DNA from: an uncultured Eggerthella sp. | GTDB taxonomy: Bacteria; Actinomycetota; Coriobacteriia; Coriobacteriales; Eggerthellaceae | Assembly: GCA_900546175.1 (NCBI GenBank) | Contig: URBX01000003.1 | Coordinates: 2,224 to 66,223, forward strand | Length of the DNA: 64,000 nt | Direction of reading: 5' to 3' | Part shown: positions 1 to 64,000 of the stretch, piece after piece | Position numbering within the stretch: position 1 is the stretch's first letter | Layout of the letters: each line of letters starts with the position of its first letter | Program-made: the position numbers and the translations under genes | Notes under the pieces: generated by a model | Databases searched by the model: none | What the model was told of the DNA's origin: nothing | The model's input: only the letters and a program-made list of their open reading frames with translations

Positions 1-705
1 GTAACGAGCATCATCGGCCCCAACGGCTGCGGCAAGTCATCGCTGCTTAAGCTTGCAAGCGGCATCTGCAAGCCCTGGAAAGGCAGCATCAGCGTGATGG
101 GGCGCGATGTCAGCGCGCTTTCCTCCAAAGAGCGCGCGCGTCTGTTAAGTTTGCTGACGCAGGAGCACGCCGCACCGCCCATGAGCGTGCGGCGATTGGT
201 GGCCTGTGGTAGGTACCCGCATCATGGGATACTCGCAACGATGGAAACTGCCGATTACGAAGCAGTGGAGCGGGCACTTGAGGCGTGCAGGCTGGCAGAC
301 CTTGCCGAGCGCCCGGTAGCTGAGCTTTCCGGCGGCCAGCGGCAACGCGCCTTCATCGCCATGGTCCTGGCGCAAGACACGCCCGTTGTGCTCTTCGACG
401 AGCCGACCTCGTTTCTCGACGTGTCCGCGTGCTACGAGGTAATGGAGCTGATGCGTTTGCTCAAGGAGGAGCATGGCAAAACCGTTGTCGCGGTGATCCA
501 TGACATCGATTTGGCGCTTAGGTACTCCGACGAGGTATGCGTCATGCGTGATGGCAAGCTACTAGTCCAAGGAGCGCCGCAAGAGGCCAAAGTGCTTGCG
601 GCAGTCGAAGACGCCTTCGACGTACACATTGAGCTGCTTCACGGCGAGCTGGGAAGCTTTTACGCGCTATGGCGGCGGTCGAAGACAAAGCCACCAGCGA
701 AATAA
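1..705 (+). CDS. ABC transporter ATP-binding protein, iron-siderophore/cobalamin (FepC/FecE-like) type; 5' end lies outside the window
   Basis: Frame 1 from nt 1 reads VTSIIGPNGCGKSSLLKL (Walker A), later LSGGQRQRAFIAMVL (ABC signature) and VVLFDEPTSFLD (Walker B); stop at 705. Confidence 0.85.
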   Translation, partial: VTSIIGPNGCGKSSLLKLASGICKPWKGSISVMGRDVSALSSKERARLLSLLTQEHAAPPMSVRRLVACGRYPHHGILATMETADYEAVERALEACRLADLAERPVAELSGGQRQRAFIAMVLAQDTPVVLFDEPTSFLDVSACYEVMELMRLLKEEHGKTVVAVIHDIDLALRYSDEVCVMRDGKLLVQGAPQEAKVLAAVEDAFDVHIELLHGELGSFYALWRRSKTKPPAK

Positions 706-803
706 CGGGAATAACAGCTTCCGGACCCTCTGGTTCGGAGGCTTTGTTTTTCGTTCTGCCCAAAAAGAGCTCCTTGCCAAAGCCCCATGGATAGCGAACA
801 GCT

Positions 804-1244
804 TTATCGAGCGTGCGCGTTTTCGTAGGCGCCTTTGATTTCTTCTGGCAAATCGTCGGGAATCAGCGCCTTTACCCTATCCTCACTGCCATCTTGAATC
901 GCCTGCTCGTAGTACCAGCATTTGAACTTCAACATGTCCAGCGCGCGGTTCATGTTCTCGATTTCCGACTCCATATGGGCCTTCCGCTCCTCGAACATGG
1001 CCTTGCGTTTGGGGTAAGTTGATGGACCCTCCGCGCACCATTCCATGAACAGACGGATGTCCTTGATCTCCATTCCCGCCTCCTTCAGGCATTCGATGAC
1101 TCGAAGCGCCTCGAGTTCCGTATCGCCGAAACGGCGAATACCGGATGTCCGCTCCAATCCCGGGAACAATCCCTGCTTGTCGTAATACCGCAGCGTGGAA
1201 ACGGGCAAGCCGAACATCTCCGCCACCTGTCCGATTGTATACAT
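804..1244 (-). CDS. MerR family transcriptional regulator
   Basis: N-terminal MYTIGQVAEMFGLPVSTLRYYDKQGLF is a classic MerR HTH; a coiled-coil C-terminal half follows; divergent from the operon starting at 1350. Confidence 0.85.
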   Translation of the reverse strand: MYTIGQVAEMFGLPVSTLRYYDKQGLFPGLERTSGIRRFGDTELEALRVIECLKEAGMEIKDIRLFMEWCAEGPSTYPKRKAMFEERKAHMESEIENMNRALDMLKFKCWYYEQAIQDGSEDRVKALIPDDLPEEIKGAYENAHAR

Positions 1245-1275
1245 GGCTCCTCCGAATTAATCTCGAATTCATTCC

Positions 1276-1310
1276 TTGACCTAAAGTTAGGTTTAGGTAT
1301 TACCTTTATT
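1276..1310 (+). promoter_or_regulatory. Putative MerR-type promoter/operator in the merR-flavodoxin intergenic region
   Basis: TTGACC (1276-1281), 19-nt spacer containing the near-palindrome ACCTAAAGTTAGGT, then TACCTT (TAnnnT); 19-20 bp spacers are typical of MerR-regulated promoters. Confidence 0.35.
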
Positions 1311-1349
1311 ATCGACAATAGAAATCGCGAGTTCAAGGGGTATTCCGTA

Positions 1350-1889
1350 ATGAGTAAAACGGTTTTGATAGTTTCTTCAAGTCCTCGAAAGAATGGTAAT
1401 TCCGAGACGTTGGCGGACGCATTCGCCAAAGGAGCGCAAGAAGCGGGTCACAGCGTGGAGACCGTGCACCTGCGCGAAAAGCAGCTCGGCTTCTGCAGGG
1501 GCTGCCTTGCCTGCTTAAAGCTGGGGCACTGCGTCATCCAGGACGATGCCGTGGAAATTGCCGCCAAGATGCACGATGCGGATGTGTTGGTGTTCGCAAC
1601 GCCCGTCTACTACTACAGCGTCTGCGGCCAGCTCAAGACCATGCTTGACCGTGCTAACCCGCTTTTCGGCTCCGATTACGCATTCACCGAGGCTTATCTG
1701 TTGGCAACGGCGGCGGAGGATGAGCGCTCGACCTTCGACGGCACGAAAAAGGCGGTACAGGGCTGGGTTGATTGCTTCCCTCGCTGCACGCTTGCCGGAA
1801 CGGTATTCGCTGGCGGCGTGAATGGCGTGGGCGAAATCACGGGGCATCCTGCTCTGGAGCAGGCGCAACGAATGGGCATGGGAATCTAG
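1350..1889 (+). CDS. Flavodoxin-like NAD(P)H-dependent FMN reductase / iron-sulfur flavoprotein family
   Basis: MSKTVLIVSSSPRKNGNSETLADAF...VLVFATPVYYYSVCGQLK: flavodoxin-like fold signature (SSPR..G.S, ATPVY). Confidence 0.7.
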   Translation: MSKTVLIVSSSPRKNGNSETLADAFAKGAQEAGHSVETVHLREKQLGFCRGCLACLKLGHCVIQDDAVEIAAKMHDADVLVFATPVYYYSVCGQLKTMLDRANPLFGSDYAFTEAYLLATAAEDERSTFDGTKKAVQGWVDCFPRCTLAGTVFAGGVNGVGEITGHPALEQAQRMGMGI

Positions 1890-1951
1890 GCGCTGCTTAG
1901 CTTCGCGGAAGCAGTTTTGCACCCAAAACCATCGACAGGAGGAAATCGATC

Positions 1952-2299
1952 ATGGCAATTAAACAAACAGCAGGCAGGGATGCCCTGGGGGACTTCGCCC
2001 CCAAATTCGCACAGTTAAATGATGACGTACTGTTCGGCGAGGTGTGGAGCCGAGAGGGCAAGCTCTCTTTGCACGACCGCAGCGTGGTGACGGTGGTGGC
2101 CCTGATGGCGCAGGGACTGACGGACTCTTCATTCCAATATCATCTGATGTCCGCTAAGAGCAACGGTGTGACCAGGACAGAGATAGCGGAAATCCTGACA
2201 CATGCGGCGTTCTACGCGGGATGGCCTAAGGCGTGGGCGGCCTTTCGTATGGCGAAGGAAGGTCTGGGCAGATGGCGATGCCACCGACGCAAGAGCTGA
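1952..2299 (+). CDS. Carboxymuconolactone decarboxylase (AhpD-like) family protein
   Basis: CMD-family motifs (ELTHAAFYAGWPKAWAA); the 3' end is uncertain because the ORF runs into the next gene. Confidence 0.65.
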   Translation: MAIKQTAGRDALGDFAPKFAQLNDDVLFGEVWSREGKLSLHDRSVVTVVALMAQGLTDSSFQYHLMSAKSNGVTRTEIAEILTHAAFYAGWPKAWAAFRMAKEGLGRWRCHRRKS

Positions 2300-2312
2300 G
2301 CATCAAAACGAG

Positions 2313-2717
2313 ATGGCCTTTCCTATCGGTGCTCCCAACGACGCATTCGCGAAGTACTTTATCGGGCAAAGCTACCTCGCTCCCCTTTCCACCGAGCAAG
2401 TCGGCATTTACAACGTTACGTTTGAGCCCGGCTGCCGCAACAACTGGCACACACATCACGCCAAAAGCGGTGGCGGACAGATCCTCGTCTGCGTGGCTGG
2501 TCGAGGGCTTTACCAGGAATGGGGTAAACCGGCACAAGAACTGTGCCCTGGCGATGTAGTGAATATTCCCGCGGGCGTAAAGCACTGGCACGGTGCGGCG
2601 CCTGACAGTTGGTTCTCCCATCTCGCGGTGGAAGTTCCAGGTGAGGAGACCTCCAACGAGTGGTTGGAGCCCGTAGACGACGAGCAATACTTTAAAGCGA
2701 CTAACAAGGAGGCTTAA
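2313..2717 (+). CDS. Cupin domain protein
   Basis: Start taken as the internal Met (MAFPIGAPND) to avoid overlap with the previous gene; two-His cupin motifs (NNWHTHH, GVKHWHG). Confidence 0.65.
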   Translation: MAFPIGAPNDAFAKYFIGQSYLAPLSTEQVGIYNVTFEPGCRNNWHTHHAKSGGGQILVCVAGRGLYQEWGKPAQELCPGDVVNIPAGVKHWHGAAPDSWFSHLAVEVPGEETSNEWLEPVDDEQYFKATNKEA

Positions 2718-2719
2718 AT

Positions 2720-3691
2720 ATGGAGCAGTTGAATCTGACGCAGGAATGGGACAAGGTGTTCCCCAAAAGCGACAAGGTCGAGCACAGCAAGGCGACCTTC
2801 CATAACCGATATGGCATCACGCTGGCGGCCGACGTGTACGTGCCGAAGAACGTGGAAGGTAAGCTGCCCGCCATCGCTGTTAGCGGCCCGTTTGGCGCGG
2901 TGAAGGAGCAATCGTCCGGCCTTTATGCGCAGAAGATGGCGGAGCTGGGCTTTTTCACGCTTGCCTTCGACCCGTCCTATACCGGTGAGAGCGGCGGCAC
3001 GCCCCGCTATGTAGCATCGCCGGACATCAACACCGAGGACTTCTGCGCAGCGGTGGACTTCCTCTCCGTGCAGGAAAGCGTTGACCCGGAGCGCATCGGC
3101 ATCATCGGCATCTGCGGTTGGGGCGGTATGGCAATCAATGCTGCAGCCATTGACACCCGCATCAAAGCTACTGCCGCCATGACCATGTACGACATGACCC
3201 GTGTGACCGCCAACGGCTATTTTGACGCCGAGGATTCCGAGCAGGCGCGCTTCGAAACACGGAAAGCGCTGAACGCACAGCGCACCGAGGACTATAAAAA
3301 CGGCAGCTACGCGCTTGGGGGCGGCGTGGTCGATCCGCTGCCGGAGGACGCGCCGCAGTTCGTGGCAGATTATTACGCCTACTACAAGACTCCGCGAGGC
3401 TACCATCCCCGCAGTCTGAACTCCAACGGCGGCTGGAATGTAACGTCCTCACTGTCGTTTTTGAATATGCCGATCTTGCAGTACGCCGGCGAGATCCGCT
3501 CTGCCGTATTGCTGGTGCACGGCGAGAAGGCGCACTCCCGCTATTTCAGCGAAACCGCGTACAGCAAGCTGACCGGGGACAACAAGGAATTGCTCATTAT
3601 CCCGGGTGCCAGCCACACCGACCTCTACGATCAGTTGGATATCATTCCGTTTGAAAAGTTGAAAGCGTTCTTTGAGGAATATCTGAAATAA
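2720..3691 (+). CDS. Alpha/beta hydrolase (dienelactone-hydrolase/esterase-like)
   Basis: 323 aa; nucleophile-elbow-like GICGWGG; starts 3 nt after the cupin gene stop, so it is the fourth gene of the MerR-divergent operon. Confidence 0.7.
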   Translation: MEQLNLTQEWDKVFPKSDKVEHSKATFHNRYGITLAADVYVPKNVEGKLPAIAVSGPFGAVKEQSSGLYAQKMAELGFFTLAFDPSYTGESGGTPRYVASPDINTEDFCAAVDFLSVQESVDPERIGIIGICGWGGMAINAAAIDTRIKATAAMTMYDMTRVTANGYFDAEDSEQARFETRKALNAQRTEDYKNGSYALGGGVVDPLPEDAPQFVADYYAYYKTPRGYHPRSLNSNGGWNVTSSLSFLNMPILQYAGEIRSAVLLVHGEKAHSRYFSETAYSKLTGDNKELLIIPGASHTDLYDQLDIIPFEKLKAFFEEYLK

Positions 3692-4106
3692 GGCGCACCT
3701 TGATTCAATGCCAAGCCTGCAGCAACGATTCTTCCAGTCATGGTCACAGCATGCGGCTTCTGAACTGCGGAAACGCGCAGGAATAAAGCCGCTAGCTATG
3801 ATTCCTTCCTCGAAATAGGTGAAGAGGGGCCGAAATAGCGAATTCACGCCCCCAACCAGGATGTCTGCAACCTGTAATTCTGCCTGTTTTTGTCCTTGGG
3901 ACAAAAACGAAACTGCAGGCATTCAGTGGCCGAAAAGTTTTCTGCGTTGTCCTGCGTTTCGTCCCAAACGCCTACACGAAGACACGCGGCGAGATTCGGT
4001 GGCAAGACACCTAAAGCCGACGACACAACTGGAATAGGCTGGAATGACGCCATGACATACGAGCGTGAATGAGTGGGAGTAAAACCGCACATAATAAAGA
4101 AGCCAT

Positions 4107-4145
4107 AAAAGCCATGGAAGCCCTTCCGAATTGGAAGGGCTTCTT
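4107..4145 (+). terminator. Rho-independent terminator
   Basis: GAAGCCCTTCC-gaat-TGGAAGGGCTTC stem-loop followed by TTTTTTAT. Confidence 0.6.
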
Positions 4146-4205
4146 TTTTATACAGCACCCCAACTCTGAGTCGTCCTTGTCTTGAATTTACCATTTGGTA
4201 TTTGT

Positions 4206-4240
4206 CTTGACGCATTGCAAATTCTTGCGGTAGAATACAA
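4206..4240 (+). promoter_or_regulatory. Sigma70-like promoter for the XRE/ImmA module
   Basis: TTGACG (4206-4211), 17-nt spacer, then GTAGAAT extended -10, about 35 nt upstream of the XRE start. Confidence 0.45.
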
Positions 4241-4276
4241 ATGGTAATGGAATTACCAGAAGGAAAGGGAGGAACT

Positions 4277-4582
4277 ATGCACGTCGGAGAGAGGATCCAG
4301 ATTCTCCTGGAGTCTAGGAACATGACTAGGAAGCAACTGGCAGAAGCAAGCGGGCTCACTGAGGCTGCCATCAGCAGGTATATTACGGGAGCGCGCAACC
4401 CAAAGTCCATCAGCCTCAGCGCCATCGCGAAGGCTCTTGACGTCACATCCGACGAACTGCTCGGCAATACTATCGATACATCGAATGATGTCGATGAGGC
4501 CATCCGCCTTGTTGCGAGAAATGCTGGAAGCATCACAAAGGAGCAGAAGAAATTCCTCATCAACGCTCTCATCGGAGACTAG
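4277..4582 (+). CDS. XRE-family helix-turn-helix transcriptional regulator
   Basis: LTRKQLAEASGLTEAAISRYITGARNPKSISLSAIAKALDV is an HTH_XRE; start chosen at MHVGERIQ. Confidence 0.8.
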   Translation: MHVGERIQILLESRNMTRKQLAEASGLTEAAISRYITGARNPKSISLSAIAKALDVTSDELLGNTIDTSNDVDEAIRLVARNAGSITKEQKKFLINALIGD

Positions 4583-4591
4583 GAGAGAAGC

Positions 4592-5164
4592 TTGCTATTG
4601 AAGCCATCACGCTATGAAGAGTTAAATCAGGAGGTCGTCAACCTTTTCGAGACCTACGGCATGTCTACCTTCCCGCTTGACGTTTTCTGTCTTGCTGGAA
4701 AAATGGGCGTCTGCTTGAGATCGTACTCGTCAATCCCCCTTGCCAAGCGTTCTGTCTTTGGGGACCTTTCCAAAGATGCATTCACCATCTCCAAGGGCAA
4801 ATATAAAGTCGACACTACGTTTATCTGTTTCAATCAGGACGCAAACGCAGGAAGGCTCAGGCACAGCATCGCCCATGAAATCGCTCACATCTGGTTGGAG
4901 CATCCAAGCGATGAGGAGCCCTTCGAAACCGAAGCCAATTATTTCGCGGCCTATCTTTTGGCGCCCATACCCGTCGTAATTAATAAGCAGCTAAGAACAC
5001 CTCGCGAAGTCCAGGATTATTTTGGAATCAGCCAGGAGGCTGCGCGAATCGCACTCGAGCGGGCAAGAAACCGCCGCAATTGCAGGAAACCTGGTTTTGA
5101 CTACGAATATCGTGTTATCGAAATGAGTGTTTTGAAGGGAGGTGGTTGCCTTGAGAGTGCTTAA
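4592..5164 (+). CDS. ImmA/IrrE family metallo-endopeptidase
   Basis: HEIAHIWLEH (HExxH) motif; immediately follows the XRE gene, the canonical XRE-ImmA pair of phage/ICE regulatory modules. Confidence 0.8.
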   Translation: MLLKPSRYEELNQEVVNLFETYGMSTFPLDVFCLAGKMGVCLRSYSSIPLAKRSVFGDLSKDAFTISKGKYKVDTTFICFNQDANAGRLRHSIAHEIAHIWLEHPSDEEPFETEANYFAAYLLAPIPVVINKQLRTPREVQDYFGISQEAARIALERARNRRNCRKPGFDYEYRVIEMSVLKGGGCLESA

Positions 5165-5403
5165 CAAAATACAGCCGCCGGAATTGGCGTTCCAGCGGCT
5201 GTGGGCGGCATGCAAATGCACACCACGTAGCAATGGTATTTTGCCATGCCGCTCATCAAATCCTTTCGTAAATAAACAAATTTTCGATGAGAAAGCATGG
5301 TGTACCCATGATTAACTGCAACTTGTCGCCCAAGAGCGTCTGCGACCTGTGCTGTGGCACGGGCAGTATCCTCCTCTCTTTCAGGGAAGGAGGTGATTGC
5401 TAG

Positions 5404-6066
5404 ATGAGCAAGCAAAACCATAAGAGGCCTGGATGCGTCGATGTATTTAGGTCCTATCTTGTCAACGATGCCTCGTTCGCGGGCGATCTTGAGATTCCAG
5501 TTATCCACCCGACAACAGTCGTGCCTAAAAAAATCGCTCCTTTCTCTCAAGCGATTTCAGCAAAAAACAGAGATTTGTGGGTGCATTTCTACGAGGACGA
5601 TGTGAAGTTCGAAAGGGTTTGGAACAACCCGAAGCGTTATCTGGAAATACTCTCTGGATTCGAAGGCGTTATTGCACCTGACTTCAGCGTATACAGAGAC
5701 ATGCCTCTCGTGATGCAATTCTGGAACATCTACAGATCTCGCGCAATAGCCCACGCGCTCCAATCCAGAGGCGTCACTGTCATCCCGAACCTGCGTTTTG
5801 GAGATAGGCGAACCTGGGAGGCTTGCTGCCTCGGAATCAGCAAGCGCTCGGTCATCGCGGTTGGAAGCTATGGGAATATCAAGAATGTGGAGGATCGAAG
5901 GCACTTCACTGATGGCCTCGACTATGTTTCAAACCGGATTAAACCATGCGCAATTGTTTTCTATGGCTCCACCCCCGATTCGATTCTAAGGAAGCTCCAA
6001 GGTGCCGGTATAGCGACTATTTCGTTTGAGAGCACGTTTTCCCAATCACGCAAGAGGAGCCGCTAA
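5404..6066 (+). CDS. Hypothetical protein, resembles the DUF4417 family (recalled from memory, unverified)
   Basis: 220 aa; motifs WVHFYEDDVKFERVWNNP and APDFSVYRDMP; RBS GGAAGGAGGTG upstream; its stop TAA overlaps the next start (TAATG). Confidence 0.5.
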   Translation: MSKQNHKRPGCVDVFRSYLVNDASFAGDLEIPVIHPTTVVPKKIAPFSQAISAKNRDLWVHFYEDDVKFERVWNNPKRYLEILSGFEGVIAPDFSVYRDMPLVMQFWNIYRSRAIAHALQSRGVTVIPNLRFGDRRTWEACCLGISKRSVIAVGSYGNIKNVEDRRHFTDGLDYVSNRIKPCAIVFYGSTPDSILRKLQGAGIATISFESTFSQSRKRSR

Positions 6067-6560
6067 TGGGCGGCGGATATCATGGCGGCTTTGGCGCAAC
6101 CTTGGGAAGTGCTTTTGCCGGAGATGCAAGCTTTATGGGCAGCTCAGAACGGTTTCTGAAAAACATCAGAAACCGCAATGATGTCGACCCTGGCGGAAAA
6201 TTCGACATCATCGCTCATGGAACAGCCCACACTATCGAAATCGAACACAATGGGCAAAAGATTCAGGTAAATTCGCGCACGGCGGCAAATATGATCAAGA
6301 GGCTTTCAGGCTACAACGGCCAAAGCATCAGGCTTCTGTCTTGCAGCACGGGATCAGACAGCGCAGGCTTCGCACAGAATCTCGCCAATAAGCTCGGCGT
6401 AACAGTGTATGCACCTAGCGATAAACTATGGGCATATGGGAATGGGCGCCATGTTATCGCCCCAACCAGTTTAACAAAAGACCGCTTTGGAAATCCACGG
6501 CCAGATCTCAGTAGACCCGGAAGATTTGTAAAATACACCCCAGGAGGTAACAAACGATGA
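6066..6560 (+). CDS. Hypothetical protein with a Gly-rich N-terminus and a candidate His-Gly...Cys catalytic dyad (caspase-fold/clan-CD-like arrangement is an inference)
   Basis: FDIIAHGTAH (hydrophobic strand + HG) and, about 50 aa later, SIRLLSCSTG (hydrophobic strand + Cys); start/stop coupled to both neighbours. Confidence 0.5.
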   Translation: MGGGYHGGFGATLGSAFAGDASFMGSSERFLKNIRNRNDVDPGGKFDIIAHGTAHTIEIEHNGQKIQVNSRTAANMIKRLSGYNGQSIRLLSCSTGSDSAGFAQNLANKLGVTVYAPSDKLWAYGNGRHVIAPTSLTKDRFGNPRPDLSRPGRFVKYTPGGNKR

Positions 6561-6904
6561 ACTGTCCTGAATGCAACGCTTCGACCATTTCTAAAATCGA
6601 GGGATCGAGCCTCGTTATCGAATGCGCAGAGTGCGGTTGGTCAATCGCAACCAGTCACATCGATCCGATCTACGAGGACGAGACGATTTACCTCGTTCAT
6701 GTAGGATTCAACAAGAACCCAAGCAAAGAGGCCCTCAAGGCTGTAGCGCGTATCACTGGAGGAAACTTCATCTCCGCAAAGCGCCTTCTCGAAACTCCAG
6801 GCTCAAAGCTAATCGAAGGAAAGGCTCCTGTAGTCAAGAAGTGCCTTGAAGACCTTACGGCCGCTGGCGTCAGTTTTGAGGTGAATCCCGAATTCCTCTT
6901 TTAG
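6557..6904 (+). CDS. Zn-ribbon protein with a ribosomal L7/L12 C-terminal-domain-like module
   Basis: N-terminal CPEC...CAEC zinc ribbon; the C-terminus LKAVARITGGNFISAKRLLETPGSKLIEGKAPVVKKCLEDLTAAGVSFEV aligns residue-by-residue in pattern with the L7/L12 CTD ([53 protein letters not shown]); its ATG overlaps the previous stop (ATGA). Confidence 0.6.
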   Translation: MNCPECNASTISKIEGSSLVIECAECGWSIATSHIDPIYEDETIYLVHVGFNKNPSKEALKAVARITGGNFISAKRLLETPGSKLIEGKAPVVKKCLEDLTAAGVSFEVNPEFLF

Positions 6905-6959
6905 CAGAGGCGTGTGATTTTTCGGTGTTGGGCCGCTGATGCTGTATGCGCCAGCGGCC

Positions 6960-7160
6960 CAGCCTCTCACAGCTTATTTCTTTTTGAATTTAAACTCGTG
7001 ACTCACAGTGACTCACAAAAATGTCTCGGTTGACCCAAAAAACCGTGACCCAAATTTGACCACAGCCAAACGTCAATTTTTGAGACTGAGCGTAAATAGG
7101 ATCATCTAGAACAAACTGCGATAAACTGGAGCAAACTGGAGAGAGTTTTTTACTATTGAG
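6960..7160. repeat. Non-coding region with short direct repeats
   Basis: GTGACTCACA x2 in tandem (about 6998-7017), several TGACCCA copies, AAACTGGAG x3 (7117-7143); no credible ORF between 6905 and 7750. Confidence 0.4.
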
Positions 7161-7753
7161 TGGGAATAATACACCATAAAAAGTGTATTAGTTATCTCCA
7201 GTGAATTGAGGTTTTCTAGAGCGTGATTTAGTTCATCCAGCTTGCGTTAAGCAGGTACAATCCGAAGGAAAACTGCAGTTCAGATACATAAAATGCTAGG
7301 TAGTTTCATATTTCTACCTAGCCTTTGTTTTGCTCCGTAACCGTATCAAATTCTACATGTTGGTTCTATACGGCTACGAATCTGGTAAGCGTTTCTGGCT
7401 TGGGGCACCTGCACGGAATCACGCAAATGGAGTACGTGCTCTGCTCGTGCTCTACGCTCGTTTCGCTGGATTTCCGTGGCATGGGGCCTGGAGAACGGTT
7501 GAATCTAAAGATGACATTCGGCGCTTGTACGTCGCTTGAGCGGATCCTGATTGATGCCGATTGGATACTGCTTACGCTGAGCGACAAGTATGTGACGTTC
7601 CACAACTGCTCATGCCTTGTAGGCGGCAACGAAACGACGTACTCCAGAAGCAGGATCTCGAGCAATTGCATGAGGATTGACATCGAGGGACAGGCGGGTT
7701 ATCTGACTGCGAAGTGGTATGAAAACGCCCCTCCCGATTGGGAGGGACATGGG

Positions 7754-8704
7754 CTAGAACTCGATGTCAATCTTAAAGAACTGACGTTGCTCGTTTTTGA
7801 ATTCTCCCTTGATGTCTACGTTAGCTTCGGCATCAAGCTTTTCGAGTACAGCGTTCACCTTTGCTGCTGCGTTTGCGGTCATGCTGGCATTTGAGCTGTT
7901 CTTGATCACCCTGTGATACTCATGAATCTTGTTGTCGCTCTCTTCGTCACACCTTGCACGTACGAGCTGCGTGATCTCTGCGCTTTCCGCATACCACTTC
8001 AGCTTCGGTTCGACAGGCGTACTACTGCCCTTGAACGACTGGGAAACTACAGCCTTCTTCTCAACGACCTTTAGGGCCTCGGCACTCATCTCTCCAGTCT
8101 CGGAGCAGTTGATGTCTACCTCCTTGGCTTCCGCCTTGGCCTTACGGGCGAGTCCGCCTTTGCCGACCTTAACCTTCTTTGCATATTCATAGGTCTCGAT
8201 GGTGCACTTCTTAGCGCCGAGCGAGTAAGCAATCTCGAACAACTCTGCGCGTCTTTCATCTTGCATGGTGTCAAAGAACTTGTCTATGTTGACGTAGCGC
8301 GTTCCGAACTTGTCTACATAGTAAATCGACCAGCTTTCGGCATGAGGGTAGAACTGAATGCCGCTTCGTTCCACTTCTCTTTCGTAGAGGTGGAGAACGG
8401 TTACGCCAGCGGCCCTGCTAATCCAGCCGATAGCTCCCTCCATAACATCAACGCTTTCCCTTGAGCCGTTGTCTACAATGGTGATCAGCTTGGGCATTTG
8501 GAAGTTAGGGGCTTCAAAATCTGTGCGGCTGATCGGGTTGTAGTACCTCTTCTTAGCCTTCATTAGCTCGCCGGATGCGCCTTCCGCGACGTTGTGCGCG
8601 GTGTTGGAAGCCAACTCAACGGCGCGACCGCTAATCTCTTTCGTTTTTTCAGCGGCTCTTGAGGCGGACTTCCTGATAATATTGCTGGGATTCTCTTTCG
8701 CCAT
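7754..8704 (-). CDS. Hypothetical protein (316 aa), no recognisable domain
   Basis: Long ORF with lower GC than its flanks, opposite strand to its neighbours, Lys/Glu-rich central region. Confidence 0.5.
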   Translation of the reverse strand: MAKENPSNIIRKSASRAAEKTKEISGRAVELASNTAHNVAEGASGELMKAKKRYYNPISRTDFEAPNFQMPKLITIVDNGSRESVDVMEGAIGWISRAAGVTVLHLYEREVERSGIQFYPHAESWSIYYVDKFGTRYVNIDKFFDTMQDERRAELFEIAYSLGAKKCTIETYEYAKKVKVGKGGLARKAKAEAKEVDINCSETGEMSAEALKVVEKKAVVSQSFKGSSTPVEPKLKWYAESAEITQLVRARCDEESDNKIHEYHRVIKNSSNASMTANAAAKVNAVLEKLDAEANVDIKGEFKNEQRQFFKIDIEF

Positions 8705-9186
8705 CTCTCCCCCTTCCTTGGAACGATGCTAATTATATTTCCGATTTGTTCCTGATAGGGGATGTATTTTTCGCGTGGCAACTTCGTAGCAAATGAGAAG
8801 ACCCCAGCGGCTGGCGTGCTGCTGAGGTCTATAAATCACTACTTCAGGATGACTTCGGCTTCCTGAAAGAGACGCTCGAAGTGCTCGCGGGTTCTGGTTG
8901 ATGCATGCGGTGATATTGCGTCTTCGGGGTCGTTGTCCATGGGCTCGAGGAAGTCAGACTGATTGCCCGCATGGCGAGGACTCGGCTTCACGCCCACCGC
9001 CCCGCTAATCCGACGTGTCAGGCGGACCTGCTCCCCCTCCGCTGTCCAATACGCGGGACACGCAAACCACCTGCAACTATTTACGATACAAATGGGCGTA
9101 TATTAGCTGATGGCTAAGGACTTTTCCTGCTCGATGATATACTTTCATTTGTATTGCATTCCGCAAACGAAACGTAAGGAATAGCG

Positions 9187-9396
9187 ATGAGCTACAAGGA
9201 ACTGATCAAGAGCGGCGCCGACGCGACCGACATCCAGCAATATCTGGTTGATGGCGAGATGACCGCCATCACCATCCGCATCCCGAAGAATCTTCGGGAT
9301 AGCGCTAAAGAAGCCGCAGAGCTTCGTGGAATGAGCTTCAGCACGTTGATCCGCAAGTGCATGATTGACGAGCTTTCGAATATCGAGAGGGGCTAG
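9187..9396 (+). CDS. Small ribbon-helix-helix (CopG/Arc-like) protein upstream of hsdM
   Basis: ITIRIPKNLRDSAKEAAELRGMSFSTLIRKCMIDEL: beta-strand plus two helices typical of RHH DNA-binding proteins; its stop is 1 nt before the hsdM ATG. Confidence 0.5.
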   Translation: MSYKELIKSGADATDIQQYLVDGEMTAITIRIPKNLRDSAKEAAELRGMSFSTLIRKCMIDELSNIERG

Positions 9397-9397
9397 C

Positions 9398-10978
9398 ATG
9401 GCTGACACCACTAAGGAACAGCAGCGCGCCGAGCTGCACAAAACAATCTGGTCCATCGCCGACGACTTGCGCGGCAGCGTGGACGGTTGGGACTTCAAGC
9501 AATACATCCTATGCACGCTCTTCTACCGCTTCGTGAGCGAGAACCTTTGCGCCTACCTTGCCGAGCAGGAAGGTGACCCCTCCTTCGACTACGCTTCCAT
9601 GCCTGACGACCAAGCCGAGTGGGGTCGCGAGGAGACCGTCAAGGAGAAAGGTTTCTTCATCCTTCCCAGCGAGCTATTCTGCAACATCCTCAAGCGCGTG
9701 GACAAGGACGGCATGCGCCTGACCGAGGATGGGCAGGACCTCAACGAGCTGCTGACCCAGGTATTTAAGAATATCGAGGGTTCTGCTGTTGGCACGGAGT
9801 CTGAGGGCGACCTCAAGGGCCTGTTCGACGACATGGACGTCAACAGCGCCAAGCTAGGCAACTCGGTCATCGAGCGCAACAAGAAGCTGGTGAAGCTCAT
9901 CTCCAAGATCGGCTCGCTGGACTTCGGCGGTGCCTTCCAGGACAACTCCATCGACGCCTTCGGCGACGCCTACGAGTTCCTCATGACCATGTACGCCTCC
10001 AACGCCGGCAAGTCCGGTGGCGAGTTCTTCACCCCGCAGGAGGTGGGCGAGCTTTTGGCGCGTATTGCCATCGGCGATCGCAAGAGCGTGAACAAGGTAT
10101 ACGACCCTTGCTGCGGCAGCGGTGGCCTGCTGTTGAAGTTTGCAAAGATCCTGGGCAAGGAAAACGTGCGCGGCGGATACTTTGGCCAGGAGATCAACCT
10201 GACCACCTACAACCTTGCCCGCATCAATATGTTCCTGCACGACGTGAACTTCGATAAGTTCGATATTGCGTTGGGCGATACACTCAAGGAGCCCGCCCAT
10301 TGGGACGATGAGCCATTTGATGCCATTGTTTCGAATCCGCCCTACTCCATCAAGTGGGAAGGCAAGGGCAACCCCCTCAACATCAACGACGCTCGCTTCA
10401 GTCCCGCAGGAGTTTTGGCGCCCGCCAGCAAGGCGGACCTAGCCTTCACCATGCACATGCTGAGCTGGCTTAGCACTGAGGGCACAGCCGCCATCGTCGA
10501 GTTCCCCGGCGTGCTCTACCGTGGAGGTGCCGAGGGTAAGATCCGCGATTATATGGTGCGCAACAACTTTGTCGAGGCGGTCATCCAGCTTCCGGCTGAC
10601 CTGTTCTTTGGTACCACCATTGCTACTTGCATCATCGTGCTTAAGAAGAACAAGAACGCAAGCAATGTGCTGTTCATCGACGCCAGCGAGCAGTTCGAGC
10701 GCCGCGACTCCAAGAACAAGCTGATGCCCGCTAACATCGACCGCATCATGGACGCAATCGCTGCGCGCGCAGAGGAGGATCACTTCTCCAAGCTGGTTTC
10801 CAATGACGAGATCTTGACAAACGACGCCAACCTGTCCGTTAGCTCTTACGTCGAGAAGAAGGACGAACGCGAGGAAATCGATATCGCCGAGCTCAATGCA
10901 GAAATCAAACGCATCGTAGCGCGTGAGCAGGAACTGCGCGAAAAAATTGACGCCATCGTGGCCAACTTGGAAGGCTAG
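9398..10978 (+). CDS. hsdM: Type I restriction-modification system, DNA methyltransferase subunit M
   Basis: N6-adenine MTase motif I DPCCGSGGLL and motif IV NPPYSIKW; HsdM N-terminal domain; start chosen at MADTTKEQQ with RBS GAGAGGGG. Confidence 0.92.
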   Translation: MADTTKEQQRAELHKTIWSIADDLRGSVDGWDFKQYILCTLFYRFVSENLCAYLAEQEGDPSFDYASMPDDQAEWGREETVKEKGFFILPSELFCNILKRVDKDGMRLTEDGQDLNELLTQVFKNIEGSAVGTESEGDLKGLFDDMDVNSAKLGNSVIERNKKLVKLISKIGSLDFGGAFQDNSIDAFGDAYEFLMTMYASNAGKSGGEFFTPQEVGELLARIAIGDRKSVNKVYDPCCGSGGLLLKFAKILGKENVRGGYFGQEINLTTYNLARINMFLHDVNFDKFDIALGDTLKEPAHWDDEPFDAIVSNPPYSIKWEGKGNPLNINDARFSPAGVLAPASKADLAFTMHMLSWLSTEGTAAIVEFPGVLYRGGAEGKIRDYMVRNNFVEAVIQLPADLFFGTTIATCIIVLKKNKNASNVLFIDASEQFERRDSKNKLMPANIDRIMDAIAARAEEDHFSKLVSNDEILTNDANLSVSSYVEKKDEREEIDIAELNAEIKRIVAREQELREKIDAIVANLEG

Positions 10979-10983
10979 TCAAA

Positions 10984-11796
10984 ATGGGAAATAAAGAAAC
11001 GCAGGCAGCTCACGAGCTAGCTATCCTCAACCATCTTAAACAGCTTTTATGCGAAGGATACAATCTGAAGCATTATTTTGCCTGCTCTCAAGATGATGTT
11101 GAATCCATCAAGGCGGCTCTTCTTTCGGCTGAACAGAATCAAGAAACCACTTTTCCTGATTTCTCTGCTGAGGCTTGCTGCATTGAGCTATTTGCTATTT
11201 CGTCTTCTGAGCAAGGAAAGAAATGCGGACCGCTTCAATCAAAGCAAGATGGCGACCTTCAGAGGACAATTGCCAATGATGATGAAAGGACGGCATTGGC
11301 CAAAAACGGCCAGACTCGCGTTTACACCCAAGTTCATCCCCAGCATAGCTACGAACATCTTTCCCGATCTCTGAGGGAAAACTTCGGGAGTCATCTGAAT
11401 AGCTTACGTCGATCTAAAAATGAATATCTGACAAGGATTTTCGTAGTCGAATATCCAGAAACCGACCTTCACTGCTTTTTTAGTCCAGATTCTGATTTGA
11501 GGTACGAAGGTCTCTGTATGGGTGATTTTACTGCCGAGTATTCTAATGGAAGAGATAACGGATTATATCGCTTGAGCAGGGATAAAGAGAATCTTAACTG
11601 GCTTGGTGAATACGCTGATGAGGTTGATTACGTAATTTTCCACGGAGTGCATTCCGTGGAAGTGATAAACCTGCACAACGTGGGACAAATAACAGGATTC
11701 CTTCCATGGCGCATGCGTTCTTATCCGGCGATGGCTATAACATATGCAACCTCAATCTTTCTAGGGTCGTTCGAGAAAGGCTCAAATAATGAATAG
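10984..11796 (+). CDS. Unknown 270-aa protein embedded between hsdM and hsdS; candidate RM-associated accessory/defence gene
   Basis: Starts 5 nt after the hsdM stop and its stop overlaps the hsdS ATG (ATGAATAG); visibly lower GC than the flanking hsd genes; no Walker, HNH or other clear motif; weak R-x5-H (RENFGSH) noted. Confidence 0.6.
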   Translation: MGNKETQAAHELAILNHLKQLLCEGYNLKHYFACSQDDVESIKAALLSAEQNQETTFPDFSAEACCIELFAISSSEQGKKCGPLQSKQDGDLQRTIANDDERTALAKNGQTRVYTQVHPQHSYEHLSRSLRENFGSHLNSLRRSKNEYLTRIFVVEYPETDLHCFFSPDSDLRYEGLCMGDFTAEYSNGRDNGLYRLSRDKENLNWLGEYADEVDYVIFHGVHSVEVINLHNVGQITGFLPWRMRSYPAMAITYATSIFLGSFEKGSNNE

Positions 11797-12937
11797 CATT
11801 GAAGGACTAATCGAACGGCTCTGTCCTGATGGGGTGGAATATAAGCCCCTAAGATCTATTGCCAAGATAGTTGGAGGTAAGGACTACAAACACCTTGCTG
11901 CAGGAAGTGTGCCTGTATATGGAAGCGGTGGCGTGATGACCTATGTCGATACTGCCGCATACGATAAACCTTCTGTCTTGCTTCCGCGTAAGGGGTCAAT
12001 TTCAAACGTGTTCTATGTTGATGGGCCGTTTTGGAATGTTGATACGGTTTTTTATACAGAAATTGACGAGTCACAAATAATGCCAAGATTCTTCTTTCAC
12101 GTGATTCTTGCCGAGCATATTGAGAAGTTAAACACATCAAACGCAGCGCGCCCTGCTTTGACGAGAACAGTGTTAGATAAGATTCAAATCCCTGTTCCTC
12201 CTCTAGAAGTCCAAGAAGAGATAGTGCGAATTCTCGATACCTTTTCAGAGCTAGAAGCAGAGCTAGAAGCAGAGCTAGAAGCAGAGCTAGAGGCGCGCAA
12301 GGCGCAGTATGCCTACTACCGTAGCAATATCCTCGGCAGGTGCGCCGACAAGGTTGCTCTTGGAAGTATTTGCAAATCGGTTTGCTCTGGTGGGACACCC
12401 AACAAAAAGAATCCTGAATACTACGAGAACGCTACTATTCCTTGGCTTCGAACGCAGCAGGTTGCGTTCAATGAGATATTCGAGGTCGACTCCTTCATCT
12501 CTGAAGCCGGATTGAAGGGCTCTTCTGCAAAGTGGATTCCTGCTAATTGCGTGATTGTCGCAATCTCTGGAGCAACCGCTGGGCGATGCGCGATCAATAA
12601 GATTCCGCTAACGACAAACCAACACTGTCTGAACATGGAAATTGATGAAGCTGTTGCAGACTACAGGTATGTTTACCACTGCGTCTGCAATCAAAACGAG
12701 GAGCTTCTTTCAAAGAAAGAGGGTGCTCGCGGAGATTTGAATGCTTCGCGAATCAAGAGTCTCGAAATTCCTCTGCCTTCTCTGGAAGAGCAGCGTTCCA
12801 TTGTGGAGATACTCGACAATTTCGACAAACTTTGTGGAGATATCACGCAGGGTCTTCCCGCGGAAATCGAGGCGCGCCGCAAGCAGTATGCCTACTATCG
12901 CGACAAGCTCCTGACCTTCAAGGAGAAGAAAGCATGA
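11789..12937 (+). CDS. hsdS: Type I restriction-modification system, specificity subunit S
   Basis: Two target-recognition domains separated by a conserved central region; two repeated conserved segments (ELEARKAQYAYYRSNIL and EIEARRKQYAYYRDKLL) typical of the HsdS internal duplication. Confidence 0.9.
   Translation: MNSIEGLIERLCPDGVEYKPLRSIAKIVGGKDYKHLAAGSVPVYGSGGVMTYVDTAAYDKPSVLLPRKGSISNVFYVDGPFWNVDTVFYTEIDESQIMPRFFFHVILAEHIEKLNTSNAARPALTRTVLDKIQIPVPPLEVQEEIVRILDTFSELEAELEAELEAELEARKAQYAYYRSNILGRCADKVALGSICKSVCSGGTPNKKNPEYYENATIPWLRTQQVAFNEIFEVDSFISEAGLKGSSAKWIPANCVIVAISGATAGRCAINKIPLTTNQHCLNMEIDEAVADYRYVYHCVCNQNEELLSKKEGARGDLNASRIKSLEIPLPSLEEQRSIVEILDNFDKLCGDITQGLPAEIEARRKQYAYYRDKLLTFKEKKA
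12248..12295 (+). repeat. In-frame 12-bp tandem repeat (GAGCTAGAAGCA x3 plus GAGCTAGAGGCG) encoding ELEA x4 in the hsdS central conserved region
   Basis: Read directly from the sequence: SELEAELEAELEAELEARKAQYAYY. Confidence 0.85.
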
Positions 12938-15900
12938 GCGAATTCGAATACGGACATACGAAGGTTCCAGAGCCGCAGAATACCGCCTCGTTGGCGGATG
13001 ATTTGCCTAGCAACGTCGACTTTGACGTCATGGCTTTTGGCGGTCAGGCGACAGTCTGTTCCGCGCTGCCGAAGCAGCAGAAACGCTCAACATCGTATCA
13101 GTCAGAAGCCCAACTGGAGGACGCTTTCATAAAGCAGCTCTGCCGTCAGGGCTACGAGAGACTCGTCATCTCCAGCGAAGGTGACCTTATTGCCAACCTG
13201 CGTAGGCAGCTCGAGGCCTTGAACCGCATCTCCTTCTCCGACAAGGAGTGGTCCCGCCTGTTCAAGGGATGGATCGCCGCGGACAACGACGGCATCGTCG
13301 AGAAGACCCGCCGCATCCAGCGCGACCACGTCTACGCCCTGCAGATGGATGACGGATCCGTGCGCAACGTCTCCCTCATCGACAAGCGCAACGTGCACAA
13401 CAACCGCATGCAGGTGATGAACCAGTACACCCAGGAAGGGACCTACGAGAACCGCTACGACGTGACGGTACTGGTGAACGGCCTGCCGCTCGTGCACATC
13501 GAGCTCAAGCGCCGCGGCGTTGCCATCCAGGAGGCCTTCAACCAGATCGAGCGCTACCAGCGCGACAGCTTCTGGTCCGGCTGCGGCCTGTACGAGTACG
13601 TGCAGATCTTCGTTATCTCCAACGGAACCCACACCAAGTACTACTCCAACACCACGCGCTTTTCCGCCATCGGGGAGCGAGCCGGCAAGAAGACCCGCGG
13701 CAAGAAGACTTCCAACAGCTTCAAGTTCACCAGCTGGTGGGCCGATGCTGACAATATGCCCATCTTCGACCTGGTGCCCTTCACCGCCACCTTCTTCGCC
13801 AAGCACGCGCTGCTGAACATCCTCACGAAGTACTGCGTCTTCGACGTGGACGAGAAGCTACTAGTCATGCGCCCGTACCAGATCGTGGCCACCGAGCGCA
13901 TATTGAACCGCATCCTCATCAGCGAAAACGACAAGTCCATGCTGGGCACCCTGCGTGCCGGCGGCTACATCTGGCACAGCACGGGATCGGGAAAGACGCT
14001 CACCAGCTTCAAGACCGCACAGCTCGCCAGCCAGATGGCAGGCGTGGACAAGGTCATGTTCGTGGTGGACCGCAAGGACCTGGACTACCAGACCATGCGC
14101 GAGTACGACCGCTTCGAAAAGGGTGCTGTGGACGGCAGCGAGTCCACGGCCGTACTGTCCAGGCAGCTTGCCGACCCGGACTGCCGCATCCTGGTGACCA
14201 CCATCCAGAAGCTCTCCTGCTTCATCAAGAAGAACAATAAGCACGACGTCTATGCGCAGCACTGCGTCATCATCTTCGACGAGTGCCACCGTAGCCAGTT
14301 TGGCGACATGCACGTGGCCATAACCAGGCACTTCAAGAACTACCACCTGTTCGGCTTCACCGGCACGCCGATCTTTGCGGAAAACGCCAGCAGCGGCAAA
14401 GTGGCAAACTTGAGAACCACCGAGCAGGCCTTCGGCGACAAGCTGCACACCTACACCATCGTGGACGCCATACGCGACGAAAACGTGCTGCCGTTCAGGG
14501 TGGACTACATCAAGACCATCCGGGAGCGCGACCAGTACGAAGACCAGAAGGTCTACGACATCTACCGCGAGGGCGCCTACAAGGCAGCTGCTCGCGTGGA
14601 CCTGATTACCAACTACATCCTTGACCACTACGCTCAGAAGACCAAGCGCACGAGCAGCTACGACTTCAAGGGCCAGCGCGTCATGGGCTTCAACTCCATT
14701 TTCGCCACAGCCTCCATCGACATGGCGAAGGTGTACTATTCTGCCTTCAAGCGCATCCAGGCCGAGCGCGCCGGCGAGAAGCTGAAGGTTGCCCTCATCT
14801 ACAGCTTCGGCCCCAACGAGTCCGACGATGGCTGCGGCCTTCCTGATGAGAGCTTCGACGTGGCCAGCCTGGACACCCCGAGCCGCGACTTCCTGGAGGC
14901 CGCCATCGGCGACTACAACGCCATGTTCGCAACCAGTTTCGACACGAGCTCGCAGGGCTTTCAGAACTACTACAAGGACCTGTCGGACCGCATGAAGAAG
15001 CGCCAGGTGGATTTGACTATCGTGGTCAACATGTTCCTCACCGGCTTCGACGCTACCACCTTGAACACGCTCTGGGTGGACAAGGACCTCAAAGACCATG
15101 GCCTCATCCAGGCCTTCAGCCGTACCAACCGCATCCTCAACTCCGTAAAGACCTACGGAAACATCGTGTGCTTCCGCAACCTGGAGGACCGCGTGAGCCA
15201 CGCCATCAGCCTGTTCGGCGACAAGGAGGCGGGCGGCGTGGTGCTGCTCAAGCCCTATGCTGAGTACCTTGCCGAGTACAACGACCGCCTGGACCAGCTG
15301 CGAGAGCAGTTCCCGCTTGAGGCGATTCTTTCCGGTGCCGTCATCATGGGCGAGGAACAGCAGAAGGCGTTCATCCGGCTGTTCGGCGTGATCTTGCGCC
15401 TGCGCAACATCCTCACCGCCTTCGACGACTTTGCCGAGGACGATTCTCTGAGCCCGCGCGACGAGCAGGACTATCGCAGCGTCTACACCGATTTGTACCA
15501 GAAATGGCGCGGGGAGAAGGAGGACGCCACCATCATCAACGACGATCTCGTCTTCGAGATCGAGCTTCTGAAGCAGGTCGACATCAACATCGACTACATC
15601 TTGATGCTGGTGCAGAAGTACCACGACTCCAACTGCACCGACAAGGTAATCATTGGTGACATCGAACGCGCCATCTCCGCCAGCTACGAGCTGCGCAACA
15701 AGCGCGACCTCATCCATGCGTTCATGGACAGCCTTGTCTCCAGCAACGACGTCGCAGCCGACTGGGAGAAGTACGTGGCAGAAGCCAAGGAGCGCGAGCT
15801 CTCTGCGATCATCGCCGAGGAGGCCTTGGACGAGGCTGCTACACGCGAGCTGATGGCCAACGCCTTCGCTGACGGAGGAGTTCCCGAGAGCGGCACCGAG

Positions 15901-16026
15901 GTGGCAAACCTGATGACCAAGAAGCCGAGCCGATTCGCTCCGGCAAACGCATACGCAGACATGAAGGCCCGAGTGCTTGAACGCTTGAAAGGGTTCTTTG
16001 AGCGATTTAGTGGATTAGGGAAATAG
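12934..16026 (+). CDS. hsdR: Type I restriction-modification system, restriction endonuclease subunit R
   Basis: SF2 helicase motifs HSTGSGKTLTSF (Walker A) and IIFDECHRSQ (DEAH box); about 1030 aa; its ATG overlaps the hsdS stop (ATGA). Confidence 0.92.
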   Translation: MSEFEYGHTKVPEPQNTASLADDLPSNVDFDVMAFGGQATVCSALPKQQKRSTSYQSEAQLEDAFIKQLCRQGYERLVISSEGDLIANLRRQLEALNRISFSDKEWSRLFKGWIAADNDGIVEKTRRIQRDHVYALQMDDGSVRNVSLIDKRNVHNNRMQVMNQYTQEGTYENRYDVTVLVNGLPLVHIELKRRGVAIQEAFNQIERYQRDSFWSGCGLYEYVQIFVISNGTHTKYYSNTTRFSAIGERAGKKTRGKKTSNSFKFTSWWADADNMPIFDLVPFTATFFAKHALLNILTKYCVFDVDEKLLVMRPYQIVATERILNRILISENDKSMLGTLRAGGYIWHSTGSGKTLTSFKTAQLASQMAGVDKVMFVVDRKDLDYQTMREYDRFEKGAVDGSESTAVLSRQLADPDCRILVTTIQKLSCFIKKNNKHDVYAQHCVIIFDECHRSQFGDMHVAITRHFKNYHLFGFTGTPIFAENASSGKVANLRTTEQAFGDKLHTYTIVDAIRDENVLPFRVDYIKTIRERDQYEDQKVYDIYREGAYKAAARVDLITNYILDHYAQKTKRTSSYDFKGQRVMGFNSIFATASIDMAKVYYSAFKRIQAERAGEKLKVALIYSFGPNESDDGCGLPDESFDVASLDTPSRDFLEAAIGDYNAMFATSFDTSSQGFQNYYKDLSDRMKKRQVDLTIVVNMFLTGFDATTLNTLWVDKDLKDHGLIQAFSRTNRILNSVKTYGNIVCFRNLEDRVSHAISLFGDKEAGGVVLLKPYAEYLAEYNDRLDQLREQFPLEAILSGAVIMGEEQQKAFIRLFGVILRLRNILTAFDDFAEDDSLSPRDEQDYRSVYTDLYQKWRGEKEDATIINDDLVFEIELLKQVDINIDYILMLVQKYHDSNCTDKVIIGDIERAISASYELRNKRDLIHAFMDSLVSSNDVAADWEKYVAEAKERELSAIIAEEALDEAATRELMANAFADGGVPESGTEVANLMTKKPSRFAPANAYADMKARVLERLKGFFERFSGLGK

Positions 16027-16035
16027 AGAGCAAGA

Positions 16036-17847
16036 ATGAAAAACTGTTATAGCGTAACCACATATTCAGTCCAGTCCGTCCTGGGCTACATCAACGCCGG
16101 AGACATCGCAATCCCGGAGATCCAGCGTCCGTTCGTCTGGTCGAAGACCCAAGTCCGCGACCTCGTGGACTCCCTTTTCCGCGGATATCCAACCGGCTAC
16201 CTCATTACCTGGAAGAACCCGGACGTCAAGGTCAAGGGCGGTGGAACGGCCGAGGGAAAGAAAGTGCTTATCGACGGCCAGCAGCGTGTGACCGCCATCA
16301 TGGCCGCGCTTGCCGGACAGCAGGTTCTAAACGAGGATTACGAGCTCGGCCCTATCAAAATTGCATTCAACCCCCTCTATGACGGCGAGGACAGCCCGTT
16401 CGAGGTCCTGACTCCGATCATCGAGCGCGACACGAAATGGGTATCCGATATCTCCGAGCTCTTCCAGCCCGGAGCCAGCACGTTCAAGTTCATCACGGAG
16501 TACATCAAGGCCAATGAGGGCTGCGATGCCGACAAGGTCAGCGCGAGCATCGAAGAGCTCACATCCATCGCGATGCGCCAGCTCGGCGTCATCGAGATCG
16601 ACGCATCCTGCACGATTGACGAGGTCACCGACATCTTCATCCGCATCAACTCGAAGGGAGCGGTGCTCTCCCAGGCTGACTTCGCTATGTCCAAGATCGC
16701 CGCAGATGAGGCCCACGGCGGAAACATGCTGCGCAAGGCGATCGACTACTACTGCCACCTGGCGGTAAAGCCGGAATTTTGGTCAACCATCAGCGTGCAG
16801 GACCCCGACTACATGGCGAGCGAGTACGTTGCGAAGACCGAGTGGTTGAAGGACGACAAGGACGATATCTACGACCCCGATTACAACGACGTCCTGCGCG
16901 TCGCCTTTATGTACAAGTTCGGTCGAGGCAAGCTCGCAGACCTCGTCGCACTCCTCTCGGGACGAGACTTCGAGGCCCGCGACTACAAGGCTGAGATCGC
17001 CGACGAATCCTTCGCCAAGCTCCATGACGGCGTCCTGCGCTTCATGGACAAGAACAACTTCCAAGATTTCGTTCTTGCGTTGCGCTCGGCAGGTTTCGTG
17101 AGCCCATCGATCATTTACTCGAAGGGCGCGATTAACTTCGCGTACAACCTCTATCTCACGCTACGCGAGGATCCTTCCATTCCTTCAACCGACGTCAAGC
17201 GCTGGGTGCAGCGCTGGTACGTCATGTCCGTCCTGACGGGTCGCTACTCTGGTTCTTCAGAATCCGTCATGGATCGTGACATCAGGCGCATCTCCGAACA
17301 GGGATTCCTCTCTTTCTACGAGGAAGTTGCCCAGGCACAGCTTTCCGACACTTTCTGGGAGGTCAACCTTCCTCAGGCGCTGAACACCACCAGCACCCGT
17401 ACTGGTGCTTGGCTTGTGTATCTGGCGTCCCAGGTACGATCTGCGAACAATACACTGTTCACGAACGGCGTCAAGGTGAGCGATGTCGTTGCCACCATCG
17501 GCGACATTCATCACATCTTCCCAAAGAACTACCTAAAGAAGGAGCTTGACGCGCAGAAGGGCCTTTACAACCAGGTCGCGAACTACGCTTACCTCGAGAA
17601 GCGCATCAACATCAAAATCGCCGATAGGAGGCCGGGAGACTACTTCACCGAGGCGCTAGATGCCTGCAGCGCAGGTTCTACATACTTCGGCGACATCGCC
17701 AAGGTTGATGATCTGTATGCCAACATGGCCGAAAACTGCATTCCCGAAGATATCTTTGACATGGGAGCCGAGGACTACAGGGAGTTCCTCTCTAAGCGTC
17801 GTCAGCTTATGGCAGCTAAGATCAGGGATTATTTCAAGGGACTGTAG
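16036..17847 (+). CDS. DUF262 (ParB-like nuclease N-terminus) / DUF1524 (HNH-like C-terminus) protein, GmrSD-family Type IV modification-dependent restriction enzyme-like
   Basis: N-terminal IPEIQRPFVW and LIDGQQRVTAI (DGQQR motif of DUF262); C-terminal IGDIHHIFPKNYL (His-Me finger of DUF1524); 10 nt downstream of hsdR. Confidence 0.85.
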   Translation: MKNCYSVTTYSVQSVLGYINAGDIAIPEIQRPFVWSKTQVRDLVDSLFRGYPTGYLITWKNPDVKVKGGGTAEGKKVLIDGQQRVTAIMAALAGQQVLNEDYELGPIKIAFNPLYDGEDSPFEVLTPIIERDTKWVSDISELFQPGASTFKFITEYIKANEGCDADKVSASIEELTSIAMRQLGVIEIDASCTIDEVTDIFIRINSKGAVLSQADFAMSKIAADEAHGGNMLRKAIDYYCHLAVKPEFWSTISVQDPDYMASEYVAKTEWLKDDKDDIYDPDYNDVLRVAFMYKFGRGKLADLVALLSGRDFEARDYKAEIADESFAKLHDGVLRFMDKNNFQDFVLALRSAGFVSPSIIYSKGAINFAYNLYLTLREDPSIPSTDVKRWVQRWYVMSVLTGRYSGSSESVMDRDIRRISEQGFLSFYEEVAQAQLSDTFWEVNLPQALNTTSTRTGAWLVYLASQVRSANNTLFTNGVKVSDVVATIGDIHHIFPKNYLKKELDAQKGLYNQVANYAYLEKRINIKIADRRPGDYFTEALDACSAGSTYFGDIAKVDDLYANMAENCIPEDIFDMGAEDYREFLSKRRQLMAAKIRDYFKGL

Positions 17848-17949
17848 CCTGCTAGGGGAGGGTTTGTGGAGTCAGCTCTACCCCGCCCTCCTTCGGTTTT
17901 ACTTAAAGGCTTAAGCGAATTACAACACCCACAAACCACCCGCTCAAAA

Positions 17950-18568
17950 ACTCATCTTTTGTCACAGGGAAAACGGCCCGTGACAACATTTTGACAACAT
18001 GGATTTTCGCGAATTTTGTTTAACGCAACAGTCGCACAAAAATTGATAGCCGGCTGAGTGAAGCTATCATTTTCACCGTTATTCTGATTCTTCGTTTTTA
18101 TCAAGCGCCAATATTGCTCTAATGTAAATAGCAACAGCCTGTTTTAGACCAACAACTTCCTGAGCCTCGTTAACCTGATGGCCTGAGCCAACACCTTCCG
18201 GCAAAGGACCTAATCCAAATCTTCCCGGACCAAATCCAAGAGCGCCTGGAATATAGCGCGCATGAGTTGCTCCCCCCCATAGCATAGGGCCTTAGCGAAA
18301 CCCCCAGCTCTTCGTTAACAATAGCAGTGAGCAATTCAACCTTTTCGTCCTGAGGATTAACAAAATGAGACTTGCTAGACGATTCGATTTCTACCTCAAA
18401 ATGAGCATTATTAAACGTCCGAAAAACATTTCGCACAACCCATTTCTCTTCAACTACTGAAGGGTATCTAATATTTAAAGTAACTTGAAAGGTGCCTTTG
18501 TCGTAGGAAGCGAAAACGGGAACAGCCGTAGTGTCTCCCAAAAAGTCATCGTGAACCGATATTTCCAA
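17950..18568 (-). pseudogene. M20-family peptidase (dipeptidase) 3' fragment, 5'-truncated and frameshifted at a C7/G7 homopolymer
   Basis: Two adjacent minus-strand ORFs (18170-18568 and 18079-18285) together read ...LRPYAMGG / ATHARYIPGALGFGPG...HQVNEAQEVVGLKQAVAIYIRAILAL (M20 C-terminal H-x-x-NE motif); the frames are joined across the tract tcccccccat at about 18271-18277; only about 200 aa remain where about 450 are expected. Confidence 0.5.
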
Positions 18569-18620
18569 AGCGCTTCCGTCATAACAAGTGCAAACTGCTT
18601 AGCTTTTACCTCTTGGCTTT

Positions 18621-18678
18621 TGCTACCTATCCAAGCATAGATAGGTAGCGTTCGCCAGTGTCGGGAAGAATAACAATA
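18621..18678. repeat. Duplicated copy of the cysK 3' terminus (direct repeat partner of 21678-21733)
   Basis: ctatccaagcatagataGgtagcgttcgccagtgtcgggaagaataacaa versus ctatccaagcatagataGatagcgttcgccagtgtcgggaagaataacaa at the real cysK end; one mismatch over about 52 bp; on the minus strand it encodes ...ILPDTGERYLSMLG*. Confidence 0.75.
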
Positions 18679-18689
18679 CTATTGAGTTC

Positions 18690-19415
18690 TTATTTTTCTA
18701 GCACCTTGCAGATCTGATAGGCCATGTCCAGGTTCTTTGAGACATAGTTCATTGCGTCCACAAACTCCTGCTCGAAGAAGTTTTCGACCAATCTGCCAAA
18801 CAAACTGTCAGGACGATCATGCGTCACAAGATCAAGCATCTTTTCTTTGCCTACAGCTTCCTGCTGATGCGCTGCAAACTCTGCAATTCTCTCGGACTGC
18901 TTTTTAATATCTTCGCCCTTGTATTTTCCGTTAAGCTCCAGGCCTCTTCTGGATATAAGCCTCAATCCTGATATTCTAGTAATTATTGTTTCACGGTTTA
19001 GCTGACACTCTATGTGTTTTGCATACGGATGAGTTGTTTTGATATGCACGATGATGTTGTAACGCCAGAACACCTTGTCGAAATCTTCCATTTTCAGGCT
19101 TTCCTGCATTGGTTCTCTGATTGCGAATTTATCAGGTTTTTCTGTCCAATATTCATCAACTTCCACATAGGCTTCTTTCACCTGATCGAAATCAACGATG
19201 TATGGATTCTTTGACTTGAAATCATCTTCAGGACCCTCAACAACAACAAAGCACTTGCGTCCTTCATCATAGATGAACTGCATGGCATCTGGAAATTCTT
19301 TCATTCCCAGGGCCGCGGTCATATCAAATTCGCTTTCCAATCTCTTGAGATTCTCCTCCTGAAAAGCTTTTTTCTCCTCTTTTCCTTTGCGCATGAAGTC
19401 AAAAAGTCCCATAGC
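18690..19415 (-). CDS. Hypothetical protein (about 241 aa)
   Basis: Start chosen at MGLFDFMRKGKEE with RBS AAGGAGGAG; no recognisable domain. Confidence 0.55.
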   Translation of the reverse strand, partial: AMGLFDFMRKGKEEKKAFQEENLKRLESEFDMTAALGMKEFPDAMQFIYDEGRKCFVVVEGPEDDFKSKNPYIVDFDQVKEAYVEVDEYWTEKPDKFAIREPMQESLKMEDFDKVFWRYNIIVHIKTTHPYAKHIECQLNRETIITRISGLRLISRRGLELNGKYKGEDIKKQSERIAEFAAHQQEAVGKEKMLDLVTHDRPDSLFGRLVENFFEQEFVDAMNYVSKNLDMAYQICKVLEK

Positions 19416-19581
19416 TGGTCTCCTCCTTAGTTGAGAAGATGTCTGCCTCTTTTTTGTAAGAGGCATTCAGCACTATCGACAGTATGACAGACCGAAGAAA
19501 TTATTGCATGATTTAGACACAGACATGATGCATTTTTTGTCATACTTCTCTCTATCACGGTTTTTTGCAAAGGAGGCATTC

Positions 19582-19899
19582 ATGGGATTGTTTGGCCTAT
19601 TCGGATCCAACATCAACAAGGACGTCGAAGAGTGCCGCGCCACTGAGGGCGCTGTATTAATTGATGTTCGCAATGAAGAAGAATATGAACAGGGGCACAT
19701 CCCTGGTGCTATCAATATTCCCCTGAGCACCATTGGTCTTGTTCTTGAGAAATACCCAAAAAAGGACATTCCGTTGTTCGTATATTGTCTCAGCGGAGGC
19801 CGCAGCGGACAGGCAGTAAGCTACCTCAAGCAGGCAGGTTACACCAATGTTAAAAACATCGGTGGCATAGGCAGCTATACAGGAAAGCTGGTGCGCTAG
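19582..19899 (+). CDS. Rhodanese-domain (sulfurtransferase-like) protein
   Basis: RBS AGGAGG plus ATG; active-site loop YCLSGGRSG; single rhodanese domain of about 105 aa. Confidence 0.8.
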   Translation: MGLFGLFGSNINKDVEECRATEGAVLIDVRNEEEYEQGHIPGAINIPLSTIGLVLEKYPKKDIPLFVYCLSGGRSGQAVSYLKQAGYTNVKNIGGIGSYTGKLVR

Positions 19900-19901
19900 T
19901 C

Positions 19902-21593
19902 ATGAAGATTGTCATTGTTGGTGGCGTAGCTGGTGGCGCATCTGCAGCAGCTCGTCTTCGCCGTCTTGATGAGCAAGCAGAAATCATCATCTTCGAAAAA
20001 TCAGGATTTGTATCCTATGCTAACTGCGGCCTGCCGTACTACATTGGCGGTATCATTACCGAGCAGTCAGCACTTACTCTGCAAACACCAGAAAGCTTCT
20101 GGAAGCGCTTTCATATCCAGGTTAAAGTCAATCACGAAGTCACTGCGATTAAACCAGAAAACCATACCGTGTCGGTTCGCAATCTAACAACAGGTGAAGA
20201 CTTCGTTGAAACGTACGACAAGCTAATCTTGTCCCCTGGAGCAAAGCCCACTCGGCCCCCACTGCCAGGCATTAATTCCAACAAAATATTCAGCTTGCGC
20301 ACCGTGGAGGACACTTTGCGCATCCATGACTATGTACAGGAGCATAAACCCCAAAGTGCGGTTTTGGTAGGCGGCGGCTATATTGGCATTGAAGTGGCGG
20401 AAAACCTTCGCGAATTAGGCATAAGCGTTACCATTGTTCAGCGTCCTTGTCAGCTGATGAACACTCTAGACTACGATATGGCCACCCTTGTCCATGCGGA
20501 AATGCGCCGCAAGGATATTACACTTAAGCTCGGTAGCAGCGTAATAGGCTTCCGAGAAGAAAACGACCAAATAATCACCGAACTTAAAAACGAGAGCGAA
20601 ATTCCAGCCGATTTAGTTCTGCTCGCTATTGGAGTTACTCCAGACACCGCTTTAGCGAAAAACGCTGGACTTAAATTAGGCATCAAGGAAAGCATTGTGG
20701 TGAATGACCGCATGGAGACTTCCATCCCTGACGTGTATGCAGTGGGTGACGCAGTGCAAGTCAAGCATCAAGTTACTGGCGAAGATGCCGTGATTTCCCT
20801 TGCGGGTCCCGCGAATAAGCAGGGTCGCATTGCTGCCGATACTATCTGCGGACAAGAAAGCCACTATCGTGGATCATTAGGTTCTTCCGTTATTAAGATT
20901 TTCGATCTTACGGTGGCCAGCACCGGCATGACAGAGAAGGCAGCAAAAGCGGCAAGAATTAACTATGACCGTGTCGTTCTGTCGCCTAGCTCCCATGCAG
21001 GATACTATCCAGGCGCTAAGCCAATGACCATGAAAGTAGTCTTCGAAAAAGAAACTCTTCGCCTACTAGGTGCCCAAATTATTGGTGCCGATGGCGTAGA
21101 CAAGCGCCTTGATGTATTGGCAACTGCTATCCAAGCAGGCATTCCTGCAGACAAACTGAAGGATCTTGATCTAGCCTACGCTCCTCCCTACTCTTCCGCT
21201 AAGGACCCCGTCAATATGGCCGGATTCATGATCGAAAACCTGCATGCTGGCTTAGTTAAACAATGGCATTGGGATCAGGAGCCTCTCTTGCCACGAGATG
21301 GCAGCGTTACTTTATTAGATACGCGCACCGCTGCAGAATACGAACGTGGCCACATTAACGGCTTTGTCAATATCCCCGTGGATGATTTGCGTGAGCGTTT
21401 GAGCGAAATCGAACTTGCGAAGCCGGTTTATGTAATCTGTCAAAGTGGCCTGCGCAGCTACATTGCTTGCCGAATCTTAAGCCAAAAAGGTTACGATTGC
21501 TACAACTTCTCTGGCGGATATCGCTTTTATGCCGCTGTTACCCAAGAAAAACAAGCCAGCGAGAATGTTTTTCCGTGCGGTATGGAACGCTAG
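19902..21593 (+). CDS. CoA-disulfide reductase / NADH oxidase family flavoprotein with a C-terminal rhodanese domain (CoADR-RHD)
   Basis: FAD motif IVIVGGVAGGASAA; redox-active Cys in SYANCGLPY; second dinucleotide motif VLVGGGYIGIEVA; C-terminal rhodanese with YVICQSGLRS. Confidence 0.85.
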   Translation: MKIVIVGGVAGGASAAARLRRLDEQAEIIIFEKSGFVSYANCGLPYYIGGIITEQSALTLQTPESFWKRFHIQVKVNHEVTAIKPENHTVSVRNLTTGEDFVETYDKLILSPGAKPTRPPLPGINSNKIFSLRTVEDTLRIHDYVQEHKPQSAVLVGGGYIGIEVAENLRELGISVTIVQRPCQLMNTLDYDMATLVHAEMRRKDITLKLGSSVIGFREENDQIITELKNESEIPADLVLLAIGVTPDTALAKNAGLKLGIKESIVVNDRMETSIPDVYAVGDAVQVKHQVTGEDAVISLAGPANKQGRIAADTICGQESHYRGSLGSSVIKIFDLTVASTGMTEKAAKAARINYDRVVLSPSSHAGYYPGAKPMTMKVVFEKETLRLLGAQIIGADGVDKRLDVLATAIQAGIPADKLKDLDLAYAPPYSSAKDPVNMAGFMIENLHAGLVKQWHWDQEPLLPRDGSVTLLDTRTAAEYERGHINGFVNIPVDDLRERLSEIELAKPVYVICQSGLRSYIACRILSQKGYDCYNFSGGYRFYAAVTQEKQASENVFPCGMER

Positions 21594-21677
21594 AGTTACG
21601 GCGCCTTACCTCTATAGGACGGAGGCTCCAGAAGCATGCTCGCTAGCTTTATCACGATGACAAGAATAGCGGCATCC

Positions 21678-21733
21678 TTACTACTATCCAAGCATAGATA
21701 GATAGCGTTCGCCAGTGTCGGGAAGAATAACAA
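21678..21733. repeat. cysK 3' terminus, direct repeat partner of 18621-18678
   Basis: See 18621-18678. Confidence 0.75.
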
Positions 21734-22589
21734 CAATATTCTTCCCGGCAAACTCGGGGAGTTCAGCCAACTTAGCACCTGCTACTGCGGCTGCACCAGC
21801 AGAAATACCTACGAAGATGCCTTGTTCATGACCGAGCTTCTTCTGGTACTCAAAAGCTTCCTCGGTGGATACGTGAATAATATCATCGTAAATATCCTGG
21901 TCGAGAATCTCAGGAATAAAGCCCGGCATGATTCCCTGAATCTTATGAGCACCGTTTGGCCCACCTTCCAAAACGCGTGACTCCTCAGGTTCTACCGCAT
22001 AAGCCTTCAAATTCGCATCCTGCTCCTTCAAGTACTTTCCGGCGCCGGACAAAGTTCCTCCTGTACCAACGCCCGCAACAAATGCAGCAATCTCGCCTTC
22101 GGTATCTCTCCAGATTTCAGGACCGGTGGTTTCGTAATGAATGCGAGCATTAACAGGATTTGCAAACTGACTTGGAGCAAAGCTGTTAGGTGTTTCAGCC
22201 AAAAGTTTAGCCGCTTCTTCATTTGCAAGAGGCACGCCACCATCAACAATACGAAGCTCAGCGCCATAAGCCTGAATAAGCTTGCGGCGTTCAACAGACA
22301 TACCCGCCGGCAAGAAGATGATAGTTTTTAGGCCATACGCTGCACCAATGAGAGCCAAGCCAATACCAGTATTGCCAGAAGTAGACTCAATAATAACGGT
22401 GTCCTTATTAATCTTGCCCGTTGCAATGCCGTCGTCGATGATTGCCTTTGCAATGCGATCTTTTACCGAGCCGCCAGGATTAGTGTACTCAAGCTTGCCA
22501 TAGACATTTGCCTTGTCGGAAACATTGAGCTTGATAAGCGGAGTGTTTCCAATAAGTTCGTCAATACGATTTAGCGCCTTTACCGTCAT
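21684..22589 (-). CDS. cysK: Cysteine synthase A (O-acetylserine sulfhydrylase), PLP-dependent
   Basis: GNTPLIKLN, GGSVKDRIA (PLP lysine), TSGNTGIGLA, and the C-terminus PDTGERYLS; start taken at the ATG of MTVKALN with RBS GAAAGGAAC. Confidence 0.9.
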   Translation of the reverse strand: MTVKALNRIDELIGNTPLIKLNVSDKANVYGKLEYTNPGGSVKDRIAKAIIDDGIATGKINKDTVIIESTSGNTGIGLALIGAAYGLKTIIFLPAGMSVERRKLIQAYGAELRIVDGGVPLANEEAAKLLAETPNSFAPSQFANPVNARIHYETTGPEIWRDTEGEIAAFVAGVGTGGTLSGAGKYLKEQDANLKAYAVEPEESRVLEGGPNGAHKIQGIMPGFIPEILDQDIYDDIIHVSTEEAFEYQKKLGHEQGIFVGISAGAAAVAGAKLAELPEFAGKNIVVILPDTGERYLSMLG

Positions 22590-22778
22590 AATGGTTCCTT
22601 TCAACAGAAGTCGTTTTCACCATTAATCATAGTTGTTTACTAGGCTTTTGTACCCATTGACTTTTTGGCGCCTGGCCATCGATTTTGCAAATAACCACTT
22701 CATGTAACTAGGCTTATGCCAAAAAAAGAGCTAGCTCTGAGGCGAGCTAGCTCAAAAGATTAACGGGTTAAATGCTTT

Positions 22779-23375
22779 CTAGCTAAAGTTCCACTTTACA
22801 CTTTCGATGCACTTCTTTACTCCCTCATCATTAAGGAGGTCAGCACCAACAATAGTAATAGCAACAGGCTTATCATCTACTACCGAAACGTACTGAATTC
22901 CGTCTTCGCCATTAACGGTCATGTGAGAAGCATAGTAGGTATACTCACCAATAGTTACTTCTTCGAGGTCCTCAAGAATGTTTGGATACTTAGCCTGATA
23001 AGCTGTTAAATCAGCACTGAGCATATCTTTCGTGTATGGCTGGCCAGCGGTAAAGATTGTAATACCTTCTGGTTCGTCAATAAACCAAATATCTCCTGAT
23101 TTATCTACCGTAACAAAGCAGATCATCTTATCAGAGGAAGGCTGATCGTTATTGGAAGGATGAGGCTTAGCAAAAGTAACCATTTCTGTCTTTGTGTCAA
23201 TAAAGGTCTTCAAGCCGTTTTCGTTGTATTCAGTAACTGAAACATAACCATTTGTTGATTTAACTGGCTCAGATGATTTGCTGCTACCACCGCATCCAGT
23301 AAGTACTACCGCTAAACATATGGCAAGGCAGCAAGTTAGCACTAGGAGCATTTTTTTTGTACGTACTAAGTTCAT
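22779..23375 (-). CDS. Lipoprotein, hypothetical
   Basis: MNLVRTKKMLLVLTCCLAICLAVVLTGCGGSS: signal peptide plus lipobox (LTGC); RBS GGAGG. Confidence 0.6.
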   Translation of the reverse strand: MNLVRTKKMLLVLTCCLAICLAVVLTGCGGSSKSSEPVKSTNGYVSVTEYNENGLKTFIDTKTEMVTFAKPHPSNNDQPSSDKMICFVTVDKSGDIWFIDEPEGITIFTAGQPYTKDMLSADLTAYQAKYPNILEDLEEVTIGEYTYYASHMTVNGEDGIQYVSVVDDKPVAITIVGADLLNDEGVKKCIESVKWNFS

Positions 23376-23534
23376 AATGGCCTCCAAAAAACCAAAACAA
23401 CACATTAAACGCATTGTCTCATTTGTTAGGCTTGTTCGGGCTCTTCGTTTCAAAATAATTCTTATTTCGATCGTATTTTTTTAACTATAGCTAGAATGAA
23501 GCATTGAAGATTTCAACAGTAAGGATTTTCATAT

Positions 23535-24788
23535 ATGACCAATAATTCGCAAAACACCAAAGCTAACTACACAACGGGCGGACACAAACTACCCGATAAC
23601 TGGCTTTCACGCATTGTCCTAATTTGGGGCGGCAACGCCTTGTCTGCCATTGCAGGTAGTGCGGCAAGCTTTGCAGGCATTTGGTATGTTACTGAATCTA
23701 CAGGATCCCCTTTATATATTGCCGCTTTATACGTACTCGCATTTCTTCCAATGGGACTCCTCTCCCCTTTCGGAGGCGTCATTGCTGATAAATACAACCG
23801 AAAAGCAATCATTATTATTTGTGACACCGTTCTTGCCTTGACGGGAATTGGCATTGCTGTCTGGATTGCTCTGCTAGGACCAAGCGTTGAATCAATAATG
23901 CTTTTCTGTGCATCCTGGGGCTTTGCTTCGGCTTTTCGCGGGCCAGCGTTTAATGCAACCATGCCATTTCTTGTTCCTGAACGACATTTAATAAGAATCA
24001 ACAGCTTAGATACGCTTTTAGGAAGCATCTCAATGATTGCTGCTCCCGCTCTTGGGATTCTGCTCTATACCGCATTCGGACTCCAAGCATCCATTGTGTT
24101 AGGAGGTTTTGGATCGCTTTGCGCCGTGCTCACCATGCTCCTAGCAAAGTTGCCAAAACTCACCACTGAAGAACAAACTGGCGTTGTAAAAAGTTTGAAA
24201 GAAGGCATTTTTGCTCTAGCCGAACAGAAAGGCCTTTTAGTTCTTACCATAGGAGTATCGTTGGGAATGTTTGCCTATGGTCCCCTTGATTCTCTCCTAC
24301 CATTGATGGTCAACAGTCAATTTGGTGGAGACGGATTTGCCGCATCACTGCTTGCTGCAATCATGGGAGCAGGAATGCTTGTTGGTGCCGTAGCACTCAT
24401 GGTAGTAAATCCAAAAACACGATTAGCTCACATTATTATTGGTGCTTCAATTATTGTTGGCGCTTGCGCATTTATAGCCGGCTTCATACCAAAAGATAAT
24501 TTCCCTCTGTTTGTCTTTGCTATTGGTGTGCTCGCAATTGCTTGTGCGTGGTTTAACGCTCCTTTGATGACGCTTTTACAGAAAAACATTCCCGAGGAAA
24601 AACTTGGGCGCGTTATGGGACTTTTTACCGCTATGACTGGCTTAGCTATTCCGCTAGGAACAGCAGTTGGTGGTGTTATTGCCGAAATAATTGGCACACC
24701 ACTCTTCTTCAGCGCAGACGGTATTTTCATTCTTCTGATTGGAGCGAGCATTGCGCTTTCAAAAGAAGTGAGAAAGCTCTCCCGCTAG
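23535..24788 (+). CDS. MFS transporter (about 12 TM, efflux type)
   Basis: 417 aa, hydrophobic throughout, MFS-like loop motif GGVIADKYNRK. Confidence 0.8.
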   Translation: MTNNSQNTKANYTTGGHKLPDNWLSRIVLIWGGNALSAIAGSAASFAGIWYVTESTGSPLYIAALYVLAFLPMGLLSPFGGVIADKYNRKAIIIICDTVLALTGIGIAVWIALLGPSVESIMLFCASWGFASAFRGPAFNATMPFLVPERHLIRINSLDTLLGSISMIAAPALGILLYTAFGLQASIVLGGFGSLCAVLTMLLAKLPKLTTEEQTGVVKSLKEGIFALAEQKGLLVLTIGVSLGMFAYGPLDSLLPLMVNSQFGGDGFAASLLAAIMGAGMLVGAVALMVVNPKTRLAHIIIGASIIVGACAFIAGFIPKDNFPLFVFAIGVLAIACAWFNAPLMTLLQKNIPEEKLGRVMGLFTAMTGLAIPLGTAVGGVIAEIIGTPLFFSADGIFILLIGASIALSKEVRKLSR

Positions 24789-25016
24789 AAGCTCTATGTA
24801 ACGCGCCAGGCTATTTCCCGATGGGAAAACGGAGAAACAACTCCCGGAATAGATATGGCGATGAAACAATTGACTCAGCAAATGAATAAGGAATGAATCA
24901 AATAGGTTAATTCTTGAGCCTTTTGATACAAATAAACCTATCACTGCCTGAAAAATAAGGCATAATGTTTCACGTCAGGCTCAAGCCTGGTGTGCAAATG
25001 AGTGAAAGGTTAACCA

Positions 25017-25808
25017 ATGAAAAAAACCCTTATGACACTTGCCCTAGCTGCAGTGTTGGCTTTATCCTTGGGTACCTTGGCAGGTTGCTCTTCCTCTTCC
25101 AAAAGCTCCAGCAATGATCTGGGTTTGGTAAATGAAGGCAAATTGACCATCGTTACCTCTCCTGACTACCCACCATTTGAAAATCTTAACGATTCTGGTG
25201 AGGCAGAAGGCTTCGAAATTGCTCTTGCTAAAGCAGTAGCAGAAAAGATGGGCCTCGAATTGAAGGTTGAGACCATGCAGTTCGATGGCATTATCACCGC
25301 AGTAAGCGCTGGTGGTAAGTACGACATGGGCATTTCTGGATTCTCGGTAACTCCAGAACGTGCTGAGCAGATTAACTTCACCGATTCCTACTATGTAGAC
25401 GATCTCTCATGCGCAGTATTGAAGAGCTCTTCTATTACTTCTGACAACTGCGACGCTGAACTCAATAAAGCTGGCGTAGTAATTGCAGTACAGTCTGGCA
25501 CCACCGGTGAAGCATACGCACAGGAAAACTACCCTAACGCTACCATCAAAGCATACGGCAACTCCAATGACTGCTTTGCTGCTTTGAACGCTGGTCAGGC
25601 CAACGCAGCATTGACCAACGCAGCAGTAGTTGAGAGCATGCTCTCTTCTTACACTGATGCAACCGTTGTTAAGTCTGTTGCAACTGGTGAAGAGTATGCA
25701 GCAGCTATCAACAAAGACAACGCAGCTTTGCTTGAAGCAGTAAACAAGGCTCTCAAAGAGCTCAAGGACGACGGAACTATCGAAAAATTGATGAAGGAAT
25801 GGATGTAG
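25017..25808 (+). CDS. Amino-acid ABC transporter substrate-binding lipoprotein (SBP_bac_3 family)
   Basis: Signal peptide with lipobox LAGCSSS; polar amino-acid binding protein architecture. Confidence 0.85.
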   Translation: MKKTLMTLALAAVLALSLGTLAGCSSSSKSSSNDLGLVNEGKLTIVTSPDYPPFENLNDSGEAEGFEIALAKAVAEKMGLELKVETMQFDGIITAVSAGGKYDMGISGFSVTPERAEQINFTDSYYVDDLSCAVLKSSSITSDNCDAELNKAGVVIAVQSGTTGEAYAQENYPNATIKAYGNSNDCFAALNAGQANAALTNAAVVESMLSSYTDATVVKSVATGEEYAAAINKDNAALLEAVNKALKELKDDGTIEKLMKEWM

Positions 25809-25956
25809 TCTTATTCGCTGACTAACCCCCATTTTTTGCGATAACTGGTAGTTATTAAAGTCTCGCAACAAAAAAAGAACCCTCTTTGCGAAAGCAGAGG
25901 GGGTTCTGCTCTTTTACTCTTGCACTTTTTCTCTTATGATTTAAACCACATTTCTC

Positions 25957-27468
25957 GTGATTAAATTCTTACGAATGGAACAGATACTAATGCAATTAAA
26001 ATCTACCTCTCACTATGGTTCAAAAGTACTACTTTGCATCATGGCATTTTTAGTAGCGCTTACCGCTCTCATAGCGTTTGCTCCTCAGCAAGCTTACGCT
26101 CTCGATACCGCTAAATGCACTGCTCGCCCAAACGCGGATACTGGCTCAGATGTATTAGGCGCCACTGAAACGCGCATCACCTGGGAAGGACAAGCTGCTT
26201 CCAACGAGCAAGTTAAAAGCATCAAGATAACCATTCCTGAGGGCGTTGATTTCGCCTTGAAAAATACTCGTCTAACCGTATTGACGGGTCCAGACTTAAT
26301 GACTCGAAGCAATCCAGAAGTTGACTTCGCTAAAGAGGGACAAAACTTAGTAGCTACCCTCTCCCAACCTTCCGAGCCGGGAGCTTACTTCCGCATTGAA
26401 ATTTATGGCGTTTATTTCCCTGCTGAAGGAGGAAGCTACACACTTACGGGCACCTATGCTAATGAAAAGGGAGAAACCCTTTCGCTCGGTACCATTCCTG
26501 CTATTTCGGTTGTGGGAGTTTCCATTACCGACCAGCTTGCAACATGGCTTAATAACCAAGATTGGGTTAAAGCATGGAACGAAGTGAAATTCCTTCACCT
26601 ATTTTTAGATCCAGCGTTGCTCGTTACCAGCTTGCCGGTAGTATTCCAAGGCTTCCTTATGGCCTTAGCAATCATTATTTGCGCATTTCCTGCCGCAATT
26701 CCTTTTGGTTTAATCCTGGCATTTATGCGTTTGTCTGAAAATCGCTTCCTACGTGGTTTAGCAAACATTTACGTAAACGTTATTCGTGGTACACCACTCT
26801 TCTTGCAAATCTATATTGCCTTCTTTGGTTTACCTTTAGCAGGCATCAATATTCCAAACTTCCCATTAGGTGTTGCGGTATTAGTCTTAAATTCAGCTGC
26901 TTACCAGTGCGAAATCTTCCGTGCAGGTATCCAGTCTATTCCTAAGGGTCAGTCTGAGGCTGCTCGCTCTTTAGGTATGACTAAGCTTCAAACCACCTTC
27001 AGCATTATCATTCCTCAAATGGTTCGTCGTGTTATTCCTACCATGACCAACGAATTCATCCTGCTCTACAAAGATACTTCCATGTTGGCAGCAGTAGGTG
27101 TAATGGAAATTGTTATGTACGCAAAGTCCATTGTTGCTTCAACAGGATCAATCACACCATACATTGTTGCAGCAATCTTCTACTTGATTATTACTATTCC
27201 TATGGCAAACCTCGTTGGTGTTATGGAGCGCAAGCTTGACATGAACAAGAGCAACGAACAGCCAGCACGTAAAACAAAAAAGCTCTTCAAGCGTCACGAG
27301 ACAGGCACGGTTGCTACCGTAGCTGCTGTTGATGCAGAAGTTGCTGCGGGATATATTGCTACTCCAACCCAGGAACACGAGACAATGACCACTCCCGAGG
27401 GAGGACAGGGAGGACAAAAACCAATGGACTCCTCAAAAAAGCCTAACAAGGAGACAAACAATGAGTAA
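25957..27468 (+). CDS. Amino-acid ABC transporter permease (His/Gln/Glu type) fused to an N-terminal extracytoplasmic domain of about 170 aa and carrying a C-terminal tail
   Basis: Signal peptide ...[12 protein letters not shown], then a soluble domain, then permease TMs with the EAA loop [21 protein letters not shown]; exact start uncertain (25957, 25975 or 25990). Confidence 0.8.
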
Positions 27469-28195
27469 TGCAATGGTAAGCATTCAACATCTTGAAAAAT
27501 CATTTGGCGATACAAAGGTTTTGCGCGATGTAAATATTGAGGTTCAAAAAGGCGAAGTAGTAGTAGTTCTTGGTCCTTCTGGTTCTGGCAAATCAACCAT
27601 GCTCCGCTGTATCAACTTGCTTGAGAAGCCTACAAGCGGCCATATCTATATTGAAGGCGAAGAGATTACCGGGCCCAAAACCAATATCAATAAATTGCGT
27701 GAACATGTAGGAATGGTGTTTCAGCAATTCAACTTGTTCCAGCATCTCACTGCTAAGAAAAACATCATGCTCGCCCAACAGAAGGTTTTAAAACGTTCTG
27801 CCGAAGAAGCAGAGCGCATTGCTATGGAACAGCTTCGAAAAGTTGGTATGGAAGAGCGTGCTGATTTTTACCCAAGCCAGCTCTCCGGCGGTCAACAACA
27901 ACGCGTTGCTATTGCGCGTGCTCTCGCAATGGATCCGCATGTTATGCTCTTCGACGAAGCAACTTCTGCACTTGACCCAGAGTTGGTTCGTGATGTTCTT
28001 GACGTTATGCGCAACTTAGCAAAAGACGGCATGACTATGATTGTGGTTACCCACGAAATGGGATTTGCACGGGATGTTGCAGACCGCGTAATCTTTATGG
28101 CTGATGGCGTTGTTGAGGAAGAAGGCACACCTGAGGAAGTTTTCGATAACCCTCAGTCAAATCGTACCAAAGACTTCTTGGGTCACATTCGCTAA
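27461..28195 (+). CDS. Amino-acid ABC transporter ATP-binding protein (GlnQ-like)
   Basis: [35 protein letters not shown]; its start overlaps the permease stop. Confidence 0.9.
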
Positions 28196-28218
28196 TAGTA
28201 TATGCTTGGATTTACTGT

Positions 28219-28260
28219 CAGATGCTAGCTCTACCTATTAAAGCTAGCATCTGTTTTTTT
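28219..28260 (+). terminator. Rho-independent terminator after the ABC operon
   Basis: CAGATGCTAGCT-loop-AGCTAGCATCTG followed by T7. Confidence 0.7.
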
Positions 28261-28421
28261 AGGAAAAAGATAGAAGAATACCTGCTAAAAGAAACACACA
28301 AATACCCCAAGAGGCATAGTGCGCAAGCCTCTCAACAATAGAGTACGCTTTCATAGCGGCCTCCCTTTATAACCCTATTGAAATATAGTTTTATAGTGGA
28401 CGCTATAACAAAACAGAGACA

Positions 28422-29048
28422 TTAGACACTTTCAACCACAATAAGTTCTATCTGCTCTGCTGCTTTTTCAACTGCATCAGAAGCACATTCAACTGCACTT
28501 AAAAGCGAGTGAGCAATGTAGCGCTGTTCTGGAGAAAGATCGGTTCTACCATACAGCTCATGAACTCCTTTGATATACAGCTGGTCACACTTGCTCTCAA
28601 TATCCTGAGCTTGAATTAAGTAAAACCTAATCTGCTCATGTTGCCTTGAGTGAGAAGGAAGCAAATCTAGTGCTTCTTTCAAAGCTTGAATGCTCTTCAC
28701 TACCATCGAAATCATTTTGCAGCCCACTTCTTCAAGATAGCTGCAATGATAGTAATATGCCTTAATTGCAATATTCTCTACTGCGTCACTTACATCATCA
28801 AGGGCATTTGCCAAGGAAACCATGCTATTTCGCTCAAATGGAACAGAGAAATCTAAAAGCAGATGATGCTGAATCTTATGAGTTACTGCATCTGCGTCAT
28901 TTTCGATAGTATGAAGCGCATCCATTAAATCTTTAGTACCAAAATCCCCTACACTTACTGCGTTCTCCAAATTGCACGCCAGTTCAAAAGCAAACTCAAT
29001 CTGCTTTACATACGCCTCAAAATAGTTAAACCCACGTTCGTTACGCAT
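28422..29048 (-). CDS. DUF47 (PhoU-like) phosphate transport regulator family protein
   Basis: 208 aa, all-helical, the type usually paired with PiT phosphate transporters. Confidence 0.7.
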   Translation of the reverse strand: MRNERGFNYFEAYVKQIEFAFELACNLENAVSVGDFGTKDLMDALHTIENDADAVTHKIQHHLLLDFSVPFERNSMVSLANALDDVSDAVENIAIKAYYYHCSYLEEVGCKMISMVVKSIQALKEALDLLPSHSRQHEQIRFYLIQAQDIESKCDQLYIKGVHELYGRTDLSPEQRYIAHSLLSAVECASDAVEKAAEQIELIVVESV

Positions 29049-29271
29049 TAATAGCCCTCTCTTGTTGATATAGATAACAATCTTTCCTTTTACTGATTTT
29101 TTGTTTTAGCGGTATTTTTATATGACCGTACCAGAGTCATGCGATTGCAATATCGAGCTCTCTCAATCGCAGAGCTCTCTTTCGCGATTGCAGAATCAAG
29201 CTCACCAGAATAACTTCTTTTATCGAACGCTAATTGTGCAACCCTCCGCAAAGAAGGCGAAGAATCTATCA

Positions 29272-30321
29272 CTAAATGATTAGCAAGAAGAAGTACGTAA
29301 AGACATAAGCCAACAGACCGCATCCAGGGAAGGTAAGTACCCAAGTTAAAACCATTCTTCCTGCAAGGTCCCATTTAACCGCACGAATGCGCTTTTCGGC
29401 ACCAACGCCCATAATAGCGGTAGTTTTTGTATGGGTAGTTGACACCGGCATACCAGTAAATGTTGCCAAACCAATGCAGAAACAGGCAGAAAGACAAGCA
29501 GCAAAACCCTGATGATGCTCCATTTTCACCATATTCATGCCTACACTTTTGATAATTTTTCGGCCGCCTAACACGGTCCCCAAGCTCATTGTTAAGCTCA
29601 CAAGAATTACCAACCATAAAGGAAATCCGCTCATATCTGAAGAGCCATACACACCCAACATTATGCCAAGCATAGTTAAGCTGAGAAACTTTTGACCATC
29701 TTGAGCGCCGTGGAGAATCGCAACACCAGCACCCGCAACAATCTGTGCGTCCTTAAAGAATCTTTCAGCTTTTCTCCGTTGAATATCCTTGCAAGCTACC
29801 TTAATTAAGCGCGTAAAGAGCCAGCCAGTGCCAAAACCTAAACAAGTACTGATAAGCAAGCCGTAGATTACCTTTATCCACTGATCAAAGTTTACGCCTC
29901 CAAGGCCACCCTGAAGAGCAATTGCCGCTCCCGTGATGCCGGCAATAAGAGAATGGCTCTGGCTTGTTGGAATACCAAAAGCCCAAGCAGCTACACCCCA
30001 AACAATAATGGCCACCATTGCTGCCGCAAGCGCAACCAAAGCAGCATGATTATCTCCTCCAAAATCAACCATACCAAAAATTGTGCTTGCAACTGCAGTG
30101 CTTACCGCAGTGATGATGAGCATGCCAATAAAATTGCACACAGAAGCCATTATGATAGCGGGCATAGGGCGCATTGCGCGCGTTCCAACAATTGTGGCAA
30201 TTGCATTAGGAGCATCGGTGGCACCGTTAACAATAGTAGCACCCAAACAAAGCAGAATAATCAAACCAAGAATTGGGTCTGATGCAATAGCTCCAAATAC
30301 ACTCGCAATAGCGATATCCAC
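29272..30321 (-). CDS. Inorganic phosphate transporter, PiT family
   Basis: GATDAPNAIAT (G-A-N-D-V-A-N-like motif), repeated again in the second half; polytopic membrane protein. Confidence 0.85.
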   Translation of the reverse strand: MDIAIASVFGAIASDPILGLIILLCLGATIVNGATDAPNAIATIVGTRAMRPMPAIIMASVCNFIGMLIITAVSTAVASTIFGMVDFGGDNHAALVALAAAMVAIIVWGVAAWAFGIPTSQSHSLIAGITGAAIALQGGLGGVNFDQWIKVIYGLLISTCLGFGTGWLFTRLIKVACKDIQRRKAERFFKDAQIVAGAGVAILHGAQDGQKFLSLTMLGIMLGVYGSSDMSGFPLWLVILVSLTMSLGTVLGGRKIIKSVGMNMVKMEHHQGFAACLSACFCIGLATFTGMPVSTTHTKTTAIMGVGAEKRIRAVKWDLAGRMVLTWVLTFPGCGLLAYVFTYFFLLII

Positions 30322-30464
30322 TTATTTCTCCCTTCAATTTATATTCCTTCTGATTGTGTTCGGCACGTGTCAAACTGCCGAAAAAAGGATGTAAAGTCTT
30401 TGCAAAATTGAAGAGTTGGATATGGTATTGTCTGTTCATCCACTCTGTTTCAGAAAGGATTCAT

Positions 30465-30842
30465 ATGAAGGTACTTTTTTTAGAATACCCAAAATGCTCT
30501 ACCTGCAAAAAAGCACGAGCTTGGCTCGATAGCCACAATATCTCTTATACCAATAGACACATAGTAGAAGACAATCCAACTGCCGAAGAGTTAAAGGAAT
30601 GGCACCAGGCATCAGGGCTTCCTCTTCGCAGGTTTTTCAATACTTCAGGAATGCTCTACCGCGAGCTTGAAGTTAAAAAACAACTTGATGCAGGAATGTC
30701 TGACGAAGAAGCTTACCAGCTCTTGGCAAGCAACGGTATGCTCGTAAAACGTCCTCTCCTTATCATTGACGGCACCCCTCTGTTACCAGGCTTCAAAGAA
30801 GCACTGTGGGAAGAAGCGCTCTGTTCAAAAAAGGAGAACTAA
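30465..30842 (+). CDS. ArsC/Spx-family (thioredoxin-fold) protein
   Basis: MKVLFLEYPKCSTCKKARAWL with a CxxC motif near the N-terminus; RBS AAAGGA. Confidence 0.7.
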   Translation: MKVLFLEYPKCSTCKKARAWLDSHNISYTNRHIVEDNPTAEELKEWHQASGLPLRRFFNTSGMLYRELEVKKQLDAGMSDEEAYQLLASNGMLVKRPLLIIDGTPLLPGFKEALWEEALCSKKEN

Positions 30843-31732
30843 CTAACGTGAGCAATGGCGGCAGGGATGAAGGAGATAACATCCTCGGGGGTCACACATA
30901 TCTCAGTAAGTTCACGAGCCGCAAGATTACCCGCTTTCGCATGAAGGACGCTTCCTAAACACGAAGAATCGAAGGCAGTAAGCTCCTGGGATAAAAGTGC
31001 GGCAATCATCCCTGCTAATACGTCTCCCGTGCCCGCTTTCGCAAGAGCTGCTGTGCCCTGTGTCATGCAATACCATTGAGATTCATTAGCAATTACCGTA
31101 TCAGGACCCTTCAGCACAACCGTAGCTCCATATGCCTTTGCAAGCTTTTTTGCTTGATCTTCTTGCGCCTGCGCCTCAATACCAGCAGCCTTGCATAACC
31201 GTGCTGCTTCCCCTAAATGGGGCGTAATAATTAAAGGAATGTCCCGCTTCGCTCTTTCCTGCAAAAAGCCTTCACCTAAAAGAGGCTCACCACAAAATGC
31301 TTTATGCATATAAAAATCCGCCAAATGCCCTATTGCTCCTCCATCAATTACGGTTGGAACTTCGCACGCTAGCACTACCTCTAAAAGAGCTTTTTCTTGT
31401 TCTGCATTTGCGCCCATTCCGGGGCCAATAAGCACTGCAATGGGCTTATTTCGAGAAGAGAGAAGCTTTTCTCCCAGCTCGTCTTTATCCCAATTACCAA
31501 CTACCAATGAAGGATGACCTGCCCGCACATCGTGAATTGAATTTTCGTGGCACCAAACCTGGGTATACCCTGCCCCCATTCTTTGAGAAGCACCTGCTGC
31601 AAGAACCGCTGCTCCCGGGTATCGTTCACTGCCTCCAACTACGTGAACCACACCGCGTGAGTATTTATTGTCGGCATCATCAGGATAAGGAATAAGGCCC
31701 GCAATTTCTGATTCTAAATAGTCCACGCGCAT
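30839..31732 (-). CDS. ADP-dependent NAD(P)H-hydrate dehydratase (YjeF C-terminal / carbohydrate-kinase-like)
   Basis: KYSRGVVHVVGGS..., VLKGPDTVIA, GTGDVLAGMIAALL. Confidence 0.8.
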   Translation of the reverse strand: MRVDYLESEIAGLIPYPDDADNKYSRGVVHVVGGSERYPGAAVLAAGASQRMGAGYTQVWCHENSIHDVRAGHPSLVVGNWDKDELGEKLLSSRNKPIAVLIGPGMGANAEQEKALLEVVLACEVPTVIDGGAIGHLADFYMHKAFCGEPLLGEGFLQERAKRDIPLIITPHLGEAARLCKAAGIEAQAQEDQAKKLAKAYGATVVLKGPDTVIANESQWYCMTQGTAALAKAGTGDVLAGMIAALLSQELTAFDSSCLGSVLHAKAGNLAARELTEICVTPEDVISFIPAAIAHVS

Positions 31733-31825
31733 AACAAAGGCCTCCTTGCATTTACAAACTAGCGATTTGTTTTTTCGTTAATTATACTCTCAGGGAAAGA
31801 GCAGGAAAAAGACAGGGCTCAAATC

Positions 31826-32272
31826 ATGATTTACACCGAATTGACCAACAAGGCACTTCGCATTGCCTACAACGCGCACGATGGCCAAGTTGATGCTTGC
31901 GGACAACCTTATATTTTTCATCCTTTTCATCTTGCAGAACAGATGCCTGATGAAATTACTACCTGCATAGCACTTCTTCATGATGTGGTTGAAGACACCT
32001 CAATCACTTTTGAGGATTTAGCTCAAGAGTTTCCTTGCGAAATTATTGATGCGCTTCGCCTTCTTACACGCAAAAAAGACCAGGACTACTTTGAGTATAT
32101 CCAGGCACTTAAACACAACCCTTTAGCCAAAATAGTAAAACAGGCTGATCTTGCCCATAATTTAGACGCCACCAGGTTTTCAGGATGCAGCGAAATACCG
32201 CAAGACAAACTTGAAAAATGGCAAATCAAATATAAGTATGCACTACAAATTCTTACTTCACAAAACCTTTGA
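31826..32272 (+). CDS. Small HD-domain phosphohydrolase
   Basis: IFHPFHLA...LLHDVVEDT (H...HD) typical of HD hydrolases of the (p)ppGpp-hydrolase-like type. Confidence 0.7.
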   Translation: MIYTELTNKALRIAYNAHDGQVDACGQPYIFHPFHLAEQMPDEITTCIALLHDVVEDTSITFEDLAQEFPCEIIDALRLLTRKKDQDYFEYIQALKHNPLAKIVKQADLAHNLDATRFSGCSEIPQDKLEKWQIKYKYALQILTSQNL

Positions 32273-32474
32273 GAACCTACCTCTTTCGTGCTACAGTAAG
32301 AAAAGCGAGTACGGATAGGCCGCACTCTTGTTTTTCATCCAAGGGGATGTCTTTTTGGTCATTGTTCTGTAAAGAGCACTTAACGAAATAAAAGGCTTGA
32401 AAGGTAGTTGCCTGCCTTAGTTAGGTGTTGTCATTTTCTCAATAGTATTCAACTCTTTACAGAAAGACTTCATC

Positions 32475-33206
32475 ATGACATATACTCATTTTCCAAAAAC
32501 CCAAACCTTTTCAACAGACGTTGTTCGCTCAAAAATTATGGGGCCTAACCCTTTAAAGATTTGCGAAGAACTTCTTGAAGATACTTCCCTTCCGCAAGGC
32601 GCTACAATCTGCGATTTAGGAAGCGGAACAGGAATAACGAGCGTATTGCTTTCTCGGGAATTCGGATTTAACACCTATGCAGTTGACTTATGGAGCGATC
32701 CTGAGGAAAACATGCGCTTTTTCCAAGAAATGCAGGTTGACCAAGAGTTAATTCACCCAATTAAAGCAGATGCAAGCCAGGGGCTTCCTTTTCCGCATGA
32801 ATTCTTTGACGCAATAGTAAACATCGATTCATACAACTACTTCGGAAGAGATCCTCATTACTTGTCCGAAAAGCTCCTTCCTTATGTAAAAAACGGAGGA
32901 ACTCTTCACCTTGCTTTTCCTGGTGCAAAAAAAGACTTTCATAATGACATTCCTGAATGTCTTCTCAAATCATGGACGCCTGAACAATTAGACTACATGC
33001 ACGATTTGACCTGGTGGAAAGAGATTATCAGCAAAACCGAAGCTGTCGAAATTCTCGAGATGAAAGAGATGGCCTGCACGCAAGAAGCATGGGAAGACTG
33101 GCTTGTTTGCGAAAACGAATACGCACAATCCGATAGAGCTTCCATTGATGCAGGAGCTCTACACTATCTCAATACGCTCAGCATAACTTTGCGAAAAATT
33201 GGCTAG
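32475..33206 (+). CDS. Class I SAM-dependent methyltransferase
   Basis: Motif I ICDLGSGTGITS; acidic residue at the end of strand 2 (AVDL). Confidence 0.7.
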   Translation: MTYTHFPKTQTFSTDVVRSKIMGPNPLKICEELLEDTSLPQGATICDLGSGTGITSVLLSREFGFNTYAVDLWSDPEENMRFFQEMQVDQELIHPIKADASQGLPFPHEFFDAIVNIDSYNYFGRDPHYLSEKLLPYVKNGGTLHLAFPGAKKDFHNDIPECLLKSWTPEQLDYMHDLTWWKEIISKTEAVEILEMKEMACTQEAWEDWLVCENEYAQSDRASIDAGALHYLNTLSITLRKIG

Positions 33207-33310
33207 TTTCACCACTGTCTCGAAACGGTATGCCAGAAGAGCACAACAAAAAAGCTGGCAGGTTTAACCTGCCAGCTTCGTTTCACTCAAGTTATTTGGT
33301 TCCTCGGATA

Positions 33311-34111
33311 TTACCAAGTACGAGAGTTCATCTGACGGAACTGAGCAACTGTTGGTGCGTGAGAATTCATGCCACCATCAACATTAATGATCTGGCCAGT
33401 TACGTATTCGCTTTCATCAGCACCGAAGAATACTGCTGCATGAGCAATGTCTGCAGGTGCACCATAACGGTTGACCATAATGCTACCCAAGAAGATTTCC
33501 TTGAGCATATCTGGAACCTTAGCCTCATTATCAGGGGTAACAATCAAGCCTGGACGGATGCAGTTGCAGCGAATATTGTCTTTACCATACTGGAGAGCAA
33601 CATACTGGGTAAAGATGTCAACGCCTGCCTTAGCACATGCATATGCAGTAGAGCCCAAATCGCCTGCGCAAGAAGCCATAGAGCCAATGTTTACAATGGA
33701 TCCGCCACCATTCTCCTTAAGATATGGCAATGCGCACTTGGTAGCATAGAAAGTACCACGCAAGTCACTCTGGAGAATAGCATCCCACATTTCCAAGGTA
33801 AGCTCATCAACACGGCCGTCTTTCAAAGCAACATTAGCAGCGTTGTTTACCAAAATATCAAGCTTGCCGTATTCCTTCACGGTGTCAGCAATAAGAGCTT
33901 CGATGCTCTCTGGCTGAGTAATATCCATGAAGTGGTAGCTTGCTTTGCCACCCTCAGCAATAATTTCGTCAACTACGCCCTGACCCTTTTCCTGGCGGCG
34001 GCCACAAATTACTACCGTAGCTCCCTCAGCAGCGTATTCCTTAGCGATACCAATACCAATTCCGCTCGTAGAACCGGTAACGATAGCAATCTTTCCTGCG
34101 AGTCTACCCAT
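33311..34111 (-). CDS. SDR-family oxidoreductase
   Basis: KIAIVTGSTSGIGIGIA (TGxxxGxG), NNAA, and the catalytic YxxxK (YACAK); RBS AAGGAGGA. Confidence 0.85.
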   Translation of the reverse strand: MGRLAGKIAIVTGSTSGIGIGIAKEYAAEGATVVICGRRQEKGQGVVDEIIAEGGKASYHFMDITQPESIEALIADTVKEYGKLDILVNNAANVALKDGRVDELTLEMWDAILQSDLRGTFYATKCALPYLKENGGGSIVNIGSMASCAGDLGSTAYACAKAGVDIFTQYVALQYGKDNIRCNCIRPGLIVTPDNEAKVPDMLKEIFLGSIMVNRYGAPADIAHAAVFFGADESEYVTGQIINVDGGMNSHAPTVAQFRQMNSRTW

Positions 34112-34232
34112 AATTTCCTCCTTAAAAAAGTTACTGGTACTTTTATACTCCAAAACTAATGAGGTCAGTTTGAGGAAAACTATTTTCAATACCTATAGTT
34201 CGGTATTAGGCTCGATAACGCAGGTGCTTTGC

Positions 34233-35639
34233 TTAGTTCTCTTCTTTTCGAGGAAAGGTGACTACAAATTTTGCGCCCCCTAATGAAGAATCTTCCACCC
34301 TAATAGATCCATCCATGGTTTCTGCTGCATGTTTTGCAATAGCAAGACCTAAACCCGTACCTCCTGTTTCTCGAGAACGAGAAGGATCTACTCTATAGAA
34401 ACGTTCAAAAATACGGTTACGATGCACTGAATCGATTCCCGGGCCATCATCAGATACTTCAAGGGTAATAGTGCGAGAAGTGGCGATAAGCTCAATAAGG
34501 ACTTGCCCTGCATAGCTTCCATAGCGAATTGCGTTATCAATTAAATTGTACGCAATCTGCTCTGCAAGAGTTCTTGAACCAAAAACAAGGCAGGAGGAAT
34601 TGGGTGACCCTTCGCCAGAATAAGAAAAAACCAGGGATACTTCTCTATCTTGGGCAGACTGACTCAGGCGCTCTATTACACACTTACATACCTCCGATAA
34701 ATCGAAGAAAGCAAAATCCCTTTGAGCCCCTTCATCCAAACGGGAAAGCATCAAAACATCATCTATCAAATGCCTCATTACTTGAGATTCGCTTTTTATC
34801 AGTCCTGCAAACTTTCTTGTTTCCTCTGGACTTGAGACGCCGCTTTCAATTATTTCTGCATATCCGCTGATAACCTGAAGGGGAGATTTCATCTCGTGGC
34901 TTACATTGCCCGTAAATTCACGTCTTGCGTTCACTGCCTGCTCAAGCTGCTCATTCTGCTCGATAAGCTGACAGTGCTGGGCGGAAATACGGTTAAGAAG
35001 AGGCTCTGCCTCCACATACGTTTCGCTTTGAAGAGGTTTTTCTAAGTTGATAGAAAGAAGTGGTGCCAGCACTTTTCGTGTGGTTAATTTTGCCAACAAA
35101 AACGAGAAAGCAATAACTAAAACCACGATAAGCCCTAAAGGAACCATAAGATTACCCAAGTAAAACGGTAAAGACGTTCGCGTTTCGGATAATCTCAATA
35201 CATAGCCACGCTCATCAACCAACGTTGCAGCGTAAAGAGTGTCCGTCCCTGTTGTTTCCGATTTACGTAACACTACCGCACTCTTTTCATTTTTTGCTGA
35301 AACCACTTCTTCTCTATCAGCATGAGTTCCAAGAGTGGAGGCATCAGCTACGCTGTCGTAGAGAACCGTTCCGTCTTGATCAATGAGCGTAACTCTGATA
35401 TCGGCAAGCTCAAACGTAGACACTTTTTCGACCATAGCCTTTTCAGTTTTACCGAAAAGAGCATTTGCGCTTACCTCAGTTTGGGACACCAATCGCGCTT
35501 CAGCATCGGTTTCGTACGCAATCCAACTAACGCCCACCAAGGAAAAGGCCGTAATTAAACAAGCGAAAAGCGACAGACCAAAAATTGCGACAAAGAGTGA
35601 TTGAGAGAGTCTCTTTTTATGGTGGAACAATTTTCCCAC
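34233..35639 (-). CDS. Sensor histidine kinase (two TMs, periplasmic sensor, HisKA plus HATPase)
   Basis: H-box VSHEMKSPL; N/G boxes DNAIRY, DDGPGI, GGTGLGLAIAKH. Confidence 0.85.
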   Translation of the reverse strand: MGKLFHHKKRLSQSLFVAIFGLSLFACLITAFSLVGVSWIAYETDAEARLVSQTEVSANALFGKTEKAMVEKVSTFELADIRVTLIDQDGTVLYDSVADASTLGTHADREEVVSAKNEKSAVVLRKSETTGTDTLYAATLVDERGYVLRLSETRTSLPFYLGNLMVPLGLIVVLVIAFSFLLAKLTTRKVLAPLLSINLEKPLQSETYVEAEPLLNRISAQHCQLIEQNEQLEQAVNARREFTGNVSHEMKSPLQVISGYAEIIESGVSSPEETRKFAGLIKSESQVMRHLIDDVLMLSRLDEGAQRDFAFFDLSEVCKCVIERLSQSAQDREVSLVFSYSGEGSPNSSCLVFGSRTLAEQIAYNLIDNAIRYGSYAGQVLIELIATSRTITLEVSDDGPGIDSVHRNRIFERFYRVDPSRSRETGGTGLGLAIAKHAAETMDGSIRVEDSSLGGAKFVVTFPRKEEN

Positions 35640-35648
35640 AAGAAATCC

Positions 35649-36350
35649 TTAGGCTTTTCGAGAAATACGATAACCAACACCACGCACAGTCTCAATAACT
35701 GAACCGACACCAGGGGAAGCTTCATTAAGCTTCCTGCGAAGTGTTTGAATATGAGTATCAACTGTTCTTGTTTCCCCTGCAAAAGTAATGCCCCACACGT
35801 CCTCTAACAATTGAGAACGCGAAAAGACTTGATCAGGGCTTTTCATCAGTTTTTTGAGCAGGTCAAACTCTTTCACGGTAAGTTCAACTTCCGAATCTCC
35901 CACAAAAACATGATGGCCTTTTGGTTGCAAAGATATAAGGCCGCACGTAAGCGCTTGTTCTTTTTCGGACTGAGTGCCTGCTTGCGTTCCTGCTCTTCTT
36001 AAAAGAGCACGACATCTGCTCGCAAGCTCCATCATGCCAAACGGTTTAGCAAGATAATCATCAGCGCCCGCGTCAAGACCCATTACTTTTTCATATTCAG
36101 TACCCTTTGCCGTGAGCATCATTACCGGCACTTTGCACAGACGAGAATCGTTCCTAATCCACGATAAAAGAGAGAACCCGTCTTCACCAGGAAGCATCAC
36201 ATCTAGTAGCACAAGCTCCGGAAGCTGTTCTTCACATGCGCTACGAAATGATTCTCCCTCAGGAAAACCGCGCGCCTCCAAGCCCTGTGCGGCAAGAGCA
36301 TACAGAGCTAATTCGCGAATATTTGTATCATCTTCAACGTAATAAATCAT
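35649..36350 (-). CDS. OmpR-family response regulator
   Basis: REC domain (LLDVMLPGEDG) plus a winged-helix C-terminus; immediately upstream of the histidine kinase. Confidence 0.9.
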   Translation of the reverse strand: MIYYVEDDTNIRELALYALAAQGLEARGFPEGESFRSACEEQLPELVLLDVMLPGEDGFSLLSWIRNDSRLCKVPVMMLTAKGTEYEKVMGLDAGADDYLAKPFGMMELASRCRALLRRAGTQAGTQSEKEQALTCGLISLQPKGHHVFVGDSEVELTVKEFDLLKKLMKSPDQVFSRSQLLEDVWGITFAGETRTVDTHIQTLRRKLNEASPGVGSVIETVRGVGYRISRKA

Positions 36351-36409
36351 AGAAAACTTAGCAGCTCAATCTTTATAACTACCATTACGCATAAACAGCA
36401 TGGCAATAA

Positions 36410-37354
36410 TTATACAAAGTCAAATCCTGATGCCAAATCTGTGCATACGCGAGATACTAAAAATCCTTCTCGAAGGCCTGCTTTGGAAACAACCATTTCC
36501 GTAACGCCTGCTTCCTTAAAGATTGCTCGAACAATTGCACATCCTGGCAAGAAAGTATGAATACGTTCTGGCTTAATCTGAATAACTAAACGCATCAATT
36601 CATCAGAATTGCTCTTTCCTGCATCGATAATACGGTCAAGCATTGAAAGACTTAAAACACGGCTTTTCTCTTCGCAGAGACCCATCTGTTTTGCAACTTT
36701 CAAAACAAGGCGAACACTGCCACCAACTCCGCATAAGGTAGAGTATCCTTTGACATTAATCTTTGCAGTTTTGATAAGCTCGGTAAAACCTGCACCAATA
36801 GCATCTATTTCCTGGCTGCTTGGCCACGGACCAGAAGAATCACGTACCCAACTAGAAAGAGAGCCTACCGGAATAGAGTCGCTCGCAATAAGCTTTCCGC
36901 CTTCCATTGCAGAAAGTTCCGTAGAGCCGCCTCCCAAGTCAAAGAACAGTCCCGAGCGAATACCAGTAGAAAGCGAAGCGCCCAACATGGAGAGCTGCGC
37001 TTCCTCTTCGCCAGACAATACCTGAATAGGACAATTGCACTGGCTACTTACCCACGAGACAATCTCTTTCGAATTAACGCAATTACGTATTGCAGCCGTT
37101 GCAAAAACGTAAGTTCTATCACTATTGAGCAAGTCTGCCATGCGAACCATTTTTGAAACAGCCTTTTTGCAGGCAACCGCACCTTCCTTGCTCATAACAC
37201 CCTCATTTGAAACATAAGCCGCCAAGCCCACTGCATCACGAGCATCAAGCACCTTAACCGTATTTCCCGTTTTAGCATTAACGCGATAAGCACAGCAACG
37301 AACCGTGTTTGAACCAACGTCTACTAAGGTTACTAATTCTTTTTCTTTTTCCAT
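36410..37354 (-). CDS. Ppx/GppA-family phosphatase (exopolyphosphatase / pppGpp phosphohydrolase)
   Basis: N-terminal VDVGSNTVRC (actin-like ATPase fold phosphate-1 motif), about 310 aa. Confidence 0.75.
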   Translation of the reverse strand: MEKEKELVTLVDVGSNTVRCCAYRVNAKTGNTVKVLDARDAVGLAAYVSNEGVMSKEGAVACKKAVSKMVRMADLLNSDRTYVFATAAIRNCVNSKEIVSWVSSQCNCPIQVLSGEEEAQLSMLGASLSTGIRSGLFFDLGGGSTELSAMEGGKLIASDSIPVGSLSSWVRDSSGPWPSSQEIDAIGAGFTELIKTAKINVKGYSTLCGVGGSVRLVLKVAKQMGLCEEKSRVLSLSMLDRIIDAGKSNSDELMRLVIQIKPERIHTFLPGCAIVRAIFKEAGVTEMVVSKAGLREGFLVSRVCTDLASGFDFV

Positions 37355-37524
37355 TTCTTCATTCCTTCTTCAACACACAAGGTTTATCGATAGTCAAACG
37401 GCGGGCGCATTCCTTGTTTTTGCAGGGCTAATAACCCAAGGCGCCGCAACCATCTATTTTTCTCCTCTTGATAATAACCACTATCAGCTCCAAAGAAGCA
37501 AAACCAATGTCAAATCTTTGCAAA

Positions 37525-37564
37525 ATATCAAAAAGGGTAGCGAACATAAAAATGTTCGCTACCC
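37525..37564 (-). terminator. Rho-independent terminator (minus strand) downstream of the Hpt gene
   Basis: Perfect 13-bp inverted repeat GGGTAGCGAACAT-aaaa-ATGTTCGCTACCC, followed on the minus strand by a T-run. Confidence 0.6.
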
Positions 37565-37659
37565 CTCAACAGTCTTTCTAATGCTATCGAACTTTCTCAA
37601 AGAGCACAGACTTCGTAAAAAGTCTTCTCTCTGTAATTATTTGCTATAGCTCAACAAAA

Positions 37660-38022
37660 TTATTCAGAAAGGTATGCTTTCAAAACATCAACGGTAGTTT
37701 TGTACTCTTCGCAAACACAGCCAAACAAAGCTTCCGCTTCTTCGTCTATTACGGATTCTTCAGAACGCAACTTTTCAGTTAAATCGCTTGCAGAACGAGC
37801 AAGTGATTCTAATCCTAAATTCAAGCTCACACCCTTTATAGTATGAGCACATCTAAATGCTGCTTCTTTATCTTTAGCATCAATAGCGCAAGTGAGATTC
37901 TCAAACGAATCATCTTCAAGAAACTTTGAAAGATATTTAACAAGCATTCCTTCACGAGGAAAACGAGAGGCAGTGCTCTTATAATCACCACCAAGCAACT
38001 GATAACAATTCTCTATAGTCAT
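37660..38022 (-). CDS. Hpt (histidine phosphotransfer) domain protein
   Basis: AHTIKGVSLNLGL, the Hpt phosphorylatable-His motif (HxxKG). Confidence 0.7.
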   Translation of the reverse strand: MTIENCYQLLGGDYKSTASRFPREGMLVKYLSKFLEDDSFENLTCAIDAKDKEAAFRCAHTIKGVSLNLGLESLARSASDLTEKLRSEESVIDEEAEALFGCVCEEYKTTVDVLKAYLSE

Positions 38023-38052
38023 ACTATCTCCCTGCCCCCATTAACAAACTAA

Positions 38053-39219
38053 TTAATTATTTCTTTTATAGCGCCCAATTGCTTCCTCCACAAGATTGAT
38101 GTTCTCGTAATCACCATGCTTGAGCAGTTCCTTATCAAAGCGCCAACGTACGAATTCTTCATCAGGAACGCTTTCAGAAAGAGCAAGCAAATCAGGAAGA
38201 GAATCCTCAACTTCTTGTAAGCATTCTAATAAAAGAGGATTAAATGCACCACACTGACCGTCAATAATCATTTGAATTGCCTGATTATGACTAAGCGCTT
38301 CTTTATAGCAACGCTCACTCGTTAAAGCGTCATAAACATCAGCCAGCGCAACTACCTGAGCAGAAATTGGAATAGCATCCCCTTCAAGCTTGTCGGGATA
38401 ACCGCCACCGTCCCACCTTTCATGATGCCAGCGACAAATTTCATATACCGCAGCAACAAGAGGGCTACCCAAATCCACATCGGCGCGCCTAACAAGGTTT
38501 GCTCCTACAATTGGGTGAGTTTTTATCAACTCGAATTCCTCTTCGGTAAGCTTTCCTGGTTTATTTAGTACGAAATCAGGAATAGCAATTTTCCCAATAT
38601 CATGAAGAGCGGAACCCATAACAATACTTGAGAAGCGTTCTTTGTTTAAATCGTAACGATCCGTCTTTCTCTTAATAGCTTCCAAAAGAAGTTCGGTAAT
38701 AAGACGAATATGAACAATATGTAGCCCGCTTTCCTGGTTACGAAATTCTACAACTTGGCTCAAGATAGAAACCATAATTTCGTTGCTTTTCATGCGATTG
38801 AAAATTTCTTCAGCAATGATTGCTGCCATTTTTTGCTCTTTCTCAAAAGAAAGAATCGTGTTTTGAACACGTCGTTTAACAATGAATGTATTTATGGGAC
38901 GCACAATGTAATCAGCAACACCAAGATTGTAGGCTCTATTAATAGAGTCAGAAGAAAAATCTGCAGATACCACGATGACAGGCAATTCGCTTACCCACTT
39001 CTTTTTGTTCATCTCTTCAAGCACTTCAAAGCCATCGGCTTTTGGCATAACTAAATCAAGAAGAACAAGAGAGAATTCGCTAAAAGAACAATCAAGAATC
39101 TGAAGGGCTTCAATTCCATCCCCTGCAAATTCAACATCATAGGTATCAGATAAGATGTCAGCAAGAATCTCGCGATTTAATAGCGAATCATCAACTATTA
39201 AGATCTTCCTTCTGTACAT
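38053..39219 (-). CDS. Response regulator with an HD-GYP phosphodiesterase output domain
   Basis: REC (ILIVDDSLLNREIL, LLDLVMPKADG) plus HD-GYP (LHDIGKIAIP, HHERWDGGGYP). Confidence 0.85.
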   Translation of the reverse strand: MYRRKILIVDDSLLNREILADILSDTYDVEFAGDGIEALQILDCSFSEFSLVLLDLVMPKADGFEVLEEMNKKKWVSELPVIVVSADFSSDSINRAYNLGVADYIVRPINTFIVKRRVQNTILSFEKEQKMAAIIAEEIFNRMKSNEIMVSILSQVVEFRNQESGLHIVHIRLITELLLEAIKRKTDRYDLNKERFSSIVMGSALHDIGKIAIPDFVLNKPGKLTEEEFELIKTHPIVGANLVRRADVDLGSPLVAAVYEICRWHHERWDGGGYPDKLEGDAIPISAQVVALADVYDALTSERCYKEALSHNQAIQMIIDGQCGAFNPLLLECLQEVEDSLPDLLALSESVPDEEFVRWRFDKELLKHGDYENINLVEEAIGRYKRNN

Positions 39220-39261
39220 AGCACTTCTGTTGCGTCTTTATGCAAATAAGACGCAATAGCA

Positions 39262-39272
39262 CCCCCCCCCCC
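39262..39272. repeat. Homopolymeric C11 tract (G11 on the strand coding the downstream gene), about 45 nt upstream of the REC-HD-GYP start codon
   Basis: The sequence reads gcACCCCCCCCCCCacg. Confidence 0.9.
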
Positions 39273-39453
39273 ACGAAAAATAGAGCCTTAGAGCAACGCT
39301 CAACTATCTTGGTTTTTCATATATCATAGTTTATACCATACTCTCAAGCATCTCAGCTGCTCACGGCTCCCATTTCACTCATCTAAATCTAAGATTTTGG
39401 ATAAAAAGACACTTTGTGGCACAATGAGACCACTTTGACCTGAGGAGATTATT

Positions 39454-41697
39454 ATGAGCGAATTACTTGCTCCTGCTGGAAGCATGGATTCTCTAAGAGC
39501 CGCAATTGCAAACGGCTGTGATGCAGTGTACCTAGGAATGCAAAAATTTGGCGCTCGAGCATACTCCTCAAACTTCGATGCCGCCACCGTCAAAGAAGCA
39601 GTCGAATATGCCCATCTTAGAGGGGTTAAAGTATATGTAACCATGAACACCATTGTGTTCGAAGAAGAGCTCGAAGAAACTCACCAGCAAATTGAGTATT
39701 TGAACAGTATTGGCGTTGATGCAATCATAGTTCAAGATCTTGCCATCCTTTCCTATATTGTTGACCACTTTGAAGATATGGAAGCTCACTGTTCAACCCA
39801 AATGGGAATCGATGATTTGCCCGGAGCTGTATTAGCACAAAAACTTGGTGCAAAACGTATTGTTCTTTCGCGAGAAGCATCACTTGAAACGTATCGGGAA
39901 ATCAAAGAAAACTGCGACATTTCCCTTGAAGCATTTATCCATGGCGCATTGTGTGTTTCTTACTCTGGAAACTGCATCATGTCAGGAATGACCGGCAACC
40001 GAAGCGGAAATAGAGGCCGCTGCATTGGATCCTGCCGAAAGCTTTATCAGGTTTTAGACACCACAACAAATACCTCTCTTGGTTCGAGCTACATCCTATC
40101 AACAAAAGACTTGAACACCATTGATTTCATTGACCAACTTTCAATTGTTGATTCACTAAAAATCGAAGGGCGCATGAAAGAGCCTTTATATGTTGCTAAT
40201 GTAGTTTCTCGTTACCGAGCAGCATTAGATAATGCGTTAACCACAGAAGATAAAGAAAAACTCAATCGAACATTCAACAGAACTTTCACAAAAGGATATC
40301 TGTTTGGAGAGGATAAAAAGGACATCACTAATATTCAACGTCCAAACCATCACGGCTTTCAAATTGGCGTTATTTCCAGCATCGAAAAAGGCGTATACGA
40401 AATCACCTTACAGCGCGAATTAAAACAGAATGATCACATTCGCATTCGTCATAAAAACGAAGACGTAAATCTTTCCGTGACAAAAATGTTCGACAAAACA
40501 GGAAAACTTATTAACAGTGCCACTAACCGCTGCTATATCAAGCTAAAAGAAAGGCTTTCATGCGGAGATTTAGTCTACAAAACAAAAGATAAAGCTTTCG
40601 AAAAGGAGCTCGAAGGCACTCTTTCACAAGAATTCCGCAGGTTTCCTCTGTCGATTCAAGTCTTTGCGTATCCTGACACTTGTTTAGTAATTAATGCTTC
40701 TGGCCTTGATGAGAACTACTGCTACACCTCTGAGGAAATCTTGTCTGAAGCAAAAACCAAACCGTCCGACAAAGCTCTGATTGAAAAGCAATTCTCGCGC
40801 TTGAACGAAACAGTTTTCTTTTTGGATGAAGTGCTTTATGAAGATTGCGGAGCCTTTATTCCTGCCAAACTTCTTAATGCTGCTCGAAAAGAAATTGTTG
40901 GAGCACTCTATCAGAAAAAACTCGACCGCAAGAGCCGCGCCACTAAAACACCTCCACCACGGCCTGCATTGTGCTTCGAAACGAAAAAACCTTACTTGAG
41001 CGCAACGGTTACTACACAAGAACAGTACACCCTTTGCAAGGAAGCAGGCATCAATACCATCTATTTCGAAAACATTATTCCGCGCAATAACTGCACCTAC
41101 CCTAAAAAAGACGGAACTCTTCTTGTTGGTGGCATGGGAGGCCTAGAGCACTACAGACAAACGAATCCGTTTATTACTGACTACTCGTTTAATGTAGTAA
41201 ATGCCGAAAGCGTTTACCAGCTTCACAAACTGGGCGCTCAACGAGTGACGCTTTCCTACGAAATCAACGAAAAGCAGATAAAGCACCTTTTAGATAGCTA
41301 CCAAAAACAGAACCAAGGAATGCCTTCGCTGGAATTAATTGTGTACGGACGTGCTCCCCTTTTGGTAACTAAATACTGTCCGCTCAAAACGCTTGGTCAG
41401 TGCAGTCTTTGCAGAAAGCACCGCTTCGAGATTAAGGATAACTACGGCTCGTTTCCCCTTCTTTTCCACGACAACTGCGATGTCACTGTCTTAAACGGAA
41501 AGACCCTCAATCTTCTTGACGAAATGCCACATATTGCAGGCATTGAAGCGTTTCGCCTTAATTTCACTACAGAATCAGCCGAAGAGGTTAAGCAAATTAT
41601 CTGCTGGGCAAAAGAAAAACTTGACGGCACGCGAAAAGAATCGGTTTTCAGGTCAGACAAAGACACCCGTGGCTATTTCAATAAAGAGATTCTGTAG
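39454..41697 (+). CDS. U32-family peptidase (collagenase-like), long form
   Basis: N-terminal ELLAPAGSMDSLRAAIANGCDAVYLG plus the U32 core; 747 aa. Confidence 0.85.
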   Translation: MSELLAPAGSMDSLRAAIANGCDAVYLGMQKFGARAYSSNFDAATVKEAVEYAHLRGVKVYVTMNTIVFEEELEETHQQIEYLNSIGVDAIIVQDLAILSYIVDHFEDMEAHCSTQMGIDDLPGAVLAQKLGAKRIVLSREASLETYREIKENCDISLEAFIHGALCVSYSGNCIMSGMTGNRSGNRGRCIGSCRKLYQVLDTTTNTSLGSSYILSTKDLNTIDFIDQLSIVDSLKIEGRMKEPLYVANVVSRYRAALDNALTTEDKEKLNRTFNRTFTKGYLFGEDKKDITNIQRPNHHGFQIGVISSIEKGVYEITLQRELKQNDHIRIRHKNEDVNLSVTKMFDKTGKLINSATNRCYIKLKERLSCGDLVYKTKDKAFEKELEGTLSQEFRRFPLSIQVFAYPDTCLVINASGLDENYCYTSEEILSEAKTKPSDKALIEKQFSRLNETVFFLDEVLYEDCGAFIPAKLLNAARKEIVGALYQKKLDRKSRATKTPPPRPALCFETKKPYLSATVTTQEQYTLCKEAGINTIYFENIIPRNNCTYPKKDGTLLVGGMGGLEHYRQTNPFITDYSFNVVNAESVYQLHKLGAQRVTLSYEINEKQIKHLLDSYQKQNQGMPSLELIVYGRAPLLVTKYCPLKTLGQCSLCRKHRFEIKDNYGSFPLLFHDNCDVTVLNGKTLNLLDEMPHIAGIEAFRLNFTTESAEEVKQIICWAKEKLDGTRKESVFRSDKDTRGYFNKEIL

Positions 41698-41804
41698 AAT
41701 ACAACCTCTTACAGATTCAATTAGGGATAAGCGCCACTATAAAACATGATTGAAACAGGGTTTCTGCTACACTTTTTTACGAACTAAAGAGAAAAAGGAG
41801 TAGC

Positions 41805-42866
41805 ATGTCTAGTTCGTTCACGAGCGCATACCAAAACAAAAACCAACATATTCCCCTGATTGGCATTGTTCCAACCTACGTACCCGAAGAAGACACTGTT
41901 CGTTTAAAGAAGAACTACAGCTTGGCAATTGAACAATGGGGCGGCATGCCTCTCATTCTTCCAATGACCGATCACTTGGAAATATACGAGTATCTACTTC
42001 CTCAAATTGACGGCTTCCTCTTTACGGGTGGTCACGACATTAGCCCAGAATGCTATGGAGAAACAAGAAGAAGCGAAAAGCTTTCACCGCTAACTCCAAA
42101 TAGAGACCGCATGGAAAATCGCATTCTCAACTATGCATACGATTACGACATTCCCGTATTGGGCGTTTGTCGCGGCATGCAGATGATTAATGTTCACTTT
42201 GGCGGAACACTGTACCAAGATTTAGCCGAAGAGCACCATTCTATTGGCGGTAACAAGTGGGCAATTGAAGGAATCTACATTCCCGATGGGCCTCACGATT
42301 CAACAGAAGTAACTGAGTTTACTCCTGAAGATGTTAAGAAAGCAATGTGCCCTGGCTGCGTATATGAAAACCAGGGACATCCTTCTTGTCATGAAGATCG
42401 ACTCCAAATGGCAAGAACCACCAAGGAATATGGCATTATGCAAAGCTCAGAGGCGTCTCGTCTCAAACATTGGCAGCATGATCACTATGATTGCCCAAGC
42501 CACTTTGTGAATATCGACAAAAATACCAATCTTGGCAAAATCCTTCAGACAGGACACTTAGCGGTCAATTCTATGCACCATCAGGGCATCAAAACCATTG
42601 CTCCAAATCTTCGTGCATGCGCTTATGCAACTGATGGCCTTGTTGAAGCTATCGAAATGCCTGATCGGCTGTTCTTTATGGGTATTCAGTGGCACCCCGA
42701 GTTCTTCCGCACTCGTATGGGCCTTGTGTTTAAAGCCTTCATAGACTCAAGCCGACAGCGTTATTACGAACGTCTTGACGCGGGGCTCACCTGCAGAGTT
42801 GAAGCACCAGGAAGGTTTATTGTACGAGAAGGATCTCCTACTAAAGCTCTTGTGAGCGTGAAGTAA
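41805..42866 (+). CDS. Class I glutamine amidotransferase-like protein, peptidase C26 / gamma-glutamyl-GABA hydrolase family, with an inserted Cys/His-rich segment of about 100 aa
   Basis: Nucleophile elbow LGVCRGMQ; HHQG and IQWHPEF His/Glu region; 353 aa versus about 240 typical; the insert contains CPGCVYENQGHPSCHEDR and HYDCPSH. Confidence 0.7.
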   Translation: MSSSFTSAYQNKNQHIPLIGIVPTYVPEEDTVRLKKNYSLAIEQWGGMPLILPMTDHLEIYEYLLPQIDGFLFTGGHDISPECYGETRRSEKLSPLTPNRDRMENRILNYAYDYDIPVLGVCRGMQMINVHFGGTLYQDLAEEHHSIGGNKWAIEGIYIPDGPHDSTEVTEFTPEDVKKAMCPGCVYENQGHPSCHEDRLQMARTTKEYGIMQSSEASRLKHWQHDHYDCPSHFVNIDKNTNLGKILQTGHLAVNSMHHQGIKTIAPNLRACAYATDGLVEAIEMPDRLFFMGIQWHPEFFRTRMGLVFKAFIDSSRQRYYERLDAGLTCRVEAPGRFIVREGSPTKALVSVK

Positions 42867-43069
42867 AAATCTGTAAAGGTTAGCTCTGTAAGCGCCTCCT
42901 TACAGAACCATAAGCGCAATTGCACAGCCAGTAGCGCCCTTGTGGAGCCAACAGCGCAATTAGGAATGCAGTGGTGAACTTGAATCAAATTAGGTCTACA
43001 TTCACCACCTCATTTCCATCTGGTATCCTTTACAAGAAATAAACCACAAATATAGTTAGGTACTCATCT

Positions 43070-44437
43070 ATGAGCATTAAAACTTCTGTAGCTATTGCTG
43101 TTTGCAAGGCAAGCCATTCTCTTATGCGCGCAATGGGAAGAACCGCACGTGCTCTTCCTGGAAAACTTGCCTTATCCGTTAGTCCTAACCTCATCAAAGA
43201 GCTTAGCCAAGATCACCATACCTTGGTAATAACAGGTACAAATGGAAAAACCACTACTACCCATATGGTTCAACAAGCTATCGTTGACACCTTTGGAACT
43301 GCCGCCTACGATCCAACAAGCACCAATCTAAAGCAAGGTATTGCTACAACACTCTGCCTTGACAGCACATTAGGCGGAAAAAGAAAAAGTGACTGGGCTA
43401 TTATCGAAAGCGATGAAGGAGCAACGAAGATTCTTCTCCCTGCAACCCTTCCTCAGGTTTTAGTAGTAACCAATCTTTACCGTGATCAGGTTGACCGCTA
43501 TCCAACCTGGACTACTGCCCGAGACTACATCATCGAAGCAATCAAGCAGTCGCCTGACACAATACTTGTTCTTGACGCCGACTGTCAGGTTACTGCCTCT
43601 ATTGCAGATGCAGTACCTAACAAGGTTATTTGGTTCGGCATGGAATGCAACGCTTACGAGGGAGACATTGCAGACTTTGATGAAAAAGTAGCTTGCATCA
43701 AGTGTGGAGAGCCTCTTTCTTATAAGCATCGAACATTTGCTCACCTTGGAGACTTCTCCTGCCCTCATTGTGGGTTCACTCATCATAGAGCTGATGTTGC
43801 AGTTACCGCAATTACCAACAAACAGGAAAAGAGCTGCGACCTTACTCTAAGAGTATTTGACGAAGAAATAACTCTTTCAGCAAACATTCGAGCAGGCTAT
43901 GACGTTTATAATGCAGCCGCAGCTTTTACCGGTCTTACTACTGCAGGAATTTCACGCAGCCAAGCAAGTGCCGCCCTTGGCCACTTTAAACATGCTGCTC
44001 ATCGTTTCGAGATATTTGATATCGAAGGAACCGAAACGCGACTTCTCCTAATGAAAAACACTGCTGGCGCTAACCAGCTTATTAATGTGCTTCTTTCAGA
44101 AGAACATCTTCCTCAGCATCTGGTATGCCTGTTAGGAAACGAAATCATGGACGGCATATACACTGACTGGATTAAAGATATTCGCTGGGAAAAAATACTG
44201 AACCCTGATACGCAGGTAATAGTAGGCGGCCCTTGTTATCAGGATATGAAAGACTGTCTCCTGAAAGCAGGAGCAGCACAGAACAACCTTACCGTTGAAA
44301 CCAACTATCAAGCACTTATTTCTACTCTATCAACTATAAAGGAGCCAGTCACCGTAATTGCAAACTGTTCTACCATTGAAGATCTTCGCCTTGAATTAGT
44401 AAAGAAATACAAACCAAGCGATTACTGGTCGGATTAA
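43070..44437 (+). CDS. murT: Mur-ligase-family protein, MurT-like (lipid II isoglutaminyl synthase ligase subunit)
   Basis: LVITGTNGKTTTTHM (Mur ligase P-loop); Cys4 zinc ribbon CIKCGEPLS...CPHCG characteristic of MurT; DUF1727-like C-terminus. Confidence 0.75.
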   Translation: MSIKTSVAIAVCKASHSLMRAMGRTARALPGKLALSVSPNLIKELSQDHHTLVITGTNGKTTTTHMVQQAIVDTFGTAAYDPTSTNLKQGIATTLCLDSTLGGKRKSDWAIIESDEGATKILLPATLPQVLVVTNLYRDQVDRYPTWTTARDYIIEAIKQSPDTILVLDADCQVTASIADAVPNKVIWFGMECNAYEGDIADFDEKVACIKCGEPLSYKHRTFAHLGDFSCPHCGFTHHRADVAVTAITNKQEKSCDLTLRVFDEEITLSANIRAGYDVYNAAAAFTGLTTAGISRSQASAALGHFKHAAHRFEIFDIEGTETRLLLMKNTAGANQLINVLLSEEHLPQHLVCLLGNEIMDGIYTDWIKDIRWEKILNPDTQVIVGGPCYQDMKDCLLKAGAAQNNLTVETNYQALISTLSTIKEPVTVIANCSTIEDLRLELVKKYKPSDYWSD

Positions 44438-44533
44438 TCAAGCTCAATGGAGAACAGATAGCTACCTCAATCTTTGGTCGCAGAATAGTAGGAGTGCATT
44501 TTTCCTTTGCTCCCCTATAAAACAAAAGATGCA

Positions 44534-44564
44534 AAAGCGCGCCGCAATTGACGCGCTTTTGTTG
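44534..44564. terminator. Bidirectional rho-independent terminator between murT (+) and merR (-)
   Basis: AAAAGCGCG-ccgcaattga-CGCGCTTTTG, with an A-run before and a T-run after. Confidence 0.55.
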
Positions 44565-44614
44565 TTCTCTACCTCTTTTTACTAAAGAAAGACAGGTGTC
44601 TTAGAAGTCTTGAT

Positions 44615-45403
44615 CTATTTGATAGGTAACTGAATTTCGGTAAGCCAATCTTCTGCCGAAGGCTTATTCCAAATACCGTCGATATATCTTTCTCGAGAAT
44701 AGCCAGCAACCTCATAGCCATTATCTTCTGCGTACTTATAGATAAATGCGTATGCTTCTCCCAAACGCTCATAAGGTCCCCGATGATAAATGCTCAGCAC
44801 TTTAGTTTCAGGAATCTGTTTAAACGCAATATTCTCGCTTTCAGTTCCAAAATCAACAACTGCTTCAGAGAAACGAACCTTCACATTAGTTTCTCGGTAT
44901 TCGCAATCAAGATACTCGATATATTCATAAGATGGCTCAACACATTTCAGGTTAGGGTTATATTCTTTTACTTCTGCACCAACCTTCGGAATCCAAGTCA
45001 TGGCATCAGAATAAGAATCCAAAACCGTTTCGGAATAGTACACAATATGAGCAGGAATCTGCTTTTGAGTTACTTGGTAGTTCATATTCTCCTCCTCTAA
45101 TAAATGATGTATTAAGGAGAGGCGAAATGAGATATCTTCCTGTTCGGCTTTTAATTCCTGGGCCTTATTAATAAGAGCTCGTTGGAAATCTTTGCCAGAA
45201 ACCACCTGCTTTATCTCTTCGATAGAAAACCCCAGTTGGCGATACGACTTGATACGCGCTGCCTCAATGAGTTGATTAGTTGAGTAACTACGATATCCTG
45301 TCAATGAATCAACCGAATTTGGAACAAGAAGTCCCTCTTTTTCGTAATAACGAAGTGCTTTGATGGTTATCTGTGACAGCTTAGAAAAATCTCCGATTTT
45401 CAC
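44615..45403 (-). CDS. MerR-family regulator with a C-terminal GyrI-like effector-binding domain (BmrR/Mta-like)
   Basis: MKIGDFSKLSQITIKALRYYEKEGLL HTH; coiled coil; GyrI-like C-terminus. Confidence 0.8.
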   Translation of the reverse strand: MKIGDFSKLSQITIKALRYYEKEGLLVPNSVDSLTGYRSYSTNQLIEAARIKSYRQLGFSIEEIKQVVSGKDFQRALINKAQELKAEQEDISFRLSLIHHLLEEENMNYQVTQKQIPAHIVYYSETVLDSYSDAMTWIPKVGAEVKEYNPNLKCVEPSYEYIEYLDCEYRETNVKVRFSEAVVDFGTESENIAFKQIPETKVLSIYHRGPYERLGEAYAFIYKYAEDNGYEVAGYSRERYIDGIWNKPSAEDWLTEIQLPIK

Positions 45404-45481
45404 GTTCGTCTCCCTCTTTCCGTCGCGACAACCTCATTATCAAGCACTCCCTAAGGGGAGAGTCAACGCTATAATACCCAT

Positions 45482-47539
45482 ATGAATGATTCCCAAGAAA
45501 AATTTTTGCCAGTATCCCCTGCCGATATAAAAAAACGCGGCTGGGATTCCTGCGATTTTGTTTACCTTTGTGGTGACGCCTATGTGGATCACCCTTCATT
45601 CGGCATGGCAATCATTACCCGCACTCTCGAAGCAAATGGCTATAAAGTAGGCATAATAAGCCAGCCCGATTGGAAAAATCCTGCAAGCATTTCTGCTCTA
45701 GGCAAGCCTCGTCTTGGGTTTCTGGTTTCAGCAGGCAACATGGACTCCATGGTTAATCATTACACCGTAGCGAAAAAGCGGCGGAAAACAGACTTCTACT
45801 CACCCGGTGGCAAAATTGGATTACGCCCTGACAATGCCTGCGTAGTATACGGAAATCTTATTAAGCGCGTATACAAAGATGTCCCTATTATTCTTGGCGG
45901 AGTAGAAGCCTCATTAAGAAGACTTGCTCATTACGACTACTGGGCTGACAAACTCAAACGTTCAATTGTTCTTGATGCAAATGCCGACATGGTGCTGTAT
46001 GGCATGGGGGAACTGAGCATTGTAGAAGTTGCAGATGCACTCAATGCAGGTATCCCCATTTCAGAAATAACCTGGATTAAAGGAACTGTCTTTCGCACAA
46101 AAAATCCCGCTATTGCTTACGAGGGAATAGCTCTTCCTTCCTATGAAGAGATGGTAAGCAACAAAATTAACTATGCGAAAAGCTTCAAAATTCAATATCA
46201 AAATCTAGATCCGTATAAAGGAAAGCCTCTTATTGAGCACTATGAAACAGATGCTCTGTACGTAGTGCAAAACCCAGCACAACGGCCACTTTCCACTTCA
46301 GAGATGGATGCCACCTATCGTCTTCCCTACGCTCGCACCTATCATCCTACCTATGAAAAAGATGGAGGAATTCCTGCCATTAAGGAAGTTAAGTTCAGCT
46401 TAACAAGCAATAGAGGATGCATGGGCGAATGTGCCTTCTGTTCCCTTGCGTTTCACCAGGGAAGAATTATTCAAAGCAGAAGCCATGAGAGCATCATTGA
46501 AGAAGCTCAAGAGATGATAAAAGATCCCGAATTCAAGGGATATATCCATGATGTTGGCGGTCCAACAGCAAACTTTAGGGAACCCGCCTGTCCAAAACAA
46601 ACTGAAAAAGGCGCCTGTACCAATAAACGCTGCCTTAGCCCAAAACCATGCAAGAGTCTTCGCGTGAACAACCGTGACTACTTTGAGCTCTTACGAAAGC
46701 TTCGCAAACTTCCTGGTGTTAAGAAAGTATTTGTGCGCAGTGGGATTCGTTTCGACTACCTTCTTTATGACAAACACGGAAAAGAATACCTCAAGGAACT
46801 GGCGCAATACCATGTGAGCGGACAGCTACGTCTTGCTCCCGAACATGTAAGCAACGAGGTTCTTGCGCTTATGGGCAAACCTTCCCACGAACTCTATCAG
46901 GAATTTGTTTCAGAATTTAATAAGGCTAACGAAGAGCTGAATCTAAAACAATACATCCTTCCCTATCTTATGAGTTCGCATCCTGGCTCCACCTTAAACG
47001 AGGCTATTGAGCTTGCTGAATTTTGCAGAGATATGGGTTTCAATCCAGAACAAATTAGCGATTTTTACCCTACTCCAAGCACTATTAGCACCTGTATTTA
47101 CTACACAGGGGTTGACCCTCGAACTATGAAAGAAGTATATTGCCCTCGCAATCCTCATGAGAAGGCAATGCAAAAAGCACTTATTCAGTATAGAAATCCT
47201 GCAAACAAGAAGCTGGTTTTAGAGGCGCTACGTCGTGCTGGTAGAGAAGATTTAATTGGCTACGAAAAGCATTGCCTTGTCCGCCCAGAAAAGCCAGGTT
47301 CCCGTAAGTTTGACCAGAGCAAGCCAAACACTCATACGTCAAACAAACAAAAACCTGGCTCTCAAAAATCAAAGCATTCTCAACAGGCTCAGAGCAAGCA
47401 CAATCCGTCTAGGCAGTCACAGGGCAAGCACGTTCCATCTAGACAGACACAGGGCAAGCAAGAATTATCCCAGAATGCCAACCATAAACCTGCCCCAAAC
47501 AAGAGCAGAAAAAACACTGCCCGTTCAAAACGTTCATAG
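45482..47539 (+). CDS. ygiQ: YgiQ-family radical SAM protein (UPF0313) with a basic low-complexity C-terminal tail
   Basis: YgiQ N-terminus (DFVYLCGDAYVDHPSFG), radical SAM CxxxCxxC (CMGECAFC); tail with QSKHNPSRQS/QGKHVPSRQT repeats. Confidence 0.85.
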   Translation: MNDSQEKFLPVSPADIKKRGWDSCDFVYLCGDAYVDHPSFGMAIITRTLEANGYKVGIISQPDWKNPASISALGKPRLGFLVSAGNMDSMVNHYTVAKKRRKTDFYSPGGKIGLRPDNACVVYGNLIKRVYKDVPIILGGVEASLRRLAHYDYWADKLKRSIVLDANADMVLYGMGELSIVEVADALNAGIPISEITWIKGTVFRTKNPAIAYEGIALPSYEEMVSNKINYAKSFKIQYQNLDPYKGKPLIEHYETDALYVVQNPAQRPLSTSEMDATYRLPYARTYHPTYEKDGGIPAIKEVKFSLTSNRGCMGECAFCSLAFHQGRIIQSRSHESIIEEAQEMIKDPEFKGYIHDVGGPTANFREPACPKQTEKGACTNKRCLSPKPCKSLRVNNRDYFELLRKLRKLPGVKKVFVRSGIRFDYLLYDKHGKEYLKELAQYHVSGQLRLAPEHVSNEVLALMGKPSHELYQEFVSEFNKANEELNLKQYILPYLMSSHPGSTLNEAIELAEFCRDMGFNPEQISDFYPTPSTISTCIYYTGVDPRTMKEVYCPRNPHEKAMQKALIQYRNPANKKLVLEALRRAGREDLIGYEKHCLVRPEKPGSRKFDQSKPNTHTSNKQKPGSQKSKHSQQAQSKHNPSRQSQGKHVPSRQTQGKQELSQNANHKPAPNKSRKNTARSKRS

Positions 47540-47560
47540 CTTCACGAACAAGAGTTCTTC

Positions 47561-48700
47561 TTAGAACAAGGAGAACACTGCAAGACAAAAGACAATGGTC
47601 ACAACCGCAATTAATCCCATAATGAGCCAACCTTTTGGATTCGCCCAGTTAATTGTCCAACCAACACCAAAACGTTTAGTCACAATAAAGCTCGAATCAT
47701 TACGATTAACATAGAACACGCCTAGCTTCCAAAACTCATCTTCATCACGTGACATTTCGCCTTGAGATTCAATACCTTTAAATACACGAGCGCCAGACTG
47801 GCCATATACAACCGACATCACGATTGCTCCTCCAATAATAAGAGTGATAGGCACCATCAAAAAGACTGCAGCATCCAGAAGAGAGATAATGCCTGCCTCA
47901 GCAAGAACAAAAAAGACTCCTAAAGAAACGTTGATCAATAAACCAGTAATCAAGAGGAAGATAGAATAGGCACGCGCATACGCCCCGTATGCATAAGCAC
48001 TTGTTGCAGGACGAGAAGGATCCAGAACCTTTTTCGAGCGAATAATCATCCAGTGAGAAATAATCATAACAATTGCAATAAACACCTCTACAAACAAAGG
48101 GAATGACGCGGTTAGATACGACTTTTCTACCCAATGGTTAATTTCTCCATTAAACCCTACCTGCATAGGCAATTGCTCCGGCATTTGAGGATAAAACACC
48201 ATAATGAGCACCGCGCTAAGAAGCCAAAGAGGAATGTACAAAACGTTCCAAGCTATAGAAAGTGGCCGTGGAGTTTCAGCAGCTTGCTTTCCAATAAACA
48301 CGGCACTTTCAGAACCACTTGCCTTCCAACCTTCTTGGTCTTTTATAGCTTTTACCTTTTTTCTAAAGAACAGCATCAAAGCAAAGCTCAAAGCCATTGG
48401 CACTAAAACCGCAAGCAAATACATAATAGAAAAACCAAGAGAATCGTCTTTGGCTAAAGCCTGAGGAATTGCAAGGAGCGCAAATACAGTAAAGAGTGCT
48501 GAAATTACAAGCTGAATAAGTGCATAGGCACGCTTCAAACGAAGAAGCCTAGAATCTTTTGCCGCTGCTTCAGGAATTGTTACCGCAAAACATTCATACT
48601 TCGGCATAAGCCATGGCATGATTGCGAGTAGTATTCCGCAAATAGGGATGATTGCAACAAGTACCCCAACAATTACCCCTGTTCCGTTCATAGTGATCAC
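47561..48700 (-). CDS. Polytopic membrane protein (DUF1648/SdpI-like, putative) co-transcribed with a GntR regulator
   Basis: 379 aa, about 10 TM segments; 4-nt overlap with the upstream GntR gene. Confidence 0.5.
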   Translation of the reverse strand: MITMNGTGVIVGVLVAIIPICGILLAIMPWLMPKYECFAVTIPEAAAKDSRLLRLKRAYALIQLVISALFTVFALLAIPQALAKDDSLGFSIMYLLAVLVPMALSFALMLFFRKKVKAIKDQEGWKASGSESAVFIGKQAAETPRPLSIAWNVLYIPLWLLSAVLIMVFYPQMPEQLPMQVGFNGEINHWVEKSYLTASFPLFVEVFIAIVMIISHWMIIRSKKVLDPSRPATSAYAYGAYARAYSIFLLITGLLINVSLGVFFVLAEAGIISLLDAAVFLMVPITLIIGGAIVMSVVYGQSGARVFKGIESQGEMSRDEDEFWKLGVFYVNRNDSSFIVTKRFGVGWTINWANPKGWLIMGLIAVVTIVFCLAVFSLF

Positions 48701-49086
48701 TCCTCCCCCTCTTCTACAATCCTATTTACCAGCGCAACAAATGAAGCTACTGTGCCTCCTTTTGCGCAATAATCCATGAAAACCTGACGAAGTGTTTCTT
48801 TGATAGCATTATCAAGTTCTCTTTGTTCTTGAGTAGTTTTCGGAGCAGTTCTCTCGACAACAATAGTGCCATTTCTTCCTGCCATCATCACATATCCTTC
48901 ATCCTGAAGAAGAGCATATGCTTTGTTCACCGTGTGTAAATTGACTCCAAGATCAGAAGCAAGACTTCGAACGCTTGGGAGCACCTCTCCTGGCTCTAAT
49001 TGACCTTTTGCAATTGCCGACACAAGCTGATTACGTATTTGGAGATACAACGGATCCGATTTCATCTTATCTATACTGAGAAGCAT
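48697..49086 (-). CDS. GntR-family (YtrA-like, short) transcriptional regulator
   Basis: LPSVRSLASDLGVNLHTVNKAYALLQDEGYV HTH; RBS GGAGGTG. Confidence 0.8.
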   Translation of the reverse strand: MLLSIDKMKSDPLYLQIRNQLVSAIAKGQLEPGEVLPSVRSLASDLGVNLHTVNKAYALLQDEGYVMMAGRNGTIVVERTAPKTTQEQRELDNAIKETLRQVFMDYCAKGGTVASFVALVNRIVEEGEE

Positions 49087-49102
49087 CTTTTCACCTCCAA
49101 AC

Positions 49103-49125
49103 AAAATCCAATTTGTTATATATGT
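49103..49125. promoter_or_regulatory. Putative GntR operator: perfect 8-bp inverted repeat TTGTTATA-n7-TATAACAA
   Basis: Lies 17 nt upstream of the GntR start codon and contains a GT..AC core. Confidence 0.4.
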
Positions 49126-49240
49126 ACTATAACAAATATAACAAAGATTGCAAAGCTAGAACAAAGGCGCCCAGAAGATGGACGCCTCAATGAATTACAC
49201 GTAAATGAAGGTTATTTTTTGATGGTAAAAAGACTTTAAA

Positions 49241-50104
49241 TTAAAGATAGATAATTACCAGACCAATCAATACACCAAGTAAGACGAAGAAGGTAGGAAT
49301 CTTGCTGCGATACATCAAAATTGCCTGAGGCAATATTTCGCCAAATACTACATAGAGCATGGCACCAGAAGCAAGACCCAGACTAAGCGAAAGACCAAGC
49401 GGTCCGATATCTCCCAGCCAGAAACCAAGCCATGCACCAAATAAGGTAGGAGCACCACACGCAGCAGTAATAAGCACCGCCTTTACCCTGTTCATTCCTC
49501 CTGCAATAAGAGGAACCGAAACCGCCATTCCTTCAGGAATATTGTGCATGCCAATAAGAATAGCCATTACAAGACCCGTACCTAAATACAAGTCATCAGA
49601 AGAAATAAAGCTTGCTCCAATAGTCATTCCTTCAGGAATATTGTGAAGGGCAATTGCGCAAGCCATTACAAAACCTGCAACAAAAAGCGCAATTCCCCTA
49701 TCTTGGTGCTGAATGTGTTGGTTTAAGTGGTCCGCATGAATAAGCTCGTCAATATCATCGTGGGTTTTAGGATGATCAGGATTAGCGGTATGCTCAATTT
49801 CTTTGTAGGTTCGTTTGTCAATCATGAAATTGAGACCATATACCACAGCCACACCAATAATCACAAATACTGAAGCAACAAAAGGGGCCGCAGCTAAAGA
49901 AACCTCTTGCGCGGCTTCTACCGATTCAGGCAAAAGCTCCAAGCAGACAATTGCCATCATAACGCCACCCGCTAAAGAAAGAAGCAGGCTGACCGTTTTA
50001 TTGGAGTCCTTCTTTACTAAAGCGCCAACTAGGCCGCCTAGACCAGTTCCTCCTGCACCCGCTAAAAGGGTCACTATTGTTACGTATAAAAACGAATCTA
50101 CCAT
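49241..50104 (-). CDS. ZIP-family metal (Zn/Fe) permease
   Basis: Two HNIPEGM motifs (HNIPEGMTIGASF, HNIPEGMAVSVPL). Confidence 0.85.
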   Translation of the reverse strand: MVDSFLYVTIVTLLAGAGGTGLGGLVGALVKKDSNKTVSLLLSLAGGVMMAIVCLELLPESVEAAQEVSLAAAPFVASVFVIIGVAVVYGLNFMIDKRTYKEIEHTANPDHPKTHDDIDELIHADHLNQHIQHQDRGIALFVAGFVMACAIALHNIPEGMTIGASFISSDDLYLGTGLVMAILIGMHNIPEGMAVSVPLIAGGMNRVKAVLITAACGAPTLFGAWLGFWLGDIGPLGLSLSLGLASGAMLYVVFGEILPQAILMYRSKIPTFFVLLGVLIGLVIIYL

Positions 50105-50284
50105 GCCTGCTATCCTGTGAGCTTTTGAGCTTTAACTCGTGAGATTCTAACATATCCACTACTGCCGCGAGTACGTCCAAATACCATAATAGTAAGAAAT
50201 GAGGGGTTACAGGAAGAATCTAGATTTTTTGAAAAAGCAATCCGAATATACCCATACGCAAATTTCTCGAACAAAAGAAAATTT

Positions 50285-50317
50285 GAAGAAAAAAGAGGCG
50301 GGAATATACCCGCCTCT
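50285..50317 (-). terminator. Rho-independent terminator downstream of pckA (minus strand)
   Basis: AGAGGCGGG-aatatac-CCGCCTCT, followed on the minus strand by TTTTTTCTT. Confidence 0.6.
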
Positions 50318-50357
50318 GAAAACAACTAATGGTTTATCTATACATACAACGAAAAGC

Positions 50358-51926
50358 TTATGCCTTAGGGCCAGCAGCCTTAATTTCGTCAGAAACATGG
50401 CTGTATTTCTTTTCGAAGTTTTCATTAAACATAACAGCAAGCTTATGAGCAGCAGCCTTGTAAGTTTCCTTGTCTTCCCACATCTTCTCAGGAATCATCA
50501 ATTCGTCTGGACAGCCTTCGCAAGTGGTAGGAACTTCAACGCCAAACAATGGGTCAATTACAAACTCAGCATTGTCAATAGAGCCGTCAAGTGCAGCATT
50601 AACCATTGCACGAGTGTACTTCAATTTAGTGCGCTCGCCAGTGCCATTCCATCCTGTGTTAACCAAGAATACACGAGCACCTGATTCTTCAACACGGTCG
50701 GCCAGCATAGCTGCATAACGAGCAGGATCCAAAGGCATAAATGGCTCTCCGAAGCAAGTTGAGAATGTAGGTACTGGCTCTTTAATGCCAATTTCAGTGC
50801 CTGCAACCTTTGAAGTAAAGCCAGACAAGAAATAATACATGGTCTGATTACGGTCAAGCTTAGAGATTGGAGGCAAAACACCAAATGCATCAGCGGTCAA
50901 GAAAATAACAGTCTTAGGAATGCCACCCTTGCCATGAGGTTCGGTGTTATTAATGTGCTCAATTGGATAACCTACGCGGGAATTAACAGCCAAAGAGTCA
51001 TCGAAGAAGTCAAATTCGCGAGTCTCAGGATCCATCACAACATTCTCCACCAAAGCACCAAACTTGATTGCATTGTAGATATCTGGCTCACGCTCTGGAT
51101 CCAAGTCGATACATTTTGCGTAGCAACCGCCCTCGAAGTTAAATACACCATCATCGCACCAGCCATGTTCATCATCACCAATAAGCATGCGGTCTGGAGA
51201 AGCAGAGAGGGTAGTTTTGCCAGTACCAGACAAACCGAAGAAGATTGCAGAAACGCCCTCTTCGTCACAGTTTGCAGAACAGTGCATTGGGAGAACACCC
51301 TGGAGAGGCAAGATGAAGTTCATGATAGAGAAAACGGTCTTCTTGATTTCGCCCGCATACCGAGTGCCACAAATAACAGCACGATGTTGTTCGTAATCAA
51401 GAAGAATTGCAGCTTCAGAATTAACACCGTCACGCTCAGGATCTGCTTTAAAACCAGGAGCGCACAAAATGGTATAGTCTGCTTCAAAAGTATCTAAAGC
51501 AGCTTTATCCTCGAAACGGCGAAGAAGCTGTGTAATGAAAAGATTCTGAGATGCAAGCTCGTTTACTACACGGAAATTCTTGGAATAGGTAGTGTCAGCA
51601 CCCGCAAAGCCATCAAATACAAATACGTCTTTGCCGTTCATGTATTCAGCAACACGATTCCAAAGAGCATTGAATTTATCCTGTGAAATTGGACGGTTAA
51701 CGTCTCCCCAATGTACATCTTCATGCACTGAAGGAGTGTCAACGATAAATTTGTCGTTTGCGGAGCGACCGGTGTATTTGCCCGTTTCAACAACCAGAGC
51801 ACCAGTGCGGCTTAAAGTACCTTCACCACGTGCAAGAGCCTTTTCAGTAAGAATTGCTGGCTCAAGATTGCGATAAACATTTGCTGGAGCAGTAATGCCT
51901 AAAGCCTCAATTCCGTAGGTATTCAC
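50358..51926 (-). CDS. pckA: Phosphoenolpyruvate carboxykinase (ATP)
   Basis: 522 aa; kinase-1a FFGLSGTGKTTLS; PEPCK-ATP signature region. Confidence 0.95.
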   Translation of the reverse strand: MNTYGIEALGITAPANVYRNLEPAILTEKALARGEGTLSRTGALVVETGKYTGRSANDKFIVDTPSVHEDVHWGDVNRPISQDKFNALWNRVAEYMNGKDVFVFDGFAGADTTYSKNFRVVNELASQNLFITQLLRRFEDKAALDTFEADYTILCAPGFKADPERDGVNSEAAILLDYEQHRAVICGTRYAGEIKKTVFSIMNFILPLQGVLPMHCSANCDEEGVSAIFFGLSGTGKTTLSASPDRMLIGDDEHGWCDDGVFNFEGGCYAKCIDLDPEREPDIYNAIKFGALVENVVMDPETREFDFFDDSLAVNSRVGYPIEHINNTEPHGKGGIPKTVIFLTADAFGVLPPISKLDRNQTMYYFLSGFTSKVAGTEIGIKEPVPTFSTCFGEPFMPLDPARYAAMLADRVEESGARVFLVNTGWNGTGERTKLKYTRAMVNAALDGSIDNAEFVIDPLFGVEVPTTCEGCPDELMIPEKMWEDKETYKAAAHKLAVMFNENFEKKYSHVSDEIKAAGPKA

Positions 51927-52339
51927 GATGAATCTTCCTCACTTTCGTCCCCATGCCGCAGAACACGAGGAACCAAAAAATTTGTTAACCCGGCACATAA
52001 AAAAATGTACTGGTCAATTATACGATACGAGCGAAACAAACAAGAAACAAAGCGGCCAATTACTATAGAAATATGGTTAAAAAGATATAAACCTACAAAT
52101 ATAATTTGTTGCTCTACTTATAATATTAGAAATCTTTACTCATTTTTTATCTTTTGAGTAATCCGAGTTTTTTGAAACAATCAATATCGCTCTCAACAGT
52201 AAGCTCGAACAAATACCTCAGGAGCGTAAAGCTACCGCTTCTATCGACAAAGCAGAAGCTTCAAAGCACTCTACAAAGCGTAGGTAGGAAAAGGTCTTAT
52301 TTCGTGAGAAAGTTAAGCCAGACGAGAGAGAGGAATCGT

Positions 52340-52996
52340 ATGGAAAACTTTTTGACAGGAAAAATCATTAAAGAACTTCGACAGAAAAAAGGTCTTACTC
52401 AAAAAGAACTCGCCGAGAAGCTCGAAGTGAGCGATAAGGCTATATCGAAGTGGGAAACTAATAGAGGGTATCCTGATATTACCCTGCTTGAATCTCTCGC
52501 TTTTACTTTAGGAATATCCGTTGCGGAATTACTTACTGGAACAAATAGCGTAAACAACAACCGCAGTGCAAATATGAGAAAAACGCTGTTTTATGTTTGC
52601 CCTCTTTGCGGAAACATCTTTCACTCAACTGGACAAGGGTTTATAAGCTGCTGCGGAATCTCTCTTCTTCCTCTTGAGGCAGAAGAACCTGATAAAAAAG
52701 AACAAGCCTTTGAAGAGACCTCTGAAGAAAATAGCTCCTATCAAGACGGGCCTTCGTTTGATGAAAGTCATGTTTTGCATGTTGAAAGAATTGAAGATGA
52801 GTACTTTGTTACCACTACTCACCCAATGACAAAAACTCATTATTTGTCATTCATTGCAAGTGTTTGCGATAATAGCGTTACCATTACGAAGTTATATCCT
52901 GAAAGCACTGTTGAAGCTCGCTTTAAGATTAGGCAAACTAACGAACTGTATTATTTCTGCAATCACCATGGACTCTACAAGCTTCGCATGAAATAG
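52340..52996 (+). CDS. XRE-family HTH regulator with a C-terminal Cys-rich (zinc-ribbon-like) domain
   Basis: LTQKELAEKLEVSDKAISKWETNRGYP HTH; CPLCGN...SCCG; start chosen at MENFLTGK with RBS GAGAGAGGAA. Confidence 0.65.
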   Translation: MENFLTGKIIKELRQKKGLTQKELAEKLEVSDKAISKWETNRGYPDITLLESLAFTLGISVAELLTGTNSVNNNRSANMRKTLFYVCPLCGNIFHSTGQGFISCCGISLLPLEAEEPDKKEQAFEETSEENSSYQDGPSFDESHVLHVERIEDEYFVTTTHPMTKTHYLSFIASVCDNSVTITKLYPESTVEARFKIRQTNELYYFCNHHGLYKLRMK

Positions 52997-55549
52997 TTAT
53001 GCCGATTCCATAACTGACTGCTTGTTTTGCATTTCAATATGGCCCTCTCGTATTTCTTTCACAAACAGATGAACCAATCGAGGGTCGAATTGAGAACCTG
53101 CTCCCTCTTCAAGAATGCGTAAAGCCTCTTCAAGACTGCGAATATCTTGATAAACGCGCTTAGTGGTAATAGCGTCAAAAGAGTCTGCAACACACAAAAT
53201 TCGTGCGCTCAAAGGGATGTCTTCACCTTGAAGCTGGCGTGGATATCCCTTTCCGTCCCAACGCTCATGATGCCCCACTACCGCAGGAATTACATAATCC
53301 AAGCTTGGCAAATGACGAATAATCGAAACGGCATTTTCGGGATGCTTTTTCATTATTTCGTATTCTTCGTTAGTAAGGCGATCTTTTTTATTGAGGATGT
53401 TTTCTGGGATACCAATCTTTCCAATATCGTGAAGAAGGCCAGCCTCACGGATAATCTCAACAGTATCTTCATCCAGATTACAAGCGCGCGCCAAAGCAGA
53501 AGCATAATACGCTACGTTGTTTGAGTGTGTAAAGGTGTAGTGATCTTTTGCGTCAATAGCAGCAGCCAATGCATAGATTGTGCTTTCGTAACTTGAATAC
53601 GTTCCTTGACGATCGAGAGTCTTTGGAGCACGTCCTTCTTTTATGTCACTAACAGAAAAGACCTTGATGCCGTTTTTGCCCTTTTGCTTAACTTGATATA
53701 CCGACATATCCGCATTAGCAATAAGTTGCTTTACATTGCTTGCGCCAAACGGAATACTGCAAATACCAATACTTGTGGTGATAATCTTTAAAGCACCCAA
53801 TTCCTGAGAAGGAGTTCGGTTTAAGTCATAAATCTGACGCTGAAGGTTTTGAGCAAGCTGATAGGCCTTACGAGTGTCAAAACCAGGCATTAAGATGCCA
53901 AATTCTTTTCCACCATAACGTGAAACAGAACAACCTTCCGGTATCGAATGAGAAATAATATCTGCAATATTCTTAAGCGCTTCATCGCCTACTCGCTCAC
54001 CATAAAGCTGGTTATAGAGCTTGAAGTCATCAACATTTACAATAATGAGGCTCAACGCTCCAGCAGGATTTGCTCCATACAACTCATCAATCAATGACAA
54101 GAAATACTTTCGATTAAGCAAGCCAGTCAGATCGTCAGTTTTTGCATCCTTAGCCACGCGTTCATACAAGATACTATTGCGAACAGACGAAGCCGTAAGC
54201 ATCATTATGTTAATCAGATGTTCCTGATCAGCAACGGGTAAACGACGCTCCTTTGAGCGCAAAGTTAAAAAGGCTGCGCCAAGCAATTCGCCATCATCAC
54301 GAAGAGGCACAATATAGTCAGCTGAAAGAGCGCTTAAGTATCGCTTTTCTTCTTCCCATAAGCCTCGATATTCGTTACTGTGGACAAATTCGTCCATAAA
54401 CACAGGCTCACTCTGAAGCGCAAACCAATCAAGAATTACGCTGGAAGACTTAACTACCACTCTTCCTACTTCGAAAGAGCTTGAACTACCTACAATTACT
54501 AAGTTACCTGTACTATCCACCGCACACATACGAGCAGCACGAATATCGCGGAAGTCCTTTAATGCTTGTCTGCAGAAGTAATCGCCTACCTGATAGATTT
54601 CCAAGCTGCGCGAAATCTCAGAATGGTATTCCTGCAAGCCGCTTACACGCGCGTTGAAATCACGGAGGAACAGCTTTTCGCTAATGTGACATACCAACCA
54701 ATACACCACAACAGCCCAAACCGCAGAAACAATAGCAACAAGAGAGATACTTGCCTGCGAAAACGGAGCAGGCAATGCCCTAATCCACGCCTCTATAGCA
54801 GGAGCAGCAAACAAAACGAAAAACAGTAACGAAATGAAAGAAATTAACGCATAGGTCTTACGAGAAAAAGCCAATGACAAAGAAACCAAATGCTTGTAAT
54901 AGAGAGCAATGAAAACACTTAAAGCAAAGAATGCGCCTCCTACAATATCCAACGGAATACCGCTAAATGGAGGCAGCATAATTATTACGTTACCTAAAAC
55001 TAGAATTGCAGTTCCCAATATAAGGACACGAATAGCCGACGGAGGCATCAGCTGCTTGCGCAAGGTTTCCACTACGTGACCACCAATAAAGACAAAACAC
55101 ACAGCCAGCAAACCATACATAAGATAAGTACCGATAGTCATGGTATACACAAACGATACTTGTCCATTTTCAAGATATACAGGCGTTGGAGCGTCTAAGA
55201 ACGTGCCCGTAAAGAAGTTTGCTATCAGCATCAGAACAATCAGGCCCGAAATTGCATATTCAACAAGGGAAAACTTAGTTTCCGCAAACTTACATACCAG
55301 CATGTCCATGGTAATTACACCAATCCAGATTCCCACAAATGAAAGGTGATACCAAGGCTCTACCATATCCATAAACTGAATACGCATAAGAAATGATCCG
55401 CCCGACCAGAGAGCCATAAAAGCCAGGAAAACCATAAATGAACGAATTAAATCGTTTTTCTTTGCTGAGATAAAAATACCCAGCATAAATACATAGAGGA
55501 AAAAGGTCACCAGAGGGACAATAGCAAATCCGGACATCATAACGACCAC
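52997..55549 (-). CDS. Membrane sensor protein with a degenerate GGDEF (GGKEF) domain and an HD-GYP domain
   Basis: About 8 N-terminal TM segments; RYGGKEFGIL; HDIGKIGIP and HHERWDGKGYP. Confidence 0.85.
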   Translation of the reverse strand: MVVMMSGFAIVPLVTFFLYVFMLGIFISAKKNDLIRSFMVFLAFMALWSGGSFLMRIQFMDMVEPWYHLSFVGIWIGVITMDMLVCKFAETKFSLVEYAISGLIVLMLIANFFTGTFLDAPTPVYLENGQVSFVYTMTIGTYLMYGLLAVCFVFIGGHVVETLRKQLMPPSAIRVLILGTAILVLGNVIIMLPPFSGIPLDIVGGAFFALSVFIALYYKHLVSLSLAFSRKTYALISFISLLFFVLFAAPAIEAWIRALPAPFSQASISLVAIVSAVWAVVVYWLVCHISEKLFLRDFNARVSGLQEYHSEISRSLEIYQVGDYFCRQALKDFRDIRAARMCAVDSTGNLVIVGSSSSFEVGRVVVKSSSVILDWFALQSEPVFMDEFVHSNEYRGLWEEEKRYLSALSADYIVPLRDDGELLGAAFLTLRSKERRLPVADQEHLINIMMLTASSVRNSILYERVAKDAKTDDLTGLLNRKYFLSLIDELYGANPAGALSLIIVNVDDFKLYNQLYGERVGDEALKNIADIISHSIPEGCSVSRYGGKEFGILMPGFDTRKAYQLAQNLQRQIYDLNRTPSQELGALKIITTSIGICSIPFGASNVKQLIANADMSVYQVKQKGKNGIKVFSVSDIKEGRAPKTLDRQGTYSSYESTIYALAAAIDAKDHYTFTHSNNVAYYASALARACNLDEDTVEIIREAGLLHDIGKIGIPENILNKKDRLTNEEYEIMKKHPENAVSIIRHLPSLDYVIPAVVGHHERWDGKGYPRQLQGEDIPLSARILCVADSFDAITTKRVYQDIRSLEEALRILEEGAGSQFDPRLVHLFVKEIREGHIEMQNKQSVMESA

Positions 55550-57123
55550 ACCTGCCCTCCTGAATGGTGAGCAAGAAGAGAAAGAATTTCTCTTCGAGGA
55601 GGATTCATGGCTTCGATAGGAGCACCCGTATACGCCTCATATTGTTTAAATGTTCCACTCTGTACAAAAGTAATACGGAGTGGCTCCATTCCAAGAATCT
55701 TCTTCAGATTGTCGTAATCGTTATCTTGATAGCTGAAATAAACCTCTAAGTGTCTGCGAAGCAATTCTTCGCTTAAGGCAACGTCTAGCACTTCCTCCGC
55801 TTCCATTTCGACATATAAATGAAGGAACGGATGATGAGTTTGTGCATCAAATTCTTTTGCTGCACACCACTGTTTAATTGGAAGGCGGGAAAGCGCCACC
55901 ACTTCTTTTATTGAGTTTTCAGTAATTCGGGTAAAACCCGCAATATCAATAATGGTTGGCACGCGGTCGATATAGCGGAAACGAGGAAGCGAGGAATGAT
56001 CTCTCTTATCTCCAATACCAACACAACGATACACGTCCCCCATACGATATCGCGCAAAAACACCGCCTTTAAAAACGGTTACTATCAGCTCATAGATTCC
56101 GCCTGGCTCAACCTGATCCATAGTAAGAGTAGGCATATGTTTATCAGTACGCCTCACGCACTCCAAAGGAAGGAACTCGTAGAAGCATACGTCGGGGTAA
56201 AAATAGAGATCTTTTCGGTTCCACGTTTCTGTTCCCACTAAGCTGCATTCAGTTCCCGCGAAAATCTCCATTGGGCGAACGCCCCAGAGCTTTTCCAAAT
56301 CATCTTTATAGCAAGCATTATCAGTACCCGCGCACACAAAACCTTTTAAATCAAAGATGTCTTTTGGATAAACTTCACGACCTTCCCTCTTGGCTATTGC
56401 CTTAGCCTTCAACATGCGCAAGAGTGCTTTTGCGGAAAGATCCTTTTTAGAGGAGCCTGAAGATTTACCAATCTGGTTGCTTAAGAAATAGCTAATGCTT
56501 CCTAATCCAAAGAAATAATCAATACCTTCTGAAAGCCCCATCTTAATGCCAAGCTTGCTTCTTTCAGAAAAACTCATTGAAAGAGTTGTTTCTCGAGGAG
56601 GAAGCATCGTAAAGCCATACTCTTCGTCAAGAATTTGGCCCATAAGGCCTGTCAAATAAGGAAGAGGAGCTAAGCCCGACAGCACATTTTTACCAACCGT
56701 GTATGTTTTCCAATCGGTTGCGGTTGAGAAAATAATGAGAGAGCGGGCGTTTCTGTGGAATGTATCAAGCATAGCCTGAGTGTAAGGAGCACTCTTTATT
56801 GGATGCTGGCCACCTTCCCAGGTAGTTTCAATCCAAACTGCTGGCTTTTCGGGAAGCATTTCTTCTCGGCGGCCAAGTAATATATCTGCATAATCTTCGT
56901 AGGTAGTCAAAGGAACTATTCGACGGAATTCTTCAATAGTCTGAGGATATCTTCCTTTAGTAATTTTTTGCCCTAAAGGACTATCGGTCCAAACCAAAAT
57001 CTGCTCAGATAAGAGACGATTCTGAATAGTCATATATTGCTCAAGTGAAAGAGTGAGAAAACCGCAGCATTCATCCCAAAGCTCACTTTGGGTACGAGAA
57101 GACACAAACTTATCTTCAGCCAC
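55537..57123 (-). CDS. GH3-family (adenylate-forming amido synthetase-like) protein
   Basis: VPLTTYEDYADIL resembles the GH3 motif; about 528 aa, consistent with bacterial GH3. Confidence 0.55.
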   Translation of the reverse strand: MAEDKFVSSRTQSELWDECCGFLTLSLEQYMTIQNRLLSEQILVWTDSPLGQKITKGRYPQTIEEFRRIVPLTTYEDYADILLGRREEMLPEKPAVWIETTWEGGQHPIKSAPYTQAMLDTFHRNARSLIIFSTATDWKTYTVGKNVLSGLAPLPYLTGLMGQILDEEYGFTMLPPRETTLSMSFSERSKLGIKMGLSEGIDYFFGLGSISYFLSNQIGKSSGSSKKDLSAKALLRMLKAKAIAKREGREVYPKDIFDLKGFVCAGTDNACYKDDLEKLWGVRPMEIFAGTECSLVGTETWNRKDLYFYPDVCFYEFLPLECVRRTDKHMPTLTMDQVEPGGIYELIVTVFKGGVFARYRMGDVYRCVGIGDKRDHSSLPRFRYIDRVPTIIDIAGFTRITENSIKEVVALSRLPIKQWCAAKEFDAQTHHPFLHLYVEMEAEEVLDVALSEELLRRHLEVYFSYQDNDYDNLKKILGMEPLRITFVQSGTFKQYEAYTGAPIEAMNPPRREILSLLAHHSGGQVWSL

Positions 57124-57141
57124 TGCTCTTCACCTTCTTTC

Positions 57142-57708
57142 TTAAGCTCTTATGCGAGCACTAACCCGAGGAATAAACAAATTTGAATGATTCTTATATT
57201 CTTCGTATCCTTCAAGCATTAACGGAAAGGTCCATTTGTCCTGAAAGAGCATATAAGCAACATTACCTAAACAGAGAAAAATAAACCCAAGAAAGTTGAC
57301 AAAACTAGGTAAAGCAATCAATAAACCTATGTAAAGGCAACAAAAAAAGAAAACACCTGGATGCCTACACAGAGCATACGCTCCCCCCTCGTACACCCTT
57401 CTGCGCTCTCCTGGTTGAGAATAGGTTCCTTTCGGAAGAGAAAAAACCAAAGACCAAAGCATTGCTCCAAAAGAGACAACAGTAAGCACTAACCCGACAA
57501 TAAGAGAACATGAGAAACTTACCAGCTCTAAAGAATTGAGAACAAGAATAAGGGTCGAGACAACAACAAGAACAACGCCCCCACCGAATAGAAGAGAGGT
57601 ATGAGCTACCAGGGGCCTACGCACACTTACCCAGTCGTATGCGAAGAAAAGTATGTATGCAAAAACGGCAAGCGTTATAGAAAACACTAAGGCCACCGAT
57701 TCCTCCAC
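57142..57708 (-). CDS. Isoprenylcysteine carboxyl methyltransferase (ICMT/PEMT)-family membrane protein
   Basis: CRHPGVFF (RHPxY-like) and EGYEEYKNH (EE..Y) motifs in a 5-6 TM protein. Confidence 0.55.
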   Translation of the reverse strand: MEESVALVFSITLAVFAYILFFAYDWVSVRRPLVAHTSLLFGGGVVLVVVSTLILVLNSLELVSFSCSLIVGLVLTVVSFGAMLWSLVFSLPKGTYSQPGERRRVYEGGAYALCRHPGVFFFCCLYIGLLIALPSFVNFLGFIFLCLGNVAYMLFQDKWTFPLMLEGYEEYKNHSNLFIPRVSARIRA

Positions 57709-58011
57709 TAAAGCCTATAAAAGGCCCCAAAAGACTGACTTTTTTTCAACATAGAATAACCATGAAGTATTGAATTTCCCCCCAAGCCAAAAGAATACTT
57801 CTTTTGCACCAAAGAGAAAAGACTCTTTAATGAGTCTTTTGCTTATAAAAACCATTCATTTTTTTAATAACGTGTTTGTCTTTCCTGCTTTTAGCCTCTC
57901 AAGCTTTCTATACTCAAGCTCACGCCTGAGACAAACAAAACATCTTTACATACCTAAGAAACCGGCACAAAACAAGTTAGCAACAAGAATACGTAAGCCA
58001 CACAAAAACGC

Positions 58012-58863
58012 TTAGCAGTATGAAATAATTAAGCCGTTTCTCTCAGCGTAGAAGCTGTCTAATCCACGTGTTTCATAAATGGACGTTTGAGCGCTTGGCC
58101 AATTCTCAACAATAAGATCGGACAACTTTTTAGCTAACTCAGGATTAAAGCAATGGCTAATAACTACATTTCCGCCCGAGAAACCTTTATCTTCCATTTC
58201 TTGAACAATCATCTTCAAAACGCCCTTTTTGCCCTTTGCTTTACCAACCATTTCAATGGTTCCTTCAGAAGATGCTCTACCAACCCCCCAAATAGGCAAA
58301 TGGGTAGCGATAATGCCTACCGTCTTTGAAACACGACCATTCTTTGCCAAATTGCCAAAAGATGAAAGAGCAAAAACGGTATTACAGGCATCAACGTATT
58401 TACGAAGATGAACAACAATATCTTCGAGGGATTCCCCTTGAGCGCGCCACTCCAATAAGCGATCAATCAAAATAATGATGCCTGGGCCTGTTGAGAAGCT
58501 ATCAATAACTTCAATTTTCTTTTCAGGATACTTTTCCTGAATCATTTCTCGCGCAGACTCAGCGCTGTTATGACTGCCAGAAAGATTTGAAGAAATGGTA
58601 AAAGCAATAACTTCGTTGGCTTCTTCAAATTTGCTTGCCCATGACTGAGGAGAAGGACATGCCGAACTTCCCAACTCTTTACAATTCTCCATATCTGTTA
58701 CGAAATCTTCTAAAGCAAGAGATTCGTCGTCAACATAGTGTTTTCCACCAATGAGCATAGAAAAAGGAACGGTTTCTAAGAACACTTCTCCTTTAACTAG
58801 TTCAGTATCGTAGAGATCACTGGAAGAATCACAAACAAGCAATAAGGACATTCTGGTCTCCAT
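58012..58863 (-). CDS. DegV-family fatty-acid-binding protein
   Basis: LLVCDSSSDL N-terminus and the overall DegV pattern. Confidence 0.85.
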   Translation of the reverse strand: METRMSLLLVCDSSSDLYDTELVKGEVFLETVPFSMLIGGKHYVDDESLALEDFVTDMENCKELGSSACPSPQSWASKFEEANEVIAFTISSNLSGSHNSAESAREMIQEKYPEKKIEVIDSFSTGPGIIILIDRLLEWRAQGESLEDIVVHLRKYVDACNTVFALSSFGNLAKNGRVSKTVGIIATHLPIWGVGRASSEGTIEMVGKAKGKKGVLKMIVQEMEDKGFSGGNVVISHCFNPELAKKLSDLIVENWPSAQTSIYETRGLDSFYAERNGLIISYC

Positions 58864-59021
58864 ACAGACGAATACTTTTACCTATCTAAAAGTAGAATAC
58901 TTTCTTCTGGTAATGTTCTGGTAAACCAAATGAGGACAAAGTTTACATTTAATTTACGTAAAAACTCCATGCTTTTTCATGCATCCGAATCCGACTACTT
59001 ACCCAAAGCTCATTAAGTAAC

Positions 59022-60191
59022 TTATTTCGCAGAAGAGGTGTTTTTTGGGAGCGTAACAAAAAAGGCACTTCCTTGCCCTACGGCACTTTCAACCGTAATG
59101 AAACCTTTACATAACTCAATAATTCTGCTGCAGATAGAAAGCCCTAATCCAAGGCCTTGCGCCGACCTACTGGAATCCCCTTGGAAGTACGGATCAAACA
59201 AATGGGCTTGGGTTGCTTGAGACATTCCTTCTCCAGTATCACGCACACAAACAAGCACCGAATTTGGGCTCTCTTCCAAAGTAAGAGTAATTGTGCCCCC
59301 CTCAGGCGTGTATTTAACTGCATTCGTTAGAAGATTGAGCCAAAGATGAGACATGATTTCTTTATTGCCTTCAAAATCCACATCGGGGAGATCGCTTTCA
59401 AAGTCCTGATGTTTTCCCATCCAAGCGCCCGAACAAATAATGGCACATTGACGAAGCTGTTCGCCAAGGTTATACACTTCAGTTTCTCCAATGCGTTGCT
59501 GGTTTGAAAGCTTCGAGAGAAAAATAGTATTAGAGGCAAGAGTGGAAAGGCGCTCCGATTCATCGCGAATAATAGTGAGATATTCCTGCTGTTGCTCTTT
59601 AGAGAGATCTTTCTCTAACAACAATTCAGCAAAACCACCAATAGAAGCAATAGGTGTCTTAAATTCGTGAGAATAGTTGTTAATAAAATCATTTTGCAAC
59701 AGCTGAACACTGGCAAGTTCACTGGTCATCTTGTTGAAGTTCTCGTATACACCTGCCATAGGATCACGCGGATGATACTCAATTCGATACTGAAAATCTC
59801 CATTTGCAACACTGAAAATTGCTTCCGACAGGGTGTCAATCTCTTTAAATCTGCTTCTATAGATATAGGTATTAACCGAAACTAACGCAATAACCATAAG
59901 AAATAGCGTGCCAAGGATTTCATACAGTGCTGCCAGGAAGGTGTCTTCCACGCCTGCAATTTCCGTAACAAGCCACGTCATGAGCGAGTACGAAGCAACC
60001 GAAACCGCAACAATGATAACTCCCTGCACAATTACCTGAGGAAGGTTGCGCTTTAAAAAAACTTGCGCTTGTTCTTTTGCTTTAAGAAATTCTGTTGTAG
60101 CTTGGTTTGCCTGCTCTTTTGCCTGCTCTTTTACCAAATCTCGAACCTGATACGCTTGATTTTTAGCCTTTGTTGTTTGCTTCATCGGCAA
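59022..60191 (-). CDS. Sensor histidine kinase
   Basis: H-box SHEFKTPIASI; G boxes DTGEGM, GLGLGLSICSRI. Confidence 0.85.
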   Translation of the reverse strand: MPMKQTTKAKNQAYQVRDLVKEQAKEQANQATTEFLKAKEQAQVFLKRNLPQVIVQGVIIVAVSVASYSLMTWLVTEIAGVEDTFLAALYEILGTLFLMVIALVSVNTYIYRSRFKEIDTLSEAIFSVANGDFQYRIEYHPRDPMAGVYENFNKMTSELASVQLLQNDFINNYSHEFKTPIASIGGFAELLLEKDLSKEQQQEYLTIIRDESERLSTLASNTIFLSKLSNQQRIGETEVYNLGEQLRQCAIICSGAWMGKHQDFESDLPDVDFEGNKEIMSHLWLNLLTNAVKYTPEGGTITLTLEESPNSVLVCVRDTGEGMSQATQAHLFDPYFQGDSSRSAQGLGLGLSICSRIIELCKGFITVESAVGQGSAFFVTLPKNTSSAK

Positions 60192-60852
60192 TATCCACCT
60201 TATAGCCCAAACCTTTTACGGTCACAATGGAAAACTCTTCGATATCGGCAAGTCTGTTTCGCAATCGACTGATGTGGGTCTTTACCGTCTCTTCCCCGCT
60301 TTCTGAAGCAATGCCCCAAACCTTATCCATAAGTTGTCGTTTAGAGAAAATTTGACCAGGATAAGAAAGCATCTGAAAGAGCAGATCGAACTCTCTTCGA
60401 GGAAGTTCGATATATTCTTGATCGGAGTAAACTGCATATCGCTCAGAATCAACTGTTACATTTCCAACTGTGATTTTTCTACTTTCAGAAATGCCTGAAC
60501 GGCGAAGAAGCGCTGCTACGCGCCAGAGTAACTCTTCAGAATTAAAAGGTTTCGTAAGATAATCATCCGCTCCTAGCTCAAAGCCAAGGCGTTTTGAATC
60601 AAGCGTTTCTTTAGCAGTAAGCATAAGGAAAGGAGTGTTCACCCCTTCTTTGCGAATGGTTTCAAGTAACTCATACCCATCCATTCGCGGCATCATAATG
60701 TCCGCCACGATAAGATCAATGCCACCATGGCGGACCAATTCCAATGCCTCAAGACCGTCGCTTGCGGTAAGAACGTTATACTTGCCCGACAGGCGAGCAA
60801 CCGTAAGCATTCTCATACTTCTATCGTCTTCAACAACTAATACGGTTGCCAT
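60163..60852 (-). CDS. OmpR-family response regulator
   Basis: REC (LIVADIMMPRMDG) plus a winged-helix C-terminus. Confidence 0.9.
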   Translation of the reverse strand: MATVLVVEDDRSMRMLTVARLSGKYNVLTASDGLEALELVRHGGIDLIVADIMMPRMDGYELLETIRKEGVNTPFLMLTAKETLDSKRLGFELGADDYLTKPFNSEELLWRVAALLRRSGISESRKITVGNVTVDSERYAVYSDQEYIELPRREFDLLFQMLSYPGQIFSKRQLMDKVWGIASESGEETVKTHISRLRNRLADIEEFSIVTVKGLGYKVDIADEANNKG

Positions 60853-61012
60853 AATTCGTCCCTTCGCTCACAGCAATTCGGATTGCAAAATAGTATGCCT
60901 ATCATTCTTTTTCGAATTATATCCTGTGTGAGGAACTATTGGATATTTCCACGATAGGATTCATCATATTGAAAATGAGAAATATCCACTTTGTTGGGTT
61001 ACGAAAAATCTC

Positions 61013-61729
61013 TTACAACTCTCGTGTTGAATAGAAACGCATGCTCAACATGAGGCTTATTCCGTAGATAACAAAACCTACTACCAACGCAATTAATCCA
61101 ATTACTACTTGGTCCTGAGCAAAAATCTCAACAATGATTACTTCTGGATTCATAAAGGAACCGAACGCTACGATAGTTGCAATAATAAGAACAGCCACGA
61201 TAGGAATGTACCTACCTGCTTTTTCCATACCAAACTTAAACGCAAGCGGATACTGAATAGAATTGCAAACAAGAAGCATGATAGTTATCGAAATTCCTGC
61301 AACAAATACCGCGGACAGGAAATCTGCCATCATTCCCTGTCCAAACAGAAGCGAAGTTTCTGCGAAAGCGCCTTCGATACCTAACACTCCGCCTGCACTA
61401 TACGCAACACCTAATACTAAAAGAAGCGATGCAAAACCACACAACAAACCAACAACCATGAACACCAATGCAGAAACGTAGCGACCTCTTACAATTTGGC
61501 TACGCGAAAAAGGCATAGCTAAACGATAGTTTTCCCAATTGTTCTGGCTATCCCACAAAGGCATTCCAACACAGTGGCCAAAGGCAAGAATTGCATAGGC
61601 GCAGGAGAATGCCATAAGAGGCTCATCGCAAACAAGACCGCAAAAGGCGCCGATAACAATAGCTAAAAGAATCTGAGCAACAATTCCACTCCGCGCAATT
61701 AACACATCAGACACTACTTGCTTAATCAT
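61013..61729 (-). CDS. ABC-2-type transporter permease
   Basis: About 6 TM segments, 4-nt overlap with the upstream ATPase gene. Confidence 0.6.
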   Translation of the reverse strand: MIKQVVSDVLIARSGIVAQILLAIVIGAFCGLVCDEPLMAFSCAYAILAFGHCVGMPLWDSQNNWENYRLAMPFSRSQIVRGRYVSALVFMVVGLLCGFASLLLVLGVAYSAGGVLGIEGAFAETSLLFGQGMMADFLSAVFVAGISITIMLLVCNSIQYPLAFKFGMEKAGRYIPIVAVLIIATIVAFGSFMNPEVIIVEIFAQDQVVIGLIALVVGFVIYGISLMLSMRFYSTREL

Positions 61730-62604
61730 CGTACTTCTCCTTTCAACATAATGCGCATGTAATCTTCAATAGTGCAGCGATCGCAATCAATCTCAGGGAA
61801 TGCCTTTTTGAAATCAAAACGGTCAGGCACAAGCACATTCATTCCCAATCCTGCCTTCTCATAATGCATAGCTCCCGACATGAAGTAACCCATTTCCCCA
61901 AGCGCTTCAACATCAACACTTCTGCAGCGAGCAAGACCAGCTGTATCGGTAATGTCTTCGCGGTTGCATGAGAACACTATCTGTCCCTCATCAAGGCAAA
62001 TAACCCGATCAGCAATCTTTTCTAAATCACTCGTAATGTGAGTACACATAAGAATTCCGCAATCAGTCTCCGTTTGATAATCACGCAAAACCTGCAATAC
62101 CTCTTCACGAACCATAGGATCAAGGCCAGCAGTTGCTTCATCAAGAAGAAGAAGCTGAGGCTTTGAAGCAAGTGCACAAGCAATACTCAACTTCATGCTG
62201 TTACCGCGCGACAACTCTTCGGTCTTCTTAAAAGAAGAGATATTGAGCAGCTCGTAATAGCGCTTGAACTCATAGGGGTCCCAAGACCGATAAGAGACTT
62301 TCATCAGTTTGACCACATCGGAAAGAGAAAAAGCTTTTGGAAGCATTCCTGTATCAAACACAACGCCAATCTTTTCTCTCATTTGAGTTGTAGCCCCTCT
62401 GTTAGCCTCTTGGTCAAACAGCGAAATGGTTCCCTCATTAATAAAAATGTGGCCAAGAATGCTCTTGATGAGCGTGGTTTTGCCAGCACCATTTGTGCCA
62501 ACCAGTCCCACAACTTCGCCAGGTCCGATTTCTAAATTAACCCCTTTAAGGGCAAAATCATGATAGATCTTTGTGACGTTAGTAACCTTAAGCAGGCTTT
62601 TCAT
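61726..62604 (-). CDS. ABC transporter ATP-binding protein
   Basis: GTNGAGKTTLIKS, LSRGNSMKLSIACAL, LLLDEATAGLD. Confidence 0.9.
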   Translation of the reverse strand: MKSLLKVTNVTKIYHDFALKGVNLEIGPGEVVGLVGTNGAGKTTLIKSILGHIFINEGTISLFDQEANRGATTQMREKIGVVFDTGMLPKAFSLSDVVKLMKVSYRSWDPYEFKRYYELLNISSFKKTEELSRGNSMKLSIACALASKPQLLLLDEATAGLDPMVREEVLQVLRDYQTETDCGILMCTHITSDLEKIADRVICLDEGQIVFSCNREDITDTAGLARCRSVDVEALGEMGYFMSGAMHYEKAGLGMNVLVPDRFDFKKAFPEIDCDRCTIEDYMRIMLKGEVR

Positions 62605-62606
62605 CT

Positions 62607-62981
62607 CTACTCGCTTTCCGCCAAAATATCCAACATTTCATGAAGCTCATCAAGGCTTAAACCAGCAGCCTGAGCTCCACTTAATGCGTGACGAAGATTA
62701 GCTTCAACAGCCATGATTCGCTGTTCTCGCTGGAGTTCCAACCCTTTTGCTGAAACAAACGTGCCCTTACCCTGAACGGTTTCAACAAGCCCTTGTTCTT
62801 CAAGGTTTTGATATACCCGCTTGGTGGTAATTACACTTACTCGTAAATCATTCGCAAGAGATCGAATTGAGGGAAGTGCCTCACCCGCAACTAACTCTCC
62901 CGATAAAATGACATCTCGAATTTGCTCTTCAATCTGCACATAAATTGGCTTGTCGCTTCCATTGGAGATGATGATTTCCAT
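62607..62981 (-). CDS. GntR-family (YtrA-like) transcriptional regulator
   Basis: LPSIRSLANDLRVSVITTKRVYQNLEEQGLV HTH; first gene of the GntR-ABC operon. Confidence 0.85.
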   Translation of the reverse strand: MEIIISNGSDKPIYVQIEEQIRDVILSGELVAGEALPSIRSLANDLRVSVITTKRVYQNLEEQGLVETVQGKGTFVSAKGLELQREQRIMAVEANLRHALSGAQAAGLSLDELHEMLDILAESE

Positions 62982-63000
62982 CCTCTCCTCCTTACTAAAG

Positions 63001-63045
63001 TGTATATACGCTATATGTACAGTATATACACAGTATACACACTGT
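63001..63045. promoter_or_regulatory. Putative GntR operator cluster: three GTATA(TA)C palindromes
   Basis: GTATATAC at 63002-63009 and 63022-63029, GTATAC at 63033-63038, directly upstream of the GntR start (RBS GGAGGAGAGGA). Confidence 0.45.
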
Positions 63046-63106
63046 CAACCAATTTTTAGAAAGACCTGAAAAAGAAGTCCGCAGAAAAGAAAGCCTGCTT
63101 ATAAGA

Positions 63107-64000
63107 TTACGACTCAATATACTCTCGGGTAATAGTTTTAGAAGCAGTGTAGGTTACTGCCAAATAGAGGCCATACACACCCACCAAGAATACTAAAGCC
63201 AAGACGATACCCGTTGTTGGATCAACTCCTAAAGGCTTGAATAGTGCGTTATTCAATACAAAGATTGCATAGAACGAATGGCAAACCGCAAGCACAAGAG
63301 GTGCCAAGAAGTACAGCAGCGTCTGAGAACGAAGACTTCCCAATATGCTTGAAGTATCACAACCTAATGAAGACAACTTTTTGTATCGAGGAAGCGAATC
63401 GGTTGTTTCACTGAGTTGCTGGATAGCCAAAATTGCCGCAGTTGTAACCAAGAGAACAAAGCCAATATAGAGAGCTAAATACGTAATGAGAAGCTTAAGC
63501 CCACCAGCCTGGTCAATTACTTCATTAGCTGTTAGATATTGCACGACATATCCAACAGGAATCATGTCCGTGTTTTCTTCATAATCCAACAAATAGGCAT
63601 CAAGCGCAGCGTTATCGTGAGCAGGCATAACATCTAGATAGCGATAGGAAGGAAGCGCACCAAGAGCTTTTAGCTCTTCGATAACTTCATCGTTTACCAC
63701 AATTACCAAGGCTTGATCTTCCATCATGCTTACATGTATTTGCTCATACAAAACAACATCAGATGGATACAGTTGGTTATTAGCAATAGGAAGAACAACT
63801 CCCTTGTCATTTACTAATTGAGCAAGCTTATTTAAACCTTCAACACTATTAAGAATAAGATACGCGCCTTCGTTTACTCTGACAGGGTCTTTTCCTGCTA
63901 GCTTGAGACAATCGTTTACCTGACTAACACCAACTACCTGAATATCGTGTCGGTAATTTCCCGAAGCAGACTCATTAAATTCCTTCTCAAATCCGTACTC
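63107..64000 (-). CDS. FtsX-like ABC transporter permease, C-terminal part (5' end lies outside the window)
   Basis: The reading frame stays open on the minus strand to nt 64000 (checked codon by codon); C-terminal 4-TM bundle typical of FtsX-family permeases. Confidence 0.6.
   Translation of the reverse strand, partial: EYGFEKEFNESASGNYRHDIQVVGVSQVNDCLKLAGKDPVRVNEGAYLILNSVEGLNKLAQLVNDKGVVLPIANNQLYPSDVVLYEQIHVSMMEDQALVIVVNDEVIEELKALGALPSYRYLDVMPAHDNAALDAYLLDYEENTDMIPVGYVVQYLTANEVIDQAGGLKLLITYLALYIGFVLLVTTAAILAIQQLSETTDSLPRYKKLSSLGCDTSSILGSLRSQTLLYFLAPLVLAVCHSFYAIFVLNNALFKPLGVDPTTGIVLALVFLVGVYGLYLAVTYTASKTITREYIES

Follow-up and report, generated by a model that had tools for sequence, protein, structure and literature searches.

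The three genes at the centre of this analysis lie in a window of 64,000 nt (the whole stretch of DNA that was analysed) from an uncultured Eggerthella sp. They are chained by start/stop overlaps, with g1 at 5404-6066 (220 aa), g2 at 6066-6560 (164 aa) and g3 at 6557-6904 (115 aa), exactly as the first-pass annotation of this DNA had placed them. The g1/g2 overlap is TAATG at 6064-6068 and the g2/g3 overlap is ATGA at 6557-6560, while each start codon stands behind a strong Shine-Dalgarno sequence (GGAGGTG before 5404, AAGAGGAG before 6066, and AGGAGG before 6557). The genes and associated features are:

4116..4144, + strand, terminator-like hairpin with a T-run at the end of the upstream unit (13-bp stem, 7 GC pairs, TTTTTTAT tail)
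4188..4247, + strand, promoter-like site TTGACG-18-TAGAAT at 4207-4236 within an inverted repeat (putative function)
4277..4582, + strand, XRE-family HTH repressor gene (HTH_3, E=1.8e-13)
4592..5164, + strand, ImmA/IrrE-type Peptidase_M78 metallopeptidase gene, 190 aa, HEIAH motif (Peptidase_M78, E=1.2e-10)
5165..5403, + strand, structured 239-nt spacer (MFE -90.1 kcal/mol, z=-4.81)
5404..6066, + strand, g1, DUF4417 protein (Pfam match), the constant cassette component
6066..6113, + strand, g2 leader, residues 1-16, MGGGYHGGFGATLGSA (from pLDDT and position-by-position counts)
6066..6560, + strand, g2, predicted clan-CD (CPD/C80/DUF4347-like) cysteine protease toxin (His51 at 6216-6218, Cys93 at 6342-6344)
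6557..6904, + strand, g3, predicted cognate immunity protein (zinc ribbon ~1-33, bL12-CTD homologue ~44-115)
6908..6975, + strand, GC-rich extended hairpin followed by UUAUUUCUUUUU (MFE -37.7 kcal/mol, z=-4.18), probable operon terminator

The hairpin at 4116..4144 marks the left boundary of the cassette, across which the GC content is 0.49-0.505 compared with 0.55-0.58 upstream, in agreement with an earlier description of the region as a mid-GC accessory stretch. A perfect 10-nt inverted repeat (TTACCATTTG / CAAATGGTAA) flanks the promoter-like site, occurs in exact form at these two places only within the window, and is a candidate XRE operator. The XRE ORF was listed from 4241; we infer that translation begins at the ATG at 4277, behind AAGGGAGGAA, and homologues are 101 aa long. 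The spacer between the metallopeptidase gene and g1 is conserved in part among close relatives, its last hairpin pairs CCUCCUC with the Shine-Dalgarno sequence of g1, and no Rfam match at E<=1 was found inside it. Sequestration of the Shine-Dalgarno sequence by such a hairpin was considered as a general trait and rejected: it is seen here and in some relatives, but pairing across 50 loci was 0.75 versus 0.70 in shuffled sequences.

An HG...C dyad had been read in g2, and comparison of 70 homologues bears this out, with H51, G52 and C93 invariant. In the predicted structure, residues 1-18 are disordered (pLDDT<50) and the remainder constitutes the protease domain, which adopts a caspase-hemoglobinase fold with H51-G52 after the strand at 46-49 and C93 after the strand at 88-91. 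This is the clan-CD arrangement, in which the catalytic His, as His-Gly, precedes the Cys and each residue lies just after a β-strand. Matches to Peptidase_C80 and DUF4347 recur within the g2 family below the gathering threshold, with a best E=2e-4 for both, and g2 itself scores 15.0 bits against Peptidase_C80, below the cutoff of 23.8. Judged by its modelled fold, g2 is a CPD-like clan-CD cysteine protease.

The g2 domain also forms the extreme C-terminus of large toxins, among them proteins with TPS, Fil_haemagg_2 and DUF637 domains (L034), with RHS repeats (L044) and with PT-VENN (P0161), and two further g2-domain proteins (P0200 and P0226) carry hemagglutinin repeats. Searches recovered the domain in 3031 cluster representatives at E<=1e-3, mostly in C-terminal position. 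Because CdiA/Rhs delivery proteins end in the same domain and are followed by an immunity gene, g2 was assigned as a toxin, and these sequence relationships support its identity as a toxin domain. No trafficking domain was found on the 164-aa protein by Pfam, NCBIfam or PHROGs. A search of 2.9 million viral contigs and 50,697 phage records did not find g2, phages and viral contigs likewise yielded no g3, and a plasmid search for both returned four weak partial matches only. StbD-CT and Cpe1 were considered as relatives of g2 and set aside, StbD-CT being a C39 peptidase and Cpe1 a papain-like cysteine protease, with a different fold.

The third gene encodes, as first proposed, a CxxC...CxxC zinc ribbon joined to a homologue of the bL12 (L7/L12) C-terminal domain (CTD), and the latter has a β-α-α-β-α-β fold that superposes on the bL12 CTD. 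The window g3 has no match to Ribosomal_L12 (PF00542), 5 of 34 members of its family do (best E=7.3e-6), and the g3 family profile matches L7/L12 in the PDB at E=5.6e-4. In comparison with the ribosomal bL12 CTD and with ClpS, the N-terminal dimerisation domain and hinge of bL12 are absent from g3 and are replaced by the four-Cys zinc ribbon; moreover, g3 is encoded as a toxin partner, unlike bL12, which belongs to the rplJL operon.

A g3 homologue lies directly 3' of the g2 domain in all 13 of the 13 fused (CdiA/Rhs-type) loci and in 50 of the 68 unfused ones, and an alternative partner of ~130 aa follows g2 in 17 loci, which represent a g2 subclade. Because it comes directly after g2, and does so behind CdiA and Rhs as well, g3 is by gene order the predicted cognate immunity protein of g2. 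The first-pass annotation had guessed at a conflict system with a toxic enzyme in g2 and its partner in g3, and this guess agrees with the CdiA/Rhs context. It had also held both genes to be unassignable; this view gives way to a predicted clan-CD protease toxin and an immunity protein, and the bL12-like module falls to the latter rather than to an effector. A CPD-like protease serving as an antibacterial CdiA/Rhs toxin with a bL12-derived immunity protein leads to a hypothesis about its target, namely the ribosomal stalk or translational GTPases.

A resemblance of g1 to DUF4417, proposed in the first-pass annotation, proved to be a full-length match to PF14386 (E=1.5e-62; 210.8 bits against a cutoff of 28.9; model positions 3-175 of 183), and the model is likewise matched by 25 of 25 cassette homologues of g1. 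Residues D66, D93, S95 (PDxS) and G157 are invariant and common to the phage homologues. DUF4417 is found in at least 505 phage genomes, including as gene 1 of many mycobacteriophages, and also in ParB fusions. Phages carry it directly ahead of the terminase or cos-proximally, and there it can precede a protein with a glycine-rich leader, as in a Dorea phage (MGGRGSASG...) and in mycobacteriophage Alma, whose gp2 begins MGGRGGASG... and contains HELGH. Sequence and profile searches detected no DUF4417 relatives of known structure or chemistry, and the literature that mentions the domain gives it no function. Three possible connections were rejected: R.HinP1I, the sole recurrent weak Pfam match, was not significant (3 of 25 members, E=0.022); kinship of DUF4417 with g2 received an hhalign probability of 0.1%; and none of 10 mid-sized g2-containing proteins scanned was a DUF4417-g2 fusion, PT-VENN or hemagglutinin repeats being found instead.

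As a constant gene, DUF4417 partners leader-bearing toxins in 98 loci, in each of which the next gene encodes a small protein with the N-terminus MGxG(Y/F)HGGFGxTxG. This leader of ~15 residues is near-invariant when counted position by position over 110 proteins, is predicted to be disordered in g2, and is missing from the CdiA/Rhs-fused copies of g2. The bodies behind it fall into 16 unrelated BLAST families (~15 toxin families). Among 69 DUF4417-anchored metagenome loci, drawn from the best 80 of at least 567 matches and including some near-duplicates, 49 are without g2, and most of these still encode, in a coupled ORF of 113-175 aa, a protein that has the leader in front of an unrelated body. 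Downstream partner families are private to each toxin family and none is shared across the 15, with the exception that family F3 has no same-strand downstream partner at all. Some loci carry 2-3 leader toxins, and one toxin family has a Prp/L27 cleavage motif directly after the leader. Since DUF4417 and the leader are constant, the C-terminal families unrelated and the downstream partners private, these loci follow polymorphic-toxin logic. What had been taken for a fixed three-domain combination is a single allele within a polymorphic family whose only constants are DUF4417 and the 15-residue leader.

The g2 family is the sole variable family tied to a known toxin. Pfam holds no record for F2, F3, F5, F7 and F15, PDB sequence searches with the toxin bodies of F6 and F15 returned nothing meaningful, and HNH/LHH-like and HExxH motifs were read by eye in variable families. 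Certain alleles are very common, and one occurs on 582 contigs, in Anaerostipes and Blautia.

Conservation of the gene order was assessed in 68 genome loci with unfused g2, including the window. DUF4417 is present in 59 of these and both DUF4417 and an immunity gene in 57, in most cases joined by the -1 and -4 overlaps seen in the window, so that the co-occurrence originally proposed as a check on the operon is borne out. The DUF4417-toxin-immunity arrangement is far beyond chance. In at least 35 of 59 genome loci an XRE-ImmA gene pair precedes the core genes, represented in the window by the adjacent HTH_3 and Peptidase_M78 genes, the latter with an HEIAH motif, and ~40% of the genome cassettes have no recognisable pair. 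The XRE/ImmA genes upstream and the Type I restriction-modification (RM) genes (HsdM, HsdS, HsdR) and GmrSD downstream were correctly described, but in those loci the pair belongs to the conserved cassette and is more than a neighbouring mobile-element module. Switches of the XRE/M78 type control many immune operons (PMC13228613).

The proposed defence-island setting is true of a part of the family. Some loci elsewhere adjoin Thoeris-like ThsA/ThsB, AAA_21/RloB, Fic, RM or an MTase/PLD restriction system, but other cassettes sit among housekeeping genes. PADLOC-DB v2 gave no match for g1 or g2 and only a chance zinc-ribbon match for g3 (E=0.032). A housekeeping function for the cassette was considered and rejected, as insertion sites vary, GC lies below that of the flanks and allelic diversity is high.

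The closest analogue of the cassette is the S8-peptidase polymorphic toxin system (S8-PTS; PMC9424270), in which a constant gene for an accessory enzyme likewise comes first, then a toxin whose N-terminal module is constant, and last a family-specific immunity gene, and which counts 16 interchangeable toxin families to the ~15 of the cassette. The accessory gene encodes a subtilase in S8-PTS and DUF4417 in the cassette, whereas the constant module is a signal peptide with a folded BetaH domain in the former and a disordered, glycine-rich peptide of ~15 residues in the latter. Unlike S8-PTS, the cassette is without a Sec signal, so export of its toxin is not evident; it also frequently has an XRE/ImmA switch attached, and its DUF4417 has phage homologues beside the terminase. 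The CdiA-CT/CdiI and Rhs-CT/RhsI pairs of the 'Tox-Caspase' class (PMC3482391) share with the locus a C-terminal g2 domain and a g3 homologue immediately downstream, and Zhang et al. (2012; PMC3482391) include the caspase-like fold with its H...C dyad among their toxin classes. The window g2 differs from these in standing alone, without a delivery domain, and the immunity families given for Tox-Caspase are Imm36 and Imm57 (PMC3482391), whereas Pfam places g3 in none of its Imm families. Type II toxin-antitoxin (TA) systems are also unlike the cassette, which has the order toxin to immunity (order criterion from PMC3482391) and in which g3 has no DNA-binding family match above threshold.

The CPDs of MARTX and TcdA/TcdB (peptidase C80) and the T6SS proteins Tce1/Tce2 (DUF4347) share ~15% identity with g2, at sub-gathering Pfam scores. 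In anti-eukaryotic toxins, CPDs process themselves upon activation by InsP6. Tce1 and Tce2 lack both an immunity gene and antibacterial activity (PMC13323088), unlike g2 with its dedicated immunity protein. On the regulatory side, the window pair resembles ImmR/ImmA of ICEBs1, IrrE/DdrO and CapH/CapP in that an XRE HTH gene and then a Peptidase_M78 gene stand upstream of a cargo operon, a pairing whose logic is signal-activated repressor cleavage (PMC13228613). In IrrE/CapP a GAF domain forms a ssDNA-binding groove together with the peptidase domain (PMC13228613). The window M78 protein lacks a GAF domain, as it is 190 aa long and Pfam finds M78 only, and, having no further sensor domain, it is closer to short ImmA proteins than to IrrE/CapP. 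The window pair is co-directional with its cargo, unlike the known ImmR/ImmA, IrrE/DdrO and CapH/CapP pairs.

We favor, at a probability of roughly 0.6, the explanation that the three genes form the core of a polymorphic toxin-immunity cassette of (gut) Firmicutes that is compact, moves horizontally, has three components and is apparently undescribed. Its constant part would be the DUF4417 gene and the ~15-residue leader at the N-terminus of the next gene, and its variable part the toxin domain behind the leader with the immunity gene that follows, here a CPD-like protease with a zinc ribbon/bL12-CTD protein. The observations beneath this explanation are the domain identities, the occurrence of the g2 domain, with its immunity gene, as a polymorphic-toxin C-terminus, the one-to-one co-variation of toxin and partner families, the constancy of DUF4417 and the leader before variable bodies, and the frequent XRE/ImmA linkage. 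We hypothesize that XRE represses the promoter at 4207-4236 until the ImmA-type M78 peptidase cleaves it upon a stress or phage signal, and that derepression would lead to DUF4417, toxin and immunity protein being made together through translational coupling. DUF4417 might then recognise or chemically process the leader, such that the toxin is matured, routed or released, in parallel to the action of the S8 peptidase on the BetaH module in S8-PTS. The immunity protein would offer a bL12-like surface and block the protease, and its likeness to bL12 suggests that the toxin's target may be the ribosomal stalk or a GTPase that partners it. In such a cassette the orphan domain DUF4417 gains a functional context for the first time, being constantly paired with an interchangeable toxin that bears the leader tag. 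The leader would be a short transferable tag, and its reader, together with any export, processing or packaging route, is now open to experimental search.

Several points weigh against the favored explanation: DUF4417 has no relative of known chemistry, joint induction of toxin and immunity protein liberates no toxin by itself, ~40% of the genome cassettes are without a recognisable XRE/ImmA pair, the variable families other than g2 have no tie to a known toxin, and F3 has no same-strand partner. Delivery counts against it too and is where other explanations enter, as the cassette contains no secretion signal, transporter or lysis gene and its toxins are only 110-175 aa. The same absence of export signal and machinery is compatible with an intracellular abortive-infection or TA-like module, in which phage or DNA damage would turn on the ImmA/XRE switch, a phage-derived DUF4417 would act as sensor or trigger, and freed toxin would arrest the cell. 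Host copies of phage proteins often serve as sensors or decoys. DUF4417 is otherwise a phage gene (505 phage records) and g2 is absent from phages, several cassettes adjoin defence genes (Type I RM and GmrSD here; ThsA/ThsB-like, AAA_21/RloB and MTase/PLD elsewhere), and XRE/M78 switches are regulators of many immune operons (PMC13228613). However, an intracellular toxin needs no invariant N-terminal leader, many cassettes lie among housekeeping genes, PADLOC is without a match, and the order toxin to immunity is that of polymorphic toxins, type II TA systems usually having the antitoxin first (PMC3482391). A tight immunity protein made along with the toxin also leaves no obvious way for the toxin to be freed. 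We regard an intracellular module as possible but rather doubtful. Delivery would be solved if DUF4417 and the leader sent the toxin into phage or helper-phage capsids to be injected with the DNA, the cassettes riding on co-induced resident prophages. The position of phage DUF4417 just before the terminase or cos-proximally, and its own succession by a glycine-rich-leader protein in the Dorea phage and as mycobacteriophage Alma gp2, speak for such cargo loading, as does the Prp cleavage motif after the leader in one toxin family. Prp is the enzyme that cleaves the capsid and scaffolding proteins of phage 80alpha. Cleavage of these 80alpha proteins is the subject of PMC5744158, and the passage of PMC13228613 that cites Bose and Grossman (2011) treats ImmA/XRE switches as typical of prophages and integrative elements. 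Against cargo loading, most cassettes have no structural phage genes in or near them, the viral and phage collections are devoid of g2, the phage leaders (MGGRG...) are unlike the cassette leader (MGAGYHGGFG), and virion association is without support; we consider it unlikely.

A more explicit version, which strikes us as quite improbable, is that DUF4417 and the leader are a phage-derived cargo system, in which DUF4417 would recognise or modify the leader and load the attached protein into capsids of the phage itself (e.g., mycobacteriophage cluster A gp1-gp2) or, in the case of chromosomal cassettes, of a co-induced helper prophage. The payload here would cleave the ribosomal stalk or proteins that partner it, with the immunity protein as a bL12 decoy. 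If true, the cassettes would be 'virion-hitchhiking' polymorphic toxins, injected into the next cell. Finally, g2 might be no toxin at all but a processing protease that activates DUF4417 or another operon product by cleavage, with g3 as its regulator. Self-processing is the classical role of clan-CD CPD domains. According to Zhang et al. (PMC3482391), the caspase-like domains of polymorphic toxins mostly serve as releasing peptidases, and protease-activated operonic effectors are known in defence (PMC13228613). Yet the domain comes last in CdiA/Rhs and is then followed by g3, which is a toxin/immunity signature, and DUF4417 is absent there. The same slot is filled elsewhere by unrelated non-protease domains, and therefore DUF4417 cannot depend on cleavage by g2. 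We consider a processing role very improbable. An apparent 'alternative gene order', xre-imm-g2-g3-X-g1, was reread as a single DUF4417 gene with a toxin-immunity pair on either side, since in that arrangement DUF4417 precedes a second leader toxin.

Three overlapping genes of the window form the cassette, each preceded by a strong Shine-Dalgarno sequence:

5404-6066, + strand: g1, 220 aa, DUF4417 protein
6066-6560, + strand: g2, 164 aa, clan-CD cysteine protease-like putative toxin
6557-6904, + strand: g3, 115 aa, putative immunity protein with a bL12-derived domain

Translational coupling runs through TAATG at the g1/g2 join (6064-6068) and ATGA at the g2/g3 join (6557-6560). GC content over window 4-7 kb is 0.49-0.505, compared with 0.55-0.58 upstream. 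Upstream of g1 come genes with HTH_3 and Peptidase_M78 domains; on the downstream side, the cassette is followed by a Type I RM system (HsdM, HsdS, and HsdR) and GmrSD. The first-pass annotation had described this ORF chain, its overlaps, and its mid-GC setting between a regulatory module and RM/GmrSD genes correctly, and had likened gene 1 to DUF4417. The g1 protein is indeed a full-length DUF4417 (PF14386, E=1.5e-62), with further matches to phrog_8680 and phrog_940 (C-terminal half); the "nuclease" label of phrog_940 is attributed to a fused ParB-like domain such as that of Streptococcus phage IPP52. A PADLOC search of the cassette gave no match.

Pfam returned nothing above threshold for g2. 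The protein has hundreds of homologues in which H51, G52, and C93 are invariant, bearing out the HG...C dyad first noticed by inspection, and DUF4347 and Peptidase_C80 recur as sub-threshold matches in half of the family. The best structural matches of its AlphaFold model (pLDDT 83.8) are clan-CD cysteine proteases, and further matches include CHAT, gingipain, clostripain, legumain, and caspases. Residues 37-47 (window 6174-6206), immediately ahead of the catalytic His strand, form an invariant acidic loop, R-x-D-x-D-x-x-G-x-x-D, a pattern reminiscent of metal binding. InsP6 normally activates CPDs by way of a basic pocket; with this acidic loop, g2 may be regulated differently.

Genomic context points to a toxic role for g2. 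In 13 of 81 loci (80 genome loci with a g2 relative, plus the window) the g2 domain forms the extreme C-terminus of a larger protein, 292 to about 2,800 aa long, some being cut by a contig end. One such protein combines TPS, hemagglutinin repeats, and DUF637, the CdiA architecture, another carries RHS repeats, and in further database members the domain is immediately preceded by PT-VENN or hemagglutinin repeats. A g3 homologue follows immediately after all 13 fused toxins, and an exhaustive profile search with the g2 domain gave 3031 cluster representatives, in which the domain is mostly C-terminal. This arrangement marks g2 as the putative toxin and g3 as its immunity partner, in the manner of polymorphic toxins, which agrees with the initial guess of a conflict system with gene 2 as toxin and gene 3 as its partner. 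Caspase-like domains are already a listed toxin class (Zhang et al., 2012, PMC3482391). The PDB and the literature searched yielded no characterised toxin of the g2 family, and the CDI/T6SS toxins already known to be proteases, Cpe1 (papain-like) and StbD-CT (C39 peptidase), differ from g2 in fold. Within the known class of caspase-like polymorphic toxins paired with immunity proteins, g2/g3 is a new family.

The association of the genes in the window extends across genomes. DUF4417 lies within 3.5 kb of 59 of the 68 unfused g2 genes, the usual stop/start overlap being one base, and at none of the 13 fused toxins; the other nine unfused genes are accounted for by fragments, contig edges, or proteobacterial orphan cassettes. 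At the N-terminus of stand-alone g2 proteins lies a disordered yet nearly invariant peptide that is absent from the fused toxins. We also sampled 80 metagenome loci anchored on DUF4417 (49-59% identical to g1; the best 80 of at least 567, near-duplicates included), with ORFs mechanically called in all fetched loci. Only 20 of the 69 with enough downstream sequence contain g2. In most of the remaining 49, the ORF after DUF4417 (113-175 aa, mostly overlapping it by one base) opens with the same glycine-rich leader as stand-alone g2, MG(A/T/G)G(Y/F)HGGFGxTxG, and continues into a wholly different body. A leader-bearing ORF is found in 107 of 138 pooled loci with a confident DUF4417; 98 of these ORFs lie immediately downstream of it and 12 upstream. 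Two or three leader toxins surround one DUF4417 in some loci, which explains an apparent alternative gene order. The bodies of the 105 leader proteins with sufficient length for comparison fall into 16 BLAST families, one being an artefact of masked sequence. An adjacent downstream ORF accompanies 90 of the 105, and each toxin family has a private partner family, none shared, such that toxin and partner co-vary beside a constant DUF4417 and leader. The other bodies and partners are "hypothetical protein" in every source, and Pfam has nothing on record for the five toxin families checked. By eye, some bodies contain an HExxH motif or an ELHH...H motif, which we take to be typical of HNH/EndoVII toxins.

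Polymorphic toxins are defined by a constant N-terminal module, C-terminal toxin domains that can be exchanged, and 3' immunity genes that vary along with them (PMC3482391). From their sequences, DUF4417, leader toxin, and immunity gene are best read as a three-component polymorphic toxin system of a new type, the novelty of which lies in the nature of its constant part, DUF4417 plus leader. The papers found to mention DUF4417 or PF14386 describe neither a function for the domain nor such a cassette. We propose that DUF4417 would act on or together with the leader. Among described systems, S8-PTS comes nearest, with a similar three-component layout built from different parts: a constant S8 peptidase gene, then a toxin with a constant BetaH module, then an immunity gene (PMC9424270). 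In toxin family F1 (loci L097, L101, L121, L132, L142, and L160) the leader is directly followed by (M/L)N(L/I)Q(L/F)F(A/G), the motif at which Prp trims ribosomal protein L27 in Firmicutes (PMC9405229). Because of this motif, the leader is probably removed, at least in F1.

The cassette contains no export signal, transporter, or lysis gene. The main rival to the polymorphic toxin reading is an intracellular role, akin to abortive infection or a TA system. Alternatively, toxins could be loaded into phage capsids, as phage DUF4417 genes adjoin the terminase or the cos end and, in three phages, overlap the start of a next gene whose product is rich in glycine:

L182:380-2109: Mycobacterium phage Alma gp1-gp2; gp2 opens with MGGRGGASG... 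and contains an HELGH motif
L090:3522-4533: Dorea phage DO134P1; the protein after DUF4417 starts MGGRGSASG...
L181:1045-2866: Streptococcus phage IPP52; the protein after DUF4417 has an internal GGGRGANF stretch and a HNHPNGSNFSSTD (JAB-like) motif

The glycine-rich starts in the Dorea phage and in Alma would fit capsid loading. The Prp protease also trims the capsid and scaffold proteins of phage 80alpha.

Returning to the polymorphic toxin reading, g3 matched none of the Pfam immunity families. Its bL12-derived domain retains the helix 4-5 signature "K.V...G...AK.L.E", which leads us to hypothesize that g3 could be a bL12 decoy and that the g2 protease could target the ribosomal stalk or its GTPase partners. 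In one subclade, where g2 is about 157 aa long and its C-terminal 30 residues are divergent (L052, L056, L060, L061, L063, L066, L067, L070, L072-L075, and L077-L080), the zinc-ribbon/bL12 partner is replaced by an unrelated one of about 130 aa, MNIISxGYYKEMPHG...TDGTWxWPGDLxYYV, for which Pfam gave no match.

The cassettes occupy unrelated sites in chromosomes, often amid housekeeping genes and with no integrase nearby, and the defence-island setting first suggested holds for some of them only. Besides RM genes, neighbors include a divergent ThsA-Macro and ThsB-TIR pair (Thoeris-like; Pfam-confirmed in L036, with similar-looking pairs in L028 and L048), AAA_21 with RloB (L011) or alone (L019 and L180), Fic (L014, L033, and L093), and a large N6_N4 MTase with a PLD-type nuclease (L176/L177); still other cassettes are flanked by ribosomal-protein, tRNA-synthetase, or polysaccharide genes. 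In most of L012, L040, L045, L049, L057, L059, and L064, a conserved small Cys-rich ORF (56-66 aa; YxCPxxCPIxKxCFIIK...KC; no Pfam match) sits between the first toxin-immunity pair and DUF4417. Diverged cassettes coexist in single MAGs (L031/L033 and L036/L068), and several leader toxins in single loci (L100 and L179, the single DUF4417 of L100 having as many as three around it), as is expected of diversifying toxin-immunity systems.

XRE and M78 genes lie directly upstream in at least 35 cassettes. The window has these candidate regulatory features:

4116-4144: terminator, upstream of the promoter-like site
4207-4236: promoter-like site
6908-6975: strong hairpin, downstream of g3

The promoter-like site is flanked by a perfect 10-nt inverted repeat, TTACCATTTG/CAAATGGTAA (region 4188-4247), with no other mismatch-free copy in the window. 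The XRE ORF, listed at 4241-4582, has its probable start at ATG 4277, behind a Shine-Dalgarno sequence of its own; homologues are 101 aa long. XRE/M78 pairs de-repress cargo operons through signal-activated repressor cleavage (PMC13228613), and the pair in the window would control the cassette operon via the promoter-like site. Its M78 peptidase is a short form lacking the GAF domain, which in CapP/IrrE helps form an ssDNA-binding groove. The 239-nt spacer between ImmA and g1 (5165-5403) folds unusually well (MFE -90.1 kcal/mol, z=-4.81), and in its last hairpin the g1 Shine-Dalgarno sequence is paired to CCUCCUC. Rfam gave no match within the spacer at E<=1, and similar hairpins occur in the relatives L081, L001, L005, and L006 but are not general across 50 loci.

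Three further ORFs lie beyond the cassette. For one of 316 aa (7754-8704, - strand), located after the cassette and before the RM island, searches of Pfam, PHROGs, PADLOC, and NCBIfam gave nothing significant. Another of 270 aa (10984-11796), without a Pfam match, lies between hsdM (9365-10978) and hsdS (11789-12937), its end overlapping the hsdS start. Just 5' of hsdM, and overlapping its annotated TTG start, a 69-aa CopG/DUF6290-like ribbon-helix-helix ORF (9187-9396) could serve the RM island as a regulator or antitoxin-like gene.

Follow-up and report, generated by a model that had tools for sequence, protein, structure and literature searches.

A tetrapeptide repeat of the TAEL, LEAT, SEAL or TSEL type within HsdS's central conserved region is a hallmark of type IC restriction-modification systems (PMC10030836). 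In EcoR124, two TAEL units specify GAA N6 RTCG and three specify GAA N7 RTCG, the change having occurred via unequal crossing-over, and EcoDXXI hybrids behaved as predicted (PMC3874165). These data bear out the premise of the initial annotation of the DNA studied here, namely that the passage from two to three copies of the 12-bp TAEL repeat in EcoR124I and EcoR124II alters the target's non-specific spacer from N6 to N7. According to the review of Loenen et al., three units, the state of EcoR124II, EcoDXXI and EcoPrrI, represent an apparent optimum (PMC3874165). The natural alleles of NgoAV in Neisseria gonorrhoeae, studied by PacBio sequencing, recognize GAC N6 TGC with one LEAT unit and GAC N7 TGC with two (PMC6789123). 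One repeat unit thus corresponds to one base pair of spacer, both in EcoR124I/II (PMC3874165) and in NgoAV (PMC6789123). In Mycoplasma pneumoniae, 12-bp hsdS repeats encoding AELS or TELS vary between strains and between passages (PMC4537597). A survey of repeats in hsd genes excluded units divisible by three, which its authors named as a limitation (Atack et al., 2020; PMC7383803); in-frame 12-bp repeats were therefore left uncounted.

The window, i.e. the whole stretch of 64,000 nucleotides analysed here, carries on its forward (+) strand an operon in which hsdM (9398-10978), an open reading frame of 270 codons referred to as orf270 (10984-11796), hsdS (11789-12937) and hsdR (12934-16026) follow one another with overlapping or adjacent junctions. 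The gene order of the type IC family is hsdM-hsdS-hsdR, and the presence of orf270 is a departure from it. Classically, the type IC family is defined by subunit complementation or antibody cross-reaction. As judged from protein comparisons, the operon is a type IC restriction-modification system of the EcoR124I family, since HsdR carries an EcoR124_C domain and HsdM is far closer to the M subunit of EcoR124 than to that of EcoKI. Indeed, HsdR (1030 residues; its ATG overlaps the hsdS stop codon in ATGA) contains HSDR_N, SWI2_SNF2, T1R_D3-like and EcoR124_C domains according to Pfam (E 1.6e-65 for the latter), and phmmer aligned it with the HsdR of EcoR124I (2w00/4bec) with an E value of 1.2e-247. 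HsdM (526 residues in public records, the reading frame opening at a TTG at 9365) has the Pfam domains HsdM_N and N6_Mtase; it matched the EcoR124 M subunit (7bst_D) with an E value of 3.4e-181 and the HsdM of EcoKI with only 5e-16. HsdS itself, with 382 residues, contains two Methylase_S stretches (Pfam, E 6e-49) and matches the PADLOC Specificity_I model from end to end (E 2e-115). Its layout, a first target-recognition domain (TRD1), a central helix, TRD2 and a C-terminal helix, with conserved regions that are alike, is that of type IC subunits, and its central conserved region carries a tetra-amino-acid tandem repeat, ELEA x4 or EAEL x3 according to the register.

The other genes around hsdS deserve a short description. 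No match was found for orf270 in Pfam, NCBIfam, PADLOC or PHROGs. It is probably co-transcribed with hsdS because it overlaps the hsdS start by 8 nt. Of 160 related loci, 5 have an orf270 homologue immediately upstream of hsdS (45% identity, E 9e-72, in L149; 24-29% in L073, L070, L114 and L120), and the gene looks like a recurrent accessory gene inside type IC operons. It was also observed that hsdR is absent from the public gene calls of the window's contig and of its copies. Two antisense reading frames without Pfam hits are called instead, at 13102-13806 (-; 234 residues) and 13861-15717 (-; 618 residues); automated annotation would thus show the system as incomplete. Ten nucleotides past hsdR starts a gene (16036-17847, +; 603 residues; PADLOC HEC-05, E 6e-33) encoding a GmrSD_N-domain protein, a probable modification-dependent nuclease judging from this match; since it adjoins the type I system, the two would form a small defence island. 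Directly upstream of hsdM, a ribbon-helix-helix protein of 69 residues (9187-9396, +) resembles RelB/YlcI (NCBIfam, E 4e-07; weak Pfam match to DUF6290) and could be a regulator or an orphan antitoxin.

The base composition of the first ~18 kb of the window (49-59% GC) is higher than that of the remainder (40-49%, typically about 43%); by gene, GC content is 57% in hsdM, 59% in hsdR and 47% in hsdS. The proteins clustered with HsdM at 90% identity come from Eggerthellaceae (Paraeggerthella, Eggerthella, Adlercreutzia and Slackia). Together, the GC step and this cluster suggest horizontal acquisition. No integrase or tRNA gene was found within the 64-kb window.

The repeat within hsdS was found as the initial annotation had described it, a 12-bp element in four copies, each encoding ELEA, at 12248-12295 on the + strand, with exact letters and coordinates. 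The units at 12248-12259, 12260-12271 and 12272-12283 are each GAGCTAGAAGCA; the fourth, at 12284-12295, is GAGCTAGAGGCG, which differs from the others in having G instead of A at unit positions 9 and 12. The units are in register with the codons of the reading frame 11789-12937 (+), and their product, ELEAELEAELEAELEA, corresponds to residues 154-169 of HsdS. At the DNA level, the perfect period-12 tract is slightly offset from the ELEA units: it spans 12246-12291 (+), that is 46 nt or 3.8 copies with 100% matches, and its Tandem Repeats Finder score of 92 is the second highest of the 64-kb window. The highest score (100) belongs to a 30-nt tandem repeat at 47383-47460 (2.6 copies, 81% matches), which falls within the C-terminal tail of a protein of the radical-SAM type (45482-47539; Radical_SAM_N, DUF3362). 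A misalignment by one unit in the hsdS tract has 34 nt of homology to use. In 64 kb, 3e-16 lag-12 runs with 34 or more matches are expected, and across 100 shuffles no lag-12 tract was longer than 24 nt. The repeat is therefore far beyond chance. The fold of the single-stranded tract is unremarkable (z 0.22), with no feature favouring slippage beyond the direct repeats themselves, and hairpin-promoted slippage was accordingly rejected.

The position of the repeat within HsdS could be defined by comparison with a known structure. In a phmmer search of all PDB chains, the top-scoring match of HsdS was the S subunit of EcoR124 (7bst_A, E 1e-45). An AlphaFold2 model of HsdS built on 41 homologues (pLDDT 91) retrieved HsdS structures with Foldseek, 7bst_A among them. 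In this model, TRD1 (residues ~1-138) is followed by one continuous helix, D1, of 45 residues (139-183; DNA 12203-12337, +), which is the central conserved region also delineated by the EcoR124 HsdS alignment and has the repeat at its centre. TRD2 (residues ~184-331) is followed by a second long helix, D2, of 43 residues (332-374; DNA 12782-12910, +), in the C-terminal conserved region; D2 would be the antiparallel partner of D1. The phmmer alignment places the ELEA repeat residue for residue on the TAEL repeat of EcoR124, the sole gap there being one 4-residue unit (aligned query segment ILDTFSELEAELEAELEAELEARKAQY; longer form ILDTFSELEAELEAELEAELEARKAQYAYYR). Both the alignment and the D1 helix of the model thus agree with the earlier proposal that the repeat occupies the position equivalent to that of TAEL.

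The same alignment gives the count in the register of EcoR124. The HsdS repeat is exactly one unit longer than that of the solved 7bst_A chain, which has two TAEL units. If the linker is measured as the stretch that separates the R of R(K/R)xQY from the conserved F of ILDxF, its length is 17 residues in the central region of the window's HsdS and 13 in that of the EcoR124I chain. In the C-terminal region of the window's HsdS, 17 residues are also counted; the D2 segment is fixed at this length, which is the D1 value of the window allele. Read in the EcoR124 register, ELEA x4 becomes SEL + EAEL x3 + EA, with SEL where EcoR124 has TAL. The count of four ELEA units stands, but not the step beyond EcoR124II which it might seem to represent, because the textbook comparison of two versus three units uses another register, in which the window allele has three EAEL units. 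From this alignment, the window allele is equivalent in length to the three-unit state of EcoR124II, that is the N7 class, and is not a fourth state. Since, in the phmmer alignment, nothing in the EcoR124I chain corresponds to TRD1 and its resemblance to TRD2 is only distant, the half-sites and the absolute spacer are not predictable from EcoR124I.

A further feature of the two conserved regions is that parts of D1 and D2 (12281-12333 and 12860-12912) share 72% DNA identity over 53 nt and form a direct repeat, D4, whose copies lie 579 nt apart. By analogy, this repeat could mediate a deletion of TRD2 leading to a half-size HsdS that would recognize a palindrome; such forms have reportedly been described for truncations of EcoR124I and EcoDXXI.

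The window lies on a human-gut metagenome contig of 257,876 bp (ERZ910663, run ERR688514), which is also deposited as the metagenome-assembled genome GCA_900758085.1; these copies are 100% identical over the stretches retrieved. In a contig of another assembly, k111_40522 of ERZ27229342 (29 kb; L005/L009), the locus is present but lacks one 12-bp unit and encodes an HsdS of 378 residues. Compared with the window across 10064-20717, this contig shows a single gap of exactly 12 nt, inside the repeat, and the remaining ~10.5 kb are identical; one ELEA unit is the sole difference between the two HsdS proteins (378 versus 382 residues). All 21 mismatches are packed in the first 130 nt of the contig (window 10064-10195, inside hsdM), and either reflect a chimera at the contig end with a second hsdM allele of the sample or mark a recombination breakpoint in hsdM. 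The initial annotation had proposed that hsdS alleles be compared for copy number and that an invariant number would speak against a switch. The number is not invariant: three ELEA units are found on this contig versus four in the window, and five other groups of alleles are polymorphic (see below). At the window's own locus, the polymorphism is an assembly-level observation, consisting of one event on one short-read metagenome contig (k111).

The other searches for alleles of this hsdS gave the following picture. In the protein database, the nearest orthologue, P0001 (76% identity), has the same TRDs in a different genomic context and two units fewer. No match was obtained with hsdS by megablast against E. 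coli genomes and plasmids, nor with a DNA pattern made of the repeat's flanks and a variable gap in viral contigs; among JGI metagenome contigs, no hsdS allele closer than 60% identity was seen. An exact-sequence lookup of synthetic HsdS variants of 1-7 units in a 15-billion-protein collection returned none of them, including the n=4 and n=3 positive controls, so that no weight is given to their absence. In the window's own run, a k=31 Logan contig (ERR688514_73383; L006) ends inside the repeat, at 12275. This break was rejected as evidence of heterogeneity, since a period-12 tract of 46 nt necessarily interrupts a graph built with k=31. Assemblies of the Logan type cannot report copy number for such repeats, and the corresponding hsdS protein record is cut to 162 residues.

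The distribution of linker lengths was examined in 160 relatives, 80 from species-representative genomes and 80 from metagenome contigs, among which 137 have a central region of the repeat type. In these 137 loci, the linker has 17 residues in 74 cases, 13 in 52, 9 in 7 and 5 in 4. Other lengths were not observed, and in particular none above 17, so that the linker is never longer than its D2 partner and the window's value is the ceiling of the census. The unit peptides are mostly ELTA (TAEL), then ELEA, ELTT, ELQA and ELSA. Almost all relatives have near-maximal perfect period-12 DNA runs, the 46 nt of the window being typical. Within a gene, units encoding the same peptide differ by 0.34 nt per 12 (272 of 385 pairs are identical), versus 1.3-2.4 nt when the same peptide unit is compared between genes. 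This homogenization of units within genes is a signature of concerted evolution and fits with a continuing turnover of units.

Turnover is also visible when close alleles are compared. When the repeat is left aside, 189 pairs among 247 HsdS sequences share at least 95% identity; 163 of them have equal lengths and 26 differ by one unit. These 26 pairs represent five independent allele groups besides that of the window. In the Faecalibacterium group, linkers of 17 and 13 residues are found. In the Bifidobacterium pseudocatenulatum group (13 versus 9), P0018 and P0039 are identical apart from one ELEA unit, the first protein being found on 190 contigs and the second on 5. Besides P0018 and P0039, one-unit pairs within the five groups are L043 versus P0073-80, L096/97 versus L099/104, L127 versus L134/148 and L163 versus P0085. 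Between L097 and L099, the change is a clean 12-bp indel; the surrounding 4.4 kb are 99.5% identical and contain 4 SNPs. In these two contigs, a (GACA)n tract just downstream of the hsdS region (~3390-3439 in L097, ~2687-2736 in L099) also differs, by two units; the locus has two independent hypervariable tracts, the TAEL-type repeat and (GACA)n.

Several views on the behaviour of the window's tract may be drawn from these comparisons. One repeat indel against no substitution in ~10.5 kb suggests, as a single observation, that the mutation rate of the tract is far above that of a nucleotide site. Because the indel was seen once and because 163 of the 189 near-identical pairs are equal in length, the tract is regarded as a contingency-type hypermutable site with a modest rate, high-frequency phase variation not being demonstrated. 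The possibility raised at the outset that this hsdS could switch specificity by repeat copy number is therefore established only in an evolutionary or population sense of the word switch, not in that of high-frequency phase variation. With 17 residues as the longest linker among the relatives, a five-unit form of the gene would probably not be viable, and the window allele can probably, from a functional point of view, only contract, from 17 to 13 and then to 9.

In the mechanism that we propose, D1 and D2 would form an antiparallel coiled coil holding the two target-recognition domains apart, and each 12-bp unit would lengthen D1 alone by four residues, or about one turn of the helix. Near-identical DNA units would permit misaligned recombination or replication slippage, by which whole units would be gained or lost in frame. 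The window allele, with its 17 residues (the equivalent of three TAEL units), would correspond to the long state of EcoR124II, EcoDXXI and EcoPrrI, and the variant with one unit fewer (13 residues) to that of EcoR124I. By homology, the window and three-unit alleles would then recognize the same two half-sites, placed one base pair closer together in the shorter form. The change would probably occur at random, with a low to moderate frequency, and not as a programmed switch operating at high frequency. Taken as a whole, the reading of the locus as a type IC D1 tetrapeptide repeat, in which gain or loss of units changes the spacer, is considered likely; within it, we infer by analogy the spacer change, the mutational mechanism and the activity of both states. 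Switching of hsdS by inversion or exchange of cassettes is excluded here: a tblastn search of the 64-kb window with HsdS found only hsdS itself and no extra cassettes, the inverted repeats of the window are weak (17-25 nt at 76-88%), and no recombinase was found among the reading frames scanned in the window.

Other explanations may be envisaged. The repeat might be a static structural feature of the coiled coil, with a copy number that is effectively fixed, the difference between three and four units being an artefact of short-read assembly. Such a view would fit with the finding of the three-unit form on one contig only, with the known difficulties of assemblers with tandem repeats and with the break of the k=31 contig within the tract. 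However, both assemblies ended with k-mers (k127 and k111) longer than the tract of 46-48 nt, so that a collapse would be unlikely. Moreover, a clean one-unit indel recurs in five other groups, with different assemblers and with protein records supported by many contigs, units are homogenized within genes, and closed genomes of published isolates vary likewise (PMC4537597, PMC6789123). An artefact is thus very improbable. An opposite view would make the repeat a programmed high-frequency phase-variation device, maintaining mixed methylation in every population and controlling a phasevarion. The absence of any substitution beside the repeat indel and the homogenized units might be read in this way, as might the variation of M. 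pneumoniae between laboratory passages (PMC4537597). Yet, the tract has only 3.8 units, whereas known high-rate tracts are usually longer; the window lacks a dedicated recombinase, and neither significant inverted repeats nor silent hsdS cassettes are present; and the large share of equal-length pairs among those at least 95% identical is at odds with frequent switching. This device is, like the artefact, given very little credence.

A further possibility, hardly more probable than the two preceding ones, is that the change in copy number is real but mostly inactivates the enzyme or relaxes its specificity instead of shifting it cleanly from N(x) to N(x-1), which would make the repeat an on/off or attenuation device, or a mere mutational liability. 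Unusual repeat numbers are said to have given promiscuous recognition in the work of Gubler and Bickle in 1991. It should also be considered that the fit of an extra turn in one helix only of the coiled coil is a puzzle even for EcoR124 (PMC3874165), and that one NgoAV strain with an intact hsdS carrying one LEAT showed no methylation (PMC6789123). Against this, the 13-residue state is EcoR124I's own and that of 38% of the related loci, the reading frames of which are all intact, and specificity shifted exactly as predicted in EcoR124I/II, in the EcoDXXI hybrids and in NgoAV (PMC3874165, PMC6789123). On balance, gain or loss of units with a change of spacer remains the preferred reading.

Concerning the significance of these observations, the mechanism is already well known, the window repeat is another type IC example and the understanding of how type I enzymes work is unchanged. 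What appears modestly new, from the sequences compared, is the frequency of one-unit changes in gut commensals and their limit at the length of D2; the data suggest that gut type IC systems commonly undergo such changes and that existing assemblies reveal them. The published survey of hsd repeats explicitly left open the gap concerning in-frame units (PMC7383803). By analogy with the known systems, two nearly identical strains probably methylate and restrict different sets of sites, N(x) versus N(x-1). If so, a single 12-bp event would create a barrier to DNA exchange and alter phage susceptibility. In a broader and more tentative perspective, which we would not yet favour, spacer toggling by TAEL-type repeats may be more than an oddity of some model systems and may continually and pervasively diversify the methylomes and restriction of human-gut commensals, including Eggerthellaceae, Bifidobacterium, Faecalibacterium and Clostridia. 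The basis for this view is the occurrence of six independent one-unit groups in ~250 sequences, together with the near-identity of units in almost every lineage, the restriction of the linker to 5, 9, 13 or 17 residues within the length of D2, and the exclusion of such units from the only systematic survey of hsd repeats.

Finally, the locus may be placed among the known ways of varying HsdS. Invertible hsdS systems of the SpnD39III type lead to the same end result, a heritable stochastic change in specificity, but need inverted repeats, extra TRD cassettes and a recombinase, none of which is present in the window. Frameshifting simple sequence repeats in hsdS (Atack et al., 2020) also lead to this result, but they do so by truncating HsdS. 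In M. pneumoniae, as in the window, the 12-bp unit lies in the first dimerization helix (PMC4537597, PMC8836594); however, copy numbers reach 16-33 there and hsdR is broken, whereas the window's family never exceeds the equivalent of three TAEL units. In NgoAV, also of type IC, strains differ in the number of tetrapeptide units and LEAT resembles the window's ELEA read in another register. NgoAV has in addition a poly-G frameshift switch that truncates HsdS, whereas in the window's hsdS neither a homopolymer nor a frameshift tract was seen; among the relatives, L097/L099 combines a TAEL-type repeat with its variable (GACA)n tract. With respect to EcoR124I and EcoR124II, from the E. coli plasmid R124 (EcoR124II being EcoR124/3), several differences are apparent. 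The unit is EAEL/ELEA instead of TAEL, and the TRDs are unrelated or only distantly related, so that the target differs. The locus is chromosomal, in a GC-rich segment of a human-gut bacterium of ~43% GC, whereas EcoR124 is carried by an enterobacterial plasmid. Unlike EcoR124, it also has an extra reading frame of 270 residues between hsdM and hsdS. Nevertheless, all three subunits belong to the same family, and the two systems share the D1 position, the unit of 12 bp or 4 residues and the linkers of 13 and 17 residues. In both cases, the alleles differ solely by the gain or loss of one unit.

Follow-up and report, generated by a model that had tools for sequence, protein, structure and literature searches.

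The duplicated end of cysK and the genes around it

The window, a 64-kb stretch of DNA from an uncultured gut actinobacterium, carries the 3′ end of cysK twice. The features that bear on this duplication are given below by position, with the strand in brackets.

9365-17847 (+): defence island of higher GC content, with a type I R-M system (hsdM, a 270-aa gene, hsdS, hsdR) and GmrSD
18079 to ~18598 (-): PepV/M20 dipeptidase pseudogene (NF005591), C-terminal third only
18599-18626: 28-nt spacer (junction J2) that separates the stop codon of copy A from the PepV remnant
18622-18649 (unstranded): perfect 10-bp hairpin with an 8-nt loop, lying across the outer boundary of copy A
18627-18683 (-): repeat copy A, an orphan cysK tail of 57 nt
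18690-19412 (-): gene for a 240-aa protein with no family match, its stop codon 6 nt from copy A
19582-19899 (+): single-domain rhodanese, 105 aa, with a 2-nt gap to the CoADR gene
19902-21593 (+): CoADR-rhodanese fusion of the predicted CoA-persulfide-reductase type, 563 aa, inverted in orientation relative to the sister species
21684-21740 (-): repeat copy B, the last 18 codons and stop codon of intact cysK
21684-22589 (-): cysK (cysteine synthase A), 301 aa, intact, with a PALP domain
21719-21747 (unstranded): perfect 11-7-11 palindrome CGGGAAGAATA-ACAACAA-TATTCTTCCCG within cysK, DNA fold z = -4.5
22779-23375 (-) and 23535-24788 (+): lipoprotein p198 and an MFS transporter, the conserved anchor common to the window and the sister species

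An earlier note had claimed a repeated cysK 3′ end in one orientation, and alignment confirmed it: two 57-nt copies lie on the same strand, 3,057 bp apart from start to start. The repeat is real, while the positions first reported for it were a few bases off. The copies differ at 3 of 57 positions overall and at 1 of the first 50, and none of 100 shuffles gave such a match. Beyond the 57 nt the flanks of the two copies have no significant homology, and there is no third copy within the 64-kb window. The start of copy B coincides with the stop codon of cysK (CTA on the plus strand, TAG on the minus strand). Copy A sits between two junctions, just past the stop of the 240-aa gene on one side and ~28 nt before PepV, cut at about codon 310, on the other; its placement against a truncated peptidase at a rearrangement junction is thus as first described.

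The truncation of the peptidase was likewise borne out. The remnant matches positions 311-464 of the 466 in NF005591 (E 5e-21), and ~310 N-terminal residues are absent. It is therefore a pseudogene and not a full-length PepV/Sapep M20 dipeptidase with catalytic and lid domains, and it is frameshifted by an extra C at 18272 which a second strain lacks. The only relative that we found (P0063, in L090) is likewise a fragment, and its surroundings are unrelated; an M20 gene in L088 was rejected as a counterpart, being not homologous to the remnant. In the second strain (L089) a different island takes the place of the defence island, with its breakpoint at window position 18204, inside the remnant. 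The island that forms the left flank varies between strains, and its boundary is eroding the PepV remnant.

The repeat structure is present in independent assemblies and in the second strain, with DNA 98% identical (L001, L082/83, L089), which excludes an assembly artefact; all of the ~6 contigs of the species, from two strains, carry the filled site. Since copy A of L089 retains CAATATT, as in cysK, the copies must have been identical at 57/57 positions in the ancestor that the two strains share, and this ancestral identity indicates that the duplicate was derived from the same genome and not from a diverged donor. Copy A has since become the fastest-evolving segment, with a between-strain divergence of 4/57 (7%) as against 0.7-3% for genes.

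The content of the interval between the copies, namely a hypothetical gene, a single-domain rhodanese and a CoADR-rhodanese fusion, was as the earlier note described it. CysK scores 370.2 bits against TIGR01139 (cut-off 350.95), as expected of a full-length cysteine synthase A. The fusion protein has Pyr_redox_2, Pyr_redox_dim and Rhodanese domains, and both Cys42 and the rhodanese Cys513 are present. It scores 394.1 against PRK13512, where the cut-off is 394, and 533 against TIGR03385, under the cut-off of 578.8; based on its fold, rhodanese domain and both cysteines, it is a predicted CoADR-RHD or CoA persulfide reductase. The single-domain rhodanese is probably co-transcribed with it. The 240-aa protein has no match in PHROG, PADLOC or NCBIfam, and no Foldseek match in the PDB better than E 0.09; its confident structural model, which has no recombinase fold, indicates that it is not a recombinase. 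Elsewhere its gene stands alone in the chromosome and is in no case linked to CoADR or cysK, and its homologues in L085-L088 lie in unrelated contexts, none with a copy A. Hence, the three interval genes, earlier read as a persulfide or sulfur-stress module, are not a conserved one. In GC content and in divergence between the strains, the interval resembles its flanks.

Inverted repeats at both ends of the duplicate

The inner end of the repeat (21740) falls in the right arm of the 11-7-11 palindrome, and only 4 nt of one arm are kept in copy A. Perfect inverted repeats of at least 11 bp occur at 4 loci in the 64-kb window, against 0.1 expected by chance, and hairpins as rare as those at the repeat ends occur at ~10 loci per 64 kb. 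The palindrome results from the use of AT-rich codons to encode the peptide GKNIVVILP; it is missing in relatives and is already decaying in L089. With 11-bp arms, a 7-bp spacer and the repeat boundary inside, it resembles a tyrosine-recombinase core by architecture only.

At the outer end, five flanking bases (GCTAC) lengthen the 5-bp inverted repeat of copy A's own tail to 10 bp. Read on the sense strand, the outer flank GTAGC pairs with GCTAC in the tail, giving a perfect 10-bp stem that is absent from copy B, where the stem is of 5 bp only. The breakpoints thus lie at inverted repeats and the junction bases are those that the opposite arm would template, as at a hairpin or template-switch junction. 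Palindromes and quasi-palindromes are established hotspots for template switching and breakage (PMC7202029, PMC7999016). No terminator-like site was predicted at copy A.

The neighbourhood in related genomes

The only syntenic relative is a sister species, represented by an Anaerotardibacter MAG (L091). There too, a rhodanese and a CoADR-rhodanese are found ~2 kb from p198-MFS, but in the opposite orientation to that in the window. They form part of a widespread DUF134-rhodanese-CoADR-rubredoxin-rubrerythrin cluster, and cysK, the 240-aa gene and PepV are absent at this locus of L091. Because the rhodanese and CoADR genes already stand beside p198-MFS in this species, they appear to be residents of the neighbourhood and not an imported cassette. 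In metagenomes, the 80 loci that carry the nearest relatives of this CoADR were compared: the DUF134-(rhodanese)-CoADR-rubredoxin-rubrerythrin order is wholly or partly preserved at many of them, while cysK, the 240-aa gene and PepV were near CoADR at none of the 80. No remnants of DUF134, rubredoxin or rubrerythrin were found in the window.

Two points weaken this comparison and count against reading the repeat as a scar of local rearrangement. The window CoADR is equally far (73-75%) from L091 and from unrelated higher-GC contigs, and the window rhodanese is closer to unrelated higher-GC contigs (72-73%) than to L091 (54%); given this pattern, orthology with the L091 pair is not proven. In addition, with a single syntenic outgroup the ancestral order is not confidently polarised. 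Homologues of the MFS transporter in L092, L094 and L176 (69-71% identity) were considered as further syntenic relatives and rejected as not syntenic, and a metagenome scan with lipoprotein p198 gave no match.

The context of cysK was surveyed at 80 genome loci, among them 17 from Coriobacteriia relatives (82-95% aa and ~75% nt identity). The empty site anticipated by the earlier note, cysK followed directly by an intact M20 gene, was absent from these 17 loci, which have no neighbours in common with the window and little synteny even with each other; nor was any relative seen with the same repeat structure and an intact peptidase. No second cysK tail was present at any of the 80 loci, and look-ups with the exact cysK, CoADR and 240-aa proteins returned the same arrangement only. 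The earlier note's remark on the lack of an integrase agrees with the Pfam result: none of the ORFs tested across the 64-kb window gave a Pfam integrase or transposase match. Nothing similar to the cassette was found on plasmids or phages; BLAST of the 3.2-kb interval against them returned distant CoADR or cysK matches only, and in IMG/VR neither the repeat nor the palindrome nor the 240-aa family gave a match.

Origin of the orphan cysK tail

With a probability of about one half, we read the repeat as the scar of a local, hairpin-associated template switch or duplication-deletion at the edge of a strain-variable defence island. As the interval genes are native to the neighbourhood, a local rearrangement scar is most likely, rather than the footprint of a mobile cassette, and copy A is most likely a non-functional remnant of that rearrangement and not an att site. 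The earlier note had proposed either an islet or a duplication-mediated rearrangement; the evidence favours rearrangement, and with the cargo resident in L091 the case for insertion is weak.

In an ancestor of the species, a strand undergoing replication or repair would have run out of the sequence 3′ to the 240-aa gene and, at the 11-7-11 palindrome, taken the cysK tail as its new template, copying 57 nt up to the cysK stop codon. The strand may then have folded back on a small CTATC/GATAG hairpin, adding GTAGC, and synthesis would have resumed mid-PepV with deletion of the intervening sequence. We infer both these template-switch steps and their order. An alternative route to the same product could be a 3-kb tandem duplication followed by near-complete deletion of the second copy; a tandem-inversion-duplication model was rejected because too many additional deletions are required. 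The same stretch has also undergone the rhodanese-CoADR inversion, the loss of flanking DUF134 and rubredoxin/rubrerythrin, and repeated replacement of the adjacent defence island.

Three further observations count against the local scar. The snap-back signature is short, 5 nt here and 4 nt plus a wobble pair in L089, and the junction bases can also be read as a 7-nt TAGTAAA match, with a 1-nt offset, to the sequence downstream of cysK. Moreover, to our knowledge there is little documentation from bacteria of templated insertion at deletion junctions. The classical bacterial cases of template switching at hairpins and quasi-palindromes, and of remodelled tandem duplications, are point-like mutations or large tandem inversion duplications in the laboratory, whereas in the window an orphan copy of 57 nt is fixed at a distance of 3 kb from the sequence that gave rise to it, through events that we can only reconstruct. 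The likeness lies in breakpoints at inverted repeats, a few templated bases that perfect a junction hairpin, a short copy of a nearby locus at a deletion junction, and local instability with inversion.

A decayed integrative islet, similar to a CIME, is unlikely. It would have arisen by site-specific integration at a core in the cysK tail, the element carrying its own tail so that cysK stayed intact, and its integrase would since have been lost or would act in trans. Restoration of the 3′ end of a gene by a repeat is classically the mark of an att site, and an 11-bp inverted repeat with a 7-bp spacer also resembles a tyrosine-recombinase core site; both count against the local scar. Here one of the direct repeats restores the target gene to its stop codon, the inner end of the identity block lies at the palindrome, the copy A side retains AATA, the spacer and the full distal arm, and the region is a hotspot for foreign DNA. 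CIMEs, decayed ICEs or IMEs that retain both att sites (attL, attR) at a target gene's 3′ end but have no integrase, are a described class (PMC5704250), and the locus is like them in its direct repeats around a small integrase-less segment, one repeat being the functional 3′ end of a protein-coding gene, and in the core-like site at the end of the identity block. It is unlike them in that the distal flank is a truncated pseudogene junction and not an intact downstream region. On this model the 'original' sequence downstream of cysK would also need to have been a junction, with a truncated gene only 28 nt off. The cargo does not look foreign either, and an independent arrival of rhodanese-CoADR within ~3 kb of its place in the sister species is very unlikely. 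No recombinase was found (0 Pfam matches among the ORFs tested in the window), and the 240-aa gene, solitary and chromosomal elsewhere, is not predicted to supply one. No parental ICE or IME, recombinase of matching specificity, attP or second instance was found in the 80 cysK loci, the 80 CoADR loci, plasmids, phages or IMG/VR. Finally, the palindrome counts against the islet in being a product of codon choice, absent from relatives and decaying in L089, and the hairpin at the outer junction is left unexplained.

It is also quite improbable that the segment was acquired from a conspecific or close strain. Linear cysK-CoADR-rhodanese-240-aa DNA would have recombined homologously in cysK, and its other end would have been attached by an illegitimate event at a point 57 nt upstream of the recipient cysK stop (homology-facilitated illegitimate recombination), leaving the recipient tail as copy A. 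Such an event gives exactly a direct duplicate of the anchor gene end and one sharp illegitimate junction; gene order is highly variable among relatives, which makes donors with other arrangements plausible, and the window rhodanese is nearer to other lineages than to L091. However, donor and recipient tails would have to match at 57/57 positions, synonymous sites included, the donor arrangement was not found at any of the cysK or CoADR loci examined, and strain divergence within the interval equals that of the flanks. The end of identity at the stop codon and the truncated PepV 28 nt beyond are both unexplained. A further proposal, very doubtful in our view, is that the segment of 3,057 bp forms an islet with no integrase of its own that is moved in trans: a recombinase encoded elsewhere in the genome would recognise the palindrome in the last 60 nt of cysK and the islet, carrying its own cysK tail, would move persulfide-detoxification genes among gut Coriobacteriia. 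That copy A is a conserved functional element under selection, such as a terminator or a regulatory RNA or DNA site for the 240-aa gene, is extremely improbable: it is kept in both strains directly after the gene's stop codon, but it evolves fastest of all segments between them, holds just 4 nt of one palindrome arm, has no predicted terminator-like site and is missing from all other homologues of the 240-aa gene.

As a local scar, the repeat is a naturally occurring case of a short templated duplicate sitting at the junction of a complex rearrangement, beside a defence-island hotspot. It is also a caution, since direct repeats mimic attL/attR when one of them restores the 3′ end of a gene, yet here the comparative context reveals resident cargo and hairpins at both ends. 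The finding opens no long-standing question. Were the trans-mobilised islet real, cysK would join the protein genes used as integration targets, and a route for spreading sulfide-stress genes would exist. Excision across the repeat would give a junction reading cysK body, tail, then GTAGCAAAAGCC, and a circular form would read ...GAAAAATAAGAACTC-AATATTGTT...GGATAG-TAGTAAGGATGCC.

The predicted CoADR-rhodanese resembles the sulfide-stress CoAPR of E. faecalis and CoADR-RHD of B. anthracis (PMC9405070) in its Pyr_redox_2, dimerisation and C-terminal rhodanese domains, in the catalytic Cys42 and rhodanese Cys, and in the separate single-domain rhodanese immediately upstream; unlike these Firmicutes systems, it has no adjacent CstR-type regulator. 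Compared with CoADR clusters of gut anaerobes, the usual partners DUF134, rubredoxin and rubrerythrin have been lost in the window, and the link of CoADR to cysK is unique to this species and probably accidental.

The cysK-tail repeat and the genes between its copies

A 57-nt direct repeat is present twice in the window with a spacing of 3,057 bp, and its two copies differ at 3 of 57 positions, only one of them within the first 50 nt. Copy B starts exactly at the cysK stop codon (encoded peptide end ...NIVVILPDTGERYLSMLG*). No match equal to the repeat occurred in shuffled sequence, and a relaxed search of the 64 kb returned no third copy. Independent assemblies show the arrangement too, as does a second strain (L089, Logan ERR11535044), so it is not an error of assembly. 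The earlier note had described the repeat, the enclosed genes and the truncated M20 peptidase gene correctly, with coordinates a few bases off. The features are as follows:

18627-18683, repeat copy A
18690-19412, minus strand, 240-aa gene without family match
19582-19899, plus strand, rhodanese, 105 aa
19902-21593, plus strand, CoADR-rhodanese fusion, 563 aa, with Cys42 and the rhodanese cysteine present
21684-21740, repeat copy B
21684-22589, minus strand, cysK, 301 aa, scoring above the TIGR01139 cut-off

The rhodanese and the CoADR-rhodanese fusion match a known class, the CoA-persulfide-reductase type of sulfide-stress genes (PMC9405070). Only in the window's species do they lie next to cysK, probably as a side effect of rearrangements rather than as a designed module. 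The 240-aa protein is part of a small, unannotated family with 41 members (best identity 75%), which are solitary in unrelated chromosomal contexts and never lie beside CoADR or cysK. It had no matches in Pfam, NCBIfam, PHROG or PADLOC, and the family is absent from IMG/VR. The structural model is confident (pLDDT 83.7, pTM 0.80) and predicts an N-terminal helix, a beta domain and a long helical hairpin; comparison with the PDB gave no fold match better than E 0.09. Because its gene diverges by only 0.7% between the two strains, the protein is probably functional. A homologue (67% identity) is found in GCA_030535275.1, a MAG labelled Bacillota, about 6 kb from a 187-aa/GH3_M/GGDEF-HD trio (10745-14511 of that locus, L086) that recurs in identical order at 53000-57700 of the window; this MAG may be a distant relative or misclassified.

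Both copies from both strains were aligned. Copy A of L089 keeps CAATATT, as in cysK, and the one mismatch among the first 50 nt is a synonymous substitution that the window's cysK acquired later. In the common ancestor of the strains the copies thus agreed at 57/57 positions, which indicates that the duplicate was derived from the lineage's own cysK. Divergence between the strains is 7% in copy A, 0.7-3% in genes and 4-8% in intergenic DNA. By this measure copy A behaves like non-functional DNA, and a functional role for it is unlikely.

Related loci and the residency of the rhodanese-CoADR pair

A Coriobacteriia MAG encodes a CysK protein 95% identical to the window's; this, together with the Anaerotardibacter match of the MFS transporter described below, places the organism as an Eggerthellaceae-like bacterium of the human gut. 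The empty site proposed in the earlier note, with cysK followed directly by the M20 gene, was absent from all 17 related cysK loci, and none of these shared a neighbour with the window. Among these Coriobacteriia loci (L002-L018), cysK is 82-95% identical to the window's in protein and only about 75% in DNA, and gene contexts are almost entirely different; the cysK neighbourhood in this class is unusually fluid.

The window's MFS transporter has an 85%-identical counterpart in an Anaerotardibacter MAG (L091, GCA_051878815.1), where the order is MFS, lipoprotein (p199), DUF454, a small ORF, DUF134, rhodanese, CoADR-rhodanese, a rubredoxin-type protein and rubrerythrin, with no cysK, 240-aa gene or PepV at the locus. 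According to BLAST, rhodanese-CoADR is inverted in the window relative to the MFS transporter and its adjacent lipoprotein, p198 (L091 5077-7005 corresponding to window 21587-19660). The closest CoADR relatives (67-75%) were compared across 80 metagenome loci from hosts of 33-65% GC; many retain all or part of a DUF134-(rhodanese)-CoADR-rubredoxin-rubrerythrin cluster, and in none is cysK, the 240-aa gene, p198, MFS or PepV near CoADR. The synteny with L091, together with these 80 loci, indicates that rhodanese-CoADR is resident in the neighbourhood. From gene order, the pair appears to have flipped and lost its usual partners in the window's lineage, rather than to have been imported into a cysK-PepV junction. 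The window's CoADR shows equal distances to its counterparts in L091 and in higher-GC contigs, and the rhodanese is nearer to those of the higher-GC contigs; strict orthology with the L091 pair is not proven.

The DUF134-(rhodanese)-CoADR-RHD-rubredoxin-rubrerythrin cluster is found at 3221-7889 of L091 and in L105-L112, L114, L115, L120 and other loci (33-65% GC). Its rubrerythrins on a 45%-GC contig and a 35%-GC contig share 92% identity, a match across the GC gap which suggests that this redox and sulfur stress cluster spreads horizontally among gut anaerobes.

Hairpins at the repeat ends and the origin of copy A

The inner end of the repeat (21740) falls within a perfect 11-7-11 palindrome, CGGGAAGAATA-ACAACAA-TATTCTTCCCG (21719-21747); perfect stems of at least 11 bp occur at only 4 loci in the window, against 0.1 expected. 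The palindrome arises because the AT-rich codons for GKNI-VV-ILP are mutually complementary, and it is absent in GC-rich relatives and 9/11 in L089. The cysK tail has a 5-bp inverted repeat of its own, CTATC...GATAG, which includes the stop codon. At copy A, five flanking bases lengthen this stem to a perfect 10-bp hairpin (18622-18649), whereas at copy B it is 5 bp only. This outer hairpin explains without function why identity ends at the stop codon. It resembles the outcome of snap-back templated synthesis, although so short a signature is suggestive only; in L089 an alternative reading of the flanking bases is a 7-nt match to the DNA downstream of cysK, shifted by one base.

We favour a local replication- or repair-based rearrangement as the source of the repeat, with a probability of about one half. 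Synthesis would have switched template from the flank of the 240-aa gene to the cysK tail at the palindrome, and then to mid-PepV; alternatively, a 3-kb tandem duplication could have been followed by loss of nearly the whole second copy. Palindromes and quasi-palindromes are hotspots of such events (PMC7202029, PMC7999016). A local rearrangement would account for the identical copies, the hairpins at both ends, the two junctions around copy A, the truncated PepV and the resident, inverted cargo, as well as for the missing recombinase and the lack of any other instance.

One of the two readings offered in the earlier note takes the repeats as attL and attR of a decayed integrative islet. The repeat does restore the gene end, the palindrome shares the architecture of a recombinase core, and integrase-less elements that keep both sites (CIMEs) are known (PMC5704250). 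However, under this reading the sulfide-stress genes must first have disappeared and later returned to one spot, and no supporting element was found anywhere. No ORF tested across the window had a Pfam match to an integrase or transposase, and the interval between the copies is without a close relative on plasmids or phages. We give the att reading a low but real probability, and anchored illegitimate recombination with DNA of a related strain a slightly lower one. The cysK-tail repeat is real, of an ordinary kind and a useful cautionary example.

The PepV remnant and the defence-island flank

To the left of copy A, a 28-nt spacer is followed by the C-terminal third of a PepV/M20 dipeptidase (profile positions 311-464 of 466, E 5e-21). 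The window's remnant is frameshifted by an extra C at 18272 that L089 lacks, so decay of the pseudogene went on after the strains split. L089 is 98% identical to the window from 18204 rightwards, with both repeat copies kept, and homology breaks at 18204, within the remnant; the pseudogene is under erosion from both ends. Host DNA has about 43% GC, and left of about 17.85 kb lies a block of 55-59% GC carrying a type I restriction-modification system and a GmrSD-type nuclease (island 9365-17847). The left side of L089 (1-8230) holds a different island, with another type I system, GmrSD, 8xMP and a ThsB-TIR protein. Different islands at one position in two strains mark this flank as a strain-variable defence-island hotspot.

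The islands are otherwise unrelated except for a 170-nt stretch, 80% identical (window 6998-7165, L089 8058-8227), which in L089 sits right at the island edge and in the window is 11 kb away from it. This stretch may be a terminal sequence of an island, in which case the R-M/GmrSD block would be a later insertion. Pfam matches to the hsdR ORF (12832-16026, plus strand, 1,064 aa) are full-length; the publicly available annotation of this contig (L082/L083) has in its place two domain-free antisense ORFs on the minus strand (13102-13806, 234 aa; 13861-15717, 618 aa), probably a gene-calling artefact of high-GC DNA. Positions 1-8700, for which no left boundary was found, are a mosaic of higher-GC segments that resembles additional mobile DNA, acquired horizontally or decayed, and encodes an ABC ATPase fragment, MerR, an FMN reductase, a cupin, an alpha/beta hydrolase, an ImmA/IrrE-type M78 peptidase, DUF4417 and a fragment matching the C-terminus of phrog_29123.
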